A stretch of 64,000 nt of DNA from Bacteroidota bacterium. GTDB taxonomy: Bacteria > Bacteroidota > Bacteroidia > Palsa-965. A model generated the notes under the pieces. That model searched no databases and had not been told where the DNA came from. It saw only the letters and a program-made list of their open reading frames with translations. Positions 1 to 64,000 of the stretch are shown piece after piece. How positions within the stretch are numbered: the stretch's first letter is position 1; each line of letters begins with the position of its first letter. A program made the translations under genes and the position numbers. The stretch is from contig JAAFIA010000007.1 in NCBI GenBank assembly GCA_013298545.1, positions 19,590 through 83,589 on the forward strand, written 5' to 3'.

Positions 1-1234
1 GGATGATGTGAATGGGCATTCCTAATTTTTCAGTAAGCACTAAATCACGCGGAGAAGCATAATTATCGGCAATCATCACCAGTTGGCCTGATGGTCCAAA
101 ACGTTTGTTGGCATGAATGGCTGCTTCCAAATTATTTTCTGGTAAATCGCCCCCGCCCCCGCCGCTCATCGCCATGCGCGCTGCCCGCCGCACACTGTCG
201 AAACTTACCGGATACGCATCATACAAGCCTCCTGTCTCCCCTATTTTTTTCTGCGACGTGATTTTATTATTTCCATCATTGAAAAATGTAACACCTTGAA
301 TTCGTCCCTCCGTCCAATTCGTTTGCATCCATAAAAAAACAGATGCCGTATAGGGCGACATGCTTCCCGTTACATCGCAAACCATAATCATCTCGTTCCA
401 TTTGTTTCGTTTTAAAACAGCCAACACAACCGAATCCGAAAAGGAAACATTCGCCACATCCAATTCTGCTTCCCGACCAACAGGACGTCCGTTAAGATCC
501 GAATACCGAATCATCCGTTTGCGTTTATACCCTTGCGCATATTCCCACACCACAATATTTTCGAATGTCGTATCGGCATACACCGCATTGCGAACCGTAT
601 GATTCTCGCCAAGTGGTTTGACATAAAAACGCAAACTATCTTCTGGAATACGGTATTTCTTACTCACGATACGAATACCGCCAACCACATAAACATATTC
701 TTTTCCACCTGCACCGTCCGTTGTTACATCACCGCCTGTGGTTGATTTTTCAAAAAGCGAATCAAGGTAAGTAAGTTCAGACATTAAAAATTCCGAACTC
801 ATTTCTTCGCGGTAAACAATCACAAAGCCATGAAAAAATTGACGACCTTCTTCTGGATTGGCGGCGCCGCTTTGCCCCACAAGATTCCAAGTGGTCATTG
901 GATTTGAAAATGTTTCGGGACTACGCTTAAATAAATTTTGCAGCCGTTTGCCATTCAAGCCAAACTGATCGAATGTGGGCGATTGGCGATAGGTTGTGTA
1001 AACGAGATCAACTTGTTCCACGAGTTTTCCTTTCAGTGCAAGCAAAATTTCTGGCTGTATAAATTCAGCGCTAGCGAAAGGCATTTCAAGCACGATGATT
1101 TTCCGGCCTTGTTCTTCTGTTGGTTGTTGGTATTGCAAAACTGTTGACGTTTGCTTTGCCAGACGTTTTTGTGCACGAATTAAATCCACTTGCGCAGCAG
1201 CAAACAACGAGGCAAAACAGAAAAGCAAAACCGA
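1..1234 (-). CDS. Secreted vWA-domain protein, partial: its C-terminus runs off the window start. It is absent from the ORF track because no stop codon lies inside the window.
   Basis: The reverse-complement translation from the ATG at 1234 reads MRLLSVLLFCFASLFAAAQV..., a signal peptide. The frame stays open down to position 1. An internal DVTGSMSPY stretch resembles a vWA MIDAS motif (DxSxS). Confidence 0.5.
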
Positions 1235-1308
1235 GAGAAGCCTCATAACCGCTTGAGGATTTTTAAGAATAACGTAGAAAAACAAAAAAAGATACGTGAA
1301 CTCAAAAA

Positions 1309-2484
1309 TTATGCGCTCGCATAAAACTGTTTGCCATCGCGCGCCATGCGTTTAAGTAACACACACGGACGGTAACGATCTTCGCCATATTCTTCATACA
1401 GCGATTGAAGATTTTGCACCACCGTTTCTACACCAATCTCATCGGCCCAACGCAGCAAGCCTTTCGGGTAATTGACACCTTTCGTCATAGCCGTATCTAA
1501 GTCTTCGCGGCTAGCCAAACCTAAGTAAAGCGAATCGGCTGCTTCGTTGATGAGCATACAGATCACCCGCATAAAAATTTGGTGTGCTAGCGCATCGTCT
1601 GATGTTGGCTCGGGCATCGTTGCACCTGCGCTGTAATCGTAATACCCTTTTCCCGATTTGCGTCCGAAATAACGCGCCTCAAAAAGTCGTTTTTGTGTGA
1701 GCGATGGTTTGAAACGTGGCTCGTAGAAAAATTGTTCCCAAACGGTTTCGGTAACTTTATAATTGATGTCGTTGCCGATAAAATCCATGAGTTCAAACGG
1801 TCCCATCCGAAAACCACCTTTGGTTTTCAAGGCCCAATCAATCGTTGCAAAATCGGCAATACCTTCTTCATACATCCGAATCGACTCACCATAATACGAA
1901 CGCGCTACCCGATTGACAATAAAGCCTGGTGTGTCTTTTGTAAGCACGGTGCTTTTTCCCCAACCCGCAATCAAGGCTTTCACCTCTTGCAACATGTCCA
2001 TATTGGTTGCTACGCCAGGAATAATTTCGACGAGCGGCATGAGTGGTGCCGGATTAAAAAAATGAATGCCCATCACGCGCGATGGTATGTTGCATGCGGC
2101 TGCAATGGATGTAATCGAAAGCGAAGACGTATTGCTTGCCAATACACATGAAGGCGAAACAATGGTTTCCAGTTTGCGAAACACATCTTGTTTTACGTCG
2201 AGCAGTTCAACAATCGCTTCAATGATTAATCCACACGTAGCAAAAGCCTCCATGTTGTTTGCATACACCATGCGCGAAAGCGTTGCTTCTTTTTCGGCTT
2301 CGGTAATTTTTCCTTTCTCAACAAGTTTTGATAAGGTTGCTAGCAAAGCCGCTTCCGATTTTGTAAGCTGTTCGGCATTGCTATCAAACAAAACAACTTG
2401 ATGTCCGGCTTGTGCCGCAACCTGTGCAATGCCCGAACCCATTGCTCCTGCTCCAACAACACCAATTCCGATTGAGGTATTCAT
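1309..2484 (-). CDS. paaH: 3-hydroxyacyl-CoA dehydrogenase (3-hydroxybutyryl-CoA dehydrogenase-like), the paaH-type enzyme of the phenylacetate cluster
   Basis: 391-aa ORF with an N-terminal Rossmann motif, IGVVGAGAMGSGIAQVAAQAGHQVVLFD. It is co-oriented with the paa genes. Confidence 0.75.
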   Translation of the reverse strand: MNTSIGIGVVGAGAMGSGIAQVAAQAGHQVVLFDSNAEQLTKSEAALLATLSKLVEKGKITEAEKEATLSRMVYANNMEAFATCGLIIEAIVELLDVKQDVFRKLETIVSPSCVLASNTSSLSITSIAAACNIPSRVMGIHFFNPAPLMPLVEIIPGVATNMDMLQEVKALIAGWGKSTVLTKDTPGFIVNRVARSYYGESIRMYEEGIADFATIDWALKTKGGFRMGPFELMDFIGNDINYKVTETVWEQFFYEPRFKPSLTQKRLFEARYFGRKSGKGYYDYSAGATMPEPTSDDALAHQIFMRVICMLINEAADSLYLGLASREDLDTAMTKGVNYPKGLLRWADEIGVETVVQNLQSLYEEYGEDRYRPCVLLKRMARDGKQFYASA

Positions 2485-2535
2485 GATTTATTTTTTTTAT
2501 CTTTTTTAATTTGGGTGGTGTTTTTTTTCTTGAGA

Positions 2536-2662
2536 TTTGAGACGCTAGACAGGAGACGCTAGACATGAGACGTGAGACATGAGATGTGGTGATTTACTAG
2601 TTTGCTAATTCACCAAATCGGTGCGCAAGTTTTGTGCAATCTCATGTCTAGCGTCTCATATC
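2536..2662. repeat. Array of 7-bp tandem GAGACNN repeats (about 8 units) followed by an inverted-complement tail that can form a long hairpin
   Basis: The sequence reads gagattt gagacgc tagacag gagacgc tagacat gagacgt gagacat gagatgt. About 60 bp downstream, ctcatgtctagcgtctc is the exact reverse complement of gagacgctagacatgag. Confidence 0.6.
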
Positions 2663-2688
2663 TATAAATACGCCCAGCGTGAAAATTT

Positions 2689-3471
2689 TCATTCTCCTTT
2701 GAACACCGGTTTTCGTTTTTCTAAAAACGCATTGACGCCTTCGCTATAATCATACGTTTTTGCAGCCACAATTTGTTCATCGCCTTCGCGCGCTAGTTGT
2801 TGCGAAAGATTATTGGTCATGCTTTCGTTGAGTAAGCGTTTGGTTAGGCCAATGCCTTTTGTGGGCATTTCAGCAAGTGTGGTAGCGATTGCTAAGGCTT
2901 GCTCTTGCAACAAACCATCTTCTGCGGTTTTATATACCATGCCCATTTGTAAGGCATCGGCTGCTCCAACTTTATCGCCCAGCATCATCAATGCCGAAGC
3001 GCGTTGAAAACCAACGAGACGAGGTAGTGTAAACGTACCACCACTATCTGGAATCAACCCAATTTTGCTAAATGCTTGAATGAAAGAAGCCGAATTTGCA
3101 GCAATCACCACATCGCATGCAAGCGCGATATTGGCACCCGCGCCCGCAGCCACACCATTCACCGCACACACAATTGGTTTCTCAATGGTACGAATACGCA
3201 TGATGATGGGGTTGTAATGTTCTGTAACAATTTTGTCAATGCCTGGCCCGTTGATGTCCATCACTTCGACCAAATCTTGTCCGGCACAAAATGCTTTTCC
3301 TTCGCCCGTAAGCAGCATCGCGCGAACCGTAGCATCGGCGGCAGCTTCATCGAGTGCCGCTTGCAATTGCAAAGCCATTTCACGGTTAAAACTATTGAAT
3401 TTATCGGGACGATTGAGGCGAATTTTGCGCACTCCACCAATCGTTTCTGTGAGAATAAACGTGTTGCTCAT
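2689..3471 (-). CDS. paaG: Enoyl-CoA hydratase/isomerase (crotonase family), PaaG-like ring 1,2-epoxyphenylacetyl-CoA isomerase
   Basis: Crotonase fold with ...LLTGEGKAFCAGQDL.... The start was chosen at the internal MSNTFILTE rather than the MMRLF start of the ORF track. Confidence 0.7.
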   Translation of the reverse strand: MSNTFILTETIGGVRKIRLNRPDKFNSFNREMALQLQAALDEAAADATVRAMLLTGEGKAFCAGQDLVEVMDINGPGIDKIVTEHYNPIIMRIRTIEKPIVCAVNGVAAGAGANIALACDVVIAANSASFIQAFSKIGLIPDSGGTFTLPRLVGFQRASALMMLGDKVGAADALQMGMVYKTAEDGLLQEQALAIATTLAEMPTKGIGLTKRLLNESMTNNLSQQLAREGDEQIVAAKTYDYSEGVNAFLEKRKPVFKGE

Positions 3472-3556
3472 AAGTTGATGCTGATAGCAACAAATATACA
3501 TATTCGATGCGGTGAATAATCGCATCAACCGCTATGCATCAAAAAATCAATTCCAA

Positions 3557-3739
3557 TTATTTGGGGGCATCCGTTTTATCGGCAGGTGCTAAAAAGAAAA
3601 GAATGAAAACAGAAACAACGGGTAAAAGACAACCGATAAAAAACCATTTCCAAAAAGAACGTCCAATGCTTCGTGCAAAAAATGCCGTAATCAACGGGAT
3701 ATTAAACAAACAAACACCGATGAAAAGCAGGAAAGGCAT
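3557..3739 (-). CDS. Possible small two-TM membrane protein
   Basis: 60-aa ORF with two hydrophobic stretches, lying in the 470-bp gap between paaG and paaD. There is no other support. Confidence 0.2.
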   Translation of the reverse strand: MPFLLFIGVCLFNIPLITAFFARSIGRSFWKWFFIGCLLPVVSVFILFFLAPADKTDAPK

Positions 3740-3944
3740 GACATAAAATTAGGCTAAAAACAGACGCAATCATACGCTTTTGATTGAACTTGCTTCTTTT
3801 CAAAAAACGTTTCCACGCGTGTTTCCAAGCGAATCGGAACAACAAACCGTGAATTGTGGAGATCAGCCCAAATGACTACGCGAAAATTTTGAAAAATATT
3901 TTTTCGTTTCCGGCAATGTTTCCTTGAAAATTGGATTACGGCGA

Positions 3945-4475
3945 TCAAATACACTTAAAATAATCAAATGGCTCTTTGCAATCTTCGCATTTCCAAAGTG
4001 CTTTACACGCCGTTGAGCCAAAATTGCTAACCATCACGGTGTGTTCGGAACGGCAGCGCGGACATTTTACCATTTTATTTTTTCCGAGCAACACATTTTT
4101 TTCGGCGGTGGTATGTGCGGGGGGCGCAATACCATATACATTTAATTTTTCGTGTGCGGCGGGTGTCAACCAATCGGTTGTCCATGCCGGACTGAGCTGG
4201 TGTTTGACAACCCCATTTTCAAAACCGTTTCGTTTCAAAGCGGCTTTGATTTCATCCGCAATTACATCCATTGCCGGACAGCCGCTGTAGGTTGGTGTAA
4301 TAAAAACAGTAAGCGAATCGGTGTTTTTTTCAACACCACGCACAATGCCCATCTCCACAACATTCAAGACCGGAATTTCGGGATCGCATACCGTTTCTAG
4401 TATTTCCCAGATGGCGGTTGTGTCTGGATGGCGAACGGGAAGATCGTTGGCGGGCAATCGAAAAAGTTCGCTCAT
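3945..4475 (-). CDS. paaD: Phenylacetate-CoA oxygenase subunit PaaD (DUF59 domain plus a C-terminal Zn ribbon)
   Basis: 176 aa. It ends CPRCRSEHTVMVSNFGSTACKALWKCEDCKEPF, which looks like a zinc ribbon. It sits directly downstream of paaC. Confidence 0.8.
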   Translation of the reverse strand: MSELFRLPANDLPVRHPDTTAIWEILETVCDPEIPVLNVVEMGIVRGVEKNTDSLTVFITPTYSGCPAMDVIADEIKAALKRNGFENGVVKHQLSPAWTTDWLTPAAHEKLNVYGIAPPAHTTAEKNVLLGKNKMVKCPRCRSEHTVMVSNFGSTACKALWKCEDCKEPFDYFKCI

Positions 4476-4498
4476 GATACACGACTAAGAATAAGGTA

Positions 4499-5263
4499 TT
4501 ACCAGTTTGCACCCGGATAGGCGCGTGCAAGCGATTGCATCTCGCCCAAGAGGTAACTCAAGGCTTCGGTATGAATTCCGTTGCGGCTTCCCGATTGAAA
4601 CCAATTGCTTTCAGGAACAGTAAGCGTTGCTTCTGTCAGCACATCGCTTACACGCTTCAACCACGCTTCACGAAATGTAGAAACGTCAGGAACAATTCCT
4701 GCGCTTACGAGTTGCATATCGGCTTCTGTGGTAGCAAATAAATCGCCGGTAAACATCCAAAGTTTATCTACCCCTTCTTGCATGCGGCGTTTGCTTTCGT
4801 CTGTTCCATCGCCAAGACGCAAGGTCCATTCGGCTGCATGACGCAAATGATACGCGTTTTCTTTGATCGCTTTTGCTGCATAACCCGCAAAAGTAGCATC
4901 CGTACTTTTCTGAAGACCTTGCAAAAGTTGGTCGGCAAAAACGGAATAGAATAATTGACGTGCAATGGTTTGTGCAAAATCGCCGTTGTCGGTTTCGGTT
5001 AGTAAGGCATTCCGAAATTCTGCCGATTGGCGGTAATACGCTAAATCGTCTTCGGTACGTCCTTTGCCTTCAATTTCTCCGGCATAAGACAAAAGCATAC
5101 GCGATTGTCCGACCAAATCAAGTGCAATGTTGGTAAGTGCAATATCTTCTTCCAAAATTGGCCCGTTGGCTGTCCATTCCGAAAGCCGATGCCCGAGAAT
5201 GAGTGCATTGTCTCCAAGACGGAGCGCATATTCAAATAAAGCTTGCTGGCTGTTGACAGACAT
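4499..5263 (-). CDS. paaC: 1,2-phenylacetyl-CoA epoxidase subunit PaaC
   Basis: 254-aa ferritin-like subunit, positioned between paaB and paaD. Confidence 0.8.
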   Translation of the reverse strand: MSVNSQQALFEYALRLGDNALILGHRLSEWTANGPILEEDIALTNIALDLVGQSRMLLSYAGEIEGKGRTEDDLAYYRQSAEFRNALLTETDNGDFAQTIARQLFYSVFADQLLQGLQKSTDATFAGYAAKAIKENAYHLRHAAEWTLRLGDGTDESKRRMQEGVDKLWMFTGDLFATTEADMQLVSAGIVPDVSTFREAWLKRVSDVLTEATLTVPESNWFQSGSRNGIHTEALSYLLGEMQSLARAYPGANW

Positions 5264-5267
5264 GGAC

Positions 5268-5561
5268 TCAGAGGTATTTGATGCCTTCCGGAGTCACATA
5301 AAATGTGGGATGGCGGTAGGGTTTATCGTTTGATGGTTCGAAGAAAGGGCCGATGTCTTCGGGCGAAGAAGCGGTAATTGCTGTTGCCGGAACAACCCAT
5401 ATACTCGTGCCTTCGCTGCGGCGTGTATAAAGGTCGCGGGCATTTTGCAAAGCCATTTCTTTATCGGGAGCATGTACGCTACCGCAATGTTTGTGTGGCG
5501 TTCCGGTTTTTGCTTGTACAAAAACTTCCCAAAGTGGCCATTGATTATCTGTTGTACTCAT
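5268..5561 (-). CDS. paaB: 1,2-phenylacetyl-CoA epoxidase subunit PaaB
   Basis: 97 aa, MSTTDNQWPLWEVFVQ...YVTPEGIKYL, which is the typical PaaB length and sequence. Confidence 0.85.
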   Translation of the reverse strand: MSTTDNQWPLWEVFVQAKTGTPHKHCGSVHAPDKEMALQNARDLYTRRSEGTSIWVVPATAITASSPEDIGPFFEPSNDKPYRHPTFYVTPEGIKYL

Positions 5562-5600
5562 TGGTATAGAAACGAAAATATAATTTTTAAAAAGATGTGA

Positions 5601-6554
5601 TTAAGCCACTAAAGAACCTGCTTCGCGTTTGGCTTTTTTGGCAGCGTACGCATTGGCCGCTTCGCGCACCCAAGCGCCGTTCTCATGCGCGGCAACACGC
5701 ACCTTCAAGCGGATGTGATTGCATGGGCCACGACCTTCAACGACATTCCAAAATTCTTCCCAGTTAATTTCGCCCGAATCGTAATGGCCGCGCTCTTCGT
5801 TCCACTTCAATTCTGGATCAGGAATAACAAGTCCCAAATGCTCTGCTTGTGCAACGGTGCGATCAATAAATTTCTGACGCAATTCATCGTTTGTTTCGCG
5901 TTTAATTTTCCAACGAATAGAGTCGGTACTATTTTTTGATTCCGAATCTTTAGGACCAAACATCATGAGCGTGGGCCACCACCAACGGTTGAGGGCATCT
6001 TGTGCCATGGCTTTTTGCTCGGGAGTTCCGGCAGCAAGGGCGCACATAATTTCATAACCTTGGCGTTGGTGAAAACTTTCTTCTTTGCAGATACGCACCA
6101 TGGCACGCGAGTACGGGCCGTAAGAAGTACGTTGCAGCATAACTTGATTGATGATAGCAGCGCCATCTACCAACCAGCCTACTGCGCCCATATCAGCCCA
6201 CGTAAGGGTTTGGTAATTGAAGATGCTGGAATATTTGGCTTTGCCCGTATGCAATTGATCGAGCAGTTCGTCGCGCGAGATACCCATCGTTTCGGCTGCG
6301 CTGTAAAGATAAAGACCGTGCCCGGCTTCGTCTTGTACTTTGGCTAGCAATACCGCTTTGCGGCGCAGGCTTGGGGCGCGGGTAATCCAGTTGCCTTCGG
6401 GTTGCATGCCAATGATTTCGGAATGCGCATGCTGCGATATTTGACGAATTAAGGTTTTGCGGTATTTCTCCGGCATCCAGTCTTTGGGTTCAATAAATTC
6501 GCCTTTATCGAGCTTGGCGTTGAACTGTTCTTCTAGTTGGACGGTGTTTTCCAT
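5601..6554 (-). CDS. paaA: 1,2-phenylacetyl-CoA epoxidase catalytic subunit PaaA
   Basis: 317-aa di-iron oxygenase with the typical PaaA N-terminus ...[37 protein letters not shown].... Confidence 0.9.
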
Positions 6555-6734
6555 AGTCGTTCCGTTTTTTCGGGTAGCGCAAATATACGCATTCCCTGTG
6601 GGGCAAATAACTTGATTTTAAGTTGATTTTTTGCTGATATAAGTCAGATCATTCATAAAACAATTCGCTCAAAACATTGTTCATGCGGTGCGGAAACCTT
6701 ATTTTTGCGCCCCAATCAGCCAACACCTTTTTCT

Positions 6735-7799
6735 ATGGCCCGTTTTCATCGCCTTCGTATTGCCGACATTACCCGCGAAACCGCAGACTGCGTATCGCTT
6801 GTATTTGATATTCCAGCTGCTATTCGTTCGGAGTTCAATTACTTACAAGGTCAATACTTGACCTTAAAATTGATCGTTAATGGCGAAGAGCTTCGTCGTT
6901 CGTATTCGGTTTGCAGCAGTCCTGTTGCCGATTCGGAATTGCGCATTGCCATTAAAAAAGTAAAAGATGGCCGTGGCTCAACCTACTTAAATGATGTGGC
7001 GCGTGTTGGCGACGAAATTGAGGTAATGACACCGATGGGCAGTTTTCATTCGCCCATGAATGCGGCTCATGCCAAACACTATTATTTGTTTGCTGGTGGA
7101 AGCGGTATTACACCGATGCTTTCCATCATCAAAACCGTTTTGCATAGCGAACCCAACAGCAAACTGACCTTGTTTTACGGCAACCGCGATACCAATTCCA
7201 TTATTTTCAAAAATCACCTGGATCAATTGTTGGCGGAAAATGCTAGTCGTTTGGCGGTTATTCATATTCTCGAACAAGGTGGTAGCGATGCGCTTTGCAC
7301 AGGCATCATGAGTCCAGAAAAAGTACAAGAACTTATTGCCAAGTACGGTTCACTTACAGGCGACAATGAATTTTTCGTTTGCGGACCAACGCCAATGATG
7401 AAAAATGTGCAGCAGGTTTTAGAGGCCGGAAAAGTAGAAGCCAAACGCATTCACATCGAGTATTTCACGGCTGTATTAGAAGCACCCAAAACACCTGTTG
7501 CGGCAAGTTCTTCTGACACGAGCAAAGTAACGGTGATTATGGATGGCGAAGAAACCGTTTTTAATGTTAGCGCAACTGGCGAACCCATTTTGGATTTGGC
7601 ACTTGATGCGGGCCTCGATGTTCCATACGCTTGCAAAGGTGCGGTGTGCTGCACGTGCCGCGCCAAAGTACTGGAAGGCAAAATGACGATGGACAATAAT
7701 TTTGCGCTTACAGATGATGAAGTACGACAAGGTTATGTACTTACTTGCCAAGCGCATCCGGCCACACCAGTGGTTGTGGTGAGTTACGACGAATTGTAA
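6735..7799 (+). CDS. paaE: Phenylacetate-CoA oxygenase reductase subunit PaaE (FAD/NAD ferredoxin reductase with a C-terminal 2Fe-2S ferredoxin)
   Basis: The C-terminal CKGAVCCTCRAKVLEGK...VLTCQAHP is a plant-type 2Fe-2S motif, and the N-terminus has an FNR-like fold. It is transcribed divergently from paaA. The start is probably MARFHRL, so the ORF-track start at 6705 may be too far upstream. Confidence 0.85.
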   Translation: MARFHRLRIADITRETADCVSLVFDIPAAIRSEFNYLQGQYLTLKLIVNGEELRRSYSVCSSPVADSELRIAIKKVKDGRGSTYLNDVARVGDEIEVMTPMGSFHSPMNAAHAKHYYLFAGGSGITPMLSIIKTVLHSEPNSKLTLFYGNRDTNSIIFKNHLDQLLAENASRLAVIHILEQGGSDALCTGIMSPEKVQELIAKYGSLTGDNEFFVCGPTPMMKNVQQVLEAGKVEAKRIHIEYFTAVLEAPKTPVAASSSDTSKVTVIMDGEETVFNVSATGEPILDLALDAGLDVPYACKGAVCCTCRAKVLEGKMTMDNNFALTDDEVRQGYVLTCQAHPATPVVVVSYDEL

Positions 7800-7820
7800 A
7801 ATTCCTAGTTTAGAAATAGT

Positions 7821-7858
7821 AAAATCCCAACTTGATTATTCGGGTTGGGATTTTTTGT
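7821..7858 (+). terminator. Rho-independent terminator after paaE
   Basis: The stem aatcccaac / gttgggatt is 9 bp and is followed by tttttt. Confidence 0.7.
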
Positions 7859-7910
7859 GCACTAAAAGATAGCACGAACGATATAAAAAACACATCAACA
7901 CAAACTCATC

Positions 7911-8062
7911 AGCGTTTGCAACGCGGATGCACGAGAAGCGTTAGCCCAAGGCTAATAACGCGCATTGCATTAAATCTTCTTAAAACGAATTTAAATCTTT
8001 CAATAATTCTTATTTCGCGTTGCAAACGCGAATCTCGGCCCAACGCGTTGCAAACGCGTTGG
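7911..8062. repeat. Three copies of a near-palindromic hairpin motif, GCGTT-GCA-AACGC
   Basis: The three copies are agcgtttgcaacgcgg (7911–7926), tcgcgttgcaaacgcga (8015–8031) and ccaacgcgttgcaaacgcgttgg (8040–8062). The last has a perfect 10-bp stem with a 3-nt loop. Confidence 0.6.
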
Positions 8063-8216
8063 AGCATCAACTCATCTAATAATATGTATTTCAAATAATT
8101 AATGTTCCGAACAGTAATGATTTCAAATCCTGCGGAGCGTGCGTGATTTAAAAAATATTGTCTTTATATATTTCAGTCATCACAATTTCCTCATCACCCT
8201 CATTTCTCATACCTTA

Positions 8217-8380
8217 GTAACTGTTTAAATTTTATCCTTTGATTTTGTTATGCGCCTTTTTGCACCATACTTCGTTGCGTTTTTCGACCGTAGCCGCCCT
8301 GCTATGGCCTTCAAAACACGCCTCGTCTGGCACAAAAAGTCATCATAACAATTCTCAAAAACAAATTTTAAACAGTTACT
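8217..8380 (+). repeat. Copy 1 of a dispersed repeat of about 165 bp with 13–14 bp terminal inverted repeats (MITE-like; could also be a small structured RNA)
   Basis: Its ends are gtaactgtttaaa ... tttaaacagttac. It is near-identical to 38083–38246, and to 62353–62516 in reverse orientation. Confidence 0.7.
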
Positions 8381-8408
8381 TAGACCAAACTAAAAAACCA
8401 CCCTACAC

Positions 8409-8918
8409 ATGAAACCAGCAGATTTTGTAAAAGCGTTTTTGCCTTTTGCTAAAAAGACCGAAGAAAAAACAGGCATCAGTGCCATTGCTATTCTCGCACA
8501 AGCCGCCCTTGAAAGCGGTTGGGGCGAAAAAGCGCCGGGCAATATGTTCTTTGGCGTAAAAGATACCGACGGCCTCAATGGCAACGAACAATTGCTAACT
8601 ACAACAGAATACAGCCGCCGTTCGGATTTGAAATTTCCAGAAATCATCAGCATTACGCCTGTGGTTCGCAATGGTCAAAAGTATTTCAAATACATCGTGA
8701 AAGATTATTTCCGCAAATACAAAACACCGGAAGAATGTTTCACCGATCACACTAAATTTTTCTTCGACAATAAACGCTACAAAGCAGCATTAGCAGTACG
8801 TCAAGATCCATACAAATTTATCGACGAGATTGCTAAAGCGGGTTATGCTACTGCTCCAGATTATGCCGTCACGCTAAAAAAAGTTGCGGCTACCATTGAA
8901 AAGAATATCCCTAAGTAA
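8409..8918 (+). CDS. Glucosaminidase-domain protein (GH73, FlgJ/mannosyl-glycoprotein endo-β-N-acetylglucosaminidase-like)
   Basis: AILAQAALESGWG is the hallmark of the glucosaminidase domain. 169 aa with no signal peptide. Confidence 0.7.
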   Translation: MKPADFVKAFLPFAKKTEEKTGISAIAILAQAALESGWGEKAPGNMFFGVKDTDGLNGNEQLLTTTEYSRRSDLKFPEIISITPVVRNGQKYFKYIVKDYFRKYKTPEECFTDHTKFFFDNKRYKAALAVRQDPYKFIDEIAKAGYATAPDYAVTLKKVAATIEKNIPK

Positions 8919-8937
8919 ACGTTTTTGCAGCGCACGG

Positions 8938-9140
8938 GCTGACGCAGACTTGAGACGCAGACTTGAGACGTGAGACGTGAGACTGGAGACTTGAGACAGG
9001 AGACTTGAGACTTGAGACTTGAGACGCAATACAACAAGAGAAACAGCGCGAAGTGCGGAGAGCGCGAAATACTCGCTCTGTTTCTCCGCTCTTCGCTCTA
9101 AAACTATGCGGTCTCATATCTCTCATGTCTAAAAACTATA
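8938..9140. repeat. Array of 7-bp tandem repeats (ACTTGAG / ACGTGAG / ACGCAG, about 13 units), an internal hairpin, and a gtctcatatctctcatgtct tail related to the locus at 2536–2662
   Basis: The sequence reads gacgcag acttgag acgcag acttgag acgtgag acgtgag actggag acttgag acaggag acttgag acttgag acttgag. Inside it, gagaaacagcgcg...cgctctgtttctc is an inverted repeat. The tail shares gtctcatatct with locus 1. Confidence 0.6.
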
Positions 9141-9278
9141 CCGAACTAACGCGCAAATTACAAAGCACCGATCTTAACACACAACAGTTTACCCAACAAA
9201 AAATCCATCCCGAAAACGGAATGGATTTTTTTATGCTTTGCTACTTGTTCTTTTGGAACTTGGAAATTCACTTTCTGA

Positions 9279-10196
9279 TTACCACTGATTGCCTTCTTTT
9301 TTGCCAACAGAAAATCCGCGTGTAATGTTGAAGCCTAACCGAATGCCGCCCTTCAAAGGATTGCCACGGGTGTATGGAATAAATTGTGCTTCGTTCATGG
9401 CAAATGCGTTGGTGAAGTGCATTTGAAAAACGTGACCGCCTGTTTCGAGATCGAGGCCGATGGCCATAGGATTGTAGAAGGAATCGAAATTGGCGCTGTA
9501 TTTATTGAGTCGCTGTGCGTACTCAAACGTAATGGCCATACGCTGCGTGAGTTTGATACGACCAGAAATGCCCGCAGCAAACATATCGTTCGAGTCTTCG
9601 ATGCGTTGTACCATGTTGTAGTGTATGTAAAAACCATTCAGTTGCAACGACACTTTGGAATTGAATTTACGCGCAAGCGTGAGTGTATGCACATACGACA
9701 AGCGTGAGGTAAAATATTGGTAAATATCGACACCGGTGGCTGCTTTGTTTGGATCGTTTTGCGAAGTGCAGTTCATCGTTGCTTGATAAGTCATCGACAA
9801 AGGCATTTTATTGTCGGTGGTTTGGCGCAAGATGCGGTATTTAAAACCGCCGTCGAATAATTTCTCGAACGAGCTTCGACCAATTGTTGCCATCAAGCGC
9901 GAATTGATGCCATAATTAAATCCGATGCGAATTGAAGCTGGACCATCCAATCCAAATAAATTTTGTGCGCCAGAATTAAATTCTCCAAAACGGTGACTGA
10001 TGTTAAAATCAAGTACACGTTCGCCAACCGTTTCGTTGGTTGGAAAATTGATTAAGTGGTGCGATTTAAATGTTGCCGATACATAATCGGGGCCATCGTC
10101 ATTTTGGCTATTCTCCGCAGCAAGCAAACTATCTAAGTTCTGAGCAGCAATGCCCGATGAATATGCAAGGAAGAAAAGGAGTAAAAATTTACGCAT
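9279..10196 (-). CDS. Hypothetical outer-membrane β-barrel protein with a signal peptide
   Basis: It starts MRKFLLLFFLAYSSGIAAQ. The alternating hydrophobic pattern is rich in G, N, F and Y, as in a porin. Confidence 0.45.
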   Translation of the reverse strand: MRKFLLLFFLAYSSGIAAQNLDSLLAAENSQNDDGPDYVSATFKSHHLINFPTNETVGERVLDFNISHRFGEFNSGAQNLFGLDGPASIRIGFNYGINSRLMATIGRSSFEKLFDGGFKYRILRQTTDNKMPLSMTYQATMNCTSQNDPNKAATGVDIYQYFTSRLSYVHTLTLARKFNSKVSLQLNGFYIHYNMVQRIEDSNDMFAAGISGRIKLTQRMAITFEYAQRLNKYSANFDSFYNPMAIGLDLETGGHVFQMHFTNAFAMNEAQFIPYTRGNPLKGGIRLGFNITRGFSVGKKEGNQW

Positions 10197-10217
10197 ACAA
10201 GAAGTATTGAAAGAGGA

Positions 10218-10598
10218 TTAATTATTGGGAGCACCAGCTTGAACCCATTTGCGAATCTGTGTCAACTGACAAGGCTGTAATTGAGGGTTGTTTGAAGGCA
10301 TTTGGCTAAATCCTGCCTGATGCTCAACAGCACCAACAAGTTGCCCACTTGCTGCAACGGCCTGTACTCCAGCATAGGTATCTAAGGTAACATTGCCCGA
10401 TGGCGATGCGGTAGAATGACACGAGAGGCAATGATTTTGCAAGACAACAGTAACGTGTCTTGAATACGAAATTGTACCAGCCGTATCGCATGAATTATTG
10501 AGCAGTAATTGCGGATATACTTCTTCGGCTTTGTCATAATAGCAGCCACTCAAAAGTGCGGTCGCAGCGAGTAGTGTAAAAAATGTTTTCATAAGCAT
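10218..10598 (-). CDS. Small lipoprotein with a CxxCH heme-binding-like motif (cytochrome-c-like)
   Basis: Lipobox LLSGC. The motif is LQNHCLSCHS. The C-terminus WVQAGAPNN is paralogous to that of the neighbouring gene. Confidence 0.45.
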   Translation of the reverse strand: MLMKTFFTLLAATALLSGCYYDKAEEVYPQLLLNNSCDTAGTISYSRHVTVVLQNHCLSCHSTASPSGNVTLDTYAGVQAVAASGQLVGAVEHQAGFSQMPSNNPQLQPCQLTQIRKWVQAGAPNN

Positions 10599-10600
10599 GA

Positions 10601-10975
10601 TTAGTTGTTTTTAGCCCCTTGTAAAATCCAAATTTTGATCAGCAGGATATTACGATCTGTAAGCGCAGGATAGGGCGCGCGCGGCATAAAATCGTCGCCA
10701 CCAACATCCGTTATTGCTTCATAGAGTTTGCTATCGTCAGCATTGCCTGCTTTTACTTTCGATAAAATATCGGTGTAGGTAATGAGTTCAAATTCGGAGG
10801 TATTTACTGTTCCATGACAACCCGAATGCTGACAATTGGCCTGAATAATCGGATAAATTTCATCTGTAAATGAAATTTGTCGTTCTGGCAATACGGTATC
10901 GTGCTTACACGCCGATTGTACAAGCATGAGTATAAGCATCATGAAGAATAAAGAAGATACGATTTTGATTTTCAT
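10601..10975 (-). CDS. Small lipoprotein, paralogue of the preceding gene, with an atypical Cx4CH motif
   Basis: Lipobox VQSAC. The motif is ANCQHSGCHG. The C-terminus is WILQGAKNN. Confidence 0.45.
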   Translation of the reverse strand: MKIKIVSSLFFMMLILMLVQSACKHDTVLPERQISFTDEIYPIIQANCQHSGCHGTVNTSEFELITYTDILSKVKAGNADDSKLYEAITDVGGDDFMPRAPYPALTDRNILLIKIWILQGAKNN

Positions 10976-11065
10976 AAAGATTAGCTTGATTAGAGGCTGG
11001 AATAAAACAAAAGTACTGTTTTTTGGACTGGGCTACCTGCACGAATTACGGTAATGCCTGTACAA

Positions 11066-12667
11066 TCACCAAACAATTTTTCGAGCAATGATAAAGACAA
11101 ACAATGACCCAAACAGGACAACCATCAACCACGCCAGATAATCGCCATAGCGGGTATAAAATGTTTCTCCTTGTGTGGAATAGATGCGTTGCTTGATAGC
11201 CGTCTCAACCCACCATGCCGTTGCTTGCTCAATATCGCCGCGCTGATTGATGAAACAAGAAATTCCAGTATTGGCCGAACGCGCAATGCTTTTACGCGTT
11301 TCTATCGCGCGAAGTCGTCCGTAACGCAAATGCTGCCGATAGCCAGGTGTATTGCCCCACCAACCATCATTCGTAATGATGAAAATAAAATCGGCACCCA
11401 GCCGCACATAATCGCCCACATAATCGCCGTAAATAGATTCGTAACAAATCACTGGGGCGATTTTCCCCTGCCCTTTTTTCGGCGCAACAAAAATTTCGCG
11501 ATCATCTTGCATGCCCAAGCTACCCGATGTTCCTCCCAAATCAATGGCAAAATTTTCGAGTGGTTTGAGAATTGCGGGGAAAGGCATTTTCTCTACACCC
11601 GGAACCAATTTCGATTTGTGGTAAATCTGCACTTCGGGCATGCTATCAATTTGCAAGGCCGTATTGTAACTATCAAACGAGCCGGGCATATTTTTAAACT
11701 TCCGCGCTGTTGCAGAAAGTTTATCGCCCTCTTCATAAATTTTTGCTGTGGATGCTCCTGTTACAATCTTAACACGTGGGTATTTTTTTTGAAAATCGCG
11801 AAGCATGCGCACACTTGTACTAAACTCCAACTGATGTTCCCAAATGTCTTCTACCAAAGCCGTTTCCGGCATCACCACATAATCTGTTGTCGAATCCATT
11901 TTACTTTCAGCCAATTTTAACATCACTTCCAATTGTCCCCGAAAATCGGAATTGAACTTCACATAAGGATCAATATTGGGCTGTACCACAACCACATTCA
12001 ATCCATACGTACGATTTGCCGTAACATCAAAACGCGAATATTGCACCAGCGAAATGACAATCGGAATAAAAAGCAACACCGCTGTTGTACTCCACCAAAC
12101 AAGGCGTTTCGGCCATTCACGCATCCAGGTATTGCGATTGCTCCAGCATTCAAAAAGCAAAACATTGATGAGCAAAACCCAAATACTTCCACCAAATGTG
12201 CCCGTGTATTCGTACCATTGAATGAGTGCAGGCGAATCGGCAAACCCATTTCCGAGTGTCAGCCAAGGCCAAGAAATATCCCAGTAATGATGCAAAAATT
12301 CAAAACTTACCCAGACCGGAATCAATGCAAATGATCCGATGCGTACAGGTAAAAAACGTTTGATTTTATGGAAAACCAAAAATGTCAAAGCCATGAGCAA
12401 ACTATTACTCACCATAGCCATCACAGAACCGCCAGCCGATGAAATCCAAACCCACCAAGTACAAACCACATTCCAGATCAAGAATGCCACAAATGCGTAC
12501 ATATAAAGATGTCGCGCACGCAAGCGATTGTCGGTACTCACAGTTTGCTGCATGAGCAACAGCGGAATAAACGCTACAAACAGTAATGGTGAAAATCCCC
12601 AATCGGGCCAAGCCGCACACAACAAGACTGACGAAACAAAAGACCACAAAAAAAGTTTCCCGCGCAT
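11066..12667 (-). CDS. lnt: Apolipoprotein N-acyltransferase
   Basis: 533 aa with a multi-TM N-terminal domain and a carbon-nitrogen hydrolase domain that includes the VICYESIYGDYV catalytic-Cys region. Confidence 0.85.
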   Translation of the reverse strand: MRGKLFLWSFVSSVLLCAAWPDWGFSPLLFVAFIPLLLMQQTVSTDNRLRARHLYMYAFVAFLIWNVVCTWWVWISSAGGSVMAMVSNSLLMALTFLVFHKIKRFLPVRIGSFALIPVWVSFEFLHHYWDISWPWLTLGNGFADSPALIQWYEYTGTFGGSIWVLLINVLLFECWSNRNTWMREWPKRLVWWSTTAVLLFIPIVISLVQYSRFDVTANRTYGLNVVVVQPNIDPYVKFNSDFRGQLEVMLKLAESKMDSTTDYVVMPETALVEDIWEHQLEFSTSVRMLRDFQKKYPRVKIVTGASTAKIYEEGDKLSATARKFKNMPGSFDSYNTALQIDSMPEVQIYHKSKLVPGVEKMPFPAILKPLENFAIDLGGTSGSLGMQDDREIFVAPKKGQGKIAPVICYESIYGDYVGDYVRLGADFIFIITNDGWWGNTPGYRQHLRYGRLRAIETRKSIARSANTGISCFINQRGDIEQATAWWVETAIKQRIYSTQGETFYTRYGDYLAWLMVVLFGSLFVFIIARKIVW

Positions 12668-12694
12668 ACGCTTGTAAAGATAATTAATAAGTGT

Positions 12695-12940
12695 AATTAG
12701 AAAGTTTTGAATTTTGAAATTGGCGAATTTGAAATTAGTGAATTAGCAAATTGGCGAATTGATGAATTTGTTAATTCACCAATTCGCCAACAAAAAAGGG
12801 GCCTTGAGCGCGAGGAAAAAATTTACCAATTACGCGCAAGCATGCGCGAGGGAAAAATTCGCCAATTGCGCGCAGGCATGTGCGAGGGAAAATTCACCAA
12901 TTCGCCAATTGCGCGCAGGTACCTGCGAGGGAATATTATT
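12695..12940. repeat. Repeat-dense intergenic region: multiple AATTCGCCAATT / AATTGGCGAATT boxes in both orientations plus about 3.5 tandem copies of a 36-bp unit
   Basis: The tandem unit is aattcgccaattgcgcgcaggcatgtgcgagggaaa. The hairpin ttggcgaattg...caattcgccaa has an 11-bp stem. The units are contiguous with no unique spacers, so this is not a CRISPR array. Confidence 0.6.
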
Positions 12941-13457
12941 CCATATCACCAAGATCAATTTCTGTTAATGCTGCATCAACAAAATCTTCGTCTTTTTGTG
13001 AGTAGCCGGGCATATTTTCGTTCAAATCTTTATCTAAATCAGCATCCGAAACGGGATTATCATTCATAATGGCTTCGTCATCTTTGTCAAATGCTGTTCC
13101 TTCGGGAGCTTGACCTTTGTTTGCTTGAATGGCAAGTATGGCGAAATGGCGGGCGCGGCGGGCTTGGTGCATGGCGCGTAAAAATTTACCTTCCAAGAAC
13201 AGGCGACGTGCGAAGCGTTGATGTGCGACAGCGCGGGCAAGATTGCCGGTGTAAACTTTGTTTTGTTTCACCATCTTTTGTGCGTGGCGGATGACAATGG
13301 CGGTGCGGCGGATGACGCGGCGGGCGTGTATTTTATCGGCTTGGCGTTTATGGGCTTGTGCGCGGGCCGCGCGGGGGCCACGTTGTGCAGCAGATTCGGT
13401 TGGCGTGAATAGACCTGCCAACAAGAAAAGGACGAGGAGAAAACGTGCAATGCTCAT
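12936..13457 (-). CDS. Hypothetical secreted protein, N-terminal half Arg-rich and C-terminal tail acidic
   Basis: Signal peptide MSIARFLLVLFLLAGLFTPTESAAQ. It lies immediately downstream of the porU-like gene on the same strand. Confidence 0.4.
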   Translation of the reverse strand: MSIARFLLVLFLLAGLFTPTESAAQRGPRAARAQAHKRQADKIHARRVIRRTAIVIRHAQKMVKQNKVYTGNLARAVAHQRFARRLFLEGKFLRAMHQARRARHFAILAIQANKGQAPEGTAFDKDDEAIMNDNPVSDADLDKDLNENMPGYSQKDEDFVDAALTEIDLGDME

Positions 13458-13524
13458 GATAAAATGTGTTTGGTTTGAACTGATAGACGAAAGAAAAAAC
13501 CAAAGGTTTAACCAACACGAAATT

Positions 13525-16500
13525 TTAACGCATCAAGTACATCTTCCCAACTCCTTGTGTGATGTATGTATCTGCCCCACTTTCCCGATGCTCAATTTCC
13601 GAATCATTCAAGCGTGTAATGATGCGGTACAAATACACCCCATTCGCCAATGGATCGCCAAACTCATCGCGGCCATCCCAAGCATATTCCGTAATGTTCC
13701 GACCAATGTGCATCGGACCAAGTTCGTCCTGATCAATCTCACGCACCACTTTTCCGGTAATCGTCATGATCTGAATCGTAAAAATCTGCGGCACTTCCGA
13801 ACCTGTCAACGTAAACACAAATTTCGTTGAGGAGGTAAACGGATTGGGATAATTCAACACATTCGTAATGCTCGGTTTATTGACCACTTCAAACTGAATT
13901 TTATAATCTAAAAACCCAGAATTGTTATTGCTTCTATCTTTTGCCTGAATAATCAATTCATACACCCCATCTTCTGTCAGCAAAGGCGAAAGGAAAATTT
14001 TGCAACTGTTGTTTGGCAATACCGCTGGCGTAAATTGCATCACACTTCCCCAAGGCACGACTTGCGCTGTTTGTTGCGAAGGTGCGCGCATAAAAATTCG
14101 GAAATCGGCCGTATCATTTAGTGCCAAGAACTGATTCTCATCTTTCAATTGAATCAGAATTTGCGGACGGGCCGATACAATATCGCCATTCAAAATATGC
14201 ACACCATCAAACGTTACATCCATGAGCGGATTGATACGATCCGTTCCAATGTAAAAAGGCAATTTCAACACATTGTTGAAATGATATTGTTCCAATTGCG
14301 ATTTCGGTTTTCCAATCGGATTCACTTCCAGCCACAATTCATTTTCTCCGGCAAAACCTGTTGTACTCACCACCAGCGAATCGATAAACGATGCGCCAGC
14401 AGCAAATGGCGGAACACGCAATTGATCGGGCAAATTATGCACCACACGGTTTGCATCAACGATCCAATACGAAATCAACAAACTATCTGTAAACGAATAA
14501 TCGCTCACGTTCTTTACACCAAGTGTTAACCGCAACGAATCGCCTTCTTGCAATGTATCGTTATAAAACGAAAAGGCAAGTGGCGGATGCAAAGCTGCTT
14601 CTGGAACGGGCGCATACAAAACCTGCCAACGATCCATTTGTGGCGGTGTTCGGCTCGTATCGTCTTTCATGCGTGCTAGCAATTGTAAATACGGATATTG
14701 TTGCGCGTTGGCATACGCACTCAAGTTCAACACATCGATCGAATCTTCTGGAAATGTGTGCAGCAAAACAGGCAATGCACTCATCGACGTATATCCCAAA
14801 ACCTGCAATTCCACCTCATCGCCATCGGGCTGCTCAACCGCCGTTTGTCGCCAATGCAGCGAACCCCATGTTTGTGCCGGACCAATCAAGGTTGATCGAA
14901 TATAACCGTCGTTCCAATTGGTTATCAACGAATCGTTGAGGTAAATAATATCGGTCTGACTTGTTCCAACAACTTCATGCGCAGTTCCCATTGCACCGCC
15001 TTGCGTACCGAAAATAATGAACGATGTGGTATCTGAAATATTCCGAATCTGGTTGCTGCCAATATTTTCAATCGCGTTGTATAGCGCGTTTTCATAACGC
15101 GGTGCATTGTGGTAATGTTGACTGTAAATAAGCACTTTGTAACCCGCAGGAATACTATTCAAAAAAGCAGTCATCGAAGGCCGCCATGTCGAATCGACAT
15201 CGACAAAATCATAAGCATAAAGCGTTTGATTGGTAACGCAAATGGCATTTCCATTTGGACCAAGATGCACAATGGTATCGCTAAACGACCAAGCATTTCC
15301 ACTTACCGGATCAAATACGGCGATGGAAACACCGGGCAAGCCATACAAGCCCAAACCGCAACTAAAAATATGCTGTGTTGCTCCATTTATTTTGTACCAT
15401 ACTTCATTCCAAGGAACAGCAACACCATACAAACCATTTTTTACTTGAAGCGTTTTTATATCGTTTACAAATTCAAAATTTCGTTGCAGACGGTTGTAGG
15501 TAACATATTGATAATCGTCGTTTTTGAATTGGAAGAAATGCGCTTGACTCCAACCGGTTTTTCCAACAATGTATTGAAACGATGTTTCGCGCCACACCAA
15601 ACGATCAGATGGCGAAACCGAATCAGGACTAACACGCCAAAAATAAACCGTACTGTCTGTGAAGGTAACGGGAGGTTTCCACGATACCACACCGCCTGGC
15701 GCAGTAACGAGTGTAGTTTGCAAAAATGGACTGTTGAACAAATCGGTTGTATCCATTTCAAAACGATACGTGCGGATCGGTTCGAGCGGATCGGCTGTCG
15801 AGGCTTTTAACGTTACCGTGTCGGTTGGAATAACCGCATATTCATACGGCCAAATCGGAACAAGCGATTTACCATTGATGAGCAAATCAATATCGGGAAT
15901 TGTGGTGTTGTTCGTTTCCAACAACTCTGGAATTTGTCCGTAAAAATCGAGCGAAATGCGAATGCGATTCAACCCAATGCCGCGCTGAAAATCGACTGGA
16001 ATACGAAACGCTAACGTATCGCGGAATGTGGGTGTAGGCACTTGCAAGAAAACAGTCGATGTATCGCCATTCGGGAAACGGCGCGCCAATTGCACAATGA
16101 TGGTATCGTTAATCGCACGTCCAAGGTTTGTAATTTTTGCATAAACCGTAATCGTATCCAAATCGCTTGTTTGATCAAACCACACATCCGAATTCTGGAT
16201 TGCGTAATCTGGCTTTTCATGTGCATTAATCACAACTGACGGATCGCCATGCAAGGTCATTTCCAAACACGTTGATTTTATTTGAATCGAATACGGCAAG
16301 GCATTTTGTGTGCGGTAAACCGTTTGCTGAATACACGATCCCGCAGATTGGCCGTAATTGGTTTGCCCAATCGCTTCATACAGTCGGAACGTATATTGAT
16401 CGAGATAACCAGAAAGCCCAACGCCCACAGAAGCCACATAGCCAATCACCCCTTTATCTTGGATCAAGACAAACGACTCGCTCGAACTGATTCCGGGCGA

Positions 16501-18522
16501 ATGTAAATCGCCTGCGTAGCACGAATTGGCAATCAAAAACGGATAATGATCTTGATTGTTATACGTCGAAGGATCGTCGATACTTTGATCAAAACCAGTT
16601 CCAGAAGCATGCCCAAAAAATGTCATGATCGAAACACCGGCTTCAATGCGTTGGCGCAACGAATCGGATTGATTGATTTGAATGGGTGCGCTGCTCGTTT
16701 TTAAAAATGTTTGTACTGTTCCACCAAAAAGTGTGTCTTCGATAATGCGCTCGTAATTGCTCAAGTAGCTTGCAAAAACCGCTTGTTCGCCACTTCCAGT
16801 TCCGCCGCCAAAATGTAAGACATACTTCATCCATTCTTCCGCCGTATTGTTTTCATAATCGCGCACCTTATCCAAATACCAATTTGCTTGAACCGTATCG
16901 GGCGCGGCAATACGCCCTGTTGCAATGGCTGGTTCCCAAAGCGTTCCATTGAGTCCGGCAGTGAGCGCGTTATCACTCGGCGGATAGCCATAAGAAGGCA
17001 CAAGCGATAAATTGTAATAGGTGGAACTACGCGCATACTCGCCATAAATGGATTTGCCCAGCAACAATAAATACTTCGGTTTCGATGGCGATTGCTGAAT
17101 GAGGTAATCAGCAAAACGACGAATGCCTAACGGATTTTTTCCAATGCCATGCGCAAACTGATCGTACAATTCAGACACATCGGCAAGTACCACATGATGC
17201 GCACCACCAGCCGCACTTTGCCGGTACTGCTGATAATCGAGGGCCGATGACCATAATTTGCGATGTGTAAGAATCACAAAAGAAGAATCGCCAAGTAGCG
17301 TAGAGAAATCAGTGAATACACCTGTGCCATTGACAGGAACGAGTTGCGTAATATTTTGAACCGACGATTCAGCAGCCATGACAAACGATTTCTCCGAACC
17401 ATTTCCGTTTGGTACAAGTGCTTTGTACACGCCATTTGCAAAAACAGCGTCGATGCGTTTGTGGTTGAAAAAATCATACACCCGCACAGGCGAATTGCCA
17501 GCATTGATGTTTGAAATCTCTAACAAAGATTTTGGCGCATTTTGATTGTCTGGAAGCGATCCCGCAAACCACGAACGCCCTTCCAAATCAAACGTATGCG
17601 GATAACGAATATCAATATAAGCAATGGCAGTCAATCCCGAAGAAATAGACGCATTGTTATTCAAACTAGAAACGGTGAATGTGGTTGAAGAACCGAGTGC
17701 AGCAGCCGGATTGATAAAACTATAATAACCCGTTTTATAGCCATCATACGAAGTATCGAGTTGCGTAGAACCAAACTGAATGCGAATAAAATTATCATCG
17801 CCCAGCGAAGAAAAATCATTTGATTGACTGGCTACTTTCATCGTAATGCGCGCATCAGGCCCGCCTGCGTATGCGTTGCGCGTATTGAGGGCACGACCAA
17901 TGCTTCCGCCGTAACCGATTGGTTGATCCATAAATCCTTCGGTAGGAATAAACATGGGATCGGTAATTCCAAACGCATCACTTTCGCCATTGAAGTATTG
18001 GTAACGACCACTAAAAAATTCGAGGTTGGTAAAAAAAGGTGTAGGCGAATACGTTGAGAATGCGGTATCGTTATCTACAAGCAAACGACGGTTGGTGAGA
18101 GACGTATTCCATGTTAGAAAATAAACTGCCGTATCGTTGTACAAACTCATGTACGGATTGGGCTGATTGGCGGCACCTGCGTATTGCAAAGAGTCTAAAT
18201 AGCCATCGTTGCTTCGTGCAAAAAACTCGATGAAGTCGCCGGAATTAAATGTACCGTCGGTTTCGCCAGAAACATAAATGTAATTTTCTTCGCCCCGTGC
18301 AAAGAGTTGAAAATTCCGCGGATCAATGCTTGCGAGCGAAGCACCTACCGAGGCAAGCGAATTGGCAAGCGTGGCCGAATCGAGGCGATACAAGCCATCT
18401 TGCGTGATTTTAATTTTGAGGTATTTCTGGGCATAAACAATCCACTCATTCCCAAACGTCTGTGCATTTAGACGTGGAGTAAGCAAAAGCAACAAAACAA
18501 AAATTCGTAGCAATGAACGCAT
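13525..18522 (-). CDS. porU: PorU-like T9SS C-terminal signal peptidase / sortase (peptidase family C25, gingipain-like), unusually long
   Basis: Signal peptide. The His–Cys dyad region reads FFGHASGTGF...ANSCYAGDLH, with the Cys near residue 680–690 as I recall for PorU. The C-terminus has a β-sandwich CTD-like tail. The gene is adjacent to a PorV-like gene. A start at 18558 instead of 18522 is possible. Confidence 0.55.
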   Translation of the reverse strand: MRSLLRIFVLLLLLTPRLNAQTFGNEWIVYAQKYLKIKITQDGLYRLDSATLANSLASVGASLASIDPRNFQLFARGEENYIYVSGETDGTFNSGDFIEFFARSNDGYLDSLQYAGAANQPNPYMSLYNDTAVYFLTWNTSLTNRRLLVDNDTAFSTYSPTPFFTNLEFFSGRYQYFNGESDAFGITDPMFIPTEGFMDQPIGYGGSIGRALNTRNAYAGGPDARITMKVASQSNDFSSLGDDNFIRIQFGSTQLDTSYDGYKTGYYSFINPAAALGSSTTFTVSSLNNNASISSGLTAIAYIDIRYPHTFDLEGRSWFAGSLPDNQNAPKSLLEISNINAGNSPVRVYDFFNHKRIDAVFANGVYKALVPNGNGSEKSFVMAAESSVQNITQLVPVNGTGVFTDFSTLLGDSSFVILTHRKLWSSALDYQQYRQSAAGGAHHVVLADVSELYDQFAHGIGKNPLGIRRFADYLIQQSPSKPKYLLLLGKSIYGEYARSSTYYNLSLVPSYGYPPSDNALTAGLNGTLWEPAIATGRIAAPDTVQANWYLDKVRDYENNTAEEWMKYVLHFGGGTGSGEQAVFASYLSNYERIIEDTLFGGTVQTFLKTSSAPIQINQSDSLRQRIEAGVSIMTFFGHASGTGFDQSIDDPSTYNNQDHYPFLIANSCYAGDLHSPGISSSESFVLIQDKGVIGYVASVGVGLSGYLDQYTFRLYEAIGQTNYGQSAGSCIQQTVYRTQNALPYSIQIKSTCLEMTLHGDPSVVINAHEKPDYAIQNSDVWFDQTSDLDTITVYAKITNLGRAINDTIIVQLARRFPNGDTSTVFLQVPTPTFRDTLAFRIPVDFQRGIGLNRIRISLDFYGQIPELLETNNTTIPDIDLLINGKSLVPIWPYEYAVIPTDTVTLKASTADPLEPIRTYRFEMDTTDLFNSPFLQTTLVTAPGGVVSWKPPVTFTDSTVYFWRVSPDSVSPSDRLVWRETSFQYIVGKTGWSQAHFFQFKNDDYQYVTYNRLQRNFEFVNDIKTLQVKNGLYGVAVPWNEVWYKINGATQHIFSCGLGLYGLPGVSIAVFDPVSGNAWSFSDTIVHLGPNGNAICVTNQTLYAYDFVDVDSTWRPSMTAFLNSIPAGYKVLIYSQHYHNAPRYENALYNAIENIGSNQIRNISDTTSFIIFGTQGGAMGTAHEVVGTSQTDIIYLNDSLITNWNDGYIRSTLIGPAQTWGSLHWRQTAVEQPDGDEVELQVLGYTSMSALPVLLHTFPEDSIDVLNLSAYANAQQYPYLQLLARMKDDTSRTPPQMDRWQVLYAPVPEAALHPPLAFSFYNDTLQEGDSLRLTLGVKNVSDYSFTDSLLISYWIVDANRVVHNLPDQLRVPPFAAGASFIDSLVVSTTGFAGENELWLEVNPIGKPKSQLEQYHFNNVLKLPFYIGTDRINPLMDVTFDGVHILNGDIVSARPQILIQLKDENQFLALNDTADFRIFMRAPSQQTAQVVPWGSVMQFTPAVLPNNSCKIFLSPLLTEDGVYELIIQAKDRSNNNSGFLDYKIQFEVVNKPSITNVLNYPNPFTSSTKFVFTLTGSEVPQIFTIQIMTITGKVVREIDQDELGPMHIGRNITEYAWDGRDEFGDPLANGVYLYRIITRLNDSEIEHRESGADTYITQGVGKMYLMR

Positions 18523-18582
18523 GCACGTTTGTTTTGAGCCTCGCTTCGCCTTTGCCAAGTGTCATTGGCATGGGTCGGACGA

Positions 18583-19665
18583 TTAGCGGGGCTTTTTGTT
18601 AATGTCTATACGCAACGAAAATACATTGGAATACAGCGCAACAGAATTGTCGCCAATATCGGTCAATGCATAGTCGATGGAAAATCCTTTTAAACGAAGA
18701 CCAAGACCCATGTTGGGTTGAATGGTTGTAACATCTTTTCCGAACACATCTTTTGCTTTTTGCAAATTGCCTAAACCCGCACGGAGATAAATGATGTCTT
18801 TGAATCCGGCTTCAATGCCCATCAAAGGCTCCATGCTCCACAAATTTGTGCGCAGCAAAACATTGCGTTTTCCGTCAAATGTATTTACGAGGTTCACCTC
18901 GCCAAGGATTGAGAATTTTTTTCCGAGCAAAAATTTACGCGATGCGCCGAGCAACAACCGCGGCAAAGTCAATTCCAATGAATTTTCGGGAATGACATTT
19001 CCTGTTGCAGCAAATACATCTTGCATTTCGGGACTTAAATCAAAACTCCAGGCATTGAAGGTTGACGTAACATCGCGCAGTGAAGCACCTAACTTCCAGT
19101 TTTTATGGTCGTACTGCATGCCTGCATCGAAGCCAAAGCCCCAAGCTCCTGCAAAATCACCAATTTTACGACGAATGATTTTAGCATTGGCTCCAAAACG
19201 CATTCCGGGTACAAACATTTTTCGCGCATACGAAAACACAAACGCATAGTCTTGTGCAGAGAATGTAGTAATGCGATCATAGTCGATATTGCCACCCGCA
19301 TCGATCAGTTGTGTCGTATTCGGAATATCGTCAACAGCAAAACGAATAACGCTTACGCCAAATGTGCTTACGCTATCTATTGGTGCTGCGATTGCGCCAT
19401 AATCGTACTTGGCAATGGATGCAAAATACTCGGCATGTTGCAAGCCAACTTGAAGGTTTGATTTAACACCCAACAAACCAGCCGGATTCCAATAACCCGA
19501 TGTAACATCATCGCACGAAGCAACTTGCGCTCCTGACATGCCAAGCGAACGCGCGCCAACGCCAATGGCTAAAAATTCGTTACTGTATTTAGGCGCTTGT
19601 GCCCAAACAGATGCAGCATGGACAAGCAGAACAGCGACAAGGATAATTTTCTTCAAGAGGCTCAT
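18583..19665 (-). CDS. porV: PorV/PorQ-family (LptO-like) T9SS outer-membrane β-barrel
   Basis: About 360–390 aa with a signal peptide and an NEFLAIGVGARSLGMSGAQVA N-terminal motif. It is adjacent to the PorU-like gene. The start was chosen at MSLLKKIILVAVLL. Confidence 0.5.
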   Translation of the reverse strand: MSLLKKIILVAVLLVHAASVWAQAPKYSNEFLAIGVGARSLGMSGAQVASCDDVTSGYWNPAGLLGVKSNLQVGLQHAEYFASIAKYDYGAIAAPIDSVSTFGVSVIRFAVDDIPNTTQLIDAGGNIDYDRITTFSAQDYAFVFSYARKMFVPGMRFGANAKIIRRKIGDFAGAWGFGFDAGMQYDHKNWKLGASLRDVTSTFNAWSFDLSPEMQDVFAATGNVIPENSLELTLPRLLLGASRKFLLGKKFSILGEVNLVNTFDGKRNVLLRTNLWSMEPLMGIEAGFKDIIYLRAGLGNLQKAKDVFGKDVTTIQPNMGLGLRLKGFSIDYALTDIGDNSVALYSNVFSLRIDINKKPR

Positions 19666-19717
19666 AAACAATTGTTTAAAAATACAGATTTTGATCCGAA
19701 CGACCAAAAACGGTTTT

Positions 19718-20656
19718 TTAACGAATATATTGTGCAAAATCGTTTGCAAACACATGCGAAAAACGCCTGCTGCCCATGCGGTTCATGTGCGAAGGGTCGG
19801 CAAAACAAGCGTCGTCGCTACACATTTCGGAATTGCTGTAATCAAACAAGCGAATGCGTTCTGCTCCGGCAAAATTGCGTACAAATTGCAACAGTGTTTC
19901 GTGGTTTGTAATATGCGCTGTCAATGCTTCATGAATGGGTGAAATCACAAACACCAATATTATGTTTCTGGCTTCACATATTTTTTTGATGCGTAGCAAT
20001 TCAGCCGGAATGTGTTTTGGAATCGTTACTTCACGATTGTACAAAGCAGTAATTTCTTGTTTCAAGGAAGAACGCACGGGTGGCAAAACAGGCGTATAAC
20101 CTTGTACAACGGTTGTGTCATACTGCCCCAACTTTCCGGTATAACCACGAATAGCGGCATTGATGTAACGCGTTCCGAAATAAGGCATGCTGTATGGTGC
20201 AACGTATTTGAACAAAGGAAAACGAGCATCGCGTTTGGAAATTCCTTCTTGCAATTTTTTATTCGCGAGGTAAGGGAAATAACGCGGAAACAAATACACC
20301 GTATCGGGCGGATGATCGAAGGTATGCCAATCGACATTGAGTACAACGTATTGCGGCGGTGGGCTGTTTTCGAGATACGCTTCGAATGTGGTAGCAATGA
20401 AGGGTAAGGTTGCGCCACTCATACCGATATTGAATGTTTTCAATCCGGTGGCGGAATCAAATGCGGGAGGATAGCAATGACCTTCGGCGCGTGATGAGCC
20501 GATGATTAAAATATCGCAGGGTGTTTTTTCGAGAAAGGCTTGACGCAAACGGGCAAACTCGCCTTGTTTATTTTTTCGCACACCCGTATAGAGCACTTCG
20601 CGCACAGCATAAAGCAGCGCGAGTGTGAGGACGGAATAAATCAGTGCGCGTTTCAT
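19718..20656 (-). CDS. DltD/AlgJ-like SGNH-fold partner protein of the MBOAT acyltransferase
   Basis: 312 aa with an N-terminal TM anchor and the motif ILIIGSSRAEG (GDS-like). Its start overlaps the MBOAT stop, which suggests translational coupling. Confidence 0.45.
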   Translation of the reverse strand: MKRALIYSVLTLALLYAVREVLYTGVRKNKQGEFARLRQAFLEKTPCDILIIGSSRAEGHCYPPAFDSATGLKTFNIGMSGATLPFIATTFEAYLENSPPPQYVVLNVDWHTFDHPPDTVYLFPRYFPYLANKKLQEGISKRDARFPLFKYVAPYSMPYFGTRYINAAIRGYTGKLGQYDTTVVQGYTPVLPPVRSSLKQEITALYNREVTIPKHIPAELLRIKKICEARNIILVFVISPIHEALTAHITNHETLLQFVRNFAGAERIRLFDYSNSEMCSDDACFADPSHMNRMGSRRFSHVFANDFAQYIR

Positions 20657-22074
20657 CAGAAGTGAAAATAGATAAATTCATTGGCACTAAACTGCCCCAG
20701 TGTAAATAAGAGCAGAACAAGCACGACATAAAACATGGGTCGAAGAAACGTTATGTACACCTTGGATTTTTTTTCGGGCGAAAATTCTTCGTGTGCTTCT
20801 TTTGCAAAAAGTAAAGCGATCATCAACCCCGCTAAGGCGAGTGGAAACAAATCGTTTAAATAACGCAATTCCCAAAACGCTCTGGTGATGTGCCAATCGA
20901 AACTAAAAATGCGTTCGTAAAAAACACCTAAATCGTGCGTGGATTGGGCGCGGAAGGCAATGAGCGAAAGTGTATGAAAAGTAAGGAGGTAAATCCAACC
21001 CGCCCAGCGCAGTCGTTTCAATGCGCCAAAGCGCTCCACAACAAGTATTTCGATGATGTAAAAAACACCATGCATCGCGCCCCAAAGCACAAACGTCCAT
21101 GCTGGCCCATGCCAAAATCCACTGATGATAAACGTGAGAAATAAATTGAGCAACCAACGCGGACGCGAACAACGGCTTCCACCCAAACCGATATACAAAT
21201 AATCGCGAAACCAAGTAGTCATCGAAATGTGATTGCGTGTCCAAAATTCGCGCAGCGATGTTGACAACAGTGGCCGTTTCCAGTTGAGTTGCAATTCAAC
21301 CCCAAAGAAACGCGCTACACCAGTAGCGATATCCGTATAACCTGAAAAATCGGCATACACTTGCACCACAAAAAAGAATCCGGCAACCAACAAAGTCAAG
21401 CCCTGATAGGTTTCCGGCGCATCGAAAACAGGATTAACAAAATCGGCAAGCCGATCGGCGATCGCAATTTTTTTGAAAAATCCCCAGACAATTAATCGTA
21501 CCGATCTAAAAAAAACAGCTTCGTTTAACGGTTTTGGCTGAAGTAATTGCGGCATCAAATTGCCGTAACGCTCTACCGGCCCTGCAACAAGTTGTGGAAA
21601 GAACGAAACATACAATGCAAAATTGGTCAGGCTTTTTTCGGGCTTTTGTTTGTTTCGATAAATATCAATCGTGTAACTCATCGACTGAAATGTATAGAAC
21701 GACAAACCAGCAGGGATCACCCAATTTTGAATCAAGTTGTTGGTCGATCCAAAAAGTTCCATTCCCGTATTCCAAAATAACGCACCGTATTTAAAAACGG
21801 CCAATACACCGAGATTGATCGCCACACTTAAGACCAACCATTTTTTGCGCGTGGGTGGTGTTGCTGAAAGACTAATCTGTTGTCCAATAAAAAAATCGAA
21901 ACACGTGGTGGCGAGCAGCAAAATGGCAAACCAAGGATGAACGAAACTGTAAAAAAAATAACTTGCGCCGAGGAGGAAATAATTTCGAAAATCACCATCA
22001 AGCAATCGCCAGACCAGCAATACAAGTGGAAAAAATAAAAGAAAAGAAAGGGAATTGAATTGCATAGGCGACAA
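20656..22074 (-). CDS. MBOAT-family membrane-bound O-acyltransferase (AlgI/DltB-like)
   Basis: 472-aa polytopic membrane protein with the conserved His region FWHGPAWTFVLWG. Confidence 0.8.
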   Translation of the reverse strand: MSPMQFNSLSFLLFFPLVLLVWRLLDGDFRNYFLLGASYFFYSFVHPWFAILLLATTCFDFFIGQQISLSATPPTRKKWLVLSVAINLGVLAVFKYGALFWNTGMELFGSTNNLIQNWVIPAGLSFYTFQSMSYTIDIYRNKQKPEKSLTNFALYVSFFPQLVAGPVERYGNLMPQLLQPKPLNEAVFFRSVRLIVWGFFKKIAIADRLADFVNPVFDAPETYQGLTLLVAGFFFVVQVYADFSGYTDIATGVARFFGVELQLNWKRPLLSTSLREFWTRNHISMTTWFRDYLYIGLGGSRCSRPRWLLNLFLTFIISGFWHGPAWTFVLWGAMHGVFYIIEILVVERFGALKRLRWAGWIYLLTFHTLSLIAFRAQSTHDLGVFYERIFSFDWHITRAFWELRYLNDLFPLALAGLMIALLFAKEAHEEFSPEKKSKVYITFLRPMFYVVLVLLLFTLGQFSANEFIYFHF

Positions 22075-22301
22075 CTACAAAGCTAGGAAATGTCGGGCAA
22101 GAAATTCCGGTTACAAATGTTTGCCAGCGTAATAAAAAACGGCAAGCCAAACCAATCCTTTAATCAGGAAAAATAAAAACCCGAGCAATCCGATGCGTTT
22201 GAGATAAAGGATAATGCGGTCGCGGTTCATCACGCAAATATAGGTATTGCGCCTCAAGAAAGATACGGTTCAAAAAGTCGATTATTCAAAAAGATTAACC
22301 C

Positions 22302-23258
22302 TTAAATCGCAGGCGCATTCAGCACGGCGCAAATTTTATGCGCCAAAACCTCCCCGATTTTTTGGTGGCTTTCAAAAGTCCATCCCGCAATGTGTGGCGT
22401 AAGGATAACGCGATCTGATTGAATGAGGTATTGGAAAGGTTCGGGTAATTGCGATGCATCCAAATCTTCAAACGAAATTTTCTCATATTCCAACACATCG
22501 AGACAAGCCCCCCGCACCGTCCCGCGCTCCACATGTTTTACCAAATCTGCTGTATTCAACACTTTCCCACGCGAGGTATTGATGAGCCAAATGGATTTTT
22601 CAAATCGACTCAAAAACGCATCATCGATCATGTATTGCGTTTCCTCTGTAAGCGGAACATGCACACTCAATACATCCGCCTCTTTAAAAATCGTTTGCAA
22701 TTCAACTTCCTCAACACCATCGCCACCAAATCCTTTTTTGTATTTATCGTACACGAGCACCCGCACACCAAACCCGCGTAGGCGCTGCACAAATGCCGTT
22801 CCCATATTTCCGTAACCAATTACGCCAACTGTTTTTCCACCCAATTCATATCCCCGATTACCTTCGCGAATCCAAATGCCCTTGCGCACTTCCCGATCTG
22901 CTCTGCACACATTGTTCATCAACGCCAATAACATCCCTATTGCTTGTTCGCCAACAGCATCGCGGTTTCCTTCGGGCGCATGTACACAACGAATGCCTTT
23001 GCTTTCGGCATAAGCCACATCGATATTTTCCATGCCCGCACCCGCGCGTGCAATGCAACGCAACGTTGTACCCGCATCGATAAATGCCGCATCGAGTTTA
23101 AACCGGCTACGAATAACAACCGCTTGATAATTGGGAAGTATGTTGAGCACATCTGCTTTGGGCAAATCGTAACACGCTTCGCAAACAAAACCTGCTTGTT
23201 GAAGCACGTCCATCATCACCGGATGATTGCTATCGAGAAATAAAATACGCGGCTTCAT
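22302..23258 (-). CDS. D-isomer-specific 2-hydroxyacid dehydrogenase (PGDH-like)
   Basis: Contains GVIGYGNMG (NAD-binding GxGxxG) and the catalytic-domain architecture. 318 aa. Confidence 0.75.
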   Translation of the reverse strand: MKPRILFLDSNHPVMMDVLQQAGFVCEACYDLPKADVLNILPNYQAVVIRSRFKLDAAFIDAGTTLRCIARAGAGMENIDVAYAESKGIRCVHAPEGNRDAVGEQAIGMLLALMNNVCRADREVRKGIWIREGNRGYELGGKTVGVIGYGNMGTAFVQRLRGFGVRVLVYDKYKKGFGGDGVEEVELQTIFKEADVLSVHVPLTEETQYMIDDAFLSRFEKSIWLINTSRGKVLNTADLVKHVERGTVRGACLDVLEYEKISFEDLDASQLPEPFQYLIQSDRVILTPHIAGWTFESHQKIGEVLAHKICAVLNAPAI

Positions 23259-23259
23259 G

Positions 23260-24654
23260 TTAAAGCAATGATCCTTCTAGTAAAGCAACAGCAGCAGTGA
23301 AGTAAATAATCAATCCCGTTACATCCACTAAGGTTGCAACAAACGGCGCCGAAGCAACCGCCGGATCGAATCCTAAACGTTTTAAAAGCAAAGGCAACAA
23401 CGATCCAGTAAGACAACCCAACAACACCACACTCAGCAACGAAATACCAACCGTTATGCCAATGAGTGGCCAATGCGGACCATAATCTTCTACAAAATTG
23501 GACCATAGAGCAACACGGAGAAAACCAATCACACCAAGGATAGAACCAAGTACAAAACCCGATAAAAATTCTTTCCGCGTAATGCGCCACCAATCGCTGA
23601 TTTTAATTTCGCCCAAAGCCAGCGCACGAATGATGAGCGAAGTTGCTTGCGAACCACTATTTCCTCCACTCGAAATAATCAATGGAACAAAAATGGCAAG
23701 TATGACCGCGCGATGAATCTGATCTTCAAAAAAACTCATGGCCGAAGCCGTCAATGTTTCGCCCACAAAAAGCACAATCAACCAACCCACACGCTTGCGA
23801 ATCATTTGCCAGAATGGCGTTGTCATGTAGGGCTCTTCGAGTGCTTCCACACCACCCATTTTCTGAACGTCTTCCGTATTCTCTTCACGCATCACGTCAA
23901 CCACATCATCAACCGTAATGCGACCAACTAAGCGACCAAGACTATCTACAACTGGCGTTACCACCAAATCGTATTTATCCATGAGCTTGGCCACTTCTTC
24001 GGCAGGCGTGTTGGTACGCACACTATACACTTCTGGATCGTATATCTCTTTAACAGGCGTACTGAGTGGCTTGGTCAACAAACTTTTCAGCGAAAGCAAA
24101 CCAACCAAACGATCTTCCTCATCAACAACATAAATGGTATAAATCGTTTCAACTTCTTCGGCTTGCCGACGCATTTCGCGCACAGCTTCGCGAATGGTAA
24201 CATGCACATGCACCTTGACCAATTCTTTCCCCATCAAACCACCCGCCGAATCGGGGTCGTAATTGAGGAGATCGACAATATCACTGGCTTGGCCTAAATC
24301 TTCAACGTGCGAAAGAACCTCGTCTTGTTGCGCGTCGGGAAGATCAGCTAGAACGTCGGCAGCATCATCCGAATTTAGATTATCGATGAGTTGCTCGGCA
24401 ATTTCTTGCGGCGTAAGGCTTTCTAAGACGGCTTCGCGGTTATCATCTTCGAGCAAGAGCAAAGCTTCGGCGGCAACCTCTTCTTCGAGGCAGCCATACG
24501 CCATAACAATCTCGTCTTGTTCGAGTGAATTTAAAACTTCGGCAGCATCGGCCGGATGGAGTTCTTTCAGTTGATCGCGCACGAAATCCAGATCGCCCGA
24601 AGTGAGGGCAATACGCAGATCGTCGAGGTAAACATCACTGAGTTGAAAAGCCAT
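23260..24654 (-). CDS. mgtE: Magnesium transporter MgtE
   Basis: 464 aa with an MgtE N-domain, tandem CBS domains and a C-terminal TM domain. Confidence 0.85.
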   Translation of the reverse strand: MAFQLSDVYLDDLRIALTSGDLDFVRDQLKELHPADAAEVLNSLEQDEIVMAYGCLEEEVAAEALLLLEDDNREAVLESLTPQEIAEQLIDNLNSDDAADVLADLPDAQQDEVLSHVEDLGQASDIVDLLNYDPDSAGGLMGKELVKVHVHVTIREAVREMRRQAEEVETIYTIYVVDEEDRLVGLLSLKSLLTKPLSTPVKEIYDPEVYSVRTNTPAEEVAKLMDKYDLVVTPVVDSLGRLVGRITVDDVVDVMREENTEDVQKMGGVEALEEPYMTTPFWQMIRKRVGWLIVLFVGETLTASAMSFFEDQIHRAVILAIFVPLIISSGGNSGSQATSLIIRALALGEIKISDWWRITRKEFLSGFVLGSILGVIGFLRVALWSNFVEDYGPHWPLIGITVGISLLSVVLLGCLTGSLLPLLLKRLGFDPAVASAPFVATLVDVTGLIIYFTAAVALLEGSLL

Positions 24655-24775
24655 ACGGAAGAACGGAAAAAATGATTTGCCGAGATCCTGCGCTCAAAAG
24701 CGGTGCAAAGGTAGGGCTTTTGCGGAAAGATTGTGTTAAGCCTAAAAATTGCTTATTGCTCTTAATCGAAATCGG

Positions 24776-25357
24776 TTATTCCTGACCAGCGCGAATCCAT
24801 TTCGGAACTTCAGGTGCTTGATACGTTTCCATTTGTTGCAATAAATCTGCGGGATCATTACTAACGAGCAACATGCGTTGATTGATTGCTTTGAGCAATC
24901 CTTTATCAACCATTGTTTGGATGAATGCCAGTAATTCGTTGTAATACCCATCGGTATTGAGCAAGCCAATTGGTTTTTGATGCAAACCCAATTGTGCCCA
25001 AGTCAACATTTCGAATAATTCTTCTAGTGTTCCAAAGCCGCCCGGAAGGGCGATGATGCCGTCGCTCAATGCACTCATTTTCATTTTGCGTTCGTGCATG
25101 CTTTCGACCAAAATCAATTCTGTCAACTGCTCGTGCGCAACTTCTTTGGAGCTTAAAAAATGAGGCAATACACCAATGACTGTTCCTTGGTGTTTCAAAA
25201 CGGCATCGGCCACAGCGCCCATGAGACCGATTTTAGCACCGCCATACACCAATCCGATATTTTTCTGAGCAAGCAAGGCGCCGAGTTCGTGCGCTTGCCT
25301 TTCATACTTTTTTTCTGTGCCAAAACTTGATCCGCAAAAGACAACAATACGTTTCAT
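24776..25357 (-). CDS. LOG-family cytokinin riboside 5'-monophosphate phosphoribohydrolase-like protein
   Basis: Contains VYGGAKIGLMG and PGGFGTLEE, the PGGxGTxxE signature. 193 aa. Confidence 0.8.
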   Translation of the reverse strand: MKRIVVFCGSSFGTEKKYERQAHELGALLAQKNIGLVYGGAKIGLMGAVADAVLKHQGTVIGVLPHFLSSKEVAHEQLTELILVESMHERKMKMSALSDGIIALPGGFGTLEELFEMLTWAQLGLHQKPIGLLNTDGYYNELLAFIQTMVDKGLLKAINQRMLLVSNDPADLLQQMETYQAPEVPKWIRAGQE

Positions 25358-25358
25358 G

Positions 25359-26153
25359 TTAATCGGTTTTGAGTTCGTTGTTGCGTTCGAGCATATTGGT
25401 CAATGCCACAAAATCGGCAACCGAAAGACGTTCGGCGCGCAAGGTAAAAACCGGATCACCAATAAATTCAGGTTTTACCCGAAACGCATGAAGCGCATTG
25501 CGCAATGTTTTACGCCGTTGATTGAAGGCTGCTTTCACAACGGCAACAAATAAGGTTTCATCGCAAGCCAATGCGCTAGTCGCATTTCTACGCAAACGAA
25601 TAACGGCTGACTTTACTTTAGGCGGTGGCGAAAAAACGTGTTCGTGAACGGTAAACAAATAACTGATATCGTACCAAGCTTGAAGCAAGACACTGAGAAT
25701 ACCATACGTTTTTGAGCCGGGTTTTGCCGCAACGCGCTCGGCTACTTCTTTTTGAAACATGCCCGCACATTCGGGAACACGGTGGCGGTTTTCGAGTACC
25801 CGAAATAAAATTTGCGAAGAAATATTGTAGGGGAAATTTCCAATCACCGCAAATGGCTCATTATTGAATTGTGTATCCAAGTCGAAGCGTAAGAAATCGC
25901 CGGAGATGATGCGCGGGCGCAATTCGGGATAATGTTCTTCGAGATAAGCAACCGAATCGCGATCCAGTTCAATCACGGAAGTTTCAATGTCTTCGCGCGT
26001 AAGCAAGTGTTTGGTCAAAACACCCATGCCCGGACCAATTTCGAGCACGTGGCGGTATTGCCCATTGGGTTCAAGTGTCTGCGAAATTTTTCGCGCGATG
26101 TTTTCATCGCGAAGAAAATGTTGGCCGAGGTGTTTTTTGGCGCGTACCGTCAT
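25359..26153 (-). CDS. rsmA: 16S rRNA (adenine1518/1519-N6)-dimethyltransferase
   Basis: KHLGQHFLRDENIARKI is the KsgA N-terminus. 264 aa. Confidence 0.9.
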   Translation of the reverse strand: MTVRAKKHLGQHFLRDENIARKISQTLEPNGQYRHVLEIGPGMGVLTKHLLTREDIETSVIELDRDSVAYLEEHYPELRPRIISGDFLRFDLDTQFNNEPFAVIGNFPYNISSQILFRVLENRHRVPECAGMFQKEVAERVAAKPGSKTYGILSVLLQAWYDISYLFTVHEHVFSPPPKVKSAVIRLRRNATSALACDETLFVAVVKAAFNQRRKTLRNALHAFRVKPEFIGDPVFTLRAERLSVADFVALTNMLERNNELKTD

Positions 26154-26156
26154 GTG

Positions 26157-27107
26157 TTAATTCCAAATTTTTTCTTTGTCCCAATCCGTATAAAAACCCA
26201 TTTTCTGAATGTCGATATCGGGATATTGCTCAAATAATAGTTGCAAGCGTGATTTCAATGTATTATGCATCGAAGTCGATTTCACCAGCTGTTGAAGGCA
26301 ACACAACGTTACAAACAATTTCCGAACATCGATAGGGATATTTGCATCTATCAGTCTTCTATTTTTTTTAGTGGGTAACATGGGTTGTTTTACCAAATTC
26401 CGTCGCCAAAGCAATCCATGGTGAGCACAAATATTTCTGATATAACTCAATGCTGCCAACCAAGACTCCAAATAATCAGGAATCGTCCCAAAATAACTAG
26501 CAATGTTTCTTTTTTCTTCCGAAGATTTTAGCTGCTTATAGATCTTAGAAAGTTTCCCAAACGAAATTGACTCCATCGTGATCCAAGATGGTGGCAATTC
26601 GGCATTGGGTGGAATGGAATAATGATTGAAATACTGTTTCACAAACGGATGGTCGCAATCTTTGTGGCAATCTGTTTTAATGAATGAAATCAAATCATCG
26701 TGTGAATCGTAACCCGTTGTTTGATCGATGATTTTCACAACAAAATTCGCTTTGTCCAAAAACCAAGTTGCCCCATGGCGAAGCGAATAGACATTGACCA
26801 ATTGTGTACGAAGGGCAATTTCGATTTGACTAGTATAGTCAAATATCAGCAAGCGCATGGCAAAGTCAAAATCGTAGAGTTGGATAACCTTATCGAAATG
26901 CGTAGCTGGTTTAAATTCTTTTTTAAAACCTGTATCTTGTTGTGGCAGATAAAAGGAAACAAAATAGGATTTAAGCCTTTGGTAACTAATCCGATTTAAC
27001 TGTTTTTCGATGGTTTTCAAATCGGCATCCGTTTCGATGCTCAATTTTCTGGTTTTAAGAAGTTCAATCTGTTCTGCGATTGACAAAGGTGGCTTTGAAT
27101 ACAACAT
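26157..27107 (-). CDS. Abi_2-family abortive infection protein (AbiD/AbiF-like)
   Basis: The N-terminus LSIAEQIELLKTRKLSI matches the Abi_2 pattern. About 316 aa. The gene is AT-rich compared with its neighbours. Confidence 0.65.
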   Translation of the reverse strand: MLYSKPPLSIAEQIELLKTRKLSIETDADLKTIEKQLNRISYQRLKSYFVSFYLPQQDTGFKKEFKPATHFDKVIQLYDFDFAMRLLIFDYTSQIEIALRTQLVNVYSLRHGATWFLDKANFVVKIIDQTTGYDSHDDLISFIKTDCHKDCDHPFVKQYFNHYSIPPNAELPPSWITMESISFGKLSKIYKQLKSSEEKRNIASYFGTIPDYLESWLAALSYIRNICAHHGLLWRRNLVKQPMLPTKKNRRLIDANIPIDVRKLFVTLCCLQQLVKSTSMHNTLKSRLQLLFEQYPDIDIQKMGFYTDWDKEKIWN

Positions 27108-27308
27108 AAAAAATCAATAAATAAACAATAACACAAAATCTAGTACCTATCTCTATATAAAAAAAAGAAGCCTAACTGATGCGCATGTTTGGAGAACCAA
27201 ACCTAGGCGTGTTAGGCGTTGTTGATGCAAATGTACTACTTTTTTTGATCCATGCAAGTTTTTTTTCGTTTTTTTTTGCGTTTGGGAGGCATTGATTGTA
27301 AAATACAA

Positions 27309-27611
27309 TCAATCTATTTTTTCCAACAAGGTCCGAAAGGCAACAAATTTTTCTTTGTACCGCTCGGTGTGTTCTTGCTGCAAGCGCGGCATAAACTGAT
27401 CGCGGTAACGAACAATATCATCCATGCTGTTTGCTTGATACTGTATGGAATACGAAGTGCCTTGTTCTTCTTCGACCAAAACTTTAAAGATATTCCCTTG
27501 TATAAAACAACCAGTTGCAACCACATCTGGAATGTGTATAGTTTTCATCCAGTGCAGCCATTCTTCGCGCACACTGTTATCGATATTGACGGTAACGTTA
27601 TAAATAATCAT
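27309..27611 (-). CDS. DUF4286-family protein
   Basis: 100 aa starting MIIYNVTVNID. This family is commonly found next to mutS in Bacteroidota. Confidence 0.55.
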   Translation of the reverse strand: MIIYNVTVNIDNSVREEWLHWMKTIHIPDVVATGCFIQGNIFKVLVEEEQGTSYSIQYQANSMDDIVRYRDQFMPRLQQEHTERYKEKFVAFRTLLEKID

Positions 27612-27626
27612 AGTTAGAAATATTAA

Positions 27627-30266
27627 TTAGCCTTTGCCGGTGATGAGTTTTTTAATGCCGTTGAGTTTCATCAAGGCTTCAACAGGCGTAAGGGTATTGA
27701 TGTCTGTATTTAAAATTTCTTCGCGAATTTGTTCGAGCATCGGATCGTCGAGCTGGAAGAAACTGAGTTGCAGGGCATCGTCATTTTTTTCTTTCCTTGC
27801 AGAAGCGGGTGCGCTCATCAACTCGTCGCCGCTATGCGATTTTTCAAGTTGCGCCAGCACATCATTGGCGCGATCAACAACACGGCGTGGCATACCGGCC
27901 ATTTTCGCAACGTGAATACCAAAACTGTGTTCGCTTCCACCTTGCACCAGTTTGCGTAGAAAGATGACTTTATTCCCAACTTCTTTAACGCTTACATTGA
28001 AATTGCGAATCCGCGAAAAACGTCCGGCCATTTCATTCAGCTCGTGGTAATGCGTTGCAAACAATGTTTTCGCACGATTGACGGGTTGTTCATGAATGTA
28101 TTCGGCAATGGCCCAAGCAATGGAAATACCATCGTATGTACTTGTACCCCGTCCAATTTCGTCGAGCAGAATTAAACTACGCGCCGATAAATTATTGAGA
28201 ATACTAGCCGTTTCATTCATCTCCACCATGAATGTCGATTCGCCAGAAGAGATGTTATCGCTTGCGCCTACGCGGGTGAAAATTTTATCCACCAACCCAA
28301 TTTCGGCATGAGAGGCAGGAACAAAACTTCCGATTTGCGCCATGAGCACAATCAGGGCGGTTTGGCGCAACAAAGCAGATTTACCGGCCATATTCGGACC
28401 CGTAATCATTAAAATTTGTTGTGCTTCGGGATCAAGGTAAATATCATTTGCGATGTAGGGTTCGCCAGCGGGAAGCAATTGTTCAATCACCGGATGGCGG
28501 CCACTTTTAATATCAACCACATAACCTTCGTTGATGTGTGGACGTACATAATTTTGCTGTTGCGCAAGAGCCGCAAATCCGCACAGGCAATCGATCCGTG
28601 CAAGCAATGCAGCATTTTTCTGAATGGGTAAAATCCAATCGGCCAGTGCGGCTACGAGTGCTTGGTAGAGGCGTACTTCGATGGCTAGAATTTTTTCTTC
28701 TGCGCCAAGAATTTTCTCTTCGTATGTTTTTAATTCTGGTGTGATGTAACGCTCGGCATTGACGAGTGTTTGCTTGCGAATCCAATCAACGGGAACTTTG
28801 TCTTTGTGTGCGTTGGTAACTTCTAAATAATAGCCAAACACATTGTTGAAAGCAACTTTGAGCGAAGGAATTCCGGTGCGTTCGCTTTCGCGTTGTTGAA
28901 TTTTAAGTAGGAAATCTTTTCCAGAAAAAGCAAGCTGGCGCAATTCATCAAGTTCGGGATCGAGGCCATCGGCCATCACACTTCCTTTGTGAACAAGCAT
29001 GGGCGGCTCGGGATTTAGCTCGCGGGTGATGCGTTCGCAAATGCTGGCACACGATTGAATTTGCGCAGCGATTTCTTGAATACGTGCGTTGTTTACTTGC
29101 TTACAGGCGGTTTCAACAACAGGCAAGGTTTCGAGTGCGCGACGCAACTGAACCAGTTCGCGCGGGTTGATACGTGCGGCGGCGGCTTTGGCCACGAGCC
29201 GTTCGAGGTCGCCACAAACTTTTAATTGTTCGGCAAGTGTTTCGCGTAATTCAGAAAATTCTTGAAACGCTTGAACCAATTCGAGCCGTTCGTTGATGGG
29301 CTGTAAATCTTTGAGTGGCAAAGCGAGCCAACGCTTGAGCAAACGCGCGCCCATCGGCGAAACCGTGCGATCAATCACATCAACGAGTGTACGCGCATTT
29401 TCGTTTGGCGAATAAAACAGTTCGAGGTTGCGAATGGTAAAACGGTCGAGCCAAACATATTTTTCTTCTTCGATGCGTGCAAGCGTGGCAATGTGTTGCA
29501 CCCGATCGTGTTGTGTTTCGGCGAGGTAATGTAAACTTGTTCCGGCAGCAACAATGCCCATCGGAATATTTTCGACACCAAATCCTTTGAGCGAATTGGT
29601 AGAAAAATGTTTTTGTAAAATCTCTTGGGCGAAGTCTGTTGTAAAAACCCAATCTTCTAAACCAAACGTGATGAATTTATCGCCAAAATGTTCTGTAAAT
29701 AATTTACGCTTATTTTTTTGAAACAAGACTTCGCTTGGACGAAAATTCTGAAGGAGTTTATCGATGTAATCGTGTGTTCCTTGCGCGCATAAAAATTCGC
29801 CGGTAGAAATATCGAGAAAAGCGACACCGCTATTTTTTTCTTCGATGTGAATGGCGGCAAGGAAATTATTGGAGCGATGATCGAGTACTTTTTCATTGTA
29901 CGAAACGCCAGGTGTAACAAGTTCAGTTACGCCGCGTTTGACAATGGTTTTGGTCATTTTCGGATCTTCGAGTTGGTCGCAGATGGCTACACGCAATCCT
30001 GCGCGCACAAGGCGGGGCAGATAGGAATCGAGCGAATGGTGAGGAAAACCGGCCAACTCAATATGCGATGCGGATCCATTGGCGCGGCGTGTGAGTACAA
30101 TGCCTAAAATCGAAGAGGCGCGAACAGCGTCTTGCCCAAAAGTTTCGTAGAAATCGCCCACACGAAATAACAATAGCGCATCGGGATAACGTGCTTTGAT
30201 GGAATTGTATTGTTTCATCAAAGGTGTTTCCGAACCGTCTTTTGCACTTGCTTTTCCTTTGGCCAT
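27627..30266 (-). CDS. mutS: DNA mismatch repair protein MutS
   Basis: 879 aa with the Walker A motif GPNMAGKS, the mismatch-binding N-domain and a C-terminal HTH. Confidence 0.95.
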
Positions 30267-30578
30267 AGACCGCGAAAATACCGTGAAAAGCCCGTGTTTG
30301 CGGCAAAAGTTTTTAACAGATGTTGATTAATCGCCCAAAACAGCATATATGCGACATTCGACTTCTCTTTACATGCACTATTTCGCGAGCATATACAAGC
30401 CTCTTAGCTGTATTCATCGGCAATATGTAGCTCTGATCGAGAATGATTTGCAGGAAAAATAGCTAGCAAAAACCGCAAATACTTTATTTATACTCTAATT
30501 TACTTAATTCGATGATATTGTTCTAAATTGCATCTGCCTTCTACGGTTAAAAGCAAGTTCCAAACAAATAATTCGATC

Positions 30579-31817
30579 ATGATAATCCGTAACGCTGTTT
30601 TATTTGCTGTGCTAGAAAAAAAGAGTTTTAAAATTGGTCTTACTTTTTTCTTTCTGCTTATATGCGCTCAACAGATTTTTGCGCAAACAAATCGTGGCGA
30701 GACGTTTTTCAGCCTTGGTGGAAGCGGTGTTAATGGTGGTGGCATCAACTTCATGGTCGATCATAAATTGAAAAAAAACGCAAGCATGGGTCTTGGATTT
30801 ACACACACCTTTTTTGGAAAAGGAATGATGCGAGAAAATATATCCTGGCGCATACTTTTTAATTCAGACTTTACCAAACCTGCTGTTTTATTCATCGGCA
30901 TGCGCTTGGGTGCGAGCTACTGGTGGTCAAACGGGGCAGCAAACTCATATAGTTTATTAGGTCTTCAAACAGTAAAAGCCGGTTCAGTTTACCCATCAGC
31001 ACAAGTTCTTGCTGGTCTTCGTTACCTTTGGAATAATGGAATTGGTTTTCATATCGAAGGAGGGATTGGTTCGCCATACCTTGTAGCCGCTGGATTAAGT
31101 GCTAATTTTAGGTATCTCGGAAAGAAAAACAGAACTACTGATTCTACTATTGAAAAGGGAAACAGCACAACCGAGCCACCAGTTAAAAAGCCCCGTGCTT
31201 CAATGTTTCCGGTAGAACGAAAAAATGTTATCAAACTCAACCTAAGTTCATTTGCTCTTATTCCTTCGGTTTCGTATGAACGCTATCTTTCAAAAAACAT
31301 GACACTTGAAGTTGGCGGCTCATTTCAACCCCAAAAATCATGGATTCAGTCAGTTGAGGTGGCTTCTGATACGGGGCGACATTTGTACGAATCGGATTCC
31401 TTACATCAAGTACTGAAAGCATTTGTGCAACTTCGTTTTTACTTACTTCCCGAACGTTATCTTGTACCCAAGGGGTTGTATGTTGGTGCAATCTCGACCT
31501 ACATAAACCGCCAAATACTGGTCAATGTAGAGGATCTTTCTGCCGTTCCCGATTCGCGCAATTTCGATTACACCAGAGCAAGCGTTTTTTGGGGTGCGGG
31601 TTTGACGATCGGTTATCAGCATATTTTCGCCAATCGTTTTGCCATTGATGTGTATGGCGGTAGGATGTTGGGTTTAACCTATCCCAAGCCTTTGCGTTAT
31701 GTGGATAGCCGGATTTCGGAATCGGATTTTGAAAACTATTTCGGCACGCATCTTAACGGCGGTAGTAACAATTCTAATTTGATTGTTTTCCGAATAAACA
31801 TCGGTTACAATTTTTGA
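30579..31817 (+). CDS. Hypothetical outer-membrane β-barrel protein
   Basis: Signal peptide ...FFLLICAQQIFAQ. The C-terminal residue is F. β-strand-rich composition. Confidence 0.4.
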   Translation: MIIRNAVLFAVLEKKSFKIGLTFFFLLICAQQIFAQTNRGETFFSLGGSGVNGGGINFMVDHKLKKNASMGLGFTHTFFGKGMMRENISWRILFNSDFTKPAVLFIGMRLGASYWWSNGAANSYSLLGLQTVKAGSVYPSAQVLAGLRYLWNNGIGFHIEGGIGSPYLVAAGLSANFRYLGKKNRTTDSTIEKGNSTTEPPVKKPRASMFPVERKNVIKLNLSSFALIPSVSYERYLSKNMTLEVGGSFQPQKSWIQSVEVASDTGRHLYESDSLHQVLKAFVQLRFYLLPERYLVPKGLYVGAISTYINRQILVNVEDLSAVPDSRNFDYTRASVFWGAGLTIGYQHIFANRFAIDVYGGRMLGLTYPKPLRYVDSRISESDFENYFGTHLNGGSNNSNLIVFRINIGYNF

Positions 31818-31937
31818 AAATACCGGTATTGTTTCGAGATGTTTGTCCATTTTATTTTTCGTATTTTTTTTTGCTACGCTTAGAAGCAGCAAAAGCACAA
31901 CATTGGGCTTACCTTTGTAGCCTAATTTTTAAACCCT

Positions 31938-32738
31938 ATGATTGTATCAATTATCGGCTGTGGCAACATGGGACTGGTTTATGGTCGTTCCTTTTTGCGC
32001 TACAATATTGTAAAACAAGAAAATTTATTGCTCGCCGAAAAAAACGAGATGCGCCGCGACGAGCTACGCAAACTCAACATCGGTGAAGTAACCGTTGCCG
32101 ACGATCCTGCTGTTTTTAATGCAGATGTGGTTATACTGGCTGTAAAACCACAAGACTTTAGCGAGCTTGCTCCAAAACTCAAAGGAAAATTTCGGCCACA
32201 AGCGGTTATCGTGTCCATCATGGCGGGCATTCAGATTGCGCAGTTGGAAGAGGCTTTGGGTACTACGGCCATTGTTCGGGCCATGCCCAATTTGGGTGTA
32301 GAAGTAGGTATGGGCATGACTGGTTTTAGTGCTCATTTGTCGGTTTCGCTCAATCAGGTGCGGCGCGTGGAGCATTTGTTATCAACCACCGGACGAACGG
32401 TATTTTTTGAAGACGAATCGTTGCTCAATGGTGTAACGGCGCTGAGTGGAAGTGGGCCAGCATATTTTTTCTATATCGTGCGTGCTATGGTTGATGCCGG
32501 AAAAGCGATGGGGCTATCAGAAGTTGAAGCGGTTACTTTAGTGAAACAAACCATGCTCGGCTCGTTTCATTTGATTAACAATGCGGGTAAGCCTTACGAA
32601 GAATTAATTAGTTCTGTTGCCTCAAAAGGTGGAACAACGGAAGCGGCTTTATCTATTTTTGAAAAACGTGGTTTGCACGAAGCATTGATTGAAGGCATCT
32701 TGCGGGCGGAAGAGCGCGCGGAAGAACTTTCGCATTAA
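31938..32738 (+). CDS. proC: Pyrroline-5-carboxylate reductase
   Basis: Starts MIVSIIGCGNMG (Rossmann motif). 266 aa. The C-terminal segment SKGGTTEAAL resembles the ProC signature. Confidence 0.85.
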   Translation: MIVSIIGCGNMGLVYGRSFLRYNIVKQENLLLAEKNEMRRDELRKLNIGEVTVADDPAVFNADVVILAVKPQDFSELAPKLKGKFRPQAVIVSIMAGIQIAQLEEALGTTAIVRAMPNLGVEVGMGMTGFSAHLSVSLNQVRRVEHLLSTTGRTVFFEDESLLNGVTALSGSGPAYFFYIVRAMVDAGKAMGLSEVEAVTLVKQTMLGSFHLINNAGKPYEELISSVASKGGTTEAALSIFEKRGLHEALIEGILRAEERAEELSH

Positions 32739-32757
32739 TTCATTTCTATATAAATAC

Positions 32758-32797
32758 AAAACGCTTCGCTGCATGGATAGCAGCGAAGCGTTTTTTG
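32758..32797. terminator. Bidirectional Rho-independent terminator between proC and the minus-strand outer-membrane protein gene
   Basis: aaacgcttcgctgc atggat agcagcgaagcgtttttt, a perfect 14-bp stem. Confidence 0.75.
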
Positions 32798-32813
32798 TTT
32801 GGGGATGTTTGTG

Positions 32814-33545
32814 TTAGATGCTCAAGTGCAAACCAGCACTGAATGGGTACATTTTAGGACCGCGGTTTTCTTTGAAGAACGTTGACATATCGTAGTTAGC
32901 AAAGAGGGTGAAATTGCCGTAACCGATGCGGGCTGTTGCGCCATAACGGAATGGATTGACATTGAAATCGTCTTTGGTTTTACGTTTTTGCTCGTCGCCG
33001 TTTACTTCAAATTCTTGTTTGAGGCGGTTACGGAAAATATTGTAGCCAACAGTGCCACCGATACCGATATGGAAATTATTTTTCTCTTTTTTGCTGGTAT
33101 TGAATTCGAGCATCAACGGAACACGTACGAAAGTTGTTTTGAGTTTGTTTTTGCTAAAGTCATAGCCTTCTTCAATTGCAACGGGTTGATCGGTATTGGC
33201 TTGAAGGGTTACATTTTTGCGGAAAGCGTAGCTGTTCCAATCGAGGCCAATTCCGGTAACGAGGTTGATGTGATTTTGATAAATATGGATATTGTATTGT
33301 GCGATGTTCCAAGAAAAGCTGCGTGAACGGGCATAATCGAGTTCTAAAAAATCGTAGCCTTGTGGCAATGCAATGGTATTTTGTGGATTTAAAAATCCGT
33401 TTACGCCAATATCTAAACCTTCCCAGTATTTGAATTTAGAATCGCTAGTAATTTTACATTGGAGTGAATCTTCGCAAGCGATGGCAGGTGTGAATGCGCT
33501 CAGGGCAAGTGCGAGGGTGGCGAGGATGGTGTATGAAGTTTTCAT
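32814..33545 (-). CDS. Outer-membrane β-barrel protein (porin/OmpA_membrane-like family)
   Basis: Signal peptide. 243 aa. It ends in F. Alternating amphipathic strands. Confidence 0.45.
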   Translation of the reverse strand: MKTSYTILATLALALSAFTPAIACEDSLQCKITSDSKFKYWEGLDIGVNGFLNPQNTIALPQGYDFLELDYARSRSFSWNIAQYNIHIYQNHINLVTGIGLDWNSYAFRKNVTLQANTDQPVAIEEGYDFSKNKLKTTFVRVPLMLEFNTSKKEKNNFHIGIGGTVGYNIFRNRLKQEFEVNGDEQKRKTKDDFNVNPFRYGATARIGYGNFTLFANYDMSTFFKENRGPKMYPFSAGLHLSI

Positions 33546-33737
33546 GGTAATTCGTTTTTATGGGTTGAATGTTTTGTTTCTTTTTTAGCGAACCAGCTTG
33601 ATCAGGGCGGTTTCATGCATAAGACTTTGCTCGAAGTCGATTTGTTACAGCTTTTTTCATTTTCTTTCAAAAAACCTTATTTAACAAGGCTTTCAGAGGC
33701 TTGCCGAAACAAACATTTCTTCCTGTACATTTGCACC

Positions 33738-34274
33738 ATGCAAAAATTAAGCATGGACGACTTGCACCGGAAGAGTCCCGAAGAGTTTCGGCAATCGGAA
33801 AAAACACCCTTGTTGATTCTGCTAGATAACGTGCGGAGTTTAAACAATGTGGGATCTGTTTTCCGTACATCGGATGCGTTTCTGCTTCATTCGATCGTGT
33901 TGTGTGGCTATACCGGAACACCACCGCACCGCGACATTCAAAAAACGGCGTTGGGAGCCACAGAAACGGTAGCATGGCAATACGAAGCAGATATTCTGGA
34001 GGCCATGGAAAAATTAAAACAGGACGATTGGGAAATTTGGGCGGTGGAGCAAGCTAGCACCAGCATAAACCTAAACAACTTCCAAATGACTAAAGGCAAA
34101 AAGTATGCGCTTGTATTTGGAAATGAAGTGGAGGGTGTTCAGCAAGCGGTTATTGATCGGTGTGCTGGCTGTATTGAGATTCCGCAGCAAGGCATGAAAC
34201 ATTCGTTAAACATTTCAGTGAGTGCAGGAATCGTGGTGTGGGAATTATGGAAACAAACGCAAGCTGTAGAATAA
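33738..34274 (+). CDS. SpoU/TrmH-family RNA 2'-O-methyltransferase
   Basis: Contains LLILLDNVRSLNNVGSVFRTSDAF and a C-terminal SPOUT knot region. The start was chosen at MQKLSMDD. Confidence 0.7.
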   Translation: MQKLSMDDLHRKSPEEFRQSEKTPLLILLDNVRSLNNVGSVFRTSDAFLLHSIVLCGYTGTPPHRDIQKTALGATETVAWQYEADILEAMEKLKQDDWEIWAVEQASTSINLNNFQMTKGKKYALVFGNEVEGVQQAVIDRCAGCIEIPQQGMKHSLNISVSAGIVVWELWKQTQAVE

Positions 34275-34973
34275 TTATTTTCTTGTGGCTTGTTTGGATT
34301 TCGGGGCTTTTAAGGAAGTATCAACCGCTTTCTTCTCCTTGCGTTTCAGGGCATAATAGTCGCTGTACATCTTTTGGAGTTTGGTATTAACCTTATTGGT
34401 GTATTCTTTATCGTAAACAAATTTTTTATCGTACGGCTTGAAGCTAATCCGTGCAATTGGTTTTTCGAGAACGGAAACATCCAGTCCATTGATTTTTTCG
34501 AAGATATCAATATCAAATGTAAATTGATACGTCTTGCGGCAATCGAGTGGAACATGCGTGTCAACAATGACCATCTTTTCGACATAACCAACTTTGCTAA
34601 TGTGCATCATAAACCGACGATCGAGTGGTAATTTAAATGCTAGACGGCCTTTACTATCGCAAATTCCATCGATTACTTTTGTTCCTGTTTCATTGCTTAC
34701 CCAAACACGCGCATCGGCAAGGCCGGGTTTATCTTCTTGTTTTTGTTGTCCTTTAAATTCCAAAACGCGACCACGCATGTCGAGATGAAATTCATCTACA
34801 ACGAGTGTATCTTCATTTGATGTATAAGTTGAAACGTCAGTAGTTGGGCGGCTTGCTGTAAGGCCGATATAGGCCACAAGTAAACCAAAGAACATAGTTA
34901 AAAGTCGCATGATTGGGTCTAGCTTAATTCTTTCAAATATACGCCCGTATCGACGTATGGTTTCATTATTCAT
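34275..34973 (-). CDS. Hypothetical protein with a carboxypeptidase-regulatory-like β-sandwich region and a Lys-rich C-terminal tail
   Basis: 232-aa ORF containing VWVSNETGTKVIDGICDSKGRLAF, which is CarbopepD_reg-like. The N-terminus is hydrophobic. Confidence 0.35.
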   Translation of the reverse strand: MNNETIRRYGRIFERIKLDPIMRLLTMFFGLLVAYIGLTASRPTTDVSTYTSNEDTLVVDEFHLDMRGRVLEFKGQQKQEDKPGLADARVWVSNETGTKVIDGICDSKGRLAFKLPLDRRFMMHISKVGYVEKMVIVDTHVPLDCRKTYQFTFDIDIFEKINGLDVSVLEKPIARISFKPYDKKFVYDKEYTNKVNTKLQKMYSDYYALKRKEKKAVDTSLKAPKSKQATRK

Positions 34974-35054
34974 AGGGAAATTATCAACGTATGCTTAAAA
35001 ACAAAACTCCCCGCCAATGGCGAGGAGTTTTTAACCTTGGGGGCCAGGATCAGC

Positions 35055-36773
35055 TTACTGAATGAGTGATTTGAATTCTGAATTTTCGCGTAATTTCAAG
35101 AATTCTGCATCGTTTTTAGCTTTTTCTTTCAACGAACCGTCTTTCGAAATTGCAGAACGGAGGTTGTTGATGACCATTTCTTGGTTGCCTTTGCGAGCAC
35201 CAATAACGGCTTTGAGGTAATAAGTCAGAGCGTCTTCTTTTTCAGGGCTTGCATCAAGTGTTGTCAAAGCACCATCGAGATCGCCAGCCAATACTTTTGC
35301 AAGTGCTGCGTTGAAGCTTTTGCTTGCACCGAATTTGGTTGTAGCGTCTGAGTATGCACCGTTTTGAATGTCGATGATACCGAGGTTGTAGCTTACTTCA
35401 GGACCAGCAGAGCCAGCTTTTTCAAGCGTTTCTTTTGCTGATTTACGATCACCAGACCAGCGCATAACAATGGCTTGGTTATTCATGATGATTGGGTTGT
35501 TTGCAGAAAGTTTAGCCGCTTTATCGAACTGTGATTTTGCATCCTGCAATTTATTTTGTTGGAGGTAAATGCAACCAACGTTGTTAGCACAACGCCAATC
35601 GTTTGGATACATGCGTTCTGCTGATTTGTAGAACGTCAATTTTTCGTTGATGTCTGTTGTTAATGTTGCAGCGTAAAGGATTTCTTCAACAGAAAGACTA
35701 TCAGCGCTTGTGCGTGCAAGTTGGAGAATGCGCTCATCAGAGCGGCCAATTTCCATCGCGTTCATGGTGATTACAGAACGACGGAGTTTAGGAAGAATAT
35801 CTTTTGCAATTTCTTCGTAAGTAGCTGCCATGTTCTTGATTTCGCGCTCGCGTTGTTCGTTGTCTGAATATTGTGTGAGAACGCGAAGGATGAGTTCTTT
35901 GTCTTTAATAGAAGACTTTTGCATCATCTCTTGGAAACCAGGCCAATCTTCAGCAGTTGTTTGCTTTTGATAGAACGCATCGTTTTGAGCAGCAGGCAAT
36001 GGATTCTTTTTATCGCTGTATTTTGCTTTGAGTGCTTTTTGGGTAGCGGTAAAACGTTCTTCAGCAAGGTTGCTGTTGATCGAAAGTTCGCCATCAGGAG
36101 AAGCGTAAGAAGATACGGTTGCGTTTTTGAACTCGTATTTCTTGCCCATGCCCATTTTCACGAAATCGTTGAGTGGGGTCATGCCTTCGCCAGTCATTTC
36201 GTTTGCACGTACAGCAGAACGATTGATTTCGAAGTACATTTTACCTTCGGCAGAACGTGGAATAACGCGCTGAAATTGGTCTTTACCGATGATTGATTTA
36301 TCGTCGTTCTTAACAAGATAAGGTGTAACGATTGTTCCTTCACCAATTTTATGCGTTGGCATATCTTTGGTTTTGCTTTTTACTTGGCCAGTAGCATCAA
36401 CCACTAAAGAAGCATTGAGCATATCAGGTGTGTAAGGAACTTTATCGTTGTAGGTGAATGATCCACCTGTTTTGTAATTGATTTTCTGACCAGTTCCAAT
36501 GGCTTTTTCGCCAAGAAGGGTTGCTGATTTGAATTTGTGGTCGCCGAGTTTTGGTGTTACTGTCAAAACGGCTTTTTTAGCGAAATACTTCGGTGGGTAA
36601 GTCACCGTAATGGTAACGGCTACGCTGTCGCCGTGCATTTCACAAGGATTTGGTGTTACATTGTAAACAACCGTCGGTTCCTTTTTGGCCATTTTCTTGA
36701 GACCTGTGCAAGATGTAAAACCGATAGCGGCCATCGCAGCGAGACCCAGAATGTGAAGCTGATACTTTCTCAT
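35055..36773 (-). CDS. TPR-repeat lipoprotein
   Basis: Lipobox GFTSC. The C-terminal roughly 250 aa carry TPR repeats. Confidence 0.55.
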   Translation of the reverse strand: MRKYQLHILGLAAMAAIGFTSCTGLKKMAKKEPTVVYNVTPNPCEMHGDSVAVTITVTYPPKYFAKKAVLTVTPKLGDHKFKSATLLGEKAIGTGQKINYKTGGSFTYNDKVPYTPDMLNASLVVDATGQVKSKTKDMPTHKIGEGTIVTPYLVKNDDKSIIGKDQFQRVIPRSAEGKMYFEINRSAVRANEMTGEGMTPLNDFVKMGMGKKYEFKNATVSSYASPDGELSINSNLAEERFTATQKALKAKYSDKKNPLPAAQNDAFYQKQTTAEDWPGFQEMMQKSSIKDKELILRVLTQYSDNEQREREIKNMAATYEEIAKDILPKLRRSVITMNAMEIGRSDERILQLARTSADSLSVEEILYAATLTTDINEKLTFYKSAERMYPNDWRCANNVGCIYLQQNKLQDAKSQFDKAAKLSANNPIIMNNQAIVMRWSGDRKSAKETLEKAGSAGPEVSYNLGIIDIQNGAYSDATTKFGASKSFNAALAKVLAGDLDGALTTLDASPEKEDALTYYLKAVIGARKGNQEMVINNLRSAISKDGSLKEKAKNDAEFLKLRENSEFKSLIQ

Positions 36774-36888
36774 GTTGTGGTTGGTGTATTTCCAGTTTTA
36801 GGATACGGCGCAAAAATAACTAAATTATCCAAACAGCAAAGTCTTAATTTGTTACGATCTGATAATTGCTTCAAATCAGCACTAAAAA

Positions 36889-37497
36889 TTAGACTATTTC
36901 ATGCAATCCTGGAGAAAAATTGTTTTCGAGCAGTGCCTTTGTACGTTGAAACAGCAAATTAGGTTCGGTTTCTGGTTTTGTGAGCCATAATACTGGAATT
37001 TCACGCTCGGTTTGAAAGTAAGTGCGGTATTCTTTTTCTACACGTTCTAAATAAGCTGCTTGTATTTCTTGTTCATAGTCGCGCCCTCGTTTACCAATAT
37101 GCCCAAGCAAATGTTCGGTATTCCGGTGCAAATAGATGATAACATCGGGTTTGGGCATGGATTTGGTCAAAACAGCATAAAGCCGCTCGAAAAGCTGTAA
37201 TTCTTCATCTCGGAGATTGACACGCGCAAATACCAACGATTTGGCCCAGAGGTAATCGGAAACAATAAAGCTCCCGTTTTGAACACAATCCATCACCTGC
37301 TGCACCCGATCTTCTAAAAATGACAATTCTACCGTAAACGCATAGCGCTCTTGATTTTTATAAAACAAGGGGAGAAACGGATTGTCTTCAAAGCGTTCGG
37401 GCATAAAAACAGCTCCCGTTTCGGCTACTATGCGTTGTGCAAGTGTACTTTTCCCGGCACCAATATTGCCTTCAATTGCAATGTAGGAATGCTTCAT
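36889..37497 (-). CDS. Deoxynucleoside kinase (dAK/dGK/dCK family)
   Basis: Starts MKHSYIAIEGNIGAGKSTLAQ, which includes a P-loop. About 200 aa. Confidence 0.8.
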   Translation of the reverse strand: MKHSYIAIEGNIGAGKSTLAQRIVAETGAVFMPERFEDNPFLPLFYKNQERYAFTVELSFLEDRVQQVMDCVQNGSFIVSDYLWAKSLVFARVNLRDEELQLFERLYAVLTKSMPKPDVIIYLHRNTEHLLGHIGKRGRDYEQEIQAAYLERVEKEYRTYFQTEREIPVLWLTKPETEPNLLFQRTKALLENNFSPGLHEIV

Positions 37498-38009
37498 GGT
37501 GCTAAGGTATCGAAATCGTATAATTTCAAGGGGGTGGTGTCTGAACACAGAGGCAGCAACTCCGCTAGCGTTTTTTTCAAAACCGGATGCCGTAAATTCC
37601 CTGCAAGATCGACTAAGGGTTGCAGCACAAAAATACGCTCGTGCAGGTAGGGATGCGGAATTTTTAATTGTTCTTGATCCACAATTTCTTGATCCCAGAG
37701 TAAAATGTCAAGGTCGATGATACGCGGCCCCCAATGTATTGTGCGAATACGCCCCATCTCACGTTCAATGCGCAAGAGTTCTGTTAACAGTTCTTCCGGA
37801 TTTATGGTAGCCTTCAATTCCACTACTTGATTGAGAAAATCGGGTTGGTCGGTTTTACCCCAAGCACCTGTTTCGTAACAAGGGGAAACTGCGTTTACCC
37901 AAACACCCGAAATGCCCGCTATCAGGCGAACCGCATGGCGCAGATTGGCTTCGCGGTTTCCAAGATTTGTCCCTAAACCAATAAAGATATGTGTACTTAA
38001 CGTTTGCAC
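37494..38009 (-). CDS. folK: 2-amino-4-hydroxy-6-hydroxymethyldihydropteridine pyrophosphokinase
   Basis: Contains IGLGTNLGNR...IDLDILLW. 171 aa. Confidence 0.85.
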   Translation of the reverse strand: MQTLSTHIFIGLGTNLGNREANLRHAVRLIAGISGVWVNAVSPCYETGAWGKTDQPDFLNQVVELKATINPEELLTELLRIEREMGRIRTIHWGPRIIDLDILLWDQEIVDQEQLKIPHPYLHERIFVLQPLVDLAGNLRHPVLKKTLAELLPLCSDTTPLKLYDFDTLAP

Positions 38010-38082
38010 CCGACAAAAATACAGCAGAAATTCATCTGTCGTTTTAAAATAAAACGAAGGCCAAGAACGACCTGATGAATAA

Positions 38083-38246
38083 GTAACTGTTTAAATTTTA
38101 TCCTTTGATTTTGTTATGTGTCTTTTTGCACCATACTTCGTTGCGTTTTTCGACCGTAGCAGCTCCGCTATGGCCTTCAAAACGCGCCTCGTCTGGCACA
38201 AAAATCCATCATAACAATTCTCAAAAACAAATTTTAAACAGTTACT
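38083..38246 (+). repeat. Copy 2 of the MITE-like repeat of about 165 bp
   Basis: It has the same terminal inverted repeats, gtaactgtttaaa ... tttaaacagttac. It differs from copy 1 at about 8 positions. Confidence 0.7.
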
Positions 38247-38333
38247 AAGCAAACACGAAAACTTTTTGAAGAGCCTGATAATCGTTTGTTCCGTGTAAAT
38301 TCGCACCTGATTTATTTTTAAACTCATTCTCTC

Positions 38334-40121
38334 ATGAAATCTTTTTTTGGTTCTCTTCTTGGCGCATTGGTTGGTGTTATTTTCACCGGACTCATTGCCA
38401 TTTTTGCCATCGGCGGCATGCTTTCTTCGGCATTCAAAAACGACAAAGAACCTTTTGCGCTGAAACCCGCAAGCATTCTACATCTCAAGTTAGATGCTCC
38501 TATCATTGATCGACACAACGAAGAAGGCTTTTCGGGTCTTGCGGCTTTTCGTGGCGAGAAAAAAAATACCGGACTTGATTACATCATCAAGCAACTCAAA
38601 AAAGCCCAAAAAGACGAACGCATCAAAGGTGTTTTTCTGGAAGGATCAAACATCGAAGCGGGAATGGCAACTACCGAAGAATTGCGTAATGCCCTTTTGG
38701 ATTTCAAAAAATCTGGAAAGTTTATTTATAGCTACGGCGAGACGTATTCCCAAAAAGGATATTACCTGAGCAGTGTTTCGGATAAAATATTCATTCACCC
38801 TGAAGGTGGACTTGATTTTAAAGGATTGAGCGCGCAGATCATGTTTTACAAAAAGATGTTGGAAAAACTAGACATTCATGTGCAGATTTTCCGTCACGGA
38901 AAATTCAAAAGTGCGGTTGAGCCATTTGATCTTGAAAAAATGAGTACCCCAAACCGCGAACAAACCATGACCTATATCGGATCGTTGTGGAATCAGATGT
39001 TGAAAGGAATTGGCAGTACACGAAAAGTAAATACGGCTACATTAAATGATCTAGCCACCAATCTCAAAATTCGCTCAACACAAGACGCGGTTGATAATCG
39101 TTTAGTGGATGCGAAAGCTTATTACGATGAAGTAACGGATGAATTGCGCAAAAAAGCTTCGCCTGAAGCAACAGAAAAATTGCACCTTGTTTCGCTCGAT
39201 CAGTTTTCGCGTGTATTGGCCGAAGATGATGAAACAGATGAAGCTAAACTCACGCGTGATAAAATAGCTGTGATTTACGCCATTGGAAACATTGAAAGTG
39301 GCGAAGGGGATGATGAAACCATTGGCTCCGATCGTATTGCCAAAGCCATACGCGATGCTCGGGAAGACGAAAACGTAAAAGCAATTGTTTTGCGCGTCAA
39401 TTCACCCGGCGGTAGTGCATTAGCGTCTGATGTCATTTGGCGTGAAATGACCTTGGCCAAAAAAGCAAAACCGGTGATTGTTTCGATGGGCGACGTCGCT
39501 GCTTCGGGTGGTTATTACATTGCATGCAATGCGCATTTAATTGTAGCGCAACCCAACACGATTACAGGCTCTATCGGTGTTTTTGGCTTATTGCCCGAAA
39601 TGCAAAATTTGCTTGCCAATCAGATTGGTGTAACAATTGATACAGTCAATACCAATCCACATGCCGATTTGGGAACGCTTTTCCGTCCACTCCATCCGCT
39701 CGAAGCAGAAGTGATGCAACAAGGTGTAGAAGATGTTTACGAAACATTTATCACACGTGTTGCCGATGGCCGTAAGATGACCAAAGCAGAAGTTGATAGC
39801 ATTGGCCAAGGTCGTGTTTGGAGTGGTACAGATGCATTACGCATTGGATTGGTTGACACACTTGGTGGATTGGATGTAGCCATTGCGGCGGCGGCCAAAC
39901 AAGCCAAATTGGGCACGAATTACCGCATCAAAACATTGCCGGTTCAAAAAAACCCGTTCGACGATTTTCTGAAAAAAGCGTCTGACGATGCCAAAGAAGA
40001 AGCGATCAAAGGCGAGTTGGGTTTGTTGCAAAGCCAATACAATCAATTCCGAAAATCACAAGCGTTGTTGCAAGCGAAAGGAGTTCAGGCTCGTCTTCCG
40101 TTTGATCTGATCATTTACTAA
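38334..40121 (+). CDS. sppA: Signal peptide peptidase SppA (67K type, protease IV)
   Basis: 595 aa with an N-terminal TM segment and two ClpP/crotonase-like domains. Confidence 0.85.
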   Translation: MKSFFGSLLGALVGVIFTGLIAIFAIGGMLSSAFKNDKEPFALKPASILHLKLDAPIIDRHNEEGFSGLAAFRGEKKNTGLDYIIKQLKKAQKDERIKGVFLEGSNIEAGMATTEELRNALLDFKKSGKFIYSYGETYSQKGYYLSSVSDKIFIHPEGGLDFKGLSAQIMFYKKMLEKLDIHVQIFRHGKFKSAVEPFDLEKMSTPNREQTMTYIGSLWNQMLKGIGSTRKVNTATLNDLATNLKIRSTQDAVDNRLVDAKAYYDEVTDELRKKASPEATEKLHLVSLDQFSRVLAEDDETDEAKLTRDKIAVIYAIGNIESGEGDDETIGSDRIAKAIRDAREDENVKAIVLRVNSPGGSALASDVIWREMTLAKKAKPVIVSMGDVAASGGYYIACNAHLIVAQPNTITGSIGVFGLLPEMQNLLANQIGVTIDTVNTNPHADLGTLFRPLHPLEAEVMQQGVEDVYETFITRVADGRKMTKAEVDSIGQGRVWSGTDALRIGLVDTLGGLDVAIAAAAKQAKLGTNYRIKTLPVQKNPFDDFLKKASDDAKEEAIKGELGLLQSQYNQFRKSQALLQAKGVQARLPFDLIIY

Positions 40122-40184
40122 TTTTCATTCGTGCCTGAAAAGCGTTTTGTAATTCTGTACCTTCGAAACGTTTTTTAGCGCTTT

Positions 40185-41174
40185 ATGCAAAATCTTCCTC
40201 AGCTTAATTTGTTGCGTGGCATTGCTGCGCTCATGGTTGTTCTGTTTCACCTGACGTGTTTTCAGGGCGTGAAATCGCCTGTTTTATCGGAGGGGAATTG
40301 GCTGCGTAGCCTTGGTTCGCATGGCGATATGGGCGTGTATTTATTTTTTGTGATTTCGGGATTCGTTATCCCCTACTCCATGCACCGCGCAGGTTATACA
40401 ATTCGTAATGCAGGTCGATTTTTACTCAAACGGTTGGCGCGATTAGAGCCTCCATATATCGCTTGTTTGGTATTAACGCTTTTGGTAAATGCTTATTTGA
40501 TGCACAAATGGGGGCAAGAAGTACACCTAGATCCAGTTCGTATTTTATTGCACATCGGCTATCTTATCCCGTTTACGTTTGGCGAATACGAGTGGTACAA
40601 TATTATTTTCTGGACCTTGGCCATTGAGTTTTGTTTTTACTTGCTCATGGCATTGGTTTTTCCGCTTTTCACCCATCGTTTTTGGTGGGTGAAAGTTCTT
40701 GTATTTTTAGCCTTTCTAATTGCGCCCTTTTGTTACTCGCACGGTGGTTTTTTGCCGCGTTTTCTACCTGTTTTTTTAGCTGGGATTTTGGTATTTCTGT
40801 ATCATACCAAACAAATCAATGCGTGGTTTTTAGTTGGATTTGGGGGGCTGACATTGATGGTGCTTTTTTACCAAAACGAATTGGGGATCGGGATTACAAC
40901 TGCGGTGGCAGCCTTGGCCATTTTGTTTCTGCGCTCGGATACGCGGGTGGGGAATTTTTTGGGCGATATTTCGTATTCCATATACCTCATGCATGGCATG
41001 CTGGGCATTATTCCAATTTCATTTGCCTGCCTTGAACCACATTCCGATGCCAAAGGCTATTTATGGATTATCATCTGCACAGCACTTTCCATCGTCGGTT
41101 CTTGGATATTTTCGCGGATTATTGAGCGGCCATCCAAACAACTTTCGCAGCGAATTGTTTTGAAAAAAGGATAA
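40185..41174 (+). CDS. Acyltransferase family 3 (OafA/YrhL-like) integral membrane protein
   Basis: The N-terminus LLRGIAALMVVLFH is the Acyl_transf_3 signature. About 10 TM segments. Confidence 0.75.
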   Translation: MQNLPQLNLLRGIAALMVVLFHLTCFQGVKSPVLSEGNWLRSLGSHGDMGVYLFFVISGFVIPYSMHRAGYTIRNAGRFLLKRLARLEPPYIACLVLTLLVNAYLMHKWGQEVHLDPVRILLHIGYLIPFTFGEYEWYNIIFWTLAIEFCFYLLMALVFPLFTHRFWWVKVLVFLAFLIAPFCYSHGGFLPRFLPVFLAGILVFLYHTKQINAWFLVGFGGLTLMVLFYQNELGIGITTAVAALAILFLRSDTRVGNFLGDISYSIYLMHGMLGIIPISFACLEPHSDAKGYLWIIICTALSIVGSWIFSRIIERPSKQLSQRIVLKKG

Positions 41175-41229
41175 TTTTTTCTTGCATTTTTTTGGTTTGC
41201 CACGGGCATTTACTGACTACCTTTGCAGC

Positions 41230-41961
41230 ATGGGAACAGCCGTTACGCCTTACAATTCCGAGACCGGAAAAAAAGAACAGGTTGCCGAAATGTTTGACAA
41301 CATTGCGCACCGCTACGATTTTCTGAACCAAATTCTCTCGCTCGGAATTCACAAAGGCTGGCGCAGAAAAGCCGTTGATTTGCTCAAAGCAGATAACCCA
41401 CAACACATTCTCGATGTAGCAACAGGCACAGGCGATTTTGCCGTCGAATCGTGGAAACGCTTGCAGCCCAAACACGTTACGGGTGTCGATATTTCGGAGG
41501 GCATGATGAAATTTGGTCGTGAAAAATTGGTGAAGTTGGGGTTCGATAAAAACATCACGCTTCAGTTGGGCGATTCCGAAAATTTGCCGTTTGAGGACAA
41601 TACATTTGATGGTATTACGGTTGGTTTTGGGGTGCGCAATTTTGAAACGTTAAGCAAAGGTATTGCTGGCATGCACCGTGTTTTGAAACCCGGAAAAAAA
41701 TTGGTCGTACTCGAATTTTCACGTCCGCGAAAATTTCCGATCAAACAACTTTACTTTTTCTATTTTCTCAAAATGCTCCCTTTCATCGGAAAGCTATTTT
41801 CCAAAGATTCGCGCGCGTACAGTTATTTGCCCGAATCGGTCAATGCGTTTCCTGATGGCGAAGATTTTCTGAATGTATTGCGGAAAGCTGGCTTTACGGA
41901 TGTAACGGCTCAACCCGTTACCTTTGGCATTGCATCTATTTATACAGGCCGCAAAGTCTGA
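41230..41961 (+). CDS. ubiE: Demethylmenaquinone/ubiquinone C-methyltransferase
   Basis: SAM motif LDVATGTGD, plus MFDNIAHRYDFLN, which is UbiE-specific. The start was chosen at MGTAVTPYN. Confidence 0.85.
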   Translation: MGTAVTPYNSETGKKEQVAEMFDNIAHRYDFLNQILSLGIHKGWRRKAVDLLKADNPQHILDVATGTGDFAVESWKRLQPKHVTGVDISEGMMKFGREKLVKLGFDKNITLQLGDSENLPFEDNTFDGITVGFGVRNFETLSKGIAGMHRVLKPGKKLVVLEFSRPRKFPIKQLYFFYFLKMLPFIGKLFSKDSRAYSYLPESVNAFPDGEDFLNVLRKAGFTDVTAQPVTFGIASIYTGRKV

Positions 41962-42039
41962 GCAACGAAATAGCAACATATACGTCTTAACATCGCATCC
42001 TGCAATAAATTATCTTTGCATCCGTTAATGTTTTATCCC

Positions 42040-42753
42040 ATGAACCGATTTCGCCTTTCTATTCTACTGTTGATGCTTACGCTAACGCTGCATGCGCAAA
42101 AGAGTCGCATGTCAGAAAATCGTCCTGAGTATTACAGTGCGCCCTTGCATTTCGGTTTTTTCTTAGGCATCAACCAAACCAATTTCCTGATTACAACTGT
42201 TACTAATTTTTCGCAAGTTGCAGGCGATTCGCTGCGCACGATTTTGTCTTCGCCTGAAACTGGTTTTAACTTGGGTATTGTTTCGGAGTTGCGTTTACAT
42301 AAATATGCGACGCTTCGTTTTACCCCAGACATCGCCTTCGGACAACGCAACATCGAATACAATTTTGCGGGGCGCGATACATTTGATGTTGTCAAAAAAA
42401 TCGAATCTACTTTTTTAGATTTTCCACTCGATCTTAAAATACGATCCAAACGCCTCGGCAATGTTGCTGTTTATATGCTTGGCGGAATGAAGTACACACT
42501 TGATCTGGCTTCGCAAAAAGATACGCGCAATACCATTCCTGGACAAGAAATTGTGAAGTTGCATAAAAATGATTGGGCTTATCAAGCAGGTGCTGGTGTT
42601 GATATGTTTATGCCTTATTTCAAATTTGGAATTGAGTTGAAATTATCGATGGGCTTACGCAACTTGCTTGTTCCCGACAACACCATTTACTCCAACTCGT
42701 TGGAACGTTTACGTTCTAGGGTATTCCTCATTTCCTTCACCTTCGAAGGGTAA
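42040..42753 (+). CDS. Outer-membrane β-barrel protein (PorT/OmpA-like family)
   Basis: Signal peptide MNRFRLSILLLMLTLTLHAQ. About 237 aa. It ends in F/G. Confidence 0.4.
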   Translation: MNRFRLSILLLMLTLTLHAQKSRMSENRPEYYSAPLHFGFFLGINQTNFLITTVTNFSQVAGDSLRTILSSPETGFNLGIVSELRLHKYATLRFTPDIAFGQRNIEYNFAGRDTFDVVKKIESTFLDFPLDLKIRSKRLGNVAVYMLGGMKYTLDLASQKDTRNTIPGQEIVKLHKNDWAYQAGAGVDMFMPYFKFGIELKLSMGLRNLLVPDNTIYSNSLERLRSRVFLISFTFEG

Positions 42754-42759
42754 GCCATC

Positions 42760-44334
42760 ATGATCCGCGAACTTCACCTGATGTTGCGGCCCGATCAGGC
42801 GTTTGATGAAACGGCCTTGCGGGAACATCTCTGCGAAACACTTGCCATTACAAACGAATCGCTTGCGGGTTGGCGTTTACTGAAACGTTCTGTTGATGCA
42901 CGTTCGCGAACCATCAAAGTTTCAGTTCGACTCGAAGTGTTTATCGACGAGCCGCTTCCTGACGAAAATCTCTGTTGGGAATTTCAAGATGTTAGTCAAA
43001 AACCTGCTGTACATATTATTGGTGCTGGCCCTGCGGGATTATTTGCGGCCATGCGTTTGATTGAATTGGGTTTACGTCCAATCATCATCGAGCGCGGAAA
43101 AGACGTGCAACGCCGCCGTCGCGATCTGGCAGCCATTAACCGCGATCAGGTAATCAATCCCGATTCGAATTATTGTTTTGGCGAAGGCGGTGCAGGAACG
43201 TATTCGGATGGTAAATTATACACCCGTTCCAACAAGCGCGGCGACATTCAACGCATCCTCGAATTGTTTGTCATGCACGGTGCCGACCCAACTATTTTGG
43301 CCGAAGCGCATCCGCACATTGGCACAAACAAATTGCCGAAAATCATTGTAGCCATGCGCGAAAATATTTTGCGTGCTGGTGGCGAAGTGCATTTCGATAC
43401 GCGGGTAACGGATTTTGATTTGCGCGATGGAAAAATCGTTCGCATCCTCGCGCAGCAAAATGAAACCGAAGTGGCTTTTGATTGCCATCACGTTATTTTA
43501 GCAACGGGGCATTCGGCGCGCGATATTTTTGAACTGCTGCACCGCAAAAATATTTTGATTGAAGCGAAATCATTTGCGATGGGTGTGCGTGCCGAACATC
43601 AGCAAGCGCTTGTGGATGCGGTTCAATACCATTGCACCATACAACAAGTAACGAAACAACGCGAGTATCTTCCGGCGGCTTCGTATAGTTTAGTGCATCA
43701 AGCCAATGGCAAGGGCGTGTATTCGTTTTGCATGTGTCCGGGTGGAATTATAGCACCGTGCGCTACTGGTCCAGAACAGGTTGTAACCAATGGTTGGTCG
43801 CCATCAAAACGCAATAATCCGTATGCCAATTCGGGCATAGTGGTGGCGGTTGATCCGGCGGAGTTGAAGCAATATTTGAAATATGGCGCGTTGGCCGGAT
43901 TGCGGTATCAGCAAGATTTGGAGCGTATGGCATGGCGCGCGGGGGGCGAAACACAAGTTGCTCCTGCGCAAGGAATTTTAGATTTTGTCAACGGAAAAAT
44001 TTCCACTTCGCTTCCCGATTGTTCGTATCAGCCGGGAGTAAAATCGGTGCCATTGCATGAATTGTTGCCACCCGAAATTGGAATGCGTTTGCAAGAAGGG
44101 TTTCGGATTTTTGGACAGAAACTAAAAGGCTATTTGACGAATGATGCGTTGATCGTAGGCGTAGAATCGCGCACATCATCGCCTGTACGCATTCCGCGCG
44201 ATCGCGAAAAATTACATCATCCGCAGGTTACGAATATGTATCCGTGCGCAGAGGGCGCTGGCTATGCAGGAGGAATTGTTTCTGCGGCGATGGATGGGCA
44301 GCGCTGTGCGGAGGCAATTGCAGGAGGTTTCTAA
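42760..44334 (+). CDS. NAD(P)/FAD-dependent oxidoreductase (COG2509-like)
   Basis: IIGAGPAGLFAA is a dinucleotide-binding motif. 524 aa. Confidence 0.65.
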   Translation: MIRELHLMLRPDQAFDETALREHLCETLAITNESLAGWRLLKRSVDARSRTIKVSVRLEVFIDEPLPDENLCWEFQDVSQKPAVHIIGAGPAGLFAAMRLIELGLRPIIIERGKDVQRRRRDLAAINRDQVINPDSNYCFGEGGAGTYSDGKLYTRSNKRGDIQRILELFVMHGADPTILAEAHPHIGTNKLPKIIVAMRENILRAGGEVHFDTRVTDFDLRDGKIVRILAQQNETEVAFDCHHVILATGHSARDIFELLHRKNILIEAKSFAMGVRAEHQQALVDAVQYHCTIQQVTKQREYLPAASYSLVHQANGKGVYSFCMCPGGIIAPCATGPEQVVTNGWSPSKRNNPYANSGIVVAVDPAELKQYLKYGALAGLRYQQDLERMAWRAGGETQVAPAQGILDFVNGKISTSLPDCSYQPGVKSVPLHELLPPEIGMRLQEGFRIFGQKLKGYLTNDALIVGVESRTSSPVRIPRDREKLHHPQVTNMYPCAEGAGYAGGIVSAAMDGQRCAEAIAGGF

Positions 44335-44376
44335 TTTTCAATTCCATACGGCCATTCATTTTACCGCAAATAAATC

Positions 44377-44901
44377 ATGCTCAAAATTTACTTCGCATTT
44401 GTCTTTTCATTTTTCATGCTGCTATTTTCTGCCTGCGCCGAAAAAGAGCCTGCGCATCCTCAAAAAAATCTCGACAGTCAAAAAGATTCGACCAAAATAT
44501 ATGTTCCTGTTTCGGAATCCTTGTATCGCGAAATTTACATGCAGGATAGTTTATTGTTTGCCGCATTCAACGCACATGATTCGGAAGCATTGATGAATTT
44601 TTTCACTTCCGATTTAGAATTTTTTCACGACAAAGGCGGCTTATCGGATTTGCGCGGAACAGCGGATGGTTTTCAACGCCTTTTTGCCAACAACAAAAAC
44701 ACAGGTCTAAGGCGCGATCTTGTTGCCGGAAGCATGGAAGTTTATCCGATAGCAAATTATGGTGCAGTTCAAACGATGTTGCATCGTTTTTGTCATCTTG
44801 AGAATGGAAAAGATGATTGCGGAACATTTAAAAATATGATGATCTGGAAGAAAACAGAAAGCGGCTGGAAAGTAAGCCGTGTGGTGAGTTACGATCATTG
44901 A
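44377..44901 (+). CDS. NTF2-like (SnoaL/DUF4440-like) lipoprotein
   Basis: Signal and lipobox LFSAC. 174 aa. Confidence 0.4.
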   Translation: MLKIYFAFVFSFFMLLFSACAEKEPAHPQKNLDSQKDSTKIYVPVSESLYREIYMQDSLLFAAFNAHDSEALMNFFTSDLEFFHDKGGLSDLRGTADGFQRLFANNKNTGLRRDLVAGSMEVYPIANYGAVQTMLHRFCHLENGKDDCGTFKNMMIWKKTESGWKVSRVVSYDH

Positions 44902-44925
44902 TTTTCTTCAACCTATAAAAAGACA

Positions 44926-44954
44926 AAGGCTTCTGCATTACACAGAAGCCTTTG
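44926..44954. terminator. Rho-independent terminator
   Basis: aaaggcttctg cattaca cagaagccttt, a perfect 11-bp stem. Confidence 0.65.
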
Positions 44955-45337
44955 TGGTGAAATCGGGAAACGCTACAAACCCGATTTCGAAGTCCGCATT
45001 GTCCGAGCGGTCAGACAGGCGGCGCCACGGTTTTTAAGATGAGTATGATTGATATACGTTTTATTAGCATGATTATACATGAAAATCGGCTTGAGTTGGT
45101 GTAAACGCCCGCCGAAACTGGTCATTTGAACAAGAACAAAGTCCATGAAGACAATTAGAAATGCTTGAAATTTAGTGTTCATCGGAATTGTTCCTTTCTA
45201 TTATTTGTTGGTCTTATGTGTATCTATTCAATTGCTGTGCCAAACTTTTTTCAAACTCGTTGGCAAACGTTTTTTTGCACAAACGGAATACTACCCAAAA
45301 ACATCATTTGGCCTCTGATCTTTTCTACCTTTGCTGC

Positions 45338-45700
45338 ATGAACTTCATCGTAAAAATAATCATCACCACACTGGCGGTATTGCTGACCACGTGGTTGCTT
45401 CCCGAATCGTGGGTACATATAGATGGTTGGCTTCCGGCATTGATCGTTGCGCTTGTTTTGGCGTTTCTTAATCAAGTTGTTCGTCCAATCATGATTTTCT
45501 TAACGATCCCAGCAACCTTATTTACGTTGGGTTTATTTCTCTTAGCAATCAATGCATTTATCATCATGATTGCCGATTACTTTGTAAAAGGCTTTACCGT
45601 TTACGGATTTTGGAAGGCTCTGGCATTTAGTTTCATTCTATCTATTGCAACAGCAGTGCTCGAAGGCTTCCGCAAACGAGACGAAGCGCGTCGCGATTAA
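45338..45700 (+). CDS. Phage_holin_4_2 (DUF360)-family small membrane protein
   Basis: The internal start MNFIVKIIITTLAVLL gives a protein of about 120 aa with 3–4 TM segments. Confidence 0.5.
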   Translation: MNFIVKIIITTLAVLLTTWLLPESWVHIDGWLPALIVALVLAFLNQVVRPIMIFLTIPATLFTLGLFLLAINAFIIMIADYFVKGFTVYGFWKALAFSFILSIATAVLEGFRKRDEARRD

Positions 45701-45720
45701 TTTTTCAAATTCACTAGTGT

Positions 45721-47103
45721 ATGAATTGGCATTCGTTATTTTCTGAAGCACGCATTGGAGATCGGGAGCCGCGTCGTCGGCAGTCGCCAGACCGTACAAG
45801 TTTTGAGCGCGATTTTGATCGTGTGGTATTTTCATCGGCGTTTCGTCGGCTTCAAGATAAAACGCAGGTTATTCCACTTCCTGAAAGCGATTTTGTACAC
45901 ACGCGTTTAACACACAGTTTAGAAGTTTCTTGCGTAGGTCGATCACTCGGAAAGTTGGCTGGACAAACATTAATTGAACGGCATCGTTTAACCGATTTGC
46001 ATCCATCCGATTTTGGTGCGGTGGTAGCGGCAGCAGCATTGGCGCATGATATTGGCAATCCGCCATTTGGCCATTCGGGCGAAGCATCCATCAGCAATTA
46101 TTTTGCAAACGGAAAAGGCGAAAAATTTCGCGCGCAAATCAATGACGAAAATTTGTGGGCCGATTTGACGCAGTTTGAAGGCAACGCAAATGGATTTAAA
46201 TTATTGACTAATTACAACGATGCGTCTGGCGGAAGCATCAACCTCACCTACTCTACACTTGCTGCATTTACAAAATACCCAACGCGTTCGAATAAACTGC
46301 AAGAACACGAAGCGTTGATGAAAGGGCGTGTAAGTCAGAAAAAATATGGTTACTTCCAATCGGAGAAAGAAATTTTTGAATCTATTTTCCAGCATTTGGA
46401 AGTTGAACAATTGACGGATTATGCTTGGCGCAGGCACCCACTCGCATATATTGTAGAAGCGGCAGATGATATTTGTTATCGGATCATTGATTTTGAAGAT
46501 GGCATTCGAATCGGATTGATTCCTTTCAAACAGGGAGTTGAATTGTTGCAGGCCGTTTGTGGTGATGGGTTTAATGTAGATCGTTTTCAGCAAATAGGCG
46601 ATGCGCACGAGCAAATTGGGTACCTCCGCGCACGGGCCATCAACCGCTTGATTGGCGAATCGAATGCGTTGTTTTTGGATCTCGACGAACAAATTCTTTC
46701 GGGCAAATTCGACAAATCATTGGTTGATGAATTTAAACCGGAATTGAAAAATCCGTTGGAAGATATTCTCACCCTTTCGCGCGAGCAAGTCTATCGTAGT
46801 AAAAATGTGTTGCAGATTGAAGCTGCCGGATTTACGGTTGTAGCAGAATTGTTAGATGCGTTTATTACAGCGGTGAATGATTACCGCACTTGTGGCAGCG
46901 ATTTAAAAACATTGCGCAAAAAACATCCGTATAGCGAAAAAGTATTGAGTTTGTTGCCGAAACAATTTTTACATGCGTCTGGAGAAAGTGGTTACGATTT
47001 GTACCTGCGTATTTTGCGCGTGTGCGAATACGTTGCAGGCATGACAGATAGTTATGCGGTTACGTTATATCGTCGGCTGAAGGGAATTGAATTGCCCGGA
47101 TAA
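45721..47103 (+). CDS. dgt: dGTP triphosphohydrolase (HD-domain dGTPase, Dgt-like)
   Basis: HD motifs HSLEV...LAHDIGNPPFGHSGE. 460 aa. Confidence 0.85.
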   Translation: MNWHSLFSEARIGDREPRRRQSPDRTSFERDFDRVVFSSAFRRLQDKTQVIPLPESDFVHTRLTHSLEVSCVGRSLGKLAGQTLIERHRLTDLHPSDFGAVVAAAALAHDIGNPPFGHSGEASISNYFANGKGEKFRAQINDENLWADLTQFEGNANGFKLLTNYNDASGGSINLTYSTLAAFTKYPTRSNKLQEHEALMKGRVSQKKYGYFQSEKEIFESIFQHLEVEQLTDYAWRRHPLAYIVEAADDICYRIIDFEDGIRIGLIPFKQGVELLQAVCGDGFNVDRFQQIGDAHEQIGYLRARAINRLIGESNALFLDLDEQILSGKFDKSLVDEFKPELKNPLEDILTLSREQVYRSKNVLQIEAAGFTVVAELLDAFITAVNDYRTCGSDLKTLRKKHPYSEKVLSLLPKQFLHASGESGYDLYLRILRVCEYVAGMTDSYAVTLYRRLKGIELPG

Positions 47104-47105
47104 GT

Positions 47106-49076
47106 TTACTTTCCGCCGCGCGCGAGATATTGGCTGTACCATTTATTTGCGGATGCCGTATCGCCGATGGCGAGAAAATTGGTGGCAATCATTTTGAGTG
47201 GCGTGGGGTCTGCGGGATTGAGTTTCAGGATTTTTTCAAAGGCCGCATTGGAGCGTTCAAGGTCTTTGTGCATGCCGAGTACATTGGCGTATTTCACCCA
47301 CGCATCGATGTATGTTGAATCGTATTTTACAGCCTCGGCTAAAGCATCAATTGCTTTTAGTGTATCGCCTTTGTTGAGGTAGGCATAACCGAGAAAATTG
47401 CGTGTGTCTTTGTAAACAATACCGTTGGCGATGGTTTGGTTGAGGTAAACAACCGCGCTATCAAAATCGCCTTTCATGGTAAACGCATCGGCCATATTGG
47501 CAATAACCGTTTTGTCTTCTGGATTTAGTGCATGCGATTTGCGAGACCAATAAAGCGATGTCTTATAATCTTTCAAGCGAAAATAAGCCACACCTAAATT
47601 GAATGGGCTTTGCCAATCGGAGGAATCGAGTTGATTGGATTTTATAAAATAGCCGATCGCTTGATCCAATACTTGTTTTTTCTGTACCTGATCTTGCATG
47701 GAAAGTGTTTGCCCAAGCAACGTTGTACCGTAATTGTAATTCACACGCGCACTTTCTGGCGCATGTGCTACATCGGCTGCAAAAAGAGTTTCGTTGCTTT
47801 TCCAGTCGGGCGTTCTATTCCATGTAATGATTAACGAGATGACAATCAATATTCCACTTCCAACAACGAGTATATTTTTAGCACGATCAGGAAACCGTTC
47901 TTGGATCTGTTTCAACAGTCCAACAAATGCAAGGGCAAAACCGAGTGAAGGAACAAACATAAACCGATCGGCCATGGTAGCACCAATCAACACAAATATG
48001 TTGGATGTTAACGCAAACGAAAACAGTAGCCACAAAATCCCCCAAACAATGAGCGGATGGCGTTTATAATATTTCACACTAACGAAAATCAATCCGACTA
48101 GCAAAAACACTCCAAAAATGGCCATTGGGCTGAATAGCCCAACTAGCTTAACTTCTGGGAATGAATAGTCATACGACAACGGATAAGGAACAAGTATTTT
48201 TTGTAAATACATTACCACCATCGACAAGGCTGTACCAATTCGGTCGCCGAAGGATTCTGCGGCAATGAGCGTATTGTCGTGATACGAATAGGTGATTGTT
48301 TTTGCTGGCGAATTTTGAATAACAGCCGTATGCCAAACAATCCAAATAACGATTGCAACAAGTAAGTAAGCTGTTGAAAAAATGAGTTCGCGTATTTTTT
48401 GTTGCCGAAAGAAAACGAGCATCAGCAACATGACGGGTAGCATGGTTACAGCACCTTCTTTAGAAAGCAAGGCCAAGAAAAAGAAGATCGCAGCAAAAAT
48501 GGCATACACTTTTTTATGCTTGTCGATCATCCGCAAAAGCATACGCATGGAAAGCAATGAAAACAAAAGTGCTAAAATCTCATCCGCACTTTTGATGTTG
48601 GCAACCACTTCGGTATGCGATCCATGCACAAGAAACAACAACGAAACGGCAATGGCCCAATGCGACGAAAATTCGCGAAACAATTCGCGCAAAAAACGAT
48701 AGAGCACGACAATCGTTAGCGCGTACAACAGCACTTGTACGAAATGATAAAAGGCCGGACTATTGGGGACAAATTGCCATTCGGTTGCAAAAAGCAACAG
48801 CGAGATCGGACGAAACAAACCCGAATTGGCTTGTGCAAAAGAGGCATTTCCTTCCCAGTAAAATGTAGAAAGAATATCGCCAAAACCAGCAAAGCCTTTT
48901 TTCACAAAACCATTTTCGTAAACAACAGCAAAATCATCGAGCGCATACGAAAATCCAATTGTTCTTGCATACAGCAAAAAAGCAAACAGGCCGAGTGCAA
49001 GAGCTACGCGTATATTGTTTGTTAAAAAACTTCCGCCGAAATCTGTATTAGCGGTCATGTCTTTTTTCTTTGCCAT
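47106..49076 (-). CDS. Polytopic membrane protein with a C-terminal TPR domain (protein O-mannosyltransferase/DUF2723-like with TPR)
   Basis: Starts at MAKKKDMT. About 11 TM segments, then TPR repeats in the last roughly 250 aa. Confidence 0.6.
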   Translation of the reverse strand: MAKKKDMTANTDFGGSFLTNNIRVALALGLFAFLLYARTIGFSYALDDFAVVYENGFVKKGFAGFGDILSTFYWEGNASFAQANSGLFRPISLLLFATEWQFVPNSPAFYHFVQVLLYALTIVVLYRFLRELFREFSSHWAIAVSLLFLVHGSHTEVVANIKSADEILALLFSLLSMRMLLRMIDKHKKVYAIFAAIFFFLALLSKEGAVTMLPVMLLMLVFFRQQKIRELIFSTAYLLVAIVIWIVWHTAVIQNSPAKTITYSYHDNTLIAAESFGDRIGTALSMVVMYLQKILVPYPLSYDYSFPEVKLVGLFSPMAIFGVFLLVGLIFVSVKYYKRHPLIVWGILWLLFSFALTSNIFVLIGATMADRFMFVPSLGFALAFVGLLKQIQERFPDRAKNILVVGSGILIVISLIITWNRTPDWKSNETLFAADVAHAPESARVNYNYGTTLLGQTLSMQDQVQKKQVLDQAIGYFIKSNQLDSSDWQSPFNLGVAYFRLKDYKTSLYWSRKSHALNPEDKTVIANMADAFTMKGDFDSAVVYLNQTIANGIVYKDTRNFLGYAYLNKGDTLKAIDALAEAVKYDSTYIDAWVKYANVLGMHKDLERSNAAFEKILKLNPADPTPLKMIATNFLAIGDTASANKWYSQYLARGGK

Positions 49077-49275
49077 GTGGTGAAAATAGGAAAGAAAAAT
49101 GAAACTTCGTTTTTCGGCAAACAAGGCCTGCTCCTCGCACAGAATCATCAACACGTCGCAAACACAATTGCTTTTATGAGCACAAAAGCCAATCAGGTTG
49201 CGAACATTAAACATTGGTAATTGTCATAGTTATCGAATATTGATTTAATTTTGCGACAACACAACCTAAACTACC

Positions 49276-50565
49276 ATGAAAAAAATAACCCTAACATGGT
49301 GTGTAAGCATACTCTTTTCATTGTTACACATCACCCTTGCGGCTCAATGTCCTCAAGTTGTTGCAACCAGTTCTAGTAATTGTTTTATAGACAGTGTTCA
49401 ACTGAATGCTAGTGCGGGATTTACAAGCTACACTTGGCAACCCGCGGCCAATGTCTCCAATCCAAACAACGCCAGCCCCTATGCGTATGCGACAGGGACT
49501 TATACCGTTACGGCAACTGCTGGTCCCGGACCAAACATGGTTACAAACCCAGATTTCAGCATGGGCAATGTTGGGTTTACAAGTGGCATGAACAACTCCA
49601 TTGTTTATACACCCTGCAATTACTATGTAAGTCCCGATTGGTTTGGTGGTGTTTATCCGCAACTCACAGACCATACGCCAACAAATGACAACATGTACAT
49701 GGCCATTGATGGATGTAATGCTCCTACCATGATTTGGCAAGAAAGTAATTTTGCACTGCAACAAAATACTGATTATACGTTTTCGTTTTGGGCATCGCAA
49801 TCTGATGTGGTGCAACCTATTTTTGAAATTCATTTTGTAGGCGATGTTACTGGCGACAATATTATTGTAACACAACCGGGCATTCCTTATATCGGTGTTT
49901 GGACCTGGGATCAGTATGGTGTGCCACTTTGGAATTCAGGTGCAAATTCTACCCTTACAATTTATATCGTCAACTTGGCAGTTCAGGCTTATGGTAATGA
50001 TGTTGGCCTCGATGATTTTTCACTCAACATGCTGTGTCCGCCCACAACAGATACCGTTCTCGTAACGTCCTCCTTTCAATTTGACTTAGGTTCTTCTTTT
50101 TCATTTTGCGACAACCCAATTCCGGTTCTTGACGCGGGTATTTCAAATGCCACTTACTTGTGGAATACGGGAGAAACAACACAAACAATTTCGCCTGATA
50201 CACCCGGCGATTATTGGGTAGCCGTTTCAGCACCAGGCTGCAATACTGTAACAGATACCATTTCTATTGAAGGATCACCTGGCGATGGGTTGCTGTATTT
50301 CCCAAATGCATTTACCCCAAACCGCGATGGATTAAATGAACGATTTGCGCCAGTTGGCAATTTAGTTGAAACCTATCAACTTCGGATCTTTAACCGTTGG
50401 GGCGAATTGATTTTTGAAAGCAATGATATTGCCTTGGGTTGGGATGGTACTTACAAAGGAAATACAGTCCCGGATGGCGTTTATGTGTATGTGATCGAAT
50501 ACCAATCCAGTTGCGCATTTTCAGCCGTAAAGCAAAAAATTGGGCACGTCAGCGTACTACGATAA
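49276..50565 (+). CDS. T9SS type-B C-terminal sorting domain protein (gliding-motility-associated CTD, CHU_C type)
   Basis: Signal peptide. The C-terminus YFPNAFTPNRDGLNERF...GVYVYVIEYQ is the hallmark of the type-B CTD. Confidence 0.7.
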   Translation: MKKITLTWCVSILFSLLHITLAAQCPQVVATSSSNCFIDSVQLNASAGFTSYTWQPAANVSNPNNASPYAYATGTYTVTATAGPGPNMVTNPDFSMGNVGFTSGMNNSIVYTPCNYYVSPDWFGGVYPQLTDHTPTNDNMYMAIDGCNAPTMIWQESNFALQQNTDYTFSFWASQSDVVQPIFEIHFVGDVTGDNIIVTQPGIPYIGVWTWDQYGVPLWNSGANSTLTIYIVNLAVQAYGNDVGLDDFSLNMLCPPTTDTVLVTSSFQFDLGSSFSFCDNPIPVLDAGISNATYLWNTGETTQTISPDTPGDYWVAVSAPGCNTVTDTISIEGSPGDGLLYFPNAFTPNRDGLNERFAPVGNLVETYQLRIFNRWGELIFESNDIALGWDGTYKGNTVPDGVYVYVIEYQSSCAFSAVKQKIGHVSVLR

Positions 50566-50567
50566 CT

Positions 50568-52337
50568 AAAAAAATCCCGTCTCGAGCTAAGAGGTTGCTG
50601 AAAAAGTCCTGCCATTTTTCAGGCAATTAAAAAAAACCGGTTAAGGAAATGCTCTTTTCCTTAACCGGTTTTAATTTTTTAGTTCCCTGAAGCCATGTCG
50701 CAAAATAGCCATATAGCCTTTTTATCCTCGATATTTCTTCTTTAGGATGCCTTATGCGGTGAGTTTTATAATTCTTTTAAGGTTTACGGTGAAAATTGCC
50801 ATCGCCCCTTGCATTTGCATGTTGCTCATACCGTATGCTGTTGCTCTATCATACCCGTGTACATTTTTCAATTCACTATTCTTGGCCTCGATTTTATAGC
50901 GATGCTTTGCTTTTTCTTTAAAATAATCTGTTTCTTGAAAAGCAATTTGTTCTTGATGTAGTTCTGATTTTATACGAACAGAATATGTTTTAGCTTTTGC
51001 CCCTTCTTTGTAACAACCGTTTTTTAGAGGGCAGGTTTTACATTTTTCAATATCAAAATAGTATGTATTGACTTGATTCTTCCCAAAGTTTTTCTTGCCT
51101 TGTCGAGCCTTTCTAATTGCTAGGTGTCCCGCAGGGCAAACAAACATATCCGCATCTTTATTGTAATCAAATTTATCTTCTTCTTTCCTAAAGCCTTGTG
51201 TGATCGAAGGGTTTAGTTTAGCGACCATTTTAATCTCTTGTTTGTTTGTTAGTTTAAGATTCTCCTTTCCTGAGTATGCCGCATCGCCAATAACCGTGTC
51301 AACATTAATTCCATTTTCTTGACTAATTGCTAGTAATTTAGGCAGCTCTGGACCATCTCCTTTTTCTGCTGATGTTATAACTGCGGCTGTTATGATACGT
51401 TCCTCGGTCATGGCGAGGTGGGTTTTATAGCCAAAAAATGAATGTTCTGCTGATTTATAGCCGGTCTTTGCGTCGGTATCTTTTGATAGCGTTAGGTTTT
51501 CTTGAGCGTCTTCGATAGTTTCTTTTAGCAAGTTTAGCTTTTCCTTTACCCCTGGGATGGCGCAAATCGATTCATCTTTGGAGATACACTTTTCCAACTC
51601 TTGGCAGTACGATAGTTCTTGCGCTAGATCATTGGCCGTATTCTTTTCAGGCATTCGCTCTTTCCATTGCTCGTCGAAGGTGTAAATGGTTTTTCGAAGT
51701 TGTTTAGAGCGTTCGCGTAATACATCCATGGCCGAAAATGGATTGGATTTCGATAAGGTATGTGTCGCGTCAACAATAATAGATTTGGATCGGATAACCC
51801 CTTTTTCTATAGCGATAGATACTGTTTTACTAATCAATAGATTCATTAAGTCGGTGTCCTTCAAACGAAGCTTTCTGAATTTTGTAAGAGAACTCGGATT
51901 AATTACTTCTTCTTCGGGACTCATTTCTAAAAAGTACTTAAACGACATGTCAAAACGGGAACGCTCAACAACGTCAATATCGGATAGTGTATAGATTGTC
52001 TTTAATAACAAGTACTTGAACATGCGAATCGGGCTCTGGGCTAGCCTTCCATTGTTTGGGCAGTATTTGGTTGCCAACTCTTCATGCACAAATGAAAAAT
52101 CGATTAAATCATTAATCTTTCTCAGTAAATTATCTTGTGGAACAATAAGCGAATACAAAGAACTGTATTCGCTGAAGCCTATTTTTTCTTGTATGGGTAG
52201 CATCTATATGAGATTTATACGCTCATACAAGGTCAAAAAAAGGGGGAAACTTTTTTTAAAAGTTTCCCCCTTTTTTTTAACATGGTGTTCTTAATGGACT
52301 TTTTCAGCAACCTCCGAGCTAAGACGGGATTTTTTTG
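50568..52337 (-). mobile_element. IS1182/IS5-superfamily insertion sequence of about 1.77 kb, with roughly 40-bp imperfect terminal inverted repeats
   Basis: The left end aaaaaaatcccgtctcgagctaagaggttgctgaaaaagtcc matches the reverse complement of the right end ggactttttcagcaacctccgagctaagacgggattttttt. It contains a single transposase gene and is AT-rich. Confidence 0.7.
50752..52203 (-). CDS. IS1182/IS5-family DDE transposase
   Basis: 483 aa. The N-terminal transposase domain ...RMFKYLLLKTIY...SSLTKFR is DUF772-like, followed by a C-terminal DDE region. Confidence 0.8.
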   Translation of the reverse strand: MLPIQEKIGFSEYSSLYSLIVPQDNLLRKINDLIDFSFVHEELATKYCPNNGRLAQSPIRMFKYLLLKTIYTLSDIDVVERSRFDMSFKYFLEMSPEEEVINPSSLTKFRKLRLKDTDLMNLLISKTVSIAIEKGVIRSKSIIVDATHTLSKSNPFSAMDVLRERSKQLRKTIYTFDEQWKERMPEKNTANDLAQELSYCQELEKCISKDESICAIPGVKEKLNLLKETIEDAQENLTLSKDTDAKTGYKSAEHSFFGYKTHLAMTEERIITAAVITSAEKGDGPELPKLLAISQENGINVDTVIGDAAYSGKENLKLTNKQEIKMVAKLNPSITQGFRKEEDKFDYNKDADMFVCPAGHLAIRKARQGKKNFGKNQVNTYYFDIEKCKTCPLKNGCYKEGAKAKTYSVRIKSELHQEQIAFQETDYFKEKAKHRYKIEAKNSELKNVHGYDRATAYGMSNMQMQGAMAIFTVNLKRIIKLTA

Positions 52338-52356
52338 ATTTGTTTTTGAACGGAAA

Positions 52357-53331
52357 TTACATTCCCAAAATCCAAGCGAAAATCAACGGCGCAACAATTG
52401 TTGCATCGGATTCTACAATGTATTTTGGTGTATTGATATCGAGTTTGCCCCACGTGATTTTTTCGTTGGGAACAGCACCTGAATAAGAACCGTAAGAAGT
52501 TGTAGAATCTGAAATCTGGCAGAAGTACGACCAAAACGGAACATCGTGCCATTCCAAATCTTGGTACATCATGGGTACAACACAAATTGGGAAATCGCCA
52601 GCAATACCGCCACCAATTTGAAAGAAACCAACACCTTTACCAGCAGAATTATTTCTGTACCATTCGCTCAACCAAACCATGTATTCGATTCCGCTTTTCA
52701 TGGTGGTTGCTTTCACTTCATTTTTGATGACATAAGAAGCGAAGATATTGCCCATAGTTGAATCTTCCCAACCGGGAACAATGATGGGCAGATTTTTCTC
52801 TGCCGCAGCCACCATCCACGAATTTTTCGGGTCGATTTCGTAGTATTGTTCAAGCACACCACTTTTAATCATTTGATACATGAACTCGTGTGGAAAATAA
52901 CGTTCGCCGTTGGTATCGGCATTTTTCCACAATTCGTAAACATGTTTTTGCAAACGACGGAAGGCTTCTTCCTCAGGAATACACGTATCGGTTACGCGGT
53001 TGAGACCTTGTTCGAGCAAATCCCATTCCTCTTGCGGTGTCAGGTCGCGGTAATTGGGAATGCGGCGGTAATGCGAATGCGCCACTAAGTTCATCAAATC
53101 CTCTTCGAGGTTTGCGCCCGTACACGAAATGATCGCGATTTTATCTTGGCGAATCATTTCAGCTAACGAAACACCAAGCTCGGCTGTACTCATGGCTCCG
53201 GCGAGGCTCACCAACATTTTTCCCCCTTCGAGCAAATGTGTTTCGTATCCTTTGGCTGCATCTTTCAACGCAGCAGCATTGAAATGGCGGTAGTGATGCT
53301 CAATAAATTGAGAAATTGGTCCTTTATTCAT
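52357..53331 (-). CDS. Deoxyhypusine synthase-family protein (homospermidine-synthase-like)
   Basis: Starts MNKGPISQFIEHHY. DHS fold with an NAD-binding region. Confidence 0.75.
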   Translation of the reverse strand: MNKGPISQFIEHHYRHFNAAALKDAAKGYETHLLEGGKMLVSLAGAMSTAELGVSLAEMIRQDKIAIISCTGANLEEDLMNLVAHSHYRRIPNYRDLTPQEEWDLLEQGLNRVTDTCIPEEEAFRRLQKHVYELWKNADTNGERYFPHEFMYQMIKSGVLEQYYEIDPKNSWMVAAAEKNLPIIVPGWEDSTMGNIFASYVIKNEVKATTMKSGIEYMVWLSEWYRNNSAGKGVGFFQIGGGIAGDFPICVVPMMYQDLEWHDVPFWSYFCQISDSTTSYGSYSGAVPNEKITWGKLDINTPKYIVESDATIVAPLIFAWILGM

Positions 53332-53636
53332 GGTTGAAAATTGTTTTCGGTGTATGTATTGGAGGTGCAAAAGTAGATTTTTTTAACAGTCTGTAAATAC
53401 CCAAACTAATTTACTAAACGGCTAAATCTTGCAATCAATCCTGTAAGGCCTTCAAACTATCCTTTAAAACCGACAATTCGTCGGTATGAACCCTATATTA
53501 TGGTTGGATTAATGTTAGTAAAATCCCTTGCCCGAAGGGCCAAAAAGTCTAACTTTGCCCCTGAAACCAAATAAATACCCCACACACGGGTAAAAGACAA
53601 CGTTAATTTTCCATCACAACAACAATACACACCGTC

Positions 53637-54551
53637 ATGAAAAAAGTCTTACTTGGACTTAGTCTCGTTGCACTTGCAACAACTGCAAATGCGCAAATCT
53701 GTAGCGAATTGTTCTTCTCTGAATATGTTGAAGGATCAGGAAACAACAAAGCTATTGAAATCTACAACCCTACTAGCGCAGCCATCAACCTGTCAAACTA
53801 CCGTGTTGTTCGTTATTCTAACGGATCGGCTGTTGGAACAGATAGCGTAAATCTTTCTGGTACATTAGCATCTAACGATGTTCATGTTCTTGTAAATGGA
53901 CAAACCACTACCGCTCAAAACTCTCCGGCTTGCGATCCTGCATTACAAGCCATTGGCGACCAATTGGCGGGTGCTTATCCCGATCCTATGTATATGAACG
54001 GCGATGATGCCGTATTGCTTGTTAAAATTTCGCCTTACACCATCATCGATATTTTTGGGAAAATTGGTGAAGATCCAGGCCAAAGCTGGAGCGATGTATT
54101 CCCACACACGGATGCACAAGGCTCTTGGTGGACCAAAGACCACAGCATGGTTCGTAAAGCAACGGTTACCTCTGGCGTTATGGTTAATCCGCTTGCGTTT
54201 GATCCAACATTACAATACGATTCTTTGCCACAAGATACATGGACAAGCCTCGGTGCACACACCTGCGCTTGCGCGTCAATTGGTATCAATGAAAACAATG
54301 CTGCTACAAACAAAGTAAACTTATTTCCAAATCCAACTTCTGGTTTGATGAACGTAAGTGCTAACGATAAAATCGTTTCTATGGTTGTTTACAACGCCAT
54401 CGGACAAGCTGTAATGAGCAAGACCTACACGGCTGATGAACAACGTAAGCAACAAAGTATCGACCTCAGCACTGCTCCTGCCGGAATCTATATGGTTGAA
54501 GTAAAATTGGCTGATGGCCGTCAACTTGTTTCTAAAGTCAACGTCAACTAA
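53637..54551 (+). CDS. Lamin-tail-domain (LTD) protein with a T9SS type-A CTD
   Basis: The N-terminus after the signal, CSELFFSEYVEGSGNNKAIEIYNPT, is an LTD. The C-terminus NLFPNPTSGLMNV...VEVKLADGRQLVSKVNVN is a type-A CTD. Confidence 0.7.
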   Translation: MKKVLLGLSLVALATTANAQICSELFFSEYVEGSGNNKAIEIYNPTSAAINLSNYRVVRYSNGSAVGTDSVNLSGTLASNDVHVLVNGQTTTAQNSPACDPALQAIGDQLAGAYPDPMYMNGDDAVLLVKISPYTIIDIFGKIGEDPGQSWSDVFPHTDAQGSWWTKDHSMVRKATVTSGVMVNPLAFDPTLQYDSLPQDTWTSLGAHTCACASIGINENNAATNKVNLFPNPTSGLMNVSANDKIVSMVVYNAIGQAVMSKTYTADEQRKQQSIDLSTAPAGIYMVEVKLADGRQLVSKVNVN

Positions 54552-54576
54552 TCCTGACAGCATAATCTATTGAATC

Positions 54577-54610
54577 GAAAAATGCTGATGGTTTCTCCAT
54601 CAGCATTTTT
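54577..54610 (+). terminator. Rho-independent terminator after the LTD gene
   Basis: aaaaatgctgatgg tttctc catcagcattttt, a perfect stem. Confidence 0.7.
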
Positions 54611-54625
54611 CGCGAAAAGACATCC

Positions 54626-57496
54626 ATGAAACACGTCCTCTTTCTTTACTTTTCGCTGCTTTCGTTGGCAGGTTTTGCGCAACAACCCGTATCGGGAACT
54701 GTCCGCGACATCACCACAAACGAACCATTAGTCGGCGCTGTCGTTCTTGTCGATAATGGCAAAGCGGTGGCCAACACCAATGTTGACGGCTTCTATAAAA
54801 TCATGCTGGCCGATGGCGAACATACACTCGAAGTAAAATATACAGGCTATAAAAGTGAGCCTATAAAAGTTAAAGTTGTAGGAAAACCTGTTACCGTAAA
54901 TTTTACGCCGAGCAGCAGTACACTCAAAGAAGTTGAAATCAGCGCAGATCTGGCCATTGACCGGAAAACACCGATTGCTTTTTCGAATGTAAGTCAAGTA
55001 AAAATTCAGGAAGAAGGCGCTGGCCGCGACATGACCATGCTCCTCAATTCTACACCCGGCGCGTATGCTACACAGCAAGGCGGCGGGCAAGGCGATTCGC
55101 GTGTGAACCTGCGCGGATTTGATCAACGCAATATTGCTGTGATGGTGGATGGTGTTCCGGTAAATGACATGGAAAATGGACAAGTTTATTGGAGCAACTG
55201 GGACGGACTGAGTGAAGTAACACGCACCATGCAAGTTCAACGCGGCCTTGGTGCTTCGCGGCTGGCGATTCCTTCTGTTGGTGGTACCATCAACATCTTG
55301 AGCAAGGGCATTGACGAGAAACAACAGTTTATTTTGAAAAAAGAGTATGGTAGTTTTGCGCAACAAAAATTAGTACTCGGTTTTAATTCGGGTGAGTTTG
55401 GAAAAGGTTGGGGCGTTACATTTGCTGGATCGCGCACTACGGGCGATGGTTGGGCCAATCAGACTTGGGTAGATGCATGGAGTTACTTTTTTAAAGTTCA
55501 AAAACGGTACGAAAAGCATTTGTTTACGCTTGGCGCAAATGGTGCACCTCAAGCACATGGCCAACGGAGTGATCGCATGCCCATCGCTATTTATGATCGT
55601 GCTTATGCGAACAGTTTAGGGATAAATTCCGATTCGTTGTATGCTACCAATAATGGTTACACAACACTTTACCAAGGCGAGCGTGGCTTACGATACAATC
55701 CGCATGCGGGTTTGCTCGATAAAGGGGATGGACAAATTCGCGATTTCAATGAGCGTACAAATTATTACCACAAACCGCAATTCAATTTTTCTTGGTTCTG
55801 GACTCCAACAGAAAAATTAACAATCAATACCATTGTGTATCTTTCGATTGGCAAGGGTGGCGGAGCACGTTTGAATAGCGGTATTGCACGCGATACAACA
55901 AGTGGTTTATTGCAATACACCAGCATCTGGAATAGTAACGCAACGGCAATAGATGCGCTTTACAGTACAAGCGAAACCAAATCGAGCCGTTACATCAACG
56001 CTTCTGTCAACAACCATTTTTGGTATGGTGGTCTGGCCACTGCTAATTGGAAAGTTTCGGAAAAAGTAAATGTTTTGTTTGGTGCCGATCATCGCTTTTA
56101 CAGAGGCGAACATTACCGCATGGTGTATGATTTGATTGGTGGTGATTATGTGGTTGACAACAGCGACCGCAATCAACCCAATGGTGTAGGAAATTTGCAG
56201 TACGCGATGAAACGCAAAGGCGATAAAATTTCTTATTACAACGATGGTTTGGTTTGGTGGGATGGTTTCTTTGCGCAAGGTGAATACAAGGGCGAAAAAT
56301 TCAGCACATTTTTAACTGCAACCGGTTCGATCACCTCGTATCAGCGTGTCGATTATTTCCGTAAGCGTGATGTAACACTTGCCGATGGCGAAAAAGTAGA
56401 TCAGATTGTGGGCTACAATGAAGTGTATTATACCAATGGTACACAGAGTGCGGTGGCGCAAAACAATGCCGTCATCACAACTTCTGGCGATACGACCTAC
56501 ATCAACAACCCTAGCGGTGCTGATTATGCGATTGCGAATGCAACCGCTTATAAATGGGCTGATGCAAAAACTTCTACTACCAATAAAAAAACATTGCCAG
56601 GCTTAACCATCAAAACAGGTGCAAATTATAATTTCAACGATCATTACAATGTCTTTGTAAATGTTGGTTATATGAATATGGCGCCACGTTTCAACAATGT
56701 TTTTGACAACAACAACAAAGAGTTTTTGGACATCCAAAATCAAAATGTGTATGCTGCCGAAATTGGTGCGGGGGCGCGTTTCCCTTATTTCGCAGCAAAT
56801 CTGAATTTGTATTACACCTACTGGGCCAATAAGCCGCCGCAGTTTACACCAACCATCAATGTTGCAGGTGATATTTTTTCTTACAACATCAATGGCATGG
56901 ATGCGATTCACCGTGGCGTAGAAATGGATTTTACGTGGAAGCCAATGAAAGGCTTAGATGTAGAAGGACTTGTAGCCATTGCCGACTGGCGCAACAACAG
57001 CGCAAAAAAAGCATATATCTATGATGCGCAAGAAGTGCTTGTTGACTCGGTTGAGTTTGATGCCAAAGGCGTACACGTTGGTGATGCTGCGCAAACACAA
57101 ATTGGTGGATCGCTCCGCTGGTCGCCCGTAAAAGGTTTTTGGATGAAAGCACGTTATACTTACTTCGGTCGCAATTTCGCGAATTACGATCCATTGACCT
57201 TGGTTGTAACATACAACAGCAATGGCGATGTACTCAGCGATAACCGTCAAAAAGAATCGTGGATTACGCCATCTTACGGTATTTTCGACTTCTTTACGGG
57301 CTATGAATTTCGTGGTATGGGCGAAGAAAATGCAGCACGTCAACTTCGTGTTGGATTAACACTTGGTATTACCAACATCTTAAATACGACTTACATCAGC
57401 GATGCACAAAATGGCGCAAATTTCGATGCTTCTTCAGCACTCGTTTATGTTGGCCTGGGTCGCCGTTTCAATGCGGGCATCCGTTTCACATTTTAA
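54626..57496 (+). CDS. TonB-dependent outer-membrane receptor (carboxypeptidase-regulatory-like N-domain, plug, β-barrel)
   Basis: The N-terminus VSGTVRDITTNEPLVGAVVLVDNG is a CarbopepD_reg domain. 956 aa. The C-terminal residue is F. Confidence 0.85.
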   Translation: MKHVLFLYFSLLSLAGFAQQPVSGTVRDITTNEPLVGAVVLVDNGKAVANTNVDGFYKIMLADGEHTLEVKYTGYKSEPIKVKVVGKPVTVNFTPSSSTLKEVEISADLAIDRKTPIAFSNVSQVKIQEEGAGRDMTMLLNSTPGAYATQQGGGQGDSRVNLRGFDQRNIAVMVDGVPVNDMENGQVYWSNWDGLSEVTRTMQVQRGLGASRLAIPSVGGTINILSKGIDEKQQFILKKEYGSFAQQKLVLGFNSGEFGKGWGVTFAGSRTTGDGWANQTWVDAWSYFFKVQKRYEKHLFTLGANGAPQAHGQRSDRMPIAIYDRAYANSLGINSDSLYATNNGYTTLYQGERGLRYNPHAGLLDKGDGQIRDFNERTNYYHKPQFNFSWFWTPTEKLTINTIVYLSIGKGGGARLNSGIARDTTSGLLQYTSIWNSNATAIDALYSTSETKSSRYINASVNNHFWYGGLATANWKVSEKVNVLFGADHRFYRGEHYRMVYDLIGGDYVVDNSDRNQPNGVGNLQYAMKRKGDKISYYNDGLVWWDGFFAQGEYKGEKFSTFLTATGSITSYQRVDYFRKRDVTLADGEKVDQIVGYNEVYYTNGTQSAVAQNNAVITTSGDTTYINNPSGADYAIANATAYKWADAKTSTTNKKTLPGLTIKTGANYNFNDHYNVFVNVGYMNMAPRFNNVFDNNNKEFLDIQNQNVYAAEIGAGARFPYFAANLNLYYTYWANKPPQFTPTINVAGDIFSYNINGMDAIHRGVEMDFTWKPMKGLDVEGLVAIADWRNNSAKKAYIYDAQEVLVDSVEFDAKGVHVGDAAQTQIGGSLRWSPVKGFWMKARYTYFGRNFANYDPLTLVVTYNSNGDVLSDNRQKESWITPSYGIFDFFTGYEFRGMGEENAARQLRVGLTLGITNILNTTYISDAQNGANFDASSALVYVGLGRRFNAGIRFTF

Positions 57497-57546
57497 CACA
57501 CACAATCCGTACACCTATTATTTCAACACGAACACAAACAGACCTC

Positions 57547-59745
57547 ATGAAAAAAATCATGCTCGCGCTCAGTCTTTGCTTAACCGCATTTGCAGGAAGC
57601 GCACAAATCACAACGCTGCCTACGGCTTGGAGTTTTACGGTAGCTACTTATCCGAATGGCTGGACGACAAGCGGAACAGCATTCTACACCGGATCGGGCA
57701 ATACACCACCGGCATGTAAATTTGATAATACGGGCGACTGGTTATTGATTTCGTTTTCGGATGCGCCTGGAGCCTTGACGTATTACATCACCGGAAATAG
57801 TTTTGTTGGTGGAACATTTGAAGTACAAGAATCGACGAACAATTCAACTTGGACAACGTTGCGTTCTTTCAACGACCAGAATTTGCCAACAGCATACACC
57901 TTGCTAACAGATAATCCTTCTGCGGCTTCGCGTTACATCCGTTTTTTCTACACCCAGAAAAGTGCAGGTAATGTTGGTTTGGATGATGTGAATTTGGCTG
58001 CTGCTCCTGCTGGCCCACAACAAGAAATTAATATTCAATACCAGAGCAATACCATTCTCTCTGGCGGTTCATTGAGTGTTAATTCTCCTGTTAGCACAAC
58101 AACACCATTTGCGGTTACGGTCAACAATGTTGGAACATTAGACACCTTGCAGATTTCGTCTATTGCCATTACAGGACCTGATGCGGCAGATTTTGCTTGG
58201 GTAAATTATCCTTCTTCTGTTAATCCAAATGCGTTTGGTATTATCAATATTGATTTTACGCCTAGCGTTGCTGGAACACGCTCTGCTGTATTAACGGTTT
58301 ACAGCAATGATGCTGATGAATCGGCGTATGTTATCAACCTCAACGGCATTGGTGGTTCGTATGCGAGTGAGCCAACTGCGACTGCTACCAACATGACTTT
58401 CACAAACATCAAATCGTACCGTGCTACTGGAAACTTTGTGGCTGCTAATCCTGCACCAGATGGTTATCTTATATTGCGCAACGACAATGGTGTGGTAGCA
58501 GATATTCCGGCTGATGGTACAACGTACACGATTGGCGATGTTGTTGGGAGTTCAAAAGTTGCTTATGTTGGAACAGGAAGTGCATTTACAATTAACTATG
58601 TGGGGGCATCACAAGATTATTATTTCGCTGTTTTTTCGTTCAATGGACAAGCGCAATACACCAACTATTTGCAAACACAACCGCTGAATGGCATGGTCAT
58701 GGCTTCTGGTTCGATGCAACCAGCCAACTACTACAACGCAATCAATACAAGTGCGGCAACATTTGTAACAGATCTTACCGCACTTACCAATCCACACACC
58801 GATAAATTCTACAGCAATTACGGACCATTGATGGTAACCGCATTTTGGTCGCGCGATACAACGGGTGGACAAAAAGTAGTAACCTGCGTTTATTCTGGTG
58901 AAAATTTGATTTACAACGAGCCATTCCAATGGATCTCGTTTAGCCGTGAACACACGTATGCCCATAGTTGGATGCCAACTTACCCAAGCACAAATGGCCC
59001 TGAGTACAGCGACTATTTCAACTTATTCCCAACCAATCAAAACAATGCAAATGCGGTGCGCAGCAACTATCCACTCGGCGAAGTGATCAATGTGCAATCA
59101 ACTTATTTGGGTTGTAAATTCGGAACAAATGCTGCCGGACAACAAGTATTTGAGCCGCGCGACGAACAAAAAGGTGATGCCGCTCGTGCTATGTTCTACA
59201 TGGCTTTGTGTTACAATACACAAGCACAAAACTGGGGCTTGCCCAATCCAATTAGCGCAAGCATTTTGTATGGTCAAGATCAAAATTTATTGAAAGCATG
59301 GCATTACCAAGATTTGCCTGATGCGCGCGAAATTGCGAAAAACGACTACCTCGATTCGTTGCAAGGAAATCGCAATCCGTTCATCGACTCTGTAAACTAT
59401 GCTTGTTATATTGATTTTGACAACATGACCAAAATCAATGGCCCAATTTTACCTTGCTCTACCGTTGGCATCAACGACAACATAGGCGTTCAAGCCGAAA
59501 TGGGTTTATGGCCAAATCCTACATCTGGTCAGTTTACACTTTTCTGGAAAACAGAACAGGCTGAAGAAATTTCGGTTCAAGTGATCGACGTTACAGGACG
59601 TATTGTTTATACACAAACATCTGCCGTTGGTTTGGGTGGAAACGCACTCATGCTCGATTTGAGCAAACTTGCTGTTGGTTCATACACACTTCAAGTTGTG
59701 CGTAGCAATGGAACATCAACTAGTGAGAAATTGATGATTCAATAA
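57547..59745 (+). CDS. Secreted extracellular nuclease with an endonuclease I domain and a T9SS type-A CTD
   Basis: Endonuclease I motifs FSREHTYAHSW and GNRNPFID. The C-terminus GLWPNPTSGQFTLF... is a CTD. There is a signal peptide. Confidence 0.8.
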   Translation: MKKIMLALSLCLTAFAGSAQITTLPTAWSFTVATYPNGWTTSGTAFYTGSGNTPPACKFDNTGDWLLISFSDAPGALTYYITGNSFVGGTFEVQESTNNSTWTTLRSFNDQNLPTAYTLLTDNPSAASRYIRFFYTQKSAGNVGLDDVNLAAAPAGPQQEINIQYQSNTILSGGSLSVNSPVSTTTPFAVTVNNVGTLDTLQISSIAITGPDAADFAWVNYPSSVNPNAFGIINIDFTPSVAGTRSAVLTVYSNDADESAYVINLNGIGGSYASEPTATATNMTFTNIKSYRATGNFVAANPAPDGYLILRNDNGVVADIPADGTTYTIGDVVGSSKVAYVGTGSAFTINYVGASQDYYFAVFSFNGQAQYTNYLQTQPLNGMVMASGSMQPANYYNAINTSAATFVTDLTALTNPHTDKFYSNYGPLMVTAFWSRDTTGGQKVVTCVYSGENLIYNEPFQWISFSREHTYAHSWMPTYPSTNGPEYSDYFNLFPTNQNNANAVRSNYPLGEVINVQSTYLGCKFGTNAAGQQVFEPRDEQKGDAARAMFYMALCYNTQAQNWGLPNPISASILYGQDQNLLKAWHYQDLPDAREIAKNDYLDSLQGNRNPFIDSVNYACYIDFDNMTKINGPILPCSTVGINDNIGVQAEMGLWPNPTSGQFTLFWKTEQAEEISVQVIDVTGRIVYTQTSAVGLGGNALMLDLSKLAVGSYTLQVVRSNGTSTSEKLMIQ

Positions 59746-59765
59746 TTTGTAACACACTTTTTTTG

Positions 59766-59797
59766 AAGACCGCCTGCGCATGTAGGCGGTCTTTTTT
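59766..59797 (+). terminator. Rho-independent terminator after the nuclease gene
   Basis: aagaccgcctgcgcatgtaggcggtctttttt. Confidence 0.75.
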
Positions 59798-60033
59798 ATT
59801 TTTTTCCATCAGCATAAAAGGAAATTGAAACGACTTTCAATTTCCTTTTATCAAACTATTGATGATATTGAGCTAGAGACGGTTTTACCAACTATTTTTT
59901 GGCGTTAAGACCATTTTTTAAAAAATCGGATTTCAACAAAACACACTGAATCTTTGATCTGTTCTGAAATTTGTGATCACACCAACGTTTCAACATCATT
60001 GTACATTACGAAAACGCACAACTGGCTACAAAC

Positions 60034-60068
60034 AAAAAATCCTCGCTACTGAAGCAAGGATTTTTTTG
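60034..60068 (-). terminator. Terminator for the minus-strand glycine-rich CTD gene
   Basis: aaaaaatcct...aggattttttt, flanked by A and T runs. It could function on both strands. Confidence 0.5.
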
Positions 60069-60082
60069 TTTGTTTTGGAATG

Positions 60083-62047
60083 TTATTTACGAATGGTAAT
60101 CTTTTCGCTTAATTGTTCTGTATCGCTTGTTATGCGAAGTGTATAAATTCCTGCGGGAAGATTTGTTGCTTGAATTTCTTTCGTATAACCGGCAGGTGTT
60201 TGTTCCGCATAGCTAGTATAAACCAAACGTCCGGCAATATCGTAAAGTTCAATTTGCAACGTATTTGTTTTCGACGCTACCGAAATGGTAAAGTTGCCAT
60301 TGTTCGGATTCGGGAAAAACGAGAATCCATTTTGTGAGGCATTGCTTTGTACACCCAAACAAATATCTACTTGAATGTTGACCATAGCGGTGTCTGAGCA
60401 ACCGTTACTATCCGTGAATGAATAAGTCAGTGCATGCATCCCATTTCCGGCTGCTGCTGCATCAAACGAAGTGCCAGTAACTCCTGGACCAGACCATGTA
60501 CCTCCAACAGGACTTCCCGTGAGCGGGGTAAGACCATCACTCAAACAAACCAGATTAGAAGCGGCTGCGGCACTTGCGACAGGAAGCGAATGAATGGTAA
60601 CAGCGATGCTGTCATTTGCTTGACAACCATTTGAATCGGTAACGACCACCGAATACATGCCTGAAGTCGAAACCGTCAACGTTTGGTTTGTTGTTGCATC
60701 ACTCCAGTTAAATAATGAACCAGCATTACCAGCATCGAGCAAAATCGTGCCGCCACACTGCGTTGTATCCGATCCGAGTGTAACTGTCGGCACAGGCAAT
60801 ACATCAATGGTAATTGTTCCAGTATTGGAACACCCGTTTACATCTGTTCCTGTTACGGTATATGTAGTTTGTGTTGACGGACTGACACTCACGGTGCTTC
60901 CAGAGAGATTACCGGGCATCCAAGAATATGTAGATGCTCCGTTTGCATTGATCGAAGTAGAACTACCGATGCAAACTTGATTGAATCCTGAGAGTGAAAC
61001 TATTGGTAAAGCCGTAAGCGTAACTGCCAAATTTGTGGGTGCACTTGTTCCGCAAGGATGATTGGCCACAACACTGACATTGCCACTTGTAGATCCATGT
61101 GTAACGTTGATGGATGTCGTGGTTTGTCCCGAATTGATTGTTCCTCCAGCCGGAAGTGTCCACGTGTAAGAAGTAGCACCCGCAACAGGATTGATCGAAT
61201 AGTTTGTGGTAGTACCAGCACATAAAGTTGTAATTCCAGAAATACTGGAAGGTGCAACTGCGGTTAATGTGTAGGTGATGCTGATGCTTCCCGCACCAGT
61301 ATTGAATCCCTGTGTATGCGTAACGCCAGTAACCGACGGTGCCGAATAACTGCTTCCGCCACCGCCACCAGCAAAGCAAGAGCCACCGCCGCCATAATAG
61401 CCACCGCCGCCGCCACCGCCGCCCGCGCCATCGCCCGAACCATTCCCGCCCTGCCCGAGCGTACCCGCAGTTGTATATGTAGGACAAGAACAACAGGCCA
61501 CACCTGCCGCACCACCTGCAAGTTGCGATCCGCCTTTACCACCCGAATTTGGCCACGAAGGATAAAAAACACCGTCCTGACCCGTTAGTCCGCCGCCATG
61601 CCCACCAATATTGATGTAACCGCCACCACCGCCGCCACCCGCAACAACGAGCCGATCGGCATTGGCGTAGGGAGCACGACGAATATCTGTTGCACCCCCT
61701 CCCGTTCCCGACGTTCCACCAGAAACATAAGAGAAAACACCACCACCACCATTGTAAACCGGAGGATTGCTAACCGATGTATTGACACCCAAAGCCCCAA
61801 CACGAATCTCAAGAATTTCGCCAGGTGTTACCGGAATTGTTGCTTGAACGCGGCCACCATTTCCACCCAAATAAATTCCGTTATTGCCTCCTTTGCCACC
61901 CAGTACATCAACCTGAATACTGGTTACACAAGCAGGAACGGTAAAGGTTTGAACACCTCCAGTATAATTGAATGTGTTTGATTGAGCTTGTAGCAGGGTG
62001 TTCGATACAAGAAACAAAAGACCTAGCAAGCGTAGTTGTCTTTTCAT
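60083..62047 (-). CDS. Glycine-rich secreted protein with Ig-like/SprB-type repeats and a T9SS type-A CTD
   Basis: Signal peptide. It has long poly-Gly tracts (GGGGGGGGYYGGGGS) and a C-terminal CTD ending ...LRITSDTEQLSEKITIRK. Confidence 0.6.
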   Translation of the reverse strand: MKRQLRLLGLLFLVSNTLLQAQSNTFNYTGGVQTFTVPACVTSIQVDVLGGKGGNNGIYLGGNGGRVQATIPVTPGEILEIRVGALGVNTSVSNPPVYNGGGGVFSYVSGGTSGTGGGATDIRRAPYANADRLVVAGGGGGGGYINIGGHGGGLTGQDGVFYPSWPNSGGKGGSQLAGGAAGVACCSCPTYTTAGTLGQGGNGSGDGAGGGGGGGGYYGGGGSCFAGGGGGSSYSAPSVTGVTHTQGFNTGAGSISITYTLTAVAPSSISGITTLCAGTTTNYSINPVAGATSYTWTLPAGGTINSGQTTTSINVTHGSTSGNVSVVANHPCGTSAPTNLAVTLTALPIVSLSGFNQVCIGSSTSINANGASTYSWMPGNLSGSTVSVSPSTQTTYTVTGTDVNGCSNTGTITIDVLPVPTVTLGSDTTQCGGTILLDAGNAGSLFNWSDATTNQTLTVSTSGMYSVVVTDSNGCQANDSIAVTIHSLPVASAAAASNLVCLSDGLTPLTGSPVGGTWSGPGVTGTSFDAAAAGNGMHALTYSFTDSNGCSDTAMVNIQVDICLGVQSNASQNGFSFFPNPNNGNFTISVASKTNTLQIELYDIAGRLVYTSYAEQTPAGYTKEIQATNLPAGIYTLRITSDTEQLSEKITIRK

Positions 62048-62352
62048 CTGGGTTTGGGTATTTTATGGGTTTAATTTTAGTAAATGTAATGAATCGAACG
62101 AAACTGTTTGTGGGCTATTTCTATGTACTTATTTGGAACTATAATCTCTTTAGTTGCTTGCTTTTCAACTTCAAAATCTGCCAAGTTTTCGCAAAGAGCG
62201 TAGAGGATTTCATATTGTTTTTTGAATTGTGGGCTTTGCGAACATTACGCCTTGTTTGGGTTATATGAATTTATATGTCGCGAAAAATTTACCTATTTCT
62301 TTGTGTCAAAACAACAAACACCGCCGAGTAGCACCTGTTGATTTTCTACTAA

Positions 62353-62516
62353 GTAACTGTTTAAAATTTGTTTTTGAGAATTGTTATGATGACTTTTTGT
62401 GCCAGACGAGGCGTGTTTTGAAGGCCATAGCAGGGCGGCTACGGTCGAAAAACGCAACGAAGTATGGTGCAAAAAGGCGCATAACAAAATCAAAGGATAA
62501 AATTTAAACAGTTACT
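62353..62516 (-). repeat. Copy 3 of the MITE-like repeat of about 165 bp, inverted, and near-identical to copy 1
   Basis: Its reverse complement matches 8217–8380 almost base-for-base. Confidence 0.7.
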
Positions 62517-62580
62517 AAAAACTTCGATTCAAAAAGCCGCCAAAAAATGCGATCTTTGCTGCCTCAATCGAAATCCTGTT

Positions 62581-63588
62581 ATGAGCAAAGTCAAGACCCT
62601 CGGACAATTCATCATCGAGAAACAAAACGATTTCCCTTTTGCAAAAGGTGAACTTTCTCGCTTACTGCGCGATATTGGAATTGCCGCAAAAATTGTACAC
62701 CGCGAAGTCAATAAAGCCGGACTTGCCGACATTCTTGGCGAAGCTGGCGAAACCAATATCCAAGGCGAATCTGTTAAGAAACTCGACGTTTTCGCAAACG
62801 AACAATTCATTGCGGCACTCTCTGTCGGTGGCGAGTGTTGTGCCATTGCATCCGAAGAAAACGAAGACATCATTCTTGTTGATAACGAGCAGTCGAAAAA
62901 TGCAAAATATGTTGTGGCCATGGATCCGCTCGATGGCTCTTCCAATATTGACGTCAATGTTTCTGTTGGAACTATTTTTTCGATTTATCGCCGCATTTCA
63001 CTGAGCGGCCCGGGAACGTTAGAAGATTTTATGCAACGTGGCACAGAACAAGTTGCGGCTGGATATATTATTTACGGTTCATCAACCATGCTTGTTTACA
63101 CAACAGGCAAAGGTGTCAACGGCTTTACCCTCGATCCTTCTATTGGAGAATTTTGCCTTTCGCATCCCAACATGCAAACACCTAAATCGGGCAAAACCTA
63201 TTCGATGAATGAAGGCAATTATGTCCACTTCCCTGATGGTGTTAAAAAATACATCAAGTATTGTCAAGAAGAAGACAAGCCAACCAAGCGTCCATATTCA
63301 TCGCGTTACATTGGTTCTGCCGTTGCCGATATTCATCGTAATTTAATTACTGGAGGTATTTATATTTATCCTGTTACCGCATCGTCGCCAAGTGGAAAAT
63401 TGCGTTTGTTGTACGAATGCAATCCACTCGCATTTATCATCGAGCAAGCCGGAGGAAAAGCTACGGACGGTTACCGCCGCATCATGGAATTGGAAACAAA
63501 AACGCTCCATCAACGCACACCGTTTTACGCAGGCTCTGCAGACATGGTTGATACCGCATGCGAATTTATGTCGCGCTTCTCGAAATAA
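62581..63588 (+). CDS. fbp: Fructose-1,6-bisphosphatase class 1
   Basis: 335 aa with FBPase motifs ...[13 protein letters not shown]... and [21 protein letters not shown]. Confidence 0.9.
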
Positions 63589-63607
63589 ATTAGTGTATGT
63601 TTTTTCG

Positions 63608-63643
63608 ATCGCCGCTTCCGAAAGGTTGCGGCGATTTTTTTTG
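63608..63643 (+). terminator. Rho-independent terminator after fbp
   Basis: atcgccgc ttccgaaaggtt gcggcgat tttttttt. Confidence 0.75.
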
Positions 63644-63757
63644 CCCTTGTAAACAAACGCTGCATTTTTTTCAAGTTGTGCTGTAACAAAACGAGTGCCT
63701 CCAAAGTCTTATGCTTGTAAACCACTCAGCAACTACACATTTAAAAAAAATAAAACC

Positions 63758-64000
63758 ATGAAAAAATTTATTCTCCTCGTTTTGCTCGCTGCATTCAGTA
63801 TGATCGCAAACGCAAATCCAACACCAGTTTCAACGTCAAGCAACGAAATACTGGTTCAAGCTATTCGCAAGGCTGTTAAATTGCCCGAAGAATTGAAAAA
63901 CAGCATTACACACGAACGCGTTTTGGTGGTTTTTACCGTAACCACACAAGGTGAAATCAAAGTCGTTTCTGTTGGCAGCCCCAATGCCGTTCTTCGTAAG
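63758..64000 (+). CDS. Hypothetical secreted protein, partial: it runs off the window end
   Basis: Starts MKKFILLVLLAAFSMIANA, a signal peptide. The frame stays open to the window end. Confidence 0.35.
   Translation, partial: MKKFILLVLLAAFSMIANANPTPVSTSSNEILVQAIRKAVKLPEELKNSITHERVLVVFTVTTQGEIKVVSVGSPNAVLRK

Follow-up and report, generated by a model that had tools for sequence, protein, structure and literature searches.

A 163-bp non-coding repeat occurs in three near-identical copies (95–100% identity) at unrelated intergenic loci of the window, by which we mean the whole 64-kb stretch of DNA under analysis. That the repeat is a non-autonomous mobile element (MITE), as an earlier note on this DNA had proposed, is strongly supported. 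The copies end in terminal inverted repeats, are flanked by 3-bp target-site duplications, are insertions relative to congeners (copies 2 and 3), and carry ends and targets that resemble those of IS5-family insertion sequences; no Rfam family matches them at threshold, and related full-length insertion sequences exist. We consider it likely that the repeat is a Tourist-like MITE mobilized in trans by an IS5-family transposase. Outside Porphyromonas, the catalogue of Bacteroidota MITEs is poor, and the present element, for which the exact ends, the 3-bp TWA duplication, and one precise empty site are established, provides a clean case from an uncultured lineage of Bacteroidia. As a mobile element, it is an unlisted example of a well-known kind and reveals no new mechanism.

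Element structure and insertion sites

The three repeats described in the earlier note are real and full-length, starting at 8217, 38083, and 62353, with the third one inverted. The copies, their terminal inverted repeats, and their target-site duplications are as follows:

Positions 8217–8379, plus strand: MITE copy 1, 163 bp, terminal inverted repeats at 8217–8229 and 8367–8379
Positions 38083–38245, plus strand: MITE copy 2, 163 bp, terminal inverted repeats at 38083–38095 and 38233–38245
Positions 62353–62515, minus strand: MITE copy 3, 163 bp, inverted, terminal inverted repeats at 62353–62365 and 62503–62515
Positions 8214–8216 and 8380–8382: target-site duplication TTA of copy 1, read from the sequence
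Positions 38080–38082 and 38246–38248: target-site duplication TAA of copy 2, read from the sequence and from the empty site in the congener locus L006
Positions 62350–62352 and 62516–62518: target-site duplication of copy 3, TAA on the plus strand and TTA in the orientation of the element

Copies 1 and 3 are identical at 163 of 163 positions by blastn, and copy 2 matches both at 155 of 163, its eight substitutions falling at element positions 37, 39, 79, 82, 84, 102, 123, and 124. Repeats of 163 bp at 95–100% identity far exceed what chance would produce. A perfect 13-bp terminal inverted repeat, GTAACTGTTTAAA, is present at all six MITE termini, and these six are its only occurrences in the window when up to two mismatches are allowed. 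The unit had been given as 164–165 bp with terminal inverted repeats of 13–14 bp. Its actual length is 163 bp, the end coordinates originally assigned to it intrude one base into the flank, and position 14 is mismatched between the two ends, which leaves the 13-bp perfect repeat standing. A low-stringency blastn search of the 64-kb window revealed no further partial or diverged copies.

A check for target-site duplications had been proposed in the earlier note, which did not mention the 3-bp direct repeats that in fact flank all three copies. These flanking duplications are constant, being 3 bp long and of the form TWA in 6/6 MITEs, namely the three window copies and three elements of other genomes (L001, L003, and L005) described in the next section. 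A 2-bp duplication would need different boundaries between copies; symmetric ends are obtained only with a duplication of 3 bp.

The whole element forms one long imperfect inverted repeat whose arms are approximately 70% complementary over their full length. Folded as DNA, it reaches −28.6 kcal/mol (z = −5.8), and the RNAs of the two strands reach −49 and −66 kcal/mol (z = −7.7 and −9.5, respectively). The longest ORFs inside the element have approximately 50 codons and a transposase-coding ORF is absent, in agreement with the original statement that a unit of this size is too small to encode one; the 53-aa translation had no homologue among 5.8 billion proteins. An Rfam search of the whole window at gathering thresholds, the comparison suggested at the outset, gave no match. 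When Rfam was searched permissively (E-value mode), a single match was obtained with the plant miRNA precursor MIR2630, at 22.9 bits against a gathering threshold of 144. This match spans the full-length element (window 8213–8384) and most likely reflects merely the shared shape of a long AT-rich hairpin.

Congener loci were found by an SppA search, which returned the identical protein as well as relatives at 96% (L006, a 324-kb JGI contig) and 94% (L007, NCBI MAG GCA_051649445.1). Both loci are collinear with the window at only approximately 85% nucleotide identity and therefore represent congeners, not sister strains. A further locus (L105) comes from the same JGI contig as L006 and carries an fbp gene product 98% identical to that of the window. 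At the copy 2 locus, L006 reads ...ACGACCTGATGAATAAGCAAACA..., whereas the window reads ...TGATGAATAA, the 163 bp of the element, and TAAGCAAACA.... The empty site in L006 is precise and contains TAA once, within ...TGATGAATAAGCAAACA.... The blastn alignment between the window and L006 is accordingly broken at 38086/38246, and L007 is likewise empty at this site. In L105, copy 3 is absent between flanks that are homologous on both sides, as seen in a gapped alignment across a diverged intergenic region. The search for empty sites that had been recommended thus yielded a precise one for copy 2 in two related genomes and an absence between homologous flanks for copy 3. No copy of the MITE was present in 43 kb of congener DNA, and none was found in 80 metagenomic loci of GH73 glucosaminidase homologues (63–83% identity). 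For the site of copy 1, an exact-protein look-up of PaaB yielded a single source, the short-read contig of the source strain itself.

Since the sites of copies 2 and 3 are empty in the congeners, these copies are insertions and not an ancient regulatory module, and insertion at the TTA/TAA sites took place after the split from the nearest sequenced relatives. Because copies 1 and 3 are 100% identical, whereas the congeners share only approximately 85% nucleotide identity with the window, transposition in this lineage appears to have been recent. A short-read assembly of the same strain ends 26 nt inside the element (L008), a break that is expected for a repeat. In practical terms, the element accounts for assembly breaks in the short-read MAGs of this organism and could serve as a marker for strain typing.

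Terminal repeats and the candidate transposase family

The 21-nt left end of the element was scanned in 185,579 species-representative genomes (GTDB), among which the source genome is not included, and five loci were found in four of these genomes. The same 21 nt had no match in 241 million metagenome records. A Salinivirgaceae MAG contains two homologous elements of 184 and 203 bp (L001 and L003) with TAA/TAA flanks, which are approximately 75–80% identical to the window element in both arms. In addition, a Chitinophagales MAG carries a mini-version of approximately 70 bp, and a Prolixibacteraceae MAG carries a left-end fragment. In Dysgonomonas sp. 521 (L005, NZ_QVMO01000012.1), the 21-nt match is a solo end that adjoins a different MITE of 194 bp, with terminal repeats GAGCCTGTTTAAATTTTA and GAGTCTGTTTAAATTTTA and TAA/TAA flanks. 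At L005:6607–6836, a truncated GAGCCTGTTTAA end comes immediately after the 194-bp MITE and a solo GTAACTGTTTAAATTTTATCC end comes next, and another solo end, GAAACTGTTTAAATTTTA, is located at position 5340 of the same locus. The ends in L005 have the appearance of insertions, nested or abutting, that targeted the TTTAAA within the terminal repeat of another element.

Viral contigs (IMG/VR) were scanned for the GAGCCTGTTTAAATTTTA-type repeat, and all seven matches (7/7) were preceded by TTA or TAA. Three of the seven share one sequence, the reverse strand of which encodes ...KRWIVERTFSWFDNYRRLCRNYE...LLNKI followed by a stop codon that lies inside the terminal repeat. Through the KRWIVERTFSWFDNYRRLCRNYE peptide, an element of approximately 860 bp was found (L116), which begins with GAGCCTGTTTTAAAATGG preceded by TTA and ends with GGAAAATTTAAACAGGCTC followed by TAA; because these two trinucleotides differ, its flanks form no clean direct repeat. 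The two ORFs of this element match Pfam DUF4096 and DDE_Tnp_1, and its two halves score 99.7 and 59.7 bits with NCBIfam NF033580 (IS5 family). A tblastn search of plasmids revealed an annotated IS5-family element on the Bacteroides fragilis plasmid CP103159.1 (L120), which runs from GAAACTGTTTTGAATTG to CAAAACAGCTTC between TTA and TTA and therefore has a clean 3-bp TTA duplication. The same search revealed a remnant on Emticicia oligotrophica pEMTOL03 (L121) with the end ...AAATTTAAACAGCCTC followed by TTA. At L108:3907–4102, L115:1100–1150, and L121:1215–1250, the transposase frame of these related IS5-family elements ends in ...LLNKI, with its TAA stop codon in the right terminal repeat AAAATTTAAACAG. 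As the stop codon falls inside the right repeat, two constraints act on AAAATTTAAACAG, which has to encode protein and also to bind the transposase.

The repeat core of the window element, CTGTTTAAATTTTA, and its TTA/TAA flanks match Bacteroidota insertion sequences of the IS5 family (DUF4096 and DDE_Tnp_1, NF033580). The MITE end GTAACTGTTTAAATTTTA has 14/18 bases in common with the GAGCC-type end GAGCCTGTTTAAATTTTA, and its first ten bases show one difference from the GAAACTGTTT ends of B. fragilis and Dysgonomonas. Bases 2–4 of the MITE end are TAA and differ from the GAGCC, GAGGC, and GAAAC ends of the IS5-family elements. Judged from these end sequences and flanks, GTAACTGTTTAAATTTTA falls within the Bacteroidota IS5-family end set G-NNN-CTGTTT(A/T)AA with TWA targets.

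A search for an autonomous partner with the same terminal repeats, as had been advised, was successful in part. Full-length insertion sequences with closely related ends and a TTA/TAA target were found, whereas an insertion sequence with the exact GTAACTGTTTAAA (GTAAC) ends was absent from the viral, plasmid, phage, GTDB-representative, and metagenome collections. Thus, the assignment to the IS5 family rests on the likeness of ends and target. The window itself encodes no NF033580-type transposase. A blastn comparison of the MITE and the Salinivirgaceae and Dysgonomonas elements with plasmids and phages gave no meaningful match. A scan of viral contigs for the transposase C terminus together with the repeat (TTRAATAAAATTTAAACAG) returned only the known elements and one chance match in a coding region. 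The viral contigs also gave 16 single, unpaired matches to AGTAACTGTTTAAAWTTT, mostly TGA-flanked and in homologous phage regions, which were judged to be chance. No paper containing GTAACTGTTTAAA was found in the full-text literature, where the matches to terminal-repeat strings were primer coincidences only.

On the basis of the related ends, we infer that this genome possesses an IS5-family transposase that moves the element. The candidate mover would be a DDE transposase of approximately 250–270 aa of the DUF4096 and DDE_Tnp_1 type (NF033580), which would recognize the terminal GTAACTGTTTAAA(T/A)TTT repeats. Integration would occur at TWA (TTA/TAA) via 3-bp staggered cuts, with the result that the trinucleotide is duplicated. 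Transposition presumably follows a cut-and-paste route, and any effects on neighbor genes would probably be incidental; copies 2 and 3 are inserted between divergent core promoters.

Comparison with known mobile elements

The closest counterparts come from the same phylum. The Bacteroidota IS5-family insertion sequences (L120 on the B. fragilis plasmid, the GAGCCTGTTTAAATTTTA-ended element of the IMG/VR contigs L108 and L116, and the Emticicia remnant L121) have G-N3-CTGTTT(A/T)AA ends and TTA/TAA flanks, as in the MITE. However, they are approximately 0.86–0.9 kb long and encode a transposase, whereas the window MITE has 163 bp and is non-coding.

Plant Tourist MITEs are hairpin elements of 100–300 bp that make a TWA duplication, carry a CTGTTT-like motif in short terminal repeats, and prefer sites near genes. 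Tourist elements, which are mobilized by PIF/Harbinger, and the window MITE have in common the 3-bp TWA duplication, the CTGTTT-like ends, the size of the hairpin, and a preference for insertion near genes. Harbinger transposons, placed in one group with the IS5 family, make canonical 3-bp duplications (PMC12730594). Nevertheless, Tourist elements reside in eukaryotic hosts and need a second, Myb-like protein, and their likeness to the window MITE is functional and holds at the superfamily level only. The window copies tie a bacterial MITE family to IS5-family elements whose behavior resembles that of eukaryotic Tourist/Harbinger elements.

The Correia elements (NEMIS/CREE) of Neisseria are abundant intergenic MITEs of 100–155 bp, which often lie upstream of genes and form transcribed hairpin leaders. 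Their terminal repeats measure 26 bp, they duplicate TA, and outward promoters as well as sites for RNase III and IHF are documented in them. Similar to the window MITE, they are short, intergenic, and gene-proximal and carry terminal repeats. However, neither the 26-bp repeats nor the TA duplication, the outward promoters, or the RNase III/IHF sites were found in the window MITE.

Within Bacteroidota, the MITEs of Porphyromonas gingivalis share terminal inverted repeats with IS5-family ISPg elements, for example GAGACTGTTGCA; the terminal inverted repeats of MITEPgRS/MITE464 and BrickBuilt match those of ISPg1, ISPg4, and ISPg9 (PMC4596501). These MITEs are likewise non-autonomous and have IS5-like ends, and GAGACTGTTGCA shares a G..ACTGTT pattern with GTAACTGTTTAAA. 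However, they are larger, tandem repeats with units of 23 or 41 nt occur in their interior, and their duplications are reported to vary in length, whereas the window MITE is a simple palindrome with a constant 3-bp TWA; sequence similarity between the two is limited to the first few terminal bases. The Cardinium MITE MITECca01 was also considered as a relative and proved to be IS982-derived and unrelated. A REP/BIME palindrome was rejected as well. REP/BIME sequences (TnpA-REP associated) are palindromes of 20–40 bp with a GTAG/CGTC tag and no target-site duplication (PMC3733652), whereas the unit described here has 163 bp, terminal inverted repeats, a 3-bp duplication, and no GTAG/CGTC tag.

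Neighboring genes and alternative explanations

The closest database proteins of the host region come from Bacteroidia MAGs, and T9SS sorting domains are found among the neighbor genes. The copies are intergenic and 5′ of the GH73 glucosaminidase gene, sppA, and fbp, just as the earlier note had placed them. Copy 1 precedes the Glucosaminidase (PF01832) gene (8409–8918) by 29 bp and lies downstream of a PaaE-like reductase gene at a distance of approximately 420 bp. Copy 2 is located 88 bp upstream of sppA (38334) and separates it from folK/HPPK, a divergent gene on the minus strand that starts at 38009, and copy 3 is located 65 bp upstream of fbp (62581), with a divergent gene for a T9SS-sorted protein (start 62047, minus strand) on its other side. 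Three promoter-proximal insertions are thereby marked, at the glucosaminidase gene, folK/sppA, and fbp. Both folK and sppA have conserved blocks that resemble core promoters; copy 2 is placed between these blocks and interrupts neither, and an exact TATTTTTG box is present near 38022 on the minus strand. A consensus scan (TTTG ... TAnnTTTG) detected no outward-facing Bacteroidota promoter in the MITE; the same scan found weak one-mismatch boxes within the terminal repeats, which face inward. Given the short distance between copy 1 and the start codon, transcripts of the glucosaminidase gene probably include this copy in their 5′ leader.

The earlier note had offered a conserved cis-regulatory or small-RNA module as an alternative, that is, a promoter, leader hairpin, small RNA, or terminator placed upstream of unrelated genes and kept by selection. 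In favor of such a module, 3/3 copies have a start codon less than 90 bp away, the hairpin is very stable on either strand, and copy 1, standing within or downstream of the glucosaminidase promoter region, is probably in the leader. Further in its favor, between the Salinivirgaceae and the window family, 7/42 hairpin pairs are changed on both sides and still paired (four sequences, two lineages), pairing is kept at 98.8% as compared with 35–43% in slid controls of the same four-sequence alignment, and the eight substitutions of copy 2 leave the fold unweakened. However, the element is absent from the orthologous folK–sppA and T9SS–fbp intergenic regions of the congeners and from the 80 loci of GH73 homologues, its orientation to fbp differs from that to sppA and the glucosaminidase gene, and it has the target-site duplications that characterize transposition. 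Rfam offers no family at threshold, the promoter-like boxes are weak and face inward only, and the compensatory changes, coming from four sequences of two lineages, are equally explained by arms that co-evolve with a transposase. We therefore regard the regulatory module as very unlikely and set this alternative aside. The compensatory changes hint at a structural constraint beyond transposase binding at the tips. They may reflect selection on the fold or the co-evolution of both arms with one transposase, and are suggestive rather than conclusive. That the full-length hairpin is itself under selection, either because transposition proceeds via folded single-stranded or cruciform DNA or because the hairpin was co-opted as a leader that tunes the downstream gene, seems unlikely to us. 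If true, the element would be more than a passive IS5 passenger, and the role as a leader would be exemplified by copy 1, located 29 bp ahead of the start codon of the glucosaminidase gene.

The identity of the transposase was weighed in the same manner. Mobilization by another family with short AT-rich duplications, either IS630/Tc1-mariner (TA, as in Stowaway- or Correia-like elements) or IS30 (2–3 bp), would be consistent with the absence of an exact-ended IS5 partner from the collections searched, and an asymmetric element would formally allow a 2-bp TA duplication to be read from the empty site of copy 2. Moreover, IS30-family elements are common in Bacteroidota and make duplications of 2–3 bp. 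However, the 2-bp reading shifts the boundary between copy 1 and copy 2, whereas the 3-bp reading fits all six MITEs; the flanks are all T-W-A, which is sequence-specific targeting and not a general AT preference; and the terminal 18 bases are close to those of elements that encode IS5 transposases and have TTA/TAA flanks. A mover from these other families is accordingly improbable. The window also contains a complete insertion sequence of another family, with the following features:

Positions 50592–52313: IS1182-family insertion sequence, complete
Positions 50752–52203, minus strand: its transposase gene, 483 aa (NCBIfam NF033551, 368 bits)
Positions 50592–50609 and 52296–52313: its terminal repeats AGGTTGCTGAAAAAGTCC, perfect over 18 bp
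Positions 50583–50591 and 52315–52323: 9-bp direct repeat CGAGCTAAG

In favor of it as the partner, this element contains the sole transposase gene in the window and is itself inserted relative to the congener; transposases of this family are distantly related to those of IS5, and the window protein gives weaker matches to IS5 models. Its ends, AGGTTGCTGAAAAAGTCC, are unlike GTAACTGTTTAAA, however, and its duplication is 9 bp (CGAGCTAAG) instead of the 3-bp TWA. On these mismatched ends and the duplication length, the IS1182 element was ruled out as the partner of the MITE, and mobilization by it is extremely improbable. A Tourist-like MITE moved by an IS5-family transposase is the reading that we prefer.

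The IS1182 transposase comprises the Pfam domains DUF772, DDE_Tnp_1, and DDE_Tnp_1_6. The element occupies the loop of a hairpin in an intergenic region flanked by convergent genes, and the congener locus L105 has an intact terminator-like hairpin with no insertion at this site. Its interior forms a separate contig (L122) in the short-read assembly of the same strain, which suggests that there are several IS1182 copies.

Several minor features were observed in the surrounding DNA. The folK gene of the congener L006 (L006:9326–9922) is called as a protein of 198 aa, with a start that falls in the sequence corresponding by orthology to the insertion site of the MITE. This call is probably an over-extension, as the window and L007 support a 171-aa protein. 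Just 3′ of the glucosaminidase gene, a tandem array of AGACTTG (11.6 units) occupies 8946–9025, and a 14-mer related to it, TGAGACGCTAGACA, is repeated 3.4 times in a 3′ intergenic position at 2538–2584, with an inverted partner at 2640–2664. In addition, two adjoining blocks of tandem repeats lie at 12709–12937, upstream of a gene for a 533-aa membrane protein (11066–12667, minus strand). These blocks consist of three 15/16-nt units and of two to three 36/43-nt units with GCGCGC-rich palindromes, respectively.

Follow-up and report, generated by a model that had tools for sequence, protein, structure and literature searches.

A candidate acyl-Tyr-shuttle O-acyltransferase pair beside porV2 and porU2 in Bacteroidota

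To our knowledge, the only case in which the mechanism of T9SS cargo attachment to the cell surface has been resolved is that of PorU, PorV, PorZ and A-LPS in P. gingivalis. In O-acyltransferase systems the FxYxxF motif and its acyl-Tyr mechanism have been shown experimentally for PatA and DltX, and the characterized bacterial MBOATs that combine this motif with an SGNH partner all acylate a cell-envelope polymer (PMC12148441). Here we analyse a locus in which a predicted MBOAT–SGNH pair stands directly upstream of genes for PorV-like and PorU-like proteins. The locus lies in a 64,000-nt stretch of a Bacteroidota genome (GCA_013298545.1, JAAFIA010000007.1:19590-83589), referred to below as the window. 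A sequence-only reading of the window had supposed that such a linkage is undescribed for T9SS, and we likewise found no paper joining T9SS with an MBOAT.

Organization of the gene block

ORF calls place five genes in file on the minus strand, encoding an MBOAT, an SGNH protein, a PorV-like protein, a PorU-like protein and a protein of 173 aa. The MBOAT O-acyltransferase gene occupies 20656–22065 and encodes 469 aa from an ATG at 22065, which is likely to be the start rather than the TTG at 22074 (472 aa). It overlaps by 1 nt at 20656 (TGATG) the gene for the DltD-like SGNH acyltransferase partner (19718–20656, 312 aa), and a gap of 52 nt then leads to the gene for PorV2, an outer-membrane protein of the PorV/PorQ family. 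The longest ORF of the PorV-like gene is 18583–19755, within which translation almost certainly begins at the ATG at 19665, given that a signal peptide comes next and that the homologues are about 360 aa long; this gives a gene at 18583–19665 and a protein of 360 aa. PorU2 is encoded at 13525–18522 (1,665 aa) from an ATG that precedes the signal peptide, with an alternative TTG extending the gene to 18558, so that the gap from PorV2 is 60 nt or 24 nt, respectively. After a further 67 nt comes the gene for the Arg-rich secreted 173-aa protein (12936–13457), which lies outside the 13525–22074 interval to which the sequence-only reading was assigned. The ORFs and junctions thus bear out that reading's description of five minus-strand genes separated by tiny gaps or overlaps.

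That reading had also treated the acyltransferase and porV–porU blocks as a single operon, and it is consistent with this proposal that no consensus terminator or promoter was found in the internal gaps of the block. A regex scan found no −7 box in the SGNH–PorV2, PorV2–PorU2 or PorU2–173-aa gaps, and two such boxes precede MBOAT on the same strand. The first, TATATTTG (22235–22242), matches the Bacteroidota −7 box (TAnnTTTG) and lies within the 227 nt between the upstream dehydrogenase gene and the block; this single match is weak evidence, because the motif occurs on that strand at a density of 0.47 per kb. The second, the −7-like box TAGCTTTG (22078–22085), lies 12 nt upstream of the MBOAT ATG and is a candidate promoter of the block. 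Between the dehydrogenase gene and MBOAT there is also a hydrophobic 39-aa ORF (MNRDRIILYLKRIGLLGFLFFLIKGLVWLAVFYYAGKHL; 22111–22230, minus strand). It has no homologue in 108 related loci (tblastn E<0.1), is probably not a gene, and is not DltX-like because it does not end in an FxYxxF motif.

The 52-nt SGNH–PorV2 gap contains a weak hairpin followed by a U-run, a predicted structure that may act as an attenuator. A tandem repeat at 12808–12937 (three to four copies of a 36–43-bp unit), within the 268-nt spacer before lnt, probably marks where the transcription unit ends; its fold is not significant (z = −0.46). The layout makes it moderately probable that the MBOAT, SGNH, PorV2 and PorU2 genes share one transcript.

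Proteins of the block

The first gene product is an MBOAT, as had been proposed. It scores 79 bits against Pfam PF03062 (cutoff 27) and is homologous to DltB in the PDB (E 2e-23), and its sole NCBIfam match is the DltB equivalog TIGR04091, on which it scores 120 bits, short of the 375-bit cutoff. The MBOAT catalytic residue, His319, is kept in 35/35 homologues. The protein ends in the hexapeptide FIYFHF (residues 464–469, including Tyr466; 20659–20676, minus strand), which fits the FxYxxF acyl-shuttle motif, and the pattern F[IV]Y[FT][HQS]F directly precedes the stop codon in all 36 of 36 homologous MBOAT genes.

The SGNH protein has an N-terminal membrane helix at residues 2–27, a GSSR motif at residues 53–56 (20489–20500) and a D287xxH290 motif (19787–19798). 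In an alignment of 44 sequences no substitution is seen at G53, S54, S55, R56, N76, G78 or H290, and D287 is conserved in at least 90%; across 39–41 loci the Ser, Asp and His residues are kept with a single exception, an Asp-to-Asn change. The AF2 model has a pLDDT of 96, and a Foldseek search with it ranks DltD first (3bma, 6o93 and 6pfx; E 6.5e-6 to 3e-5), with GDSL/SGNH hydrolases next. Pfam gives a weak DUF1574 match and nothing else. The assignment as a membrane-anchored DltD-like SGNH protein, which agrees with the earlier reading, is therefore well supported by model and alignment. Assignment to the PatB, AlgJ or AlgX type was considered and rejected: there is no ALGX-type Pfam match at E<0.01, and no PatB (7TJB) or AlgX structure is among the 50 Foldseek matches listed. 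The wider DltD-like family comprises 717 representatives at E<=1e-30, which indicates that such pairs occur in many contexts. Together, the conserved residues and motifs suggest that the MBOAT–SGNH pair is very probably an acyl-Tyr-shuttle O-acyltransferase.

The next two genes had been read as porV and porU. They do belong to these wider families, but as the paralogues PorV2 and PorU2 and not as the canonical proteins. The PorV2 model NF052325 is passed with 496 bits (cutoff 325), the PorU2 model NF052324 with 702 bits (cutoff 450), and the PorV/PorQ family model NF033709 by PorV2 with 109.5 bits (cutoff 90). Canonical PorV (NF033710; 36.5 bits, cutoff 250), PorQ (80 bits, cutoff 220) and canonical PorU (NF033707; 221 bits, cutoff 420) were each rejected. 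PorV2 is at least 63% identical to its best-scoring 120 protein clusters.

In PorU2 a signal peptide leads into an N-terminal half that resembles PorU and contains a C25 domain (Peptidase_C25, PF01364, 180 bits); a run of Ig-like domains, which includes an ILEI-like insert, is also present. The PorU2 catalytic dyad is conserved, with His638 kept in 84/84 aligned tblastn segments and Cys668 in 82/83. The AF2 model of the C-terminal half (pLDDT 87) contains β-sandwich domains that match P. gingivalis PorU (6za2) and MG-domain proteins; PorZ is absent from the 50 structure matches listed for this half. At the C terminus there is a weak type A CTD (TIGR04183, 19.6 bits against a cutoff of 23).

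PorV2 is present in more than 590 species-representative genomes. It adjoins PorU2 in most of 80 genome loci, and many of the loci that carry the acyltransferase pair show a 4-nt overlap between the two coding regions. Cargo with CTDs of type A and of type B is likewise encoded in the window, indicating that the organism has a T9SS. PorV2 and PorU2 may thus be a putative paralogous second pair for T9SS cargo processing or attachment. Both proteins fail the canonical models, and the biochemistry of PorU and PorV (CTD removal and A-LPS attachment) is therefore an extrapolation here. NF052324 and NF052325 are NCBIfam annotation models labelled 'putative' that make no mention of an associated acyltransferase, and our literature search found no papers describing the PorU2 and PorV2 families or experiments on their role.

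The fifth gene product is secreted; its N-terminal part is basic and helical, and its tail is acidic. It has no Pfam or NCBIfam match, CTD models included, and it is found between PorU2 and lnt, at 60–68% identity, in only five loci, all in the clade of the window.

Conservation of the arrangement and the acceptor of the pair

The order and orientation of the MBOAT, SGNH, PorV2 and PorU2 genes are repeated in 35 other loci from related uncultured Bacteroidia. The arrangement is therefore not unique to this genome, as the sequence-only reading required, but neither is it general: in species-representative genomes the pair stands beside PorV2 in 13/71 evaluable PorV2 loci (18%), drawn from three clades. 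A few insertions followed by vertical inheritance would explain this pattern. The pair-bearing loci all come from uncultured MAGs. A search that started from the SGNH protein recovered the MBOAT–SGNH–PorV2–PorU2 order in 22 of 25 evaluable metagenomic loci, with a median gap of 48 nt. The 1-nt MBOAT/SGNH overlap is found in the window and 10 other loci, and the arrangement is kept while identity drops to 29–34% for SGNH and 39–46% for PorU2.

We propose that the block consists of two two-gene modules, MBOAT–SGNH and PorV2–PorU2, which would probably be expressed as one transcript from a promoter upstream of MBOAT. The first module would be an O-acyltransferase of the PatA/PatB type. Its polytopic MBOAT would most likely draw an acyl group from cytoplasmic acyl-CoA, with acetyl-CoA the best-guess donor because no DltA/DltC-type carrier gene is among the annotated neighbours. 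His319 would then form an ester on the protein's own Tyr466, in FIYFHF, at the periplasmic face. The GSSR serine of the SGNH protein (triad Ser54/55, Asp287 and His290) would receive the acyl group from the MBOAT and, at the outer face of the inner membrane, hand it to a hydroxyl on an acceptor in the envelope. The second module would comprise the PorV/PorQ-like PorV2 barrel and the giant C25 Cys/His peptidase PorU2, which would carry its own T9SS sorting domain. The link between the modules would be a shared molecule, a lipid-linked glycan or some other acceptor in the envelope, which the acyltransferase O-acylates and which the PorU2 module uses or encounters. In some other lineages an analogous enzyme, an AT3 membrane acyltransferase, might do the same job from the same slot.

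As a complete chain, from acyltransferase pair through co-transcription to a PorU2-tied acceptor, this proposal is tentative, and we put it somewhat short of an even chance. That the acceptor is functionally tied to PorU2 and PorV2 is, from gene context, possible at somewhat less than even odds; the link is plausible and no firmer because different genes can occupy the slot upstream of porV2 and because the pair is also kept at sites apart from PorV2. A stronger form is unlikely, namely that PorV2 and PorU2 are a second self-contained T9SS attachment module whose anchor or cargo must be O-acylated at the periplasmic face of the inner membrane, with the MBOAT and DltD-like pair or an AT3 enzyme, encoded directly upstream of porV2, serving interchangeably in different Bacteroidia lineages. 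A dedicated acyl-Tyr-shuttle O-acyltransferase in a PorU2/PorV2 operon, if correct, would give the first clue to the substrate or anchor chemistry. A PorU2-tied acceptor would be a new acceptor class for MBOAT–SGNH systems, and on the stronger form O-acylation would be a previously unrecognised step in the anchoring of T9SS-dependent surface proteins.

The alternative that survives best is that the pair is an independent cassette for O-acetylation of an envelope polymer (peptidoglycan, O-antigen/LPS or exopolysaccharide), working by the same acyl-Tyr mechanism, which landed in a permissive site between a PssA-like gene and porV2 and was inherited vertically, read-through into porV2 being incidental. 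This account has a substantial chance of being correct, if less than an even one. It accords with the fact that only a minority of PorV2 loci, spread over three clades, have the pair, and with the size of the DltD-like family. PssA adjoins MBOAT upstream in most pair-bearing loci and adjoins porV2 in loci that do not have the pair, which is the signature of an insertion. Within an MBOAT-bearing clade, three loci (L052, L062 and L070) have lost or replaced the pair, and the slot can house unrelated cassettes: in L052 it holds a transglutaminase-like gene and a membrane protein, and elsewhere a methyltransferase, FdhD or IF-2. In two lineages (L094/L096 and L101/L104) the pair, although not next to PorV2, is intact and keeps its motifs.

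Against an independent cassette stand the very short SGNH–PorV2 gaps (median 48 nt, 36 loci) and the DltD-like, rather than PatB/AlgX-like, character of the SGNH protein. The block also stays intact when its upstream flank changes, as in the window and two other loci (L020 and L095), and an AT3 gene turns up beside porV2 in three separate clades. In L039 and L056 it immediately precedes porV2 on the same strand, and in L036 and L012 it lies close by on the opposite one. Synteny carries less weight here, because the divergent PssA-like gene and the downstream lnt are kept over the same distances as the block, indicating that gene order is sticky in this region even where no transcript could be shared. 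Junction breaks number two lineages for SGNH|PorV2 compared with about four for the non-operonic PssA|MBOAT junction, a difference that is not clear-cut.

In a further reading, whose cargo variant the sequence-only reading had named, protein and not glycan would be the target of the pair. Eukaryotic MBOATs (Porcupine, Hhat and GOAT) acylate secreted proteins, and the operon context would fit a pair that O-acylates T9SS cargo, or PorU2 and PorV2 themselves, in periplasmic transit. We consider this very unlikely, since the characterized bacterial FxYxxF MBOATs with an SGNH partner all act on envelope polymers (PMC12148441) and the block contains no conserved cargo gene, the 173-aa protein having no CTD and being confined to its five loci. 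A Dlt-like aminoacylation, in which the free amine of the ester would be the nucleophile for PorU2 transpeptidation in the manner of the seryl amine of the P. gingivalis A-LPS linking sugar, draws on the amine acceptor that PorU-type sortases require (PMC10202324), the DltD match of the SGNH partner and the DltB match of the MBOAT, but is the most improbable reading, given that no DltA, DltC or DltX is among the genes annotated at about 6.7–31.8 kb of the window, that the MBOAT itself bears the shuttle motif, as do PatA and AlgI, which use acyl-CoA, whereas Dlt has it on a microprotein, and that the score of the MBOAT on the DltB equivalog model is far under the cutoff.

Comparison with known systems

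The AT3 O-acetyltransferases of the Oac/OafA type are likewise membrane enzymes with envelope glycans as substrates at the periplasmic face, and they take the slot of the pair in L039 and L056. They differ in having another fold and in being single proteins, and none is present in the block of the window. An unannotated AT3 candidate lies at 40185–41174, 18 kb from the block; a family search with it gave no match.

The DltB/DltD/DltX system, which D-alanylates lipoteichoic acid, resembles the pair in the DltB-homologous core of the MBOAT, in the DltD match of the SGNH protein and in the shuttle motif. By contrast, the window locus has no DltA, DltC or DltX, the motif is fused to the MBOAT, and the DltB equivalog score is 120 bits (cutoff 375). 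The host is a Gram-negative Bacteroidia organism that has no teichoic acid.

With P. gingivalis PorU and PorV, the second module shares the C25 His/Cys dyad and PorU-like Ig domains of PorU2 (which aligns to 6za2), a PorV2 that is likewise of the PorV/PorQ family, and adjacency of the two genes. However, PorU2 exceeds PorU by about 500 aa and includes additional Ig-like and ILEI-like domains, in the window porV2 precedes porU2 with no PorZ or PorQ partner nearby, and the canonical cutoffs are failed.

PatA/PatB, the peptidoglycan O-acetyltransferase of Neisseria and Campylobacter, shares with the first module the MBOAT catalytic His, the fused C-terminal FxYxxF motif, a separate SGNH partner with one N-terminal helix, and genes that are adjacent or overlapping. 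The window differs in that the partner is DltD-like, there is no ape1 esterase gene, and the pair is followed by porV2 and porU2.

The minus-strand gene block and its PorU- and PorV-like proteins

The window encodes T9SS cargo proteins with type A and type B CTDs, and the organism therefore has a T9SS. Their genes form a cluster (49276-50565, 53637-54551, 57547-59745 and 60083-62047) with one type B and three type A CTDs. One of the type A genes carries an ExeM-like nuclease region, and a TonB-dependent receptor gene (54626-57496) sits among the cargo genes.

Five minus-strand open reading frames with tight junctions, proposed in the sequence-only reading, were confirmed in place. They encode an MBOAT protein (20656-22074 from a TTG; an ATG at 22065 gives the typical MQFNSL... 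N terminus), a 312-aa SGNH-like protein (19718-20656), a PorV-like protein (18583-19755 as the longest open reading frame), a 1,677-aa PorU-like protein (13525-18558) and a 173-aa Arg-rich secreted protein (12936-13457), the last just beyond the range of that reading. For the PorV-like gene we favour a start at 19665, which is supported by the length of its homologues (about 360 aa). One base is common to the MBOAT stop and the SGNH start (TGATG at 20658-20654), and the other gaps, counted from the ATG preceding each signal peptide, are 52, 60 and 67 nt; the 60-nt gap, between the PorV- and PorU-like genes, shrinks to 24 nt if an upstream TTG is the start. The block is flanked upstream by the housekeeping genes for MgtE and a 2-hydroxyacid dehydrogenase and downstream by lnt. 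The spacer between the 173-aa gene and lnt contains a tandem repeat (12808-12937; 3-4 copies of 36-43 bp, motif ...CCCTCGCnnnnGCCTGCGCGCAATTGGCGAATT...) with no significant predicted fold. The same strand also carries, shortly after lnt (9279-10975), a gene for a DUF5777 membrane β-barrel protein, accompanied by two small lipoprotein-like open reading frames (126 and 124 aa) without a family. Elsewhere on the minus strand, an Abi_2 (abortive-infection-like) gene (26157-27107) lies between mutS and a gene for a KsgA-type rRNA dimethylase.

The initial labelling of the two T9SS-like proteins as canonical PorU and PorV has to be revised. Canonical equivalog models failed (PorU, 221 bits against a cutoff of 420; PorV, 36.5 against 250; PorQ, 80 against 220), whereas the NCBIfam models for 'putative T9SS sortase PorU2' (702 bits, cutoff 450) and 'putative type IX sorting system protein PorV2' (496 bits, cutoff 325) passed, and we relabel the proteins as putative PorU2 and PorV2. 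A literature search found no paper on either, the name matches being artefacts of superscript citation numbers. PorU2 retains the C25 peptidase domain and its catalytic dyad, of which His638 is conserved in 84 related loci and Cys668 in 82. The additional C-terminal half of PorU2 consists of consecutive Ig-like domains, together with an ILEI-like insert and a weak type A CTD. An AF2 model of residues 870-1665 (pLDDT 87) is likewise a chain of Ig-like β-sandwiches plus an α/β insert, for which Foldseek returned complement/α-2-macroglobulin MG domains and PorU (6za2). A fusion of PorU with PorZ was rejected, no PorZ-like propeller being among these matches.

Conservation and transcriptional context of the linkage

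PorV2 was detected in more than 590 species among species-representative genomes, and the best 80 loci, all from MAGs labelled Bacteroidia or Flavobacteriales-like, were kept. PorU2 follows PorV2 in most of these, with Lnt directly after PorU2 in about 35. Of these loci, 71 extend far enough upstream of PorV2 to be evaluated for the MBOAT-SGNH pair, and 13 of them carry it as the immediate upstream neighbour, in the same orientation. The proposed MBOAT-SGNH-porV-porU order thus does recur, but as a minority feature. The commonest upstream neighbour (52 loci) is a divergent PssA-like CDP-alcohol phosphatidyltransferase gene. In MBOAT-bearing loci this gene adjoins MBOAT on its upstream side, so the pair looks inserted between pssA and porV2.

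Searching from the other side, with the SGNH alignment, recovered 28 metagenomic loci. MBOAT is directly upstream of SGNH wherever upstream sequence is available, and PorV2 and then PorU2 follow directly downstream in 22 of 25 evaluable loci, at SGNH identities down to 29-34%. The adjacency therefore extends beyond this genome, and about 35 loci reproduce it. Between SGNH and porV2 the median spacing is 48 nt (36 loci), and a 4-nt overlap of porV2 and porU2 is frequent. Searchable literature yielded no description of an acyltransferase pair linked to T9SS genes, in agreement with the original impression of novelty.

In a neighbour-joining tree of PorV2, MBOAT-bearing loci fall into three clades: one that contains the window and in which all members carry the pair; a second in which it is mostly present, with three nested losses or replacements (loci L052, L062 and L070); and a small third (L011, L087 and L020). 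In L052 a transglutaminase-like protein (425 aa) and a polytopic membrane protein (378 aa) without a family match occupy the PssA-porV2 slot (7455-9865). Unrelated genes fill the slot in other loci too. Genes for sizeable polytopic membrane proteins (about 430-540 aa) directly precede porV2, in the same orientation, in L012 (8368-9858), L014, L018, L079 (8517-9932), L060 (1212-2834) and L071 (1282-2655), and in L020 (6299-7585) such a gene is upstream of MBOAT rather than directly of porV2. Pfam and NCBIfam searches assigned no family to the slot polytopic proteins of L012, L014, L018, L020, L052, L060, L071, L079 and L008. Genes for AT3-family acyltransferases (PF01757) adjoin porV2 in loci of differing clades that lack the pair, either directly upstream on the same strand (L039 8860-9861; L056 2904-3908) or nearby on the opposite strand (L036 8717-9655; L012 7176-7913).

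Envelope-lipid enzymes flank PorV2-PorU2 in many lineages (for example L003 6755-7528 and L022 9045-9878; window 11066-12667), and the window retains Lnt and lacks PssA. These PssA-like and Lnt flanks may point to a lipid-linked acceptor for PorU2, or may be no more than conserved synteny. In L017 and L021, PorV2 (about 10061-11071) is followed directly by Lnt (from about 11153 and 11240, respectively) with no match to PorU2, which this lineage has therefore either lost or relocated.

Scans for sigma-70 promoters and intrinsic terminators gave counts at or below shuffled expectation and no match inside the intergenic gaps. Bacteroidota-type -7 boxes occur twice upstream of MBOAT and are absent from the internal gaps. 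In the 52-nt SGNH-porV2 gap, a weak hairpin with a U-run after it may be an attenuator. Across loci, the strict form of the box, TAnnTTTG, occurs upstream of MBOAT in 1 of 22 cases, in the SGNH-porV2 gap in 2 of 36, and upstream of porV2 in loci without the pair in 18 of 66, a distribution of little diagnostic value.

Relationship between the two modules

A functional tie between the modules is plausible. In the form we favour, proposed tentatively and at somewhat less than an even chance, the pair would O-acylate a lipid-linked envelope glycan used by the PorU2 module. The tight spacing of the block, the persistence of the arrangement across deep divergence, the integrity of the four-gene block despite a changed upstream flank (the window without PssA, L020 and L095), and the recurrence of the analogous AT3 enzyme at porV2 in different clades all favour this. 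About equally likely, the pair is a self-standing cassette for envelope O-acetylation whose place beside porV2 is fortuitous. The minority distribution of the pair could reflect few insertion events, the slot accepts unrelated genes, and regional synteny extends even to genes with no possible common transcript, the divergent pssA among them. The SGNH/porV2 junction is broken in two lineages, not clearly different from the non-operonic pssA/MBOAT junction, broken in about four. In the two lineages with a broken SGNH/porV2 junction, the pair adjoins a lone GldN-family gene (L094/L096) or a PHO4 transporter (L101/L104). The GldN-family gene of L096 (6163-7002, minus strand; PF19841, 234 bits) is convergent with the pair and is followed by genes for ribosomal proteins L35 and L20, not by gldKLM. 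The DltD-like family is also large (717 representatives at E ≤ 1e-30 and 5,513 at E ≤ 1e-10), only its top 30 or so members resemble the PorV2-linked branch, and 148 fetched representatives include none that lies close to porV2 in a locus lacking the pair; names and sources of the family's representatives gave no information on context. The linkage is a worthwhile lead, although all its carriers are uncultured MAGs, which limits its value.

The MBOAT-SGNH pair and known acyltransferase systems

The MBOAT protein matches Pfam MBOAT (79 bits) and has DltB as a homologue in the PDB (E 2e-23), but scores far below the cutoff of the DltB equivalog model (120 against 375 bits). It ends in FIYFHF, immediately followed by the stop codon. 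All 36 homologous MBOAT genes encode F[IV]Y[FT][HQS]F as their final six residues, the FxYxxF 'acyl shuttle' motif, and His319 is kept in 35 of 35 homologues. No significant family match was found for the 312-aa protein. In an alignment of 44 homologues GSSR, N76, G78 and H290 are invariant, D287 is present in at least 90%, and the N terminus is a hydrophobic helix; across loci the catalytic residues Ser54/55 and His290 never vary, and Asp287 is replaced by Asn once. The best PDB matches of its AlphaFold model (pLDDT 96) are DltD structures from three species, with generic GDSL/SGNH hydrolases next. Because of these motifs, the model and its matches, the initial SGNH/DltD-like label is right.

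In PatA, the motif Tyr is auto-acetylated from acetyl-CoA, which requires the conserved MBOAT His, and PatB, the SGNH partner, then receives the acetyl group; the Dlt system carries the FxYxxF motif on the microprotein DltX (PMC12148441). No DltA, DltC or DltX gene was found near the pair. A hydrophobic 39-aa open reading frame (22111-22230, minus strand), directly behind a TATATTTG box in the spacer 5' of MBOAT, was rejected as a DltX-like microprotein: it lacks a terminal FxYxxF and has no homologue in 108 loci. Conserved in no related locus, it is probably spurious.

Given the terminal FxYxxF, the conserved His319 and SGNH residues and the lack of nearby DltA, DltC and DltX genes, the pair is best read, from sequence, predicted structure and published mechanism, as a PatA/PatB-type acyl-CoA-dependent O-acyltransferase with a DltD-like partner. 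We infer both its acyl group and its acceptor. We are confident that the pair is a new subfamily within an already known type of system. As in PatA/PatB, FxYxxF ends the MBOAT protein itself, with a DltD-like partner in the window; in Dlt, by contrast, the motif is borne by DltX. The window PorU2 and PorV2 differ from canonical PorU and PorV in falling below the canonical cutoffs, whereas PorU2 keeps the C25 domain.

What the first reader, a model, noticed from the sequence alone, without database searches (positions are those of the whole stretch)
53637..59745. A three-gene plus-strand block looks like an extracellular-DNA utilisation locus: LTD protein, TonB-dependent receptor and endonuclease I, both outer genes T9SS cargo
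A lamin-tail-domain CTD protein, a 956-aa TonB-dependent transporter and an endonuclease-I-family nuclease with a CTD sit co-oriented, with terminators after genes 1 and 3. LTDs are frequently fused to or encoded next to secreted nucleases and phosphatases. A TonB-dependent transporter sandwiched between them suggests the degradation products (oligo- or mononucleotides) are taken up across the outer membrane. This would be a PUL-like system for nucleic acid rather than polysaccharide.
Basis: inference. Interest (0 to 1): 0.55.

Follow-up and report, generated by a model that had tools for sequence, protein, structure and literature searches.

The report
T9SS-linked extracellular DNA uptake cassette

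Summary
The genes are g1 (53637-54551, LTD plus T9SS type-A CTD), g2 (54626-57496, TonB-dependent transporter) and g3 (57547-59745, multidomain endonuclease I plus T9SS CTD). A strong hairpin follows g1 and a canonical terminator follows g3.

I examined 80 loci from other species that encode relatives of g2.
- The LTD gene sits directly upstream in 72 of 72 informative loci.
- A T9SS-secreted nuclease gene is adjacent in 62 of 62 informative loci.
- That nuclease is either the g3 type or an unrelated DUF5689-FN3-PLD nuclease. This is a non-homologous swap at one position.
- Fourteen loci add 5'-nucleotidase genes and two add an S1/P1 nuclease gene.
- Flanking genes differ between lineages.

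The transporter matches no siderophore, vitamin or SusC model.

TBDT-plus-nuclease DNA loci are already known: ddbABCDEF in B. thetaiotaomicron (PNAS 2025) and the Riemerella transformation genes. This is therefore a new variant, not a new kind. Its distinguishing features are T9SS cargo, an invariant LTD partner and no SusD or standalone DUF5689 gene.

What the LTD protein does, what is imported, and whether the purpose is nutrition or transformation are all inferred.

About half of the related loci, but not this window, carry an unclassified structured RNA leader with covariation.

The parts
53550..53557 (+). Candidate Bacteroidota -7 promoter box (TAACTTTG, consensus TAnnTTTG), about 80 nt upstream of g1
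   Evidence: Read directly from the sequence. The related loci have TAcATTTG at the equivalent place. This is inference only, because the sigma-70 scan does not cover this promoter type.
53637..54551 (+). g1: secreted lamin-tail-domain protein, 304 aa. It has a signal peptide (aa 1-19, mature N-terminus Gln), an LTD module of about 195 aa (nt 53694-54281) and a T9SS type-A CTD (aa 229-301, nt 54321-54539).
   Evidence: Pfam and NCBIfam hits above cut-off. The N-terminal 200 aa align to the LTD end of the extracellular nuclease ExeM (NF033680, E 7e-24). The AF2 model shows two beta-sandwiches, and the CTD matches solved T9SS CTDs. A homologue lies directly upstream of the TBDT in 72 of 72 informative loci.
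54576..54612 (+). Intergenic 16-bp hairpin between g1 and g2, a terminator or attenuator-like element or an mRNA 3'-end stabiliser
   Evidence: dG -24.7 kcal/mol, z -5.2, with 0 of 200 shuffles as stable. A comparably stable hairpin occupies the LTD-TBDT spacer in 45 of 69 related loci (z < -2).
54626..57496 (+). g2: TonB-dependent outer-membrane transporter, 956 aa. It has a signal peptide, a carboxypeptidase-D-regulatory-like N-terminal extension (aa 22-103), a candidate TonB box (about aa 100-108), a plug (aa 113-220) and a beta-barrel (about aa 230-956).
   Evidence: Pfam. More than 7,500 homologues were found, all Bacteroidota-labelled where named. Invariant residues are listed. No SusC, siderophore or vitamin family model reaches its cut-off.
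57547..59745 (+). g3: T9SS-secreted multidomain nuclease, 732 aa. Its domains are a signal peptide, an F5/8-type-C-like jelly roll (about aa 20-150), a choice-of-anchor-D Ig-like domain (aa 179-258), an FN3-like domain (about aa 270-395), an endonuclease I catalytic domain (aa 463-615, nt 58933-59391) and a T9SS CTD (aa 654-731, nt 59506-59739).
   Evidence: Domain calls are. The catalytic R467-E468-H469 and the N502/R505 motif are invariant in 33 homologues, and N502 onward aligns to Vvn nuclease 1OUP. The gene is directly downstream of the TBDT in 49 related loci.
59765..59804 (+). Intrinsic terminator that closes the cassette
   Evidence: A 13-bp stem with 7 GC pairs followed by a U-run. 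dG -25.4 kcal/mol, z -4.0.

Best explanation
This is a self-contained cassette for capturing, degrading and importing extracellular nucleic acid.

Proposed steps:
1. g1 and g3 cross the inner membrane by Sec. The type IX secretion system then exports them through their type-A C-terminal domains, and they are either released or tethered to the cell surface by the PorU-type sortase.
2. g3 uses its three N-terminal beta-sandwich domains to hold polymer or surface. Its beta-beta-alpha-metal endonuclease I domain cuts DNA or RNA into short 5'-phosphorylated oligonucleotides, which are too large for porins.
3. g1, the one invariant companion of the transporter, acts at the mouth of g2 as the extracellular capture or lid subunit. 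This is the role played by SusD in polysaccharide loci and proposed for DUF5689/DdbD in gut DNA loci.
4. g2 moves the fragments into the periplasm using TonB energy.
5. Periplasmic nucleotidases and phosphatases finish the job, yielding phosphate and nucleosides. They are encoded inside the operon in some lineages and elsewhere in this genome.

What is shown: gene content, domain identity, intact catalytic residues, export signals and the strict, cross-lineage gene linkage.

What is inferred: physical g1-g2 pairing, oligonucleotides as cargo, and nutrition (probably phosphorus or nucleotide salvage) as the purpose.
For: - Domains and signals are confirmed.
- Catalytic residues of endonuclease I are invariant.
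- LTD-TBDT adjacency holds in 72 of 72 informative loci, and nuclease adjacency in 62 of 62. TBDT identity in these loci falls as low as 42%, and at least six different flanking contexts occur. Independent gene calls and precomputed Pfam annotation show the same order.
- The nuclease position holds either endonuclease I or a non-homologous DUF5689-FN3-2xPLD nuclease with both HKD motifs intact. Both types carry T9SS CTDs, and one locus has both.
- Split 5'-nucleotidase genes follow the nuclease in 14 loci, and S1/P1 nuclease genes do so in 2.
- DUF5689 is the proposed DNA-binding partner of the DNA transporter DdbC and of the Riemerella transformation TBDT (PMC12478041, PMC8459023).
- Flavobacterium johnsoniae LTD-FN3-endonuclease I proteins are induced 17- to 25-fold by phosphate depletion and appear in the exoproteome (PMC8115612).
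- A Riemerella T9SS endonuclease I has DNase and RNase activity (PMC12398890).
- PorU2/PorV2 are encoded in the window.
Against: - There is no experimental datum for any member of this cassette.
- The LTD module is strongly acidic (median pI 4.3, net charge about -11), which argues against simple electrostatic DNA binding.
- Its closest multi-repeat relatives are adhesin-like surface proteins without nuclease domains.
- The literature states that the role of bacterial LTDs is unknown, and that ExeM keeps most of its activity without its LTD (PMC6085458).
- The hairpin between g1 and g2 may make g1 a separate transcript.
- The window's own operon has no nucleotidase, phosphatase or inner-membrane transporter gene.
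- In B. thetaiotaomicron, DNA was a poor sole C, N or P source even with a functional ddb locus, so 'nutrition' may be too simple.
- I could not test whether g2 is specifically related to DdbC or RA0C_RS04915.
Confidence: 0.62

Rival explanations
1. The cassette is a DNA-uptake machine for natural transformation. The LTD protein binds double-stranded DNA, the TBDT passes it across the outer membrane as proposed for Riemerella anatipestifer RA0C_RS04915/04920, and the nuclease trims or linearises incoming DNA for ComEC.
For: A TBDT plus a DUF5689 surface protein are essential for transformation in R. anatipestifer, and they sit next to a nuclease gene (PMC8459023; PMC12478041). Sister loci of this cassette carry DUF5689 immediately after the TBDT.
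Against: - Every locus has a non-specific secreted nuclease, which would destroy transforming DNA outside the cell.
- 5'-nucleotidase and S1/P1 genes in the operon of 16 loci point to complete breakdown.
- No competence genes (comEC, dprA, comF) were seen among the flanking genes of 80 loci.
- The window protein set has no DUF5689.
Confidence: 0.15
2. The cassette is a general organophosphate or phosphodiester scavenging unit. The nuclease or PLD enzyme attacks any phosphodiester, and the TBDT imports a small phosphorylated product or phosphate complex and not oligonucleotides. The LTD protein would be a scaffold that holds the enzymes at the surface.
For: PLD-family enzymes and endonuclease I relatives belong to the phosphate-starvation exoproteome of Flavobacterium, together with several TBDTs of unknown substrate (PMC8115612). 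LTDs were proposed to direct hydrolases to membranes. The LTD module is common in adhesin-like proteins.
Against: Both alternative enzymes belong to nuclease-type families, and one carries the putative DNA-binding DUF5689 domain. The accessory enzymes are nucleotidases and S1/P1 nucleases, not phytases or phosphatases of other kinds. Mononucleotides and phosphate do not need a 956-aa TBDT with a dedicated partner.
Confidence: 0.12
3. The cassette remodels extracellular DNA and does not acquire it. The nuclease and LTD protein would modify biofilm matrix or escape DNA traps, and the transporter would be linked for an unrelated or signalling reason.
For: The homologous-in-concept B. thetaiotaomicron nuclease BT3563 controls bile-dependent biofilm formation (PMC8851478). 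ExeM affects Shewanella biofilms. Riemerella EndoI contributes to virulence.
Against: This does not explain why a TBDT is invariably sandwiched between the two secreted proteins in free-living freshwater, soil and marine lineages. It also does not explain the nucleotidase genes that follow.
Confidence: 0.08

Closest known systems
ddbABCDEF DNA-utilisation locus of Bacteroides thetaiotaomicron (Sharan et al., PNAS 2025, PMC12478041); BT3560-3563 in strain VPI-5482
   Same: It is a Bacteroidota locus that joins secreted nucleases to a TonB-dependent transporter and an extracellular non-catalytic partner. It has PUL-like logic applied to DNA. Sister loci of the window cassette contain the same DUF5689 domain right after the transporter.
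   Different: - Ddb proteins are lipoproteins or SPI proteins, with no T9SS in gut Bacteroides. Here both secreted proteins are T9SS type-A cargo.
- The Ddb partner is a standalone DUF5689 protein downstream. Here the invariant partner is an LTD protein upstream, and the window has no DUF5689 at all.
- The nuclease families differ or are unknown.
- Ddb has six genes and this cassette has three.
- Specific homology of g2 to DdbC was not testable here.
Riemerella anatipestifer natural-transformation genes RA0C_RS04915 (TBDT) and RA0C_RS04920 (choice-of-anchor J/DUF5689/DUF5017), with neighbouring nuclease RA0C_RS04910 (PMC8459023)
   Same: It is a Flavobacteriales TBDT whose barrel escapes the standard models, and it is annotated 'carboxypeptidase-like regulatory domain protein', as are some members of the g2 family. 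It is linked to an extracellular beta-sandwich protein and a nuclease.
   Different: Its demonstrated role is transformation, not catabolism. The gene order is nuclease-TBDT-partner. There is no LTD gene. A homologue search started from a Weeksellaceae-labelled member of the g2 family returned no Riemerella protein.
SusC/SusD polysaccharide-utilisation loci, and the Flavobacterium johnsoniae chitin locus with T9SS-secreted ChiA
   Same: The division of labour is the same: a secreted or surface depolymerase, a surface binding protein and a TonB-dependent importer of oligomers. The T9SS supplies the enzyme in environmental Bacteroidota.
   Different: There is no SusC (TIGR04056) signature in g2, no SusD gene, no glycoside hydrolase and no hybrid two-component or ECF/anti-sigma regulator next to the cassette.
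Extracellular nucleases ExeM/Xds and EndA of Shewanella and Vibrio; Vvn/EndA endonuclease I structures (1OUP)
   Same: The first 200 residues of g1 align to the LTD end of ExeM. The catalytic domain of g3 is endonuclease I with the Vvn-type E-H and N metal and catalytic residues. In Shewanella, EndA is needed to use DNA as a phosphorus source.
   Different: In Proteobacteria the LTD is fused to the nuclease and no dedicated outer-membrane importer is linked. Here the LTD is a separate protein married to a TBDT. Secretion is by T2SS or rhombosortase there and by T9SS here.
Flavobacterium johnsoniae EndA1/EndA2 (Fjoh_4721, Fjoh_4723; FN3+LTD+endonuclease I)
   Same: They are Bacteroidota secreted endonuclease I proteins combined with LTD and FN3 modules. 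They are phosphate-starvation induced and found in the exoproteome (PMC8115612).
   Different: LTD and nuclease are in one polypeptide. They were reported as 'orphan' genes with no linked transporter described.

Membership tests
Endonuclease I (Pfam PF04231; Vvn/EndA type beta-beta-alpha-metal nucleases) | Sequence match to the family model above the curated cut-off | tested here: met
   106.7 bits against a cut-off of 25, aa 463-615. All 33 homologues scanned also match.
Endonuclease I (Pfam PF04231; Vvn/EndA type beta-beta-alpha-metal nucleases) | Catalytic Glu-His pair and metal-binding Asn retained | tested here: met
   R467-E468-H469 and N502/R505 are invariant in 33 sequences. N502-R505 aligns to the NGDRSN segment of Vvn. 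Equating E468/H469 with Vvn E79/H80 rests on the Pfam alignment and on my knowledge of Vvn.
Endonuclease I (Pfam PF04231; Vvn/EndA type beta-beta-alpha-metal nucleases) | Mg2+-dependent non-specific DNase/RNase activity | not testable with these tools
   This needs recombinant protein.
T9SS type-A cargo | C-terminal sorting domain matching TIGR04183/PF18962 above cut-off | tested here: met
   g1 scores 38.7 bits and g3 39.8 bits against a cut-off of 23. The modelled g1 CTD superposes on solved T9SS CTDs 8GL6_D and 8GL8_D.
T9SS type-A cargo | Host encodes a T9SS | tested here: met
   PorU2-like sortase (702 bits, cut-off 450) and PorV2 (496 bits, cut-off 325) lie at 13525-19755. Other CTD proteins flank the locus. 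The core translocon genes were not seen in the 64 kb.
T9SS type-A cargo | Actual export and CTD cleavage | not testable with these tools
   This needs proteomics.
TonB-dependent transporter | Plug domain and 22-strand barrel | tested here: met
   Plug PF07715 scores 49.5 bits against a cut-off of 23.9. The AF2 model has a barrel (mean pLDDT 64, strands 70-85) and matches PqqU, Fiu, FhuA and FecA at E 1e-19 to 1e-22. The plug itself is poorly modelled.
SusC/RagA subfamily and canonical PUL | TIGR04056 SusC signature and an adjacent SusD-family gene | tested here: not met
   There is no SusC/RagA model hit at E <= 0.01. Neither neighbour is SusD-like. The N-terminal carboxypeptidase-regulatory-like extension is shared with SusC proteins.
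Siderophore, haem or cobalamin receptors | Match to a curated receptor family model | tested here: not met
   The only hits are plug-fragment hits at 40 and 20 bits, against cut-offs of 324 and 925. Source labels such as 'iron complex receptor' or 'cobalamin receptor' are generic automatic names.
ddb-type DNA-utilisation locus (PMC12478041) | DdbC-type transporter (the paper used >50% identity and >75% coverage to one of four DdbC queries) | not testable with these tools
   The accessions are known (WP_008762511.1 and others), but no tool returns sequences by accession.
ddb-type DNA-utilisation locus (PMC12478041) | DUF5689 substrate-binding partner encoded next to the transporter | tested here: not met
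   There is no DUF5689 hit in g1 or in any g3 segment at E <= 10. DUF5689 is present, fused to the PLD nuclease, in 13 sister loci.
ddb-type DNA-utilisation locus (PMC12478041) | Secreted nuclease(s) in the locus | tested here: met
   g3 is one. A nuclease is adjacent in 62 of 62 informative related loci.
Lamin tail domain proteins | PF00932 match above cut-off and an Ig-like beta-sandwich fold | tested here: met
   55.5 bits against a cut-off of 34.3. The AF2 model gives beta-sandwiches, and the lamin A/C Ig domain 7CRG is among the fold matches.

The most novel reading that the evidence does not exclude
The free-standing LTD protein would be a previously unrecognised class of TonB-dependent-transporter surface subunit. 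It would be delivered by the T9SS instead of by lipidation, and it would give bacterial lamin tail domains their first defined job. The LTD-TBDT-nuclease cassette would then be the main route by which environmental (freshwater, soil, marine) Bacteroidota consume dissolved DNA or RNA. In about half of the lineages it would be switched by an undescribed riboswitch-like leader RNA that also controls a wider set of T9SS surface proteins.
Probability: 0.3. Interest if true: 0.8.

Novelty: new variant of a known kind. Interest (0 to 1): 0.6.

Why it matters
Dissolved extracellular DNA is a large pool of phosphorus and nitrogen in water, soil and sediment. Which organisms take it up, and how fragments cross the outer membrane, is poorly known.

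- **A marker for environmental DNA consumers.** Gut Bacteroides were only shown in 2025 to use a TBDT-centred locus for this. The cassette described here would extend that principle to uncultured environmental Bacteroidota. Thousands of homologues were found, many from lake and ocean metagenomes. It would give a compact three-gene marker for DNA-consuming populations in metagenomes and metatranscriptomes.
- **A testable role for bacterial lamin tail domains.** The literature still states that their function is unknown.
- **A different way to build a transporter.** A T9SS-delivered transporter partner would show that TBDT surface complexes can be assembled without lipoproteins.
- **A possible sensor.** The associated leader RNA, if it binds a ligand, could reveal what signal tells these bacteria that nucleic acid is worth harvesting.

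Tried and rejected
1. **Direct test of g2 against DdbC or RA0C_RS04915.** Accessions were found, but no tool fetches sequences by accession. The paper has no held supplements.
2. **Homologue search from the Weeksellaceae-labelled TBDT (L079), hoping to reach Riemerella.** It returned only a very abundant marine uncultured Flavobacteriales clade. This is informative about ecology but not about the question asked.
3. **L074 as a natural LTD-TBDT fusion (a Rosetta stone).** Rejected. The CTD is truncated, the reading frame runs into an intact TBDT signal peptide, and a frameshift or assembly error is the likely cause.
4. **DUF5689, choice-of-anchor J or DUF5017 in g1 or the g3 N-terminus.** No hit at E <= 10. 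Sampling 33 homologues gave only F5/8-type-C, Ig-like (ASH/HYDIN/choice-of-anchor D) and FN3.
5. **Structure of g1 for a DNA-binding clue.** The model is acceptable (pLDDT 75), but fold matches are generic Ig-like sandwiches and T9SS CTDs.
6. **Structure of g2.** Confidence is low (pLDDT 64, plug unmodelled). It gives only generic TBDT matches and no substrate information.
7. **Guilt by fusion for the LTD module.** The closest relatives in 1.8 billion representatives are multi-repeat adhesin-like proteins (SLH, SprB, cadherin, CTD) without nuclease domains. This weakens the DNA-binding idea and does not support it.
8. **The leader RNA in the window itself.** Absent, with a best score of 4.9 bits with filters off. 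My by-eye candidate at 53480-53590 was rejected.
9. **Rfam identity for the leader.** There are no gathering-level hits in 8 loci and only chance hits in evalue mode. The weak HrrF match in the window (29.7 bits against a gathering score of 77) is simply the g1 terminator hairpin.
10. **Pho-box search.** Abandoned, because no Bacteroidota consensus was available in the paper consulted.
11. **The dCas12f-sigmaE guided-transcription paper.** Checked as a possible explanation for the conserved upstream element. No link could be established.


Full report
**1. What is in the window**

Three long ORFs lie head to tail on the + strand.

g1 (53637-54551, 304 aa):
- It starts with a signal peptide whose predicted cleavage leaves an N-terminal glutamine.
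- It contains a lamin tail domain (PF00932, 55.5 bits against a cut-off of 34.3).
- It ends in a type-A T9SS sorting domain (PF18962, TIGR04183).
- Its first 200 residues also align to the LTD end of the Shewanella extracellular nuclease ExeM (NF033680, E 7e-24).

g2 (54626-57496, 956 aa):
- It has a signal peptide, a carboxypeptidase-D-regulatory-like N-terminal extension and a TonB-dependent-receptor plug.
- No Pfam or NCBIfam barrel, SusC, siderophore or vitamin model reaches its cut-off.
- An AF2 model, although of low confidence (pLDDT 64), has the barrel. It matches solved TonB-dependent transporters only generically, at 10-13% identity.

g3 (57547-59745, 732 aa):
- It is larger than 'endonuclease I with a CTD'.
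- After the signal peptide come an F5/8-type-C-like jelly roll, a choice-of-anchor-D Ig-like domain and an FN3-like domain.
- These are followed by the endonuclease I domain (aa 463-615, 106.7 bits) and the T9SS CTD.
- The motif R467-E468-H469 and the N502/R505 segment are invariant in 33 homologues. The N502/R505 segment aligns to the metal-binding region of Vvn nuclease. The enzyme therefore looks active.

Terminators:
- A 16-bp perfect hairpin (54576-54612, dG -24.7, z -5.2) follows g1.
- A canonical terminator (59765-59804) follows g3.
- Nothing separates g2 from g3.

The same window encodes PorU2- and PorV2-type T9SS proteins.

**2. Is the arrangement meaningful?**

A profile of g2 and 15 homologues was used to pull 80 loci from a one-genome-per-species collection. 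These loci have 42-66% TBDT identity. I scored them by tblastn and by clustering all ORFs.

- The LTD gene lies directly upstream, in the same orientation, in 71 of 72 loci that have upstream sequence. In the 72nd (L074) it is present but read through into the TBDT ORF, apparently by a frameshift.
- A g3-type nuclease gene follows the TBDT in 49 loci, counting L027, where an over-extended ORF start confused the script.
- In 11 loci the gene at that position is different: DUF5689 + FN3 + two PLD-like domains + T9SS CTD, with both HKD motifs invariant.
- One locus has both nuclease types in series. One locus has the PLD gene upstream of the LTD gene.
- So all 62 loci with enough flank have a T9SS-secreted nuclease next to the LTD-TBDT pair, drawn from two unrelated enzyme families.
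- In 14 loci (Fluviicola/Crocinitomicaceae type) the nuclease is followed by a split 5'-nucleotidase (5_nucleotid_C and Metallophos). In two loci it is followed by an S1/P1 nuclease.
- Flanking genes fall into several unrelated sets, for example deoxyhypusine-synthase-like, citrate synthase/DPP-IV and PdxJ/NAD kinase. The three genes are therefore the conserved unit.
- Independent gene calls with precomputed Pfam on two multi-megabase contigs show the same order.
- The family is very large. There were more than 7,500 scoring homologues of g2, and a marine clade has hundreds of near-identical metagenomic copies.

**3. How it most likely works**

The non-homologous replacement of one secreted nuclease by another at a fixed position, together with nucleotidase and S1/P1 accessories, points to nucleic acid as the substrate. 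Gene order alone would be a weaker argument.

My reading of the mechanism is as follows.
1. T9SS export places g3 and g1 outside the outer membrane.
2. g3 cuts DNA or RNA into oligonucleotides. E. coli endonuclease I is known to give oligomers of roughly seven nucleotides (from my own knowledge).
3. These oligomers are too large for porins, hence the need for a TonB-dependent transporter.
4. g1 is the transporter's extracellular partner.
5. Periplasmic nucleotidases complete the breakdown.

The first two steps rest on domain identity and signals, which are shown. The pairing of g1 with g2 rests on 72 of 72 adjacency, which is strong but indirect. The cargo and the physiological purpose are inferred.

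A conserved hairpin in the LTD-TBDT spacer (45 of 69 loci) suggests that more g1 than g2 is made. This would fit a surface-coating binding protein.

**4. Evidence that cuts the other way**

- The LTD module is acidic (median pI 4.3, net charge -11).
- A full scan of 1.8 billion representative proteins shows the 195-residue module mostly as tandem repeats in giant adhesin-like proteins with SLH, SprB, cadherin or CTD anchors and no nuclease domain.
- The ExeM study states that LTD function is unknown, and found that ExeM lacking its LTD kept most of its activity in vivo and had reduced activity in vitro.
- So g1 may be a scaffold or a transporter lid and not a DNA binder. If it binds nucleic acid, it would probably do so through metal ions or base stacking.
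- In B. thetaiotaomicron, DNA was a poor sole nutrient despite a working locus. In Riemerella, the analogous TBDT serves transformation. The purpose is therefore open.

**5. Comparison with what is known**

The idea of a PUL-like system for DNA was published in 2025: ddbABCDEF, consisting of three nucleases, the TBDT DdbC, a DUF5689 partner DdbD and DdbE. It was linked there to the Riemerella transformation genes.

The cassette here shares the logic. Through the PLD-type sister loci it also shares the DUF5689 domain placed immediately after the transporter.

It differs in four ways:
- Both secreted proteins are T9SS cargo, not lipoproteins.
- The invariant partner is an LTD protein encoded upstream.
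- The window's own genes have no DUF5689.
- The nuclease is endonuclease I with three accessory domains.

It is not a canonical PUL, because there is no SusC signature and no SusD.

The PNAS paper does not mention LTD, endonuclease I or T9SS. In the searchable library only one unrelated paper contains both 'lamin tail domain' and 'TonB', and searches for DNA-utilisation systems in Flavobacteria found nothing closer.

Supporting experimental hints come from relatives:
- F. johnsoniae LTD-FN3-endonuclease I proteins are phosphate-starvation induced and secreted.
- A Riemerella T9SS endonuclease I is an active DNase/RNase.

I therefore class this as a new variant of a known kind.

**6. An unexpected extra: a structured leader RNA in related loci**

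Looking for promoter motifs upstream of the LTD gene, I found a conserved element in many loci. Its parts, in order, are:
- a 6-bp closing helix (GAAGYG ... CRCUUC);
- a conserved 5' junction, AACACCCUACAA;
- a hairpin of entirely variable sequence;
- a conserved 3' junction, (AUU)CCGAAAC.

Covariation supports the helices. 93.5% of cells are paired against 81% in shuffles (0 of 500 shuffles reach the observed value), and slid controls give 35-54%. The picture is the same for 42 sequences.

A covariance model finds 42 copies in 1.2 Mb, all in operon orientation.
- 35 of them end 19-170 nt before an LTD start codon, mostly 19-60 nt. They lie in 34 of the 70 informative loci plus the separately fetched L083.
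- The other seven, some in tandem, precede other large T9SS proteins.

An exact-pattern scan of metagenome contigs found 33 more sites. Many lie upstream of the same families of large secreted proteins, several of which share the N-terminal jelly-roll domain of g3.

No Rfam 15 family matches.

The element is absent from the window itself and from the Crocinitomicaceae-type loci. It looks like a riboswitch or a protein-binding leader for a regulon of surface proteins. Its effector is unknown.

**7. Verdict**

- The concept is already in the literature for gut Bacteroides.
- This particular architecture appears not to have been described: the LTD partner, T9SS delivery, an interchangeable nuclease and, in relatives, a structured leader.
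- Interest is moderate to fairly high. The cassette offers a tractable handle on environmental DNA turnover and on the function of bacterial lamin tail domains. Every functional step beyond domain identity still needs an experiment.

Noticed in passing
Related loci, e.g. L020:6925-6990, L038:2824-2893, L083:4314-4451 (tandem), L024:3071-3213 (tandem); not in the window: There is a conserved structured 5' leader with four parts: helix P1 (GAAGYG/CRCUUC), junction AACACCCUACAA, a variable hairpin and junction CCGAAAC. Covariation supports it. It lies upstream of the LTD gene in 34 of 70 informative loci and upstream of other large T9SS-CTD proteins, and 33 further sites were found in metagenome contigs. 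No Rfam 15 family matches. It may be a riboswitch or a protein-bound leader.
   Followed up: partly
L052:10856-13060, L073:10871-13036, L070:6659-8893 and ten other loci: In 13 related loci the gene next to the LTD-TBDT pair is a DUF5689 + FN3 + 2xPLD (both HKD motifs intact) + T9SS CTD protein. In most of them it replaces endonuclease I. L070 carries both types in series, and in L033 the PLD gene lies upstream of the LTD gene. This links the cassette to the DUF5689 proteins of ddb and Riemerella loci.
   Followed up: yes
L030:12916-14545 and 13 other Fluviicola/Crocinitomicaceae-type loci; L052:13084-14070, L065:13156-14163: A 5'-nucleotidase split into two genes (a 5_nucleotid_C lipoprotein-like ORF and a Metallophos ORF) directly follows the nuclease. 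Two PLD-type loci carry an S1/P1 nuclease gene instead.
   Followed up: partly
L030 (CP034120.1), L001 (CALRTD020000223.1), L047 (CAZGJF010000004.1): Record titles name non-Bacteroidota organisms: Glaciecola amylolytica (a complete genome, Gammaproteobacteria by NCBI taxonomy), Synechococcus and Akkermansia. The loci nevertheless carry T9SS cargo and are syntenic with Crocinitomicaceae/Bacteroidia MAGs. Mislabelling or bin contamination is likely. If CP034120.1 is a cultured strain, it would be a candidate model organism.
   Followed up: partly
window 50752-52203 (-): A complete IS1182-family transposase gene (368 bits, cut-off 270) lies two genes upstream of the cassette, beyond the deoxyhypusine-synthase-like gene. 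The window's upstream region lacks the leader RNA that its closer relatives (L003-L008) have.
   Followed up: no
window 13525-19755 (-): There is a 1677-aa PorU2-type putative T9SS sortase (peptidase C25) and an adjacent PorV2-type protein. These are paralogues of the canonical PorU/PorV pair.
   Followed up: partly
window 52357-53370 (-): A deoxyhypusine-synthase-like gene is divergently placed next to g1. The same neighbour occurs in 25 of the related loci, so this is lineage synteny with no obvious functional link.
   Followed up: no
window 60083-62047 (-) and 49276-50565 (+): Two further T9SS cargo genes flank the region. One has an ALK/LTK glycine-rich domain, a PKD-like domain and a type-A CTD. 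The other has a type-B (CHU_C) CTD and no other recognisable domain.
   Followed up: no
window 45721-47103 (+): A dGTP triphosphohydrolase gene (NF002205, 451.6 bits against a cut-off of 439) lies about 6.5 kb upstream. The same protein scores below cut-off against the anti-phage dGTPase models.
   Followed up: no
Proteins P0361-P0381: The whole 195-residue module of g1 (LTD plus its C-terminal extension) recurs as 2-6 tandem copies in giant surface proteins of up to 3,764 aa. These have SLH, SprB, cadherin or T9SS anchors and no catalytic domain.
   Followed up: partly
L074:1967-5923: An apparent 1318-aa LTD-TBDT fusion ORF. The CTD is truncated and the TBDT signal peptide is intact, so a frameshift or assembly error is more likely than a real fusion.
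   Followed up: yes
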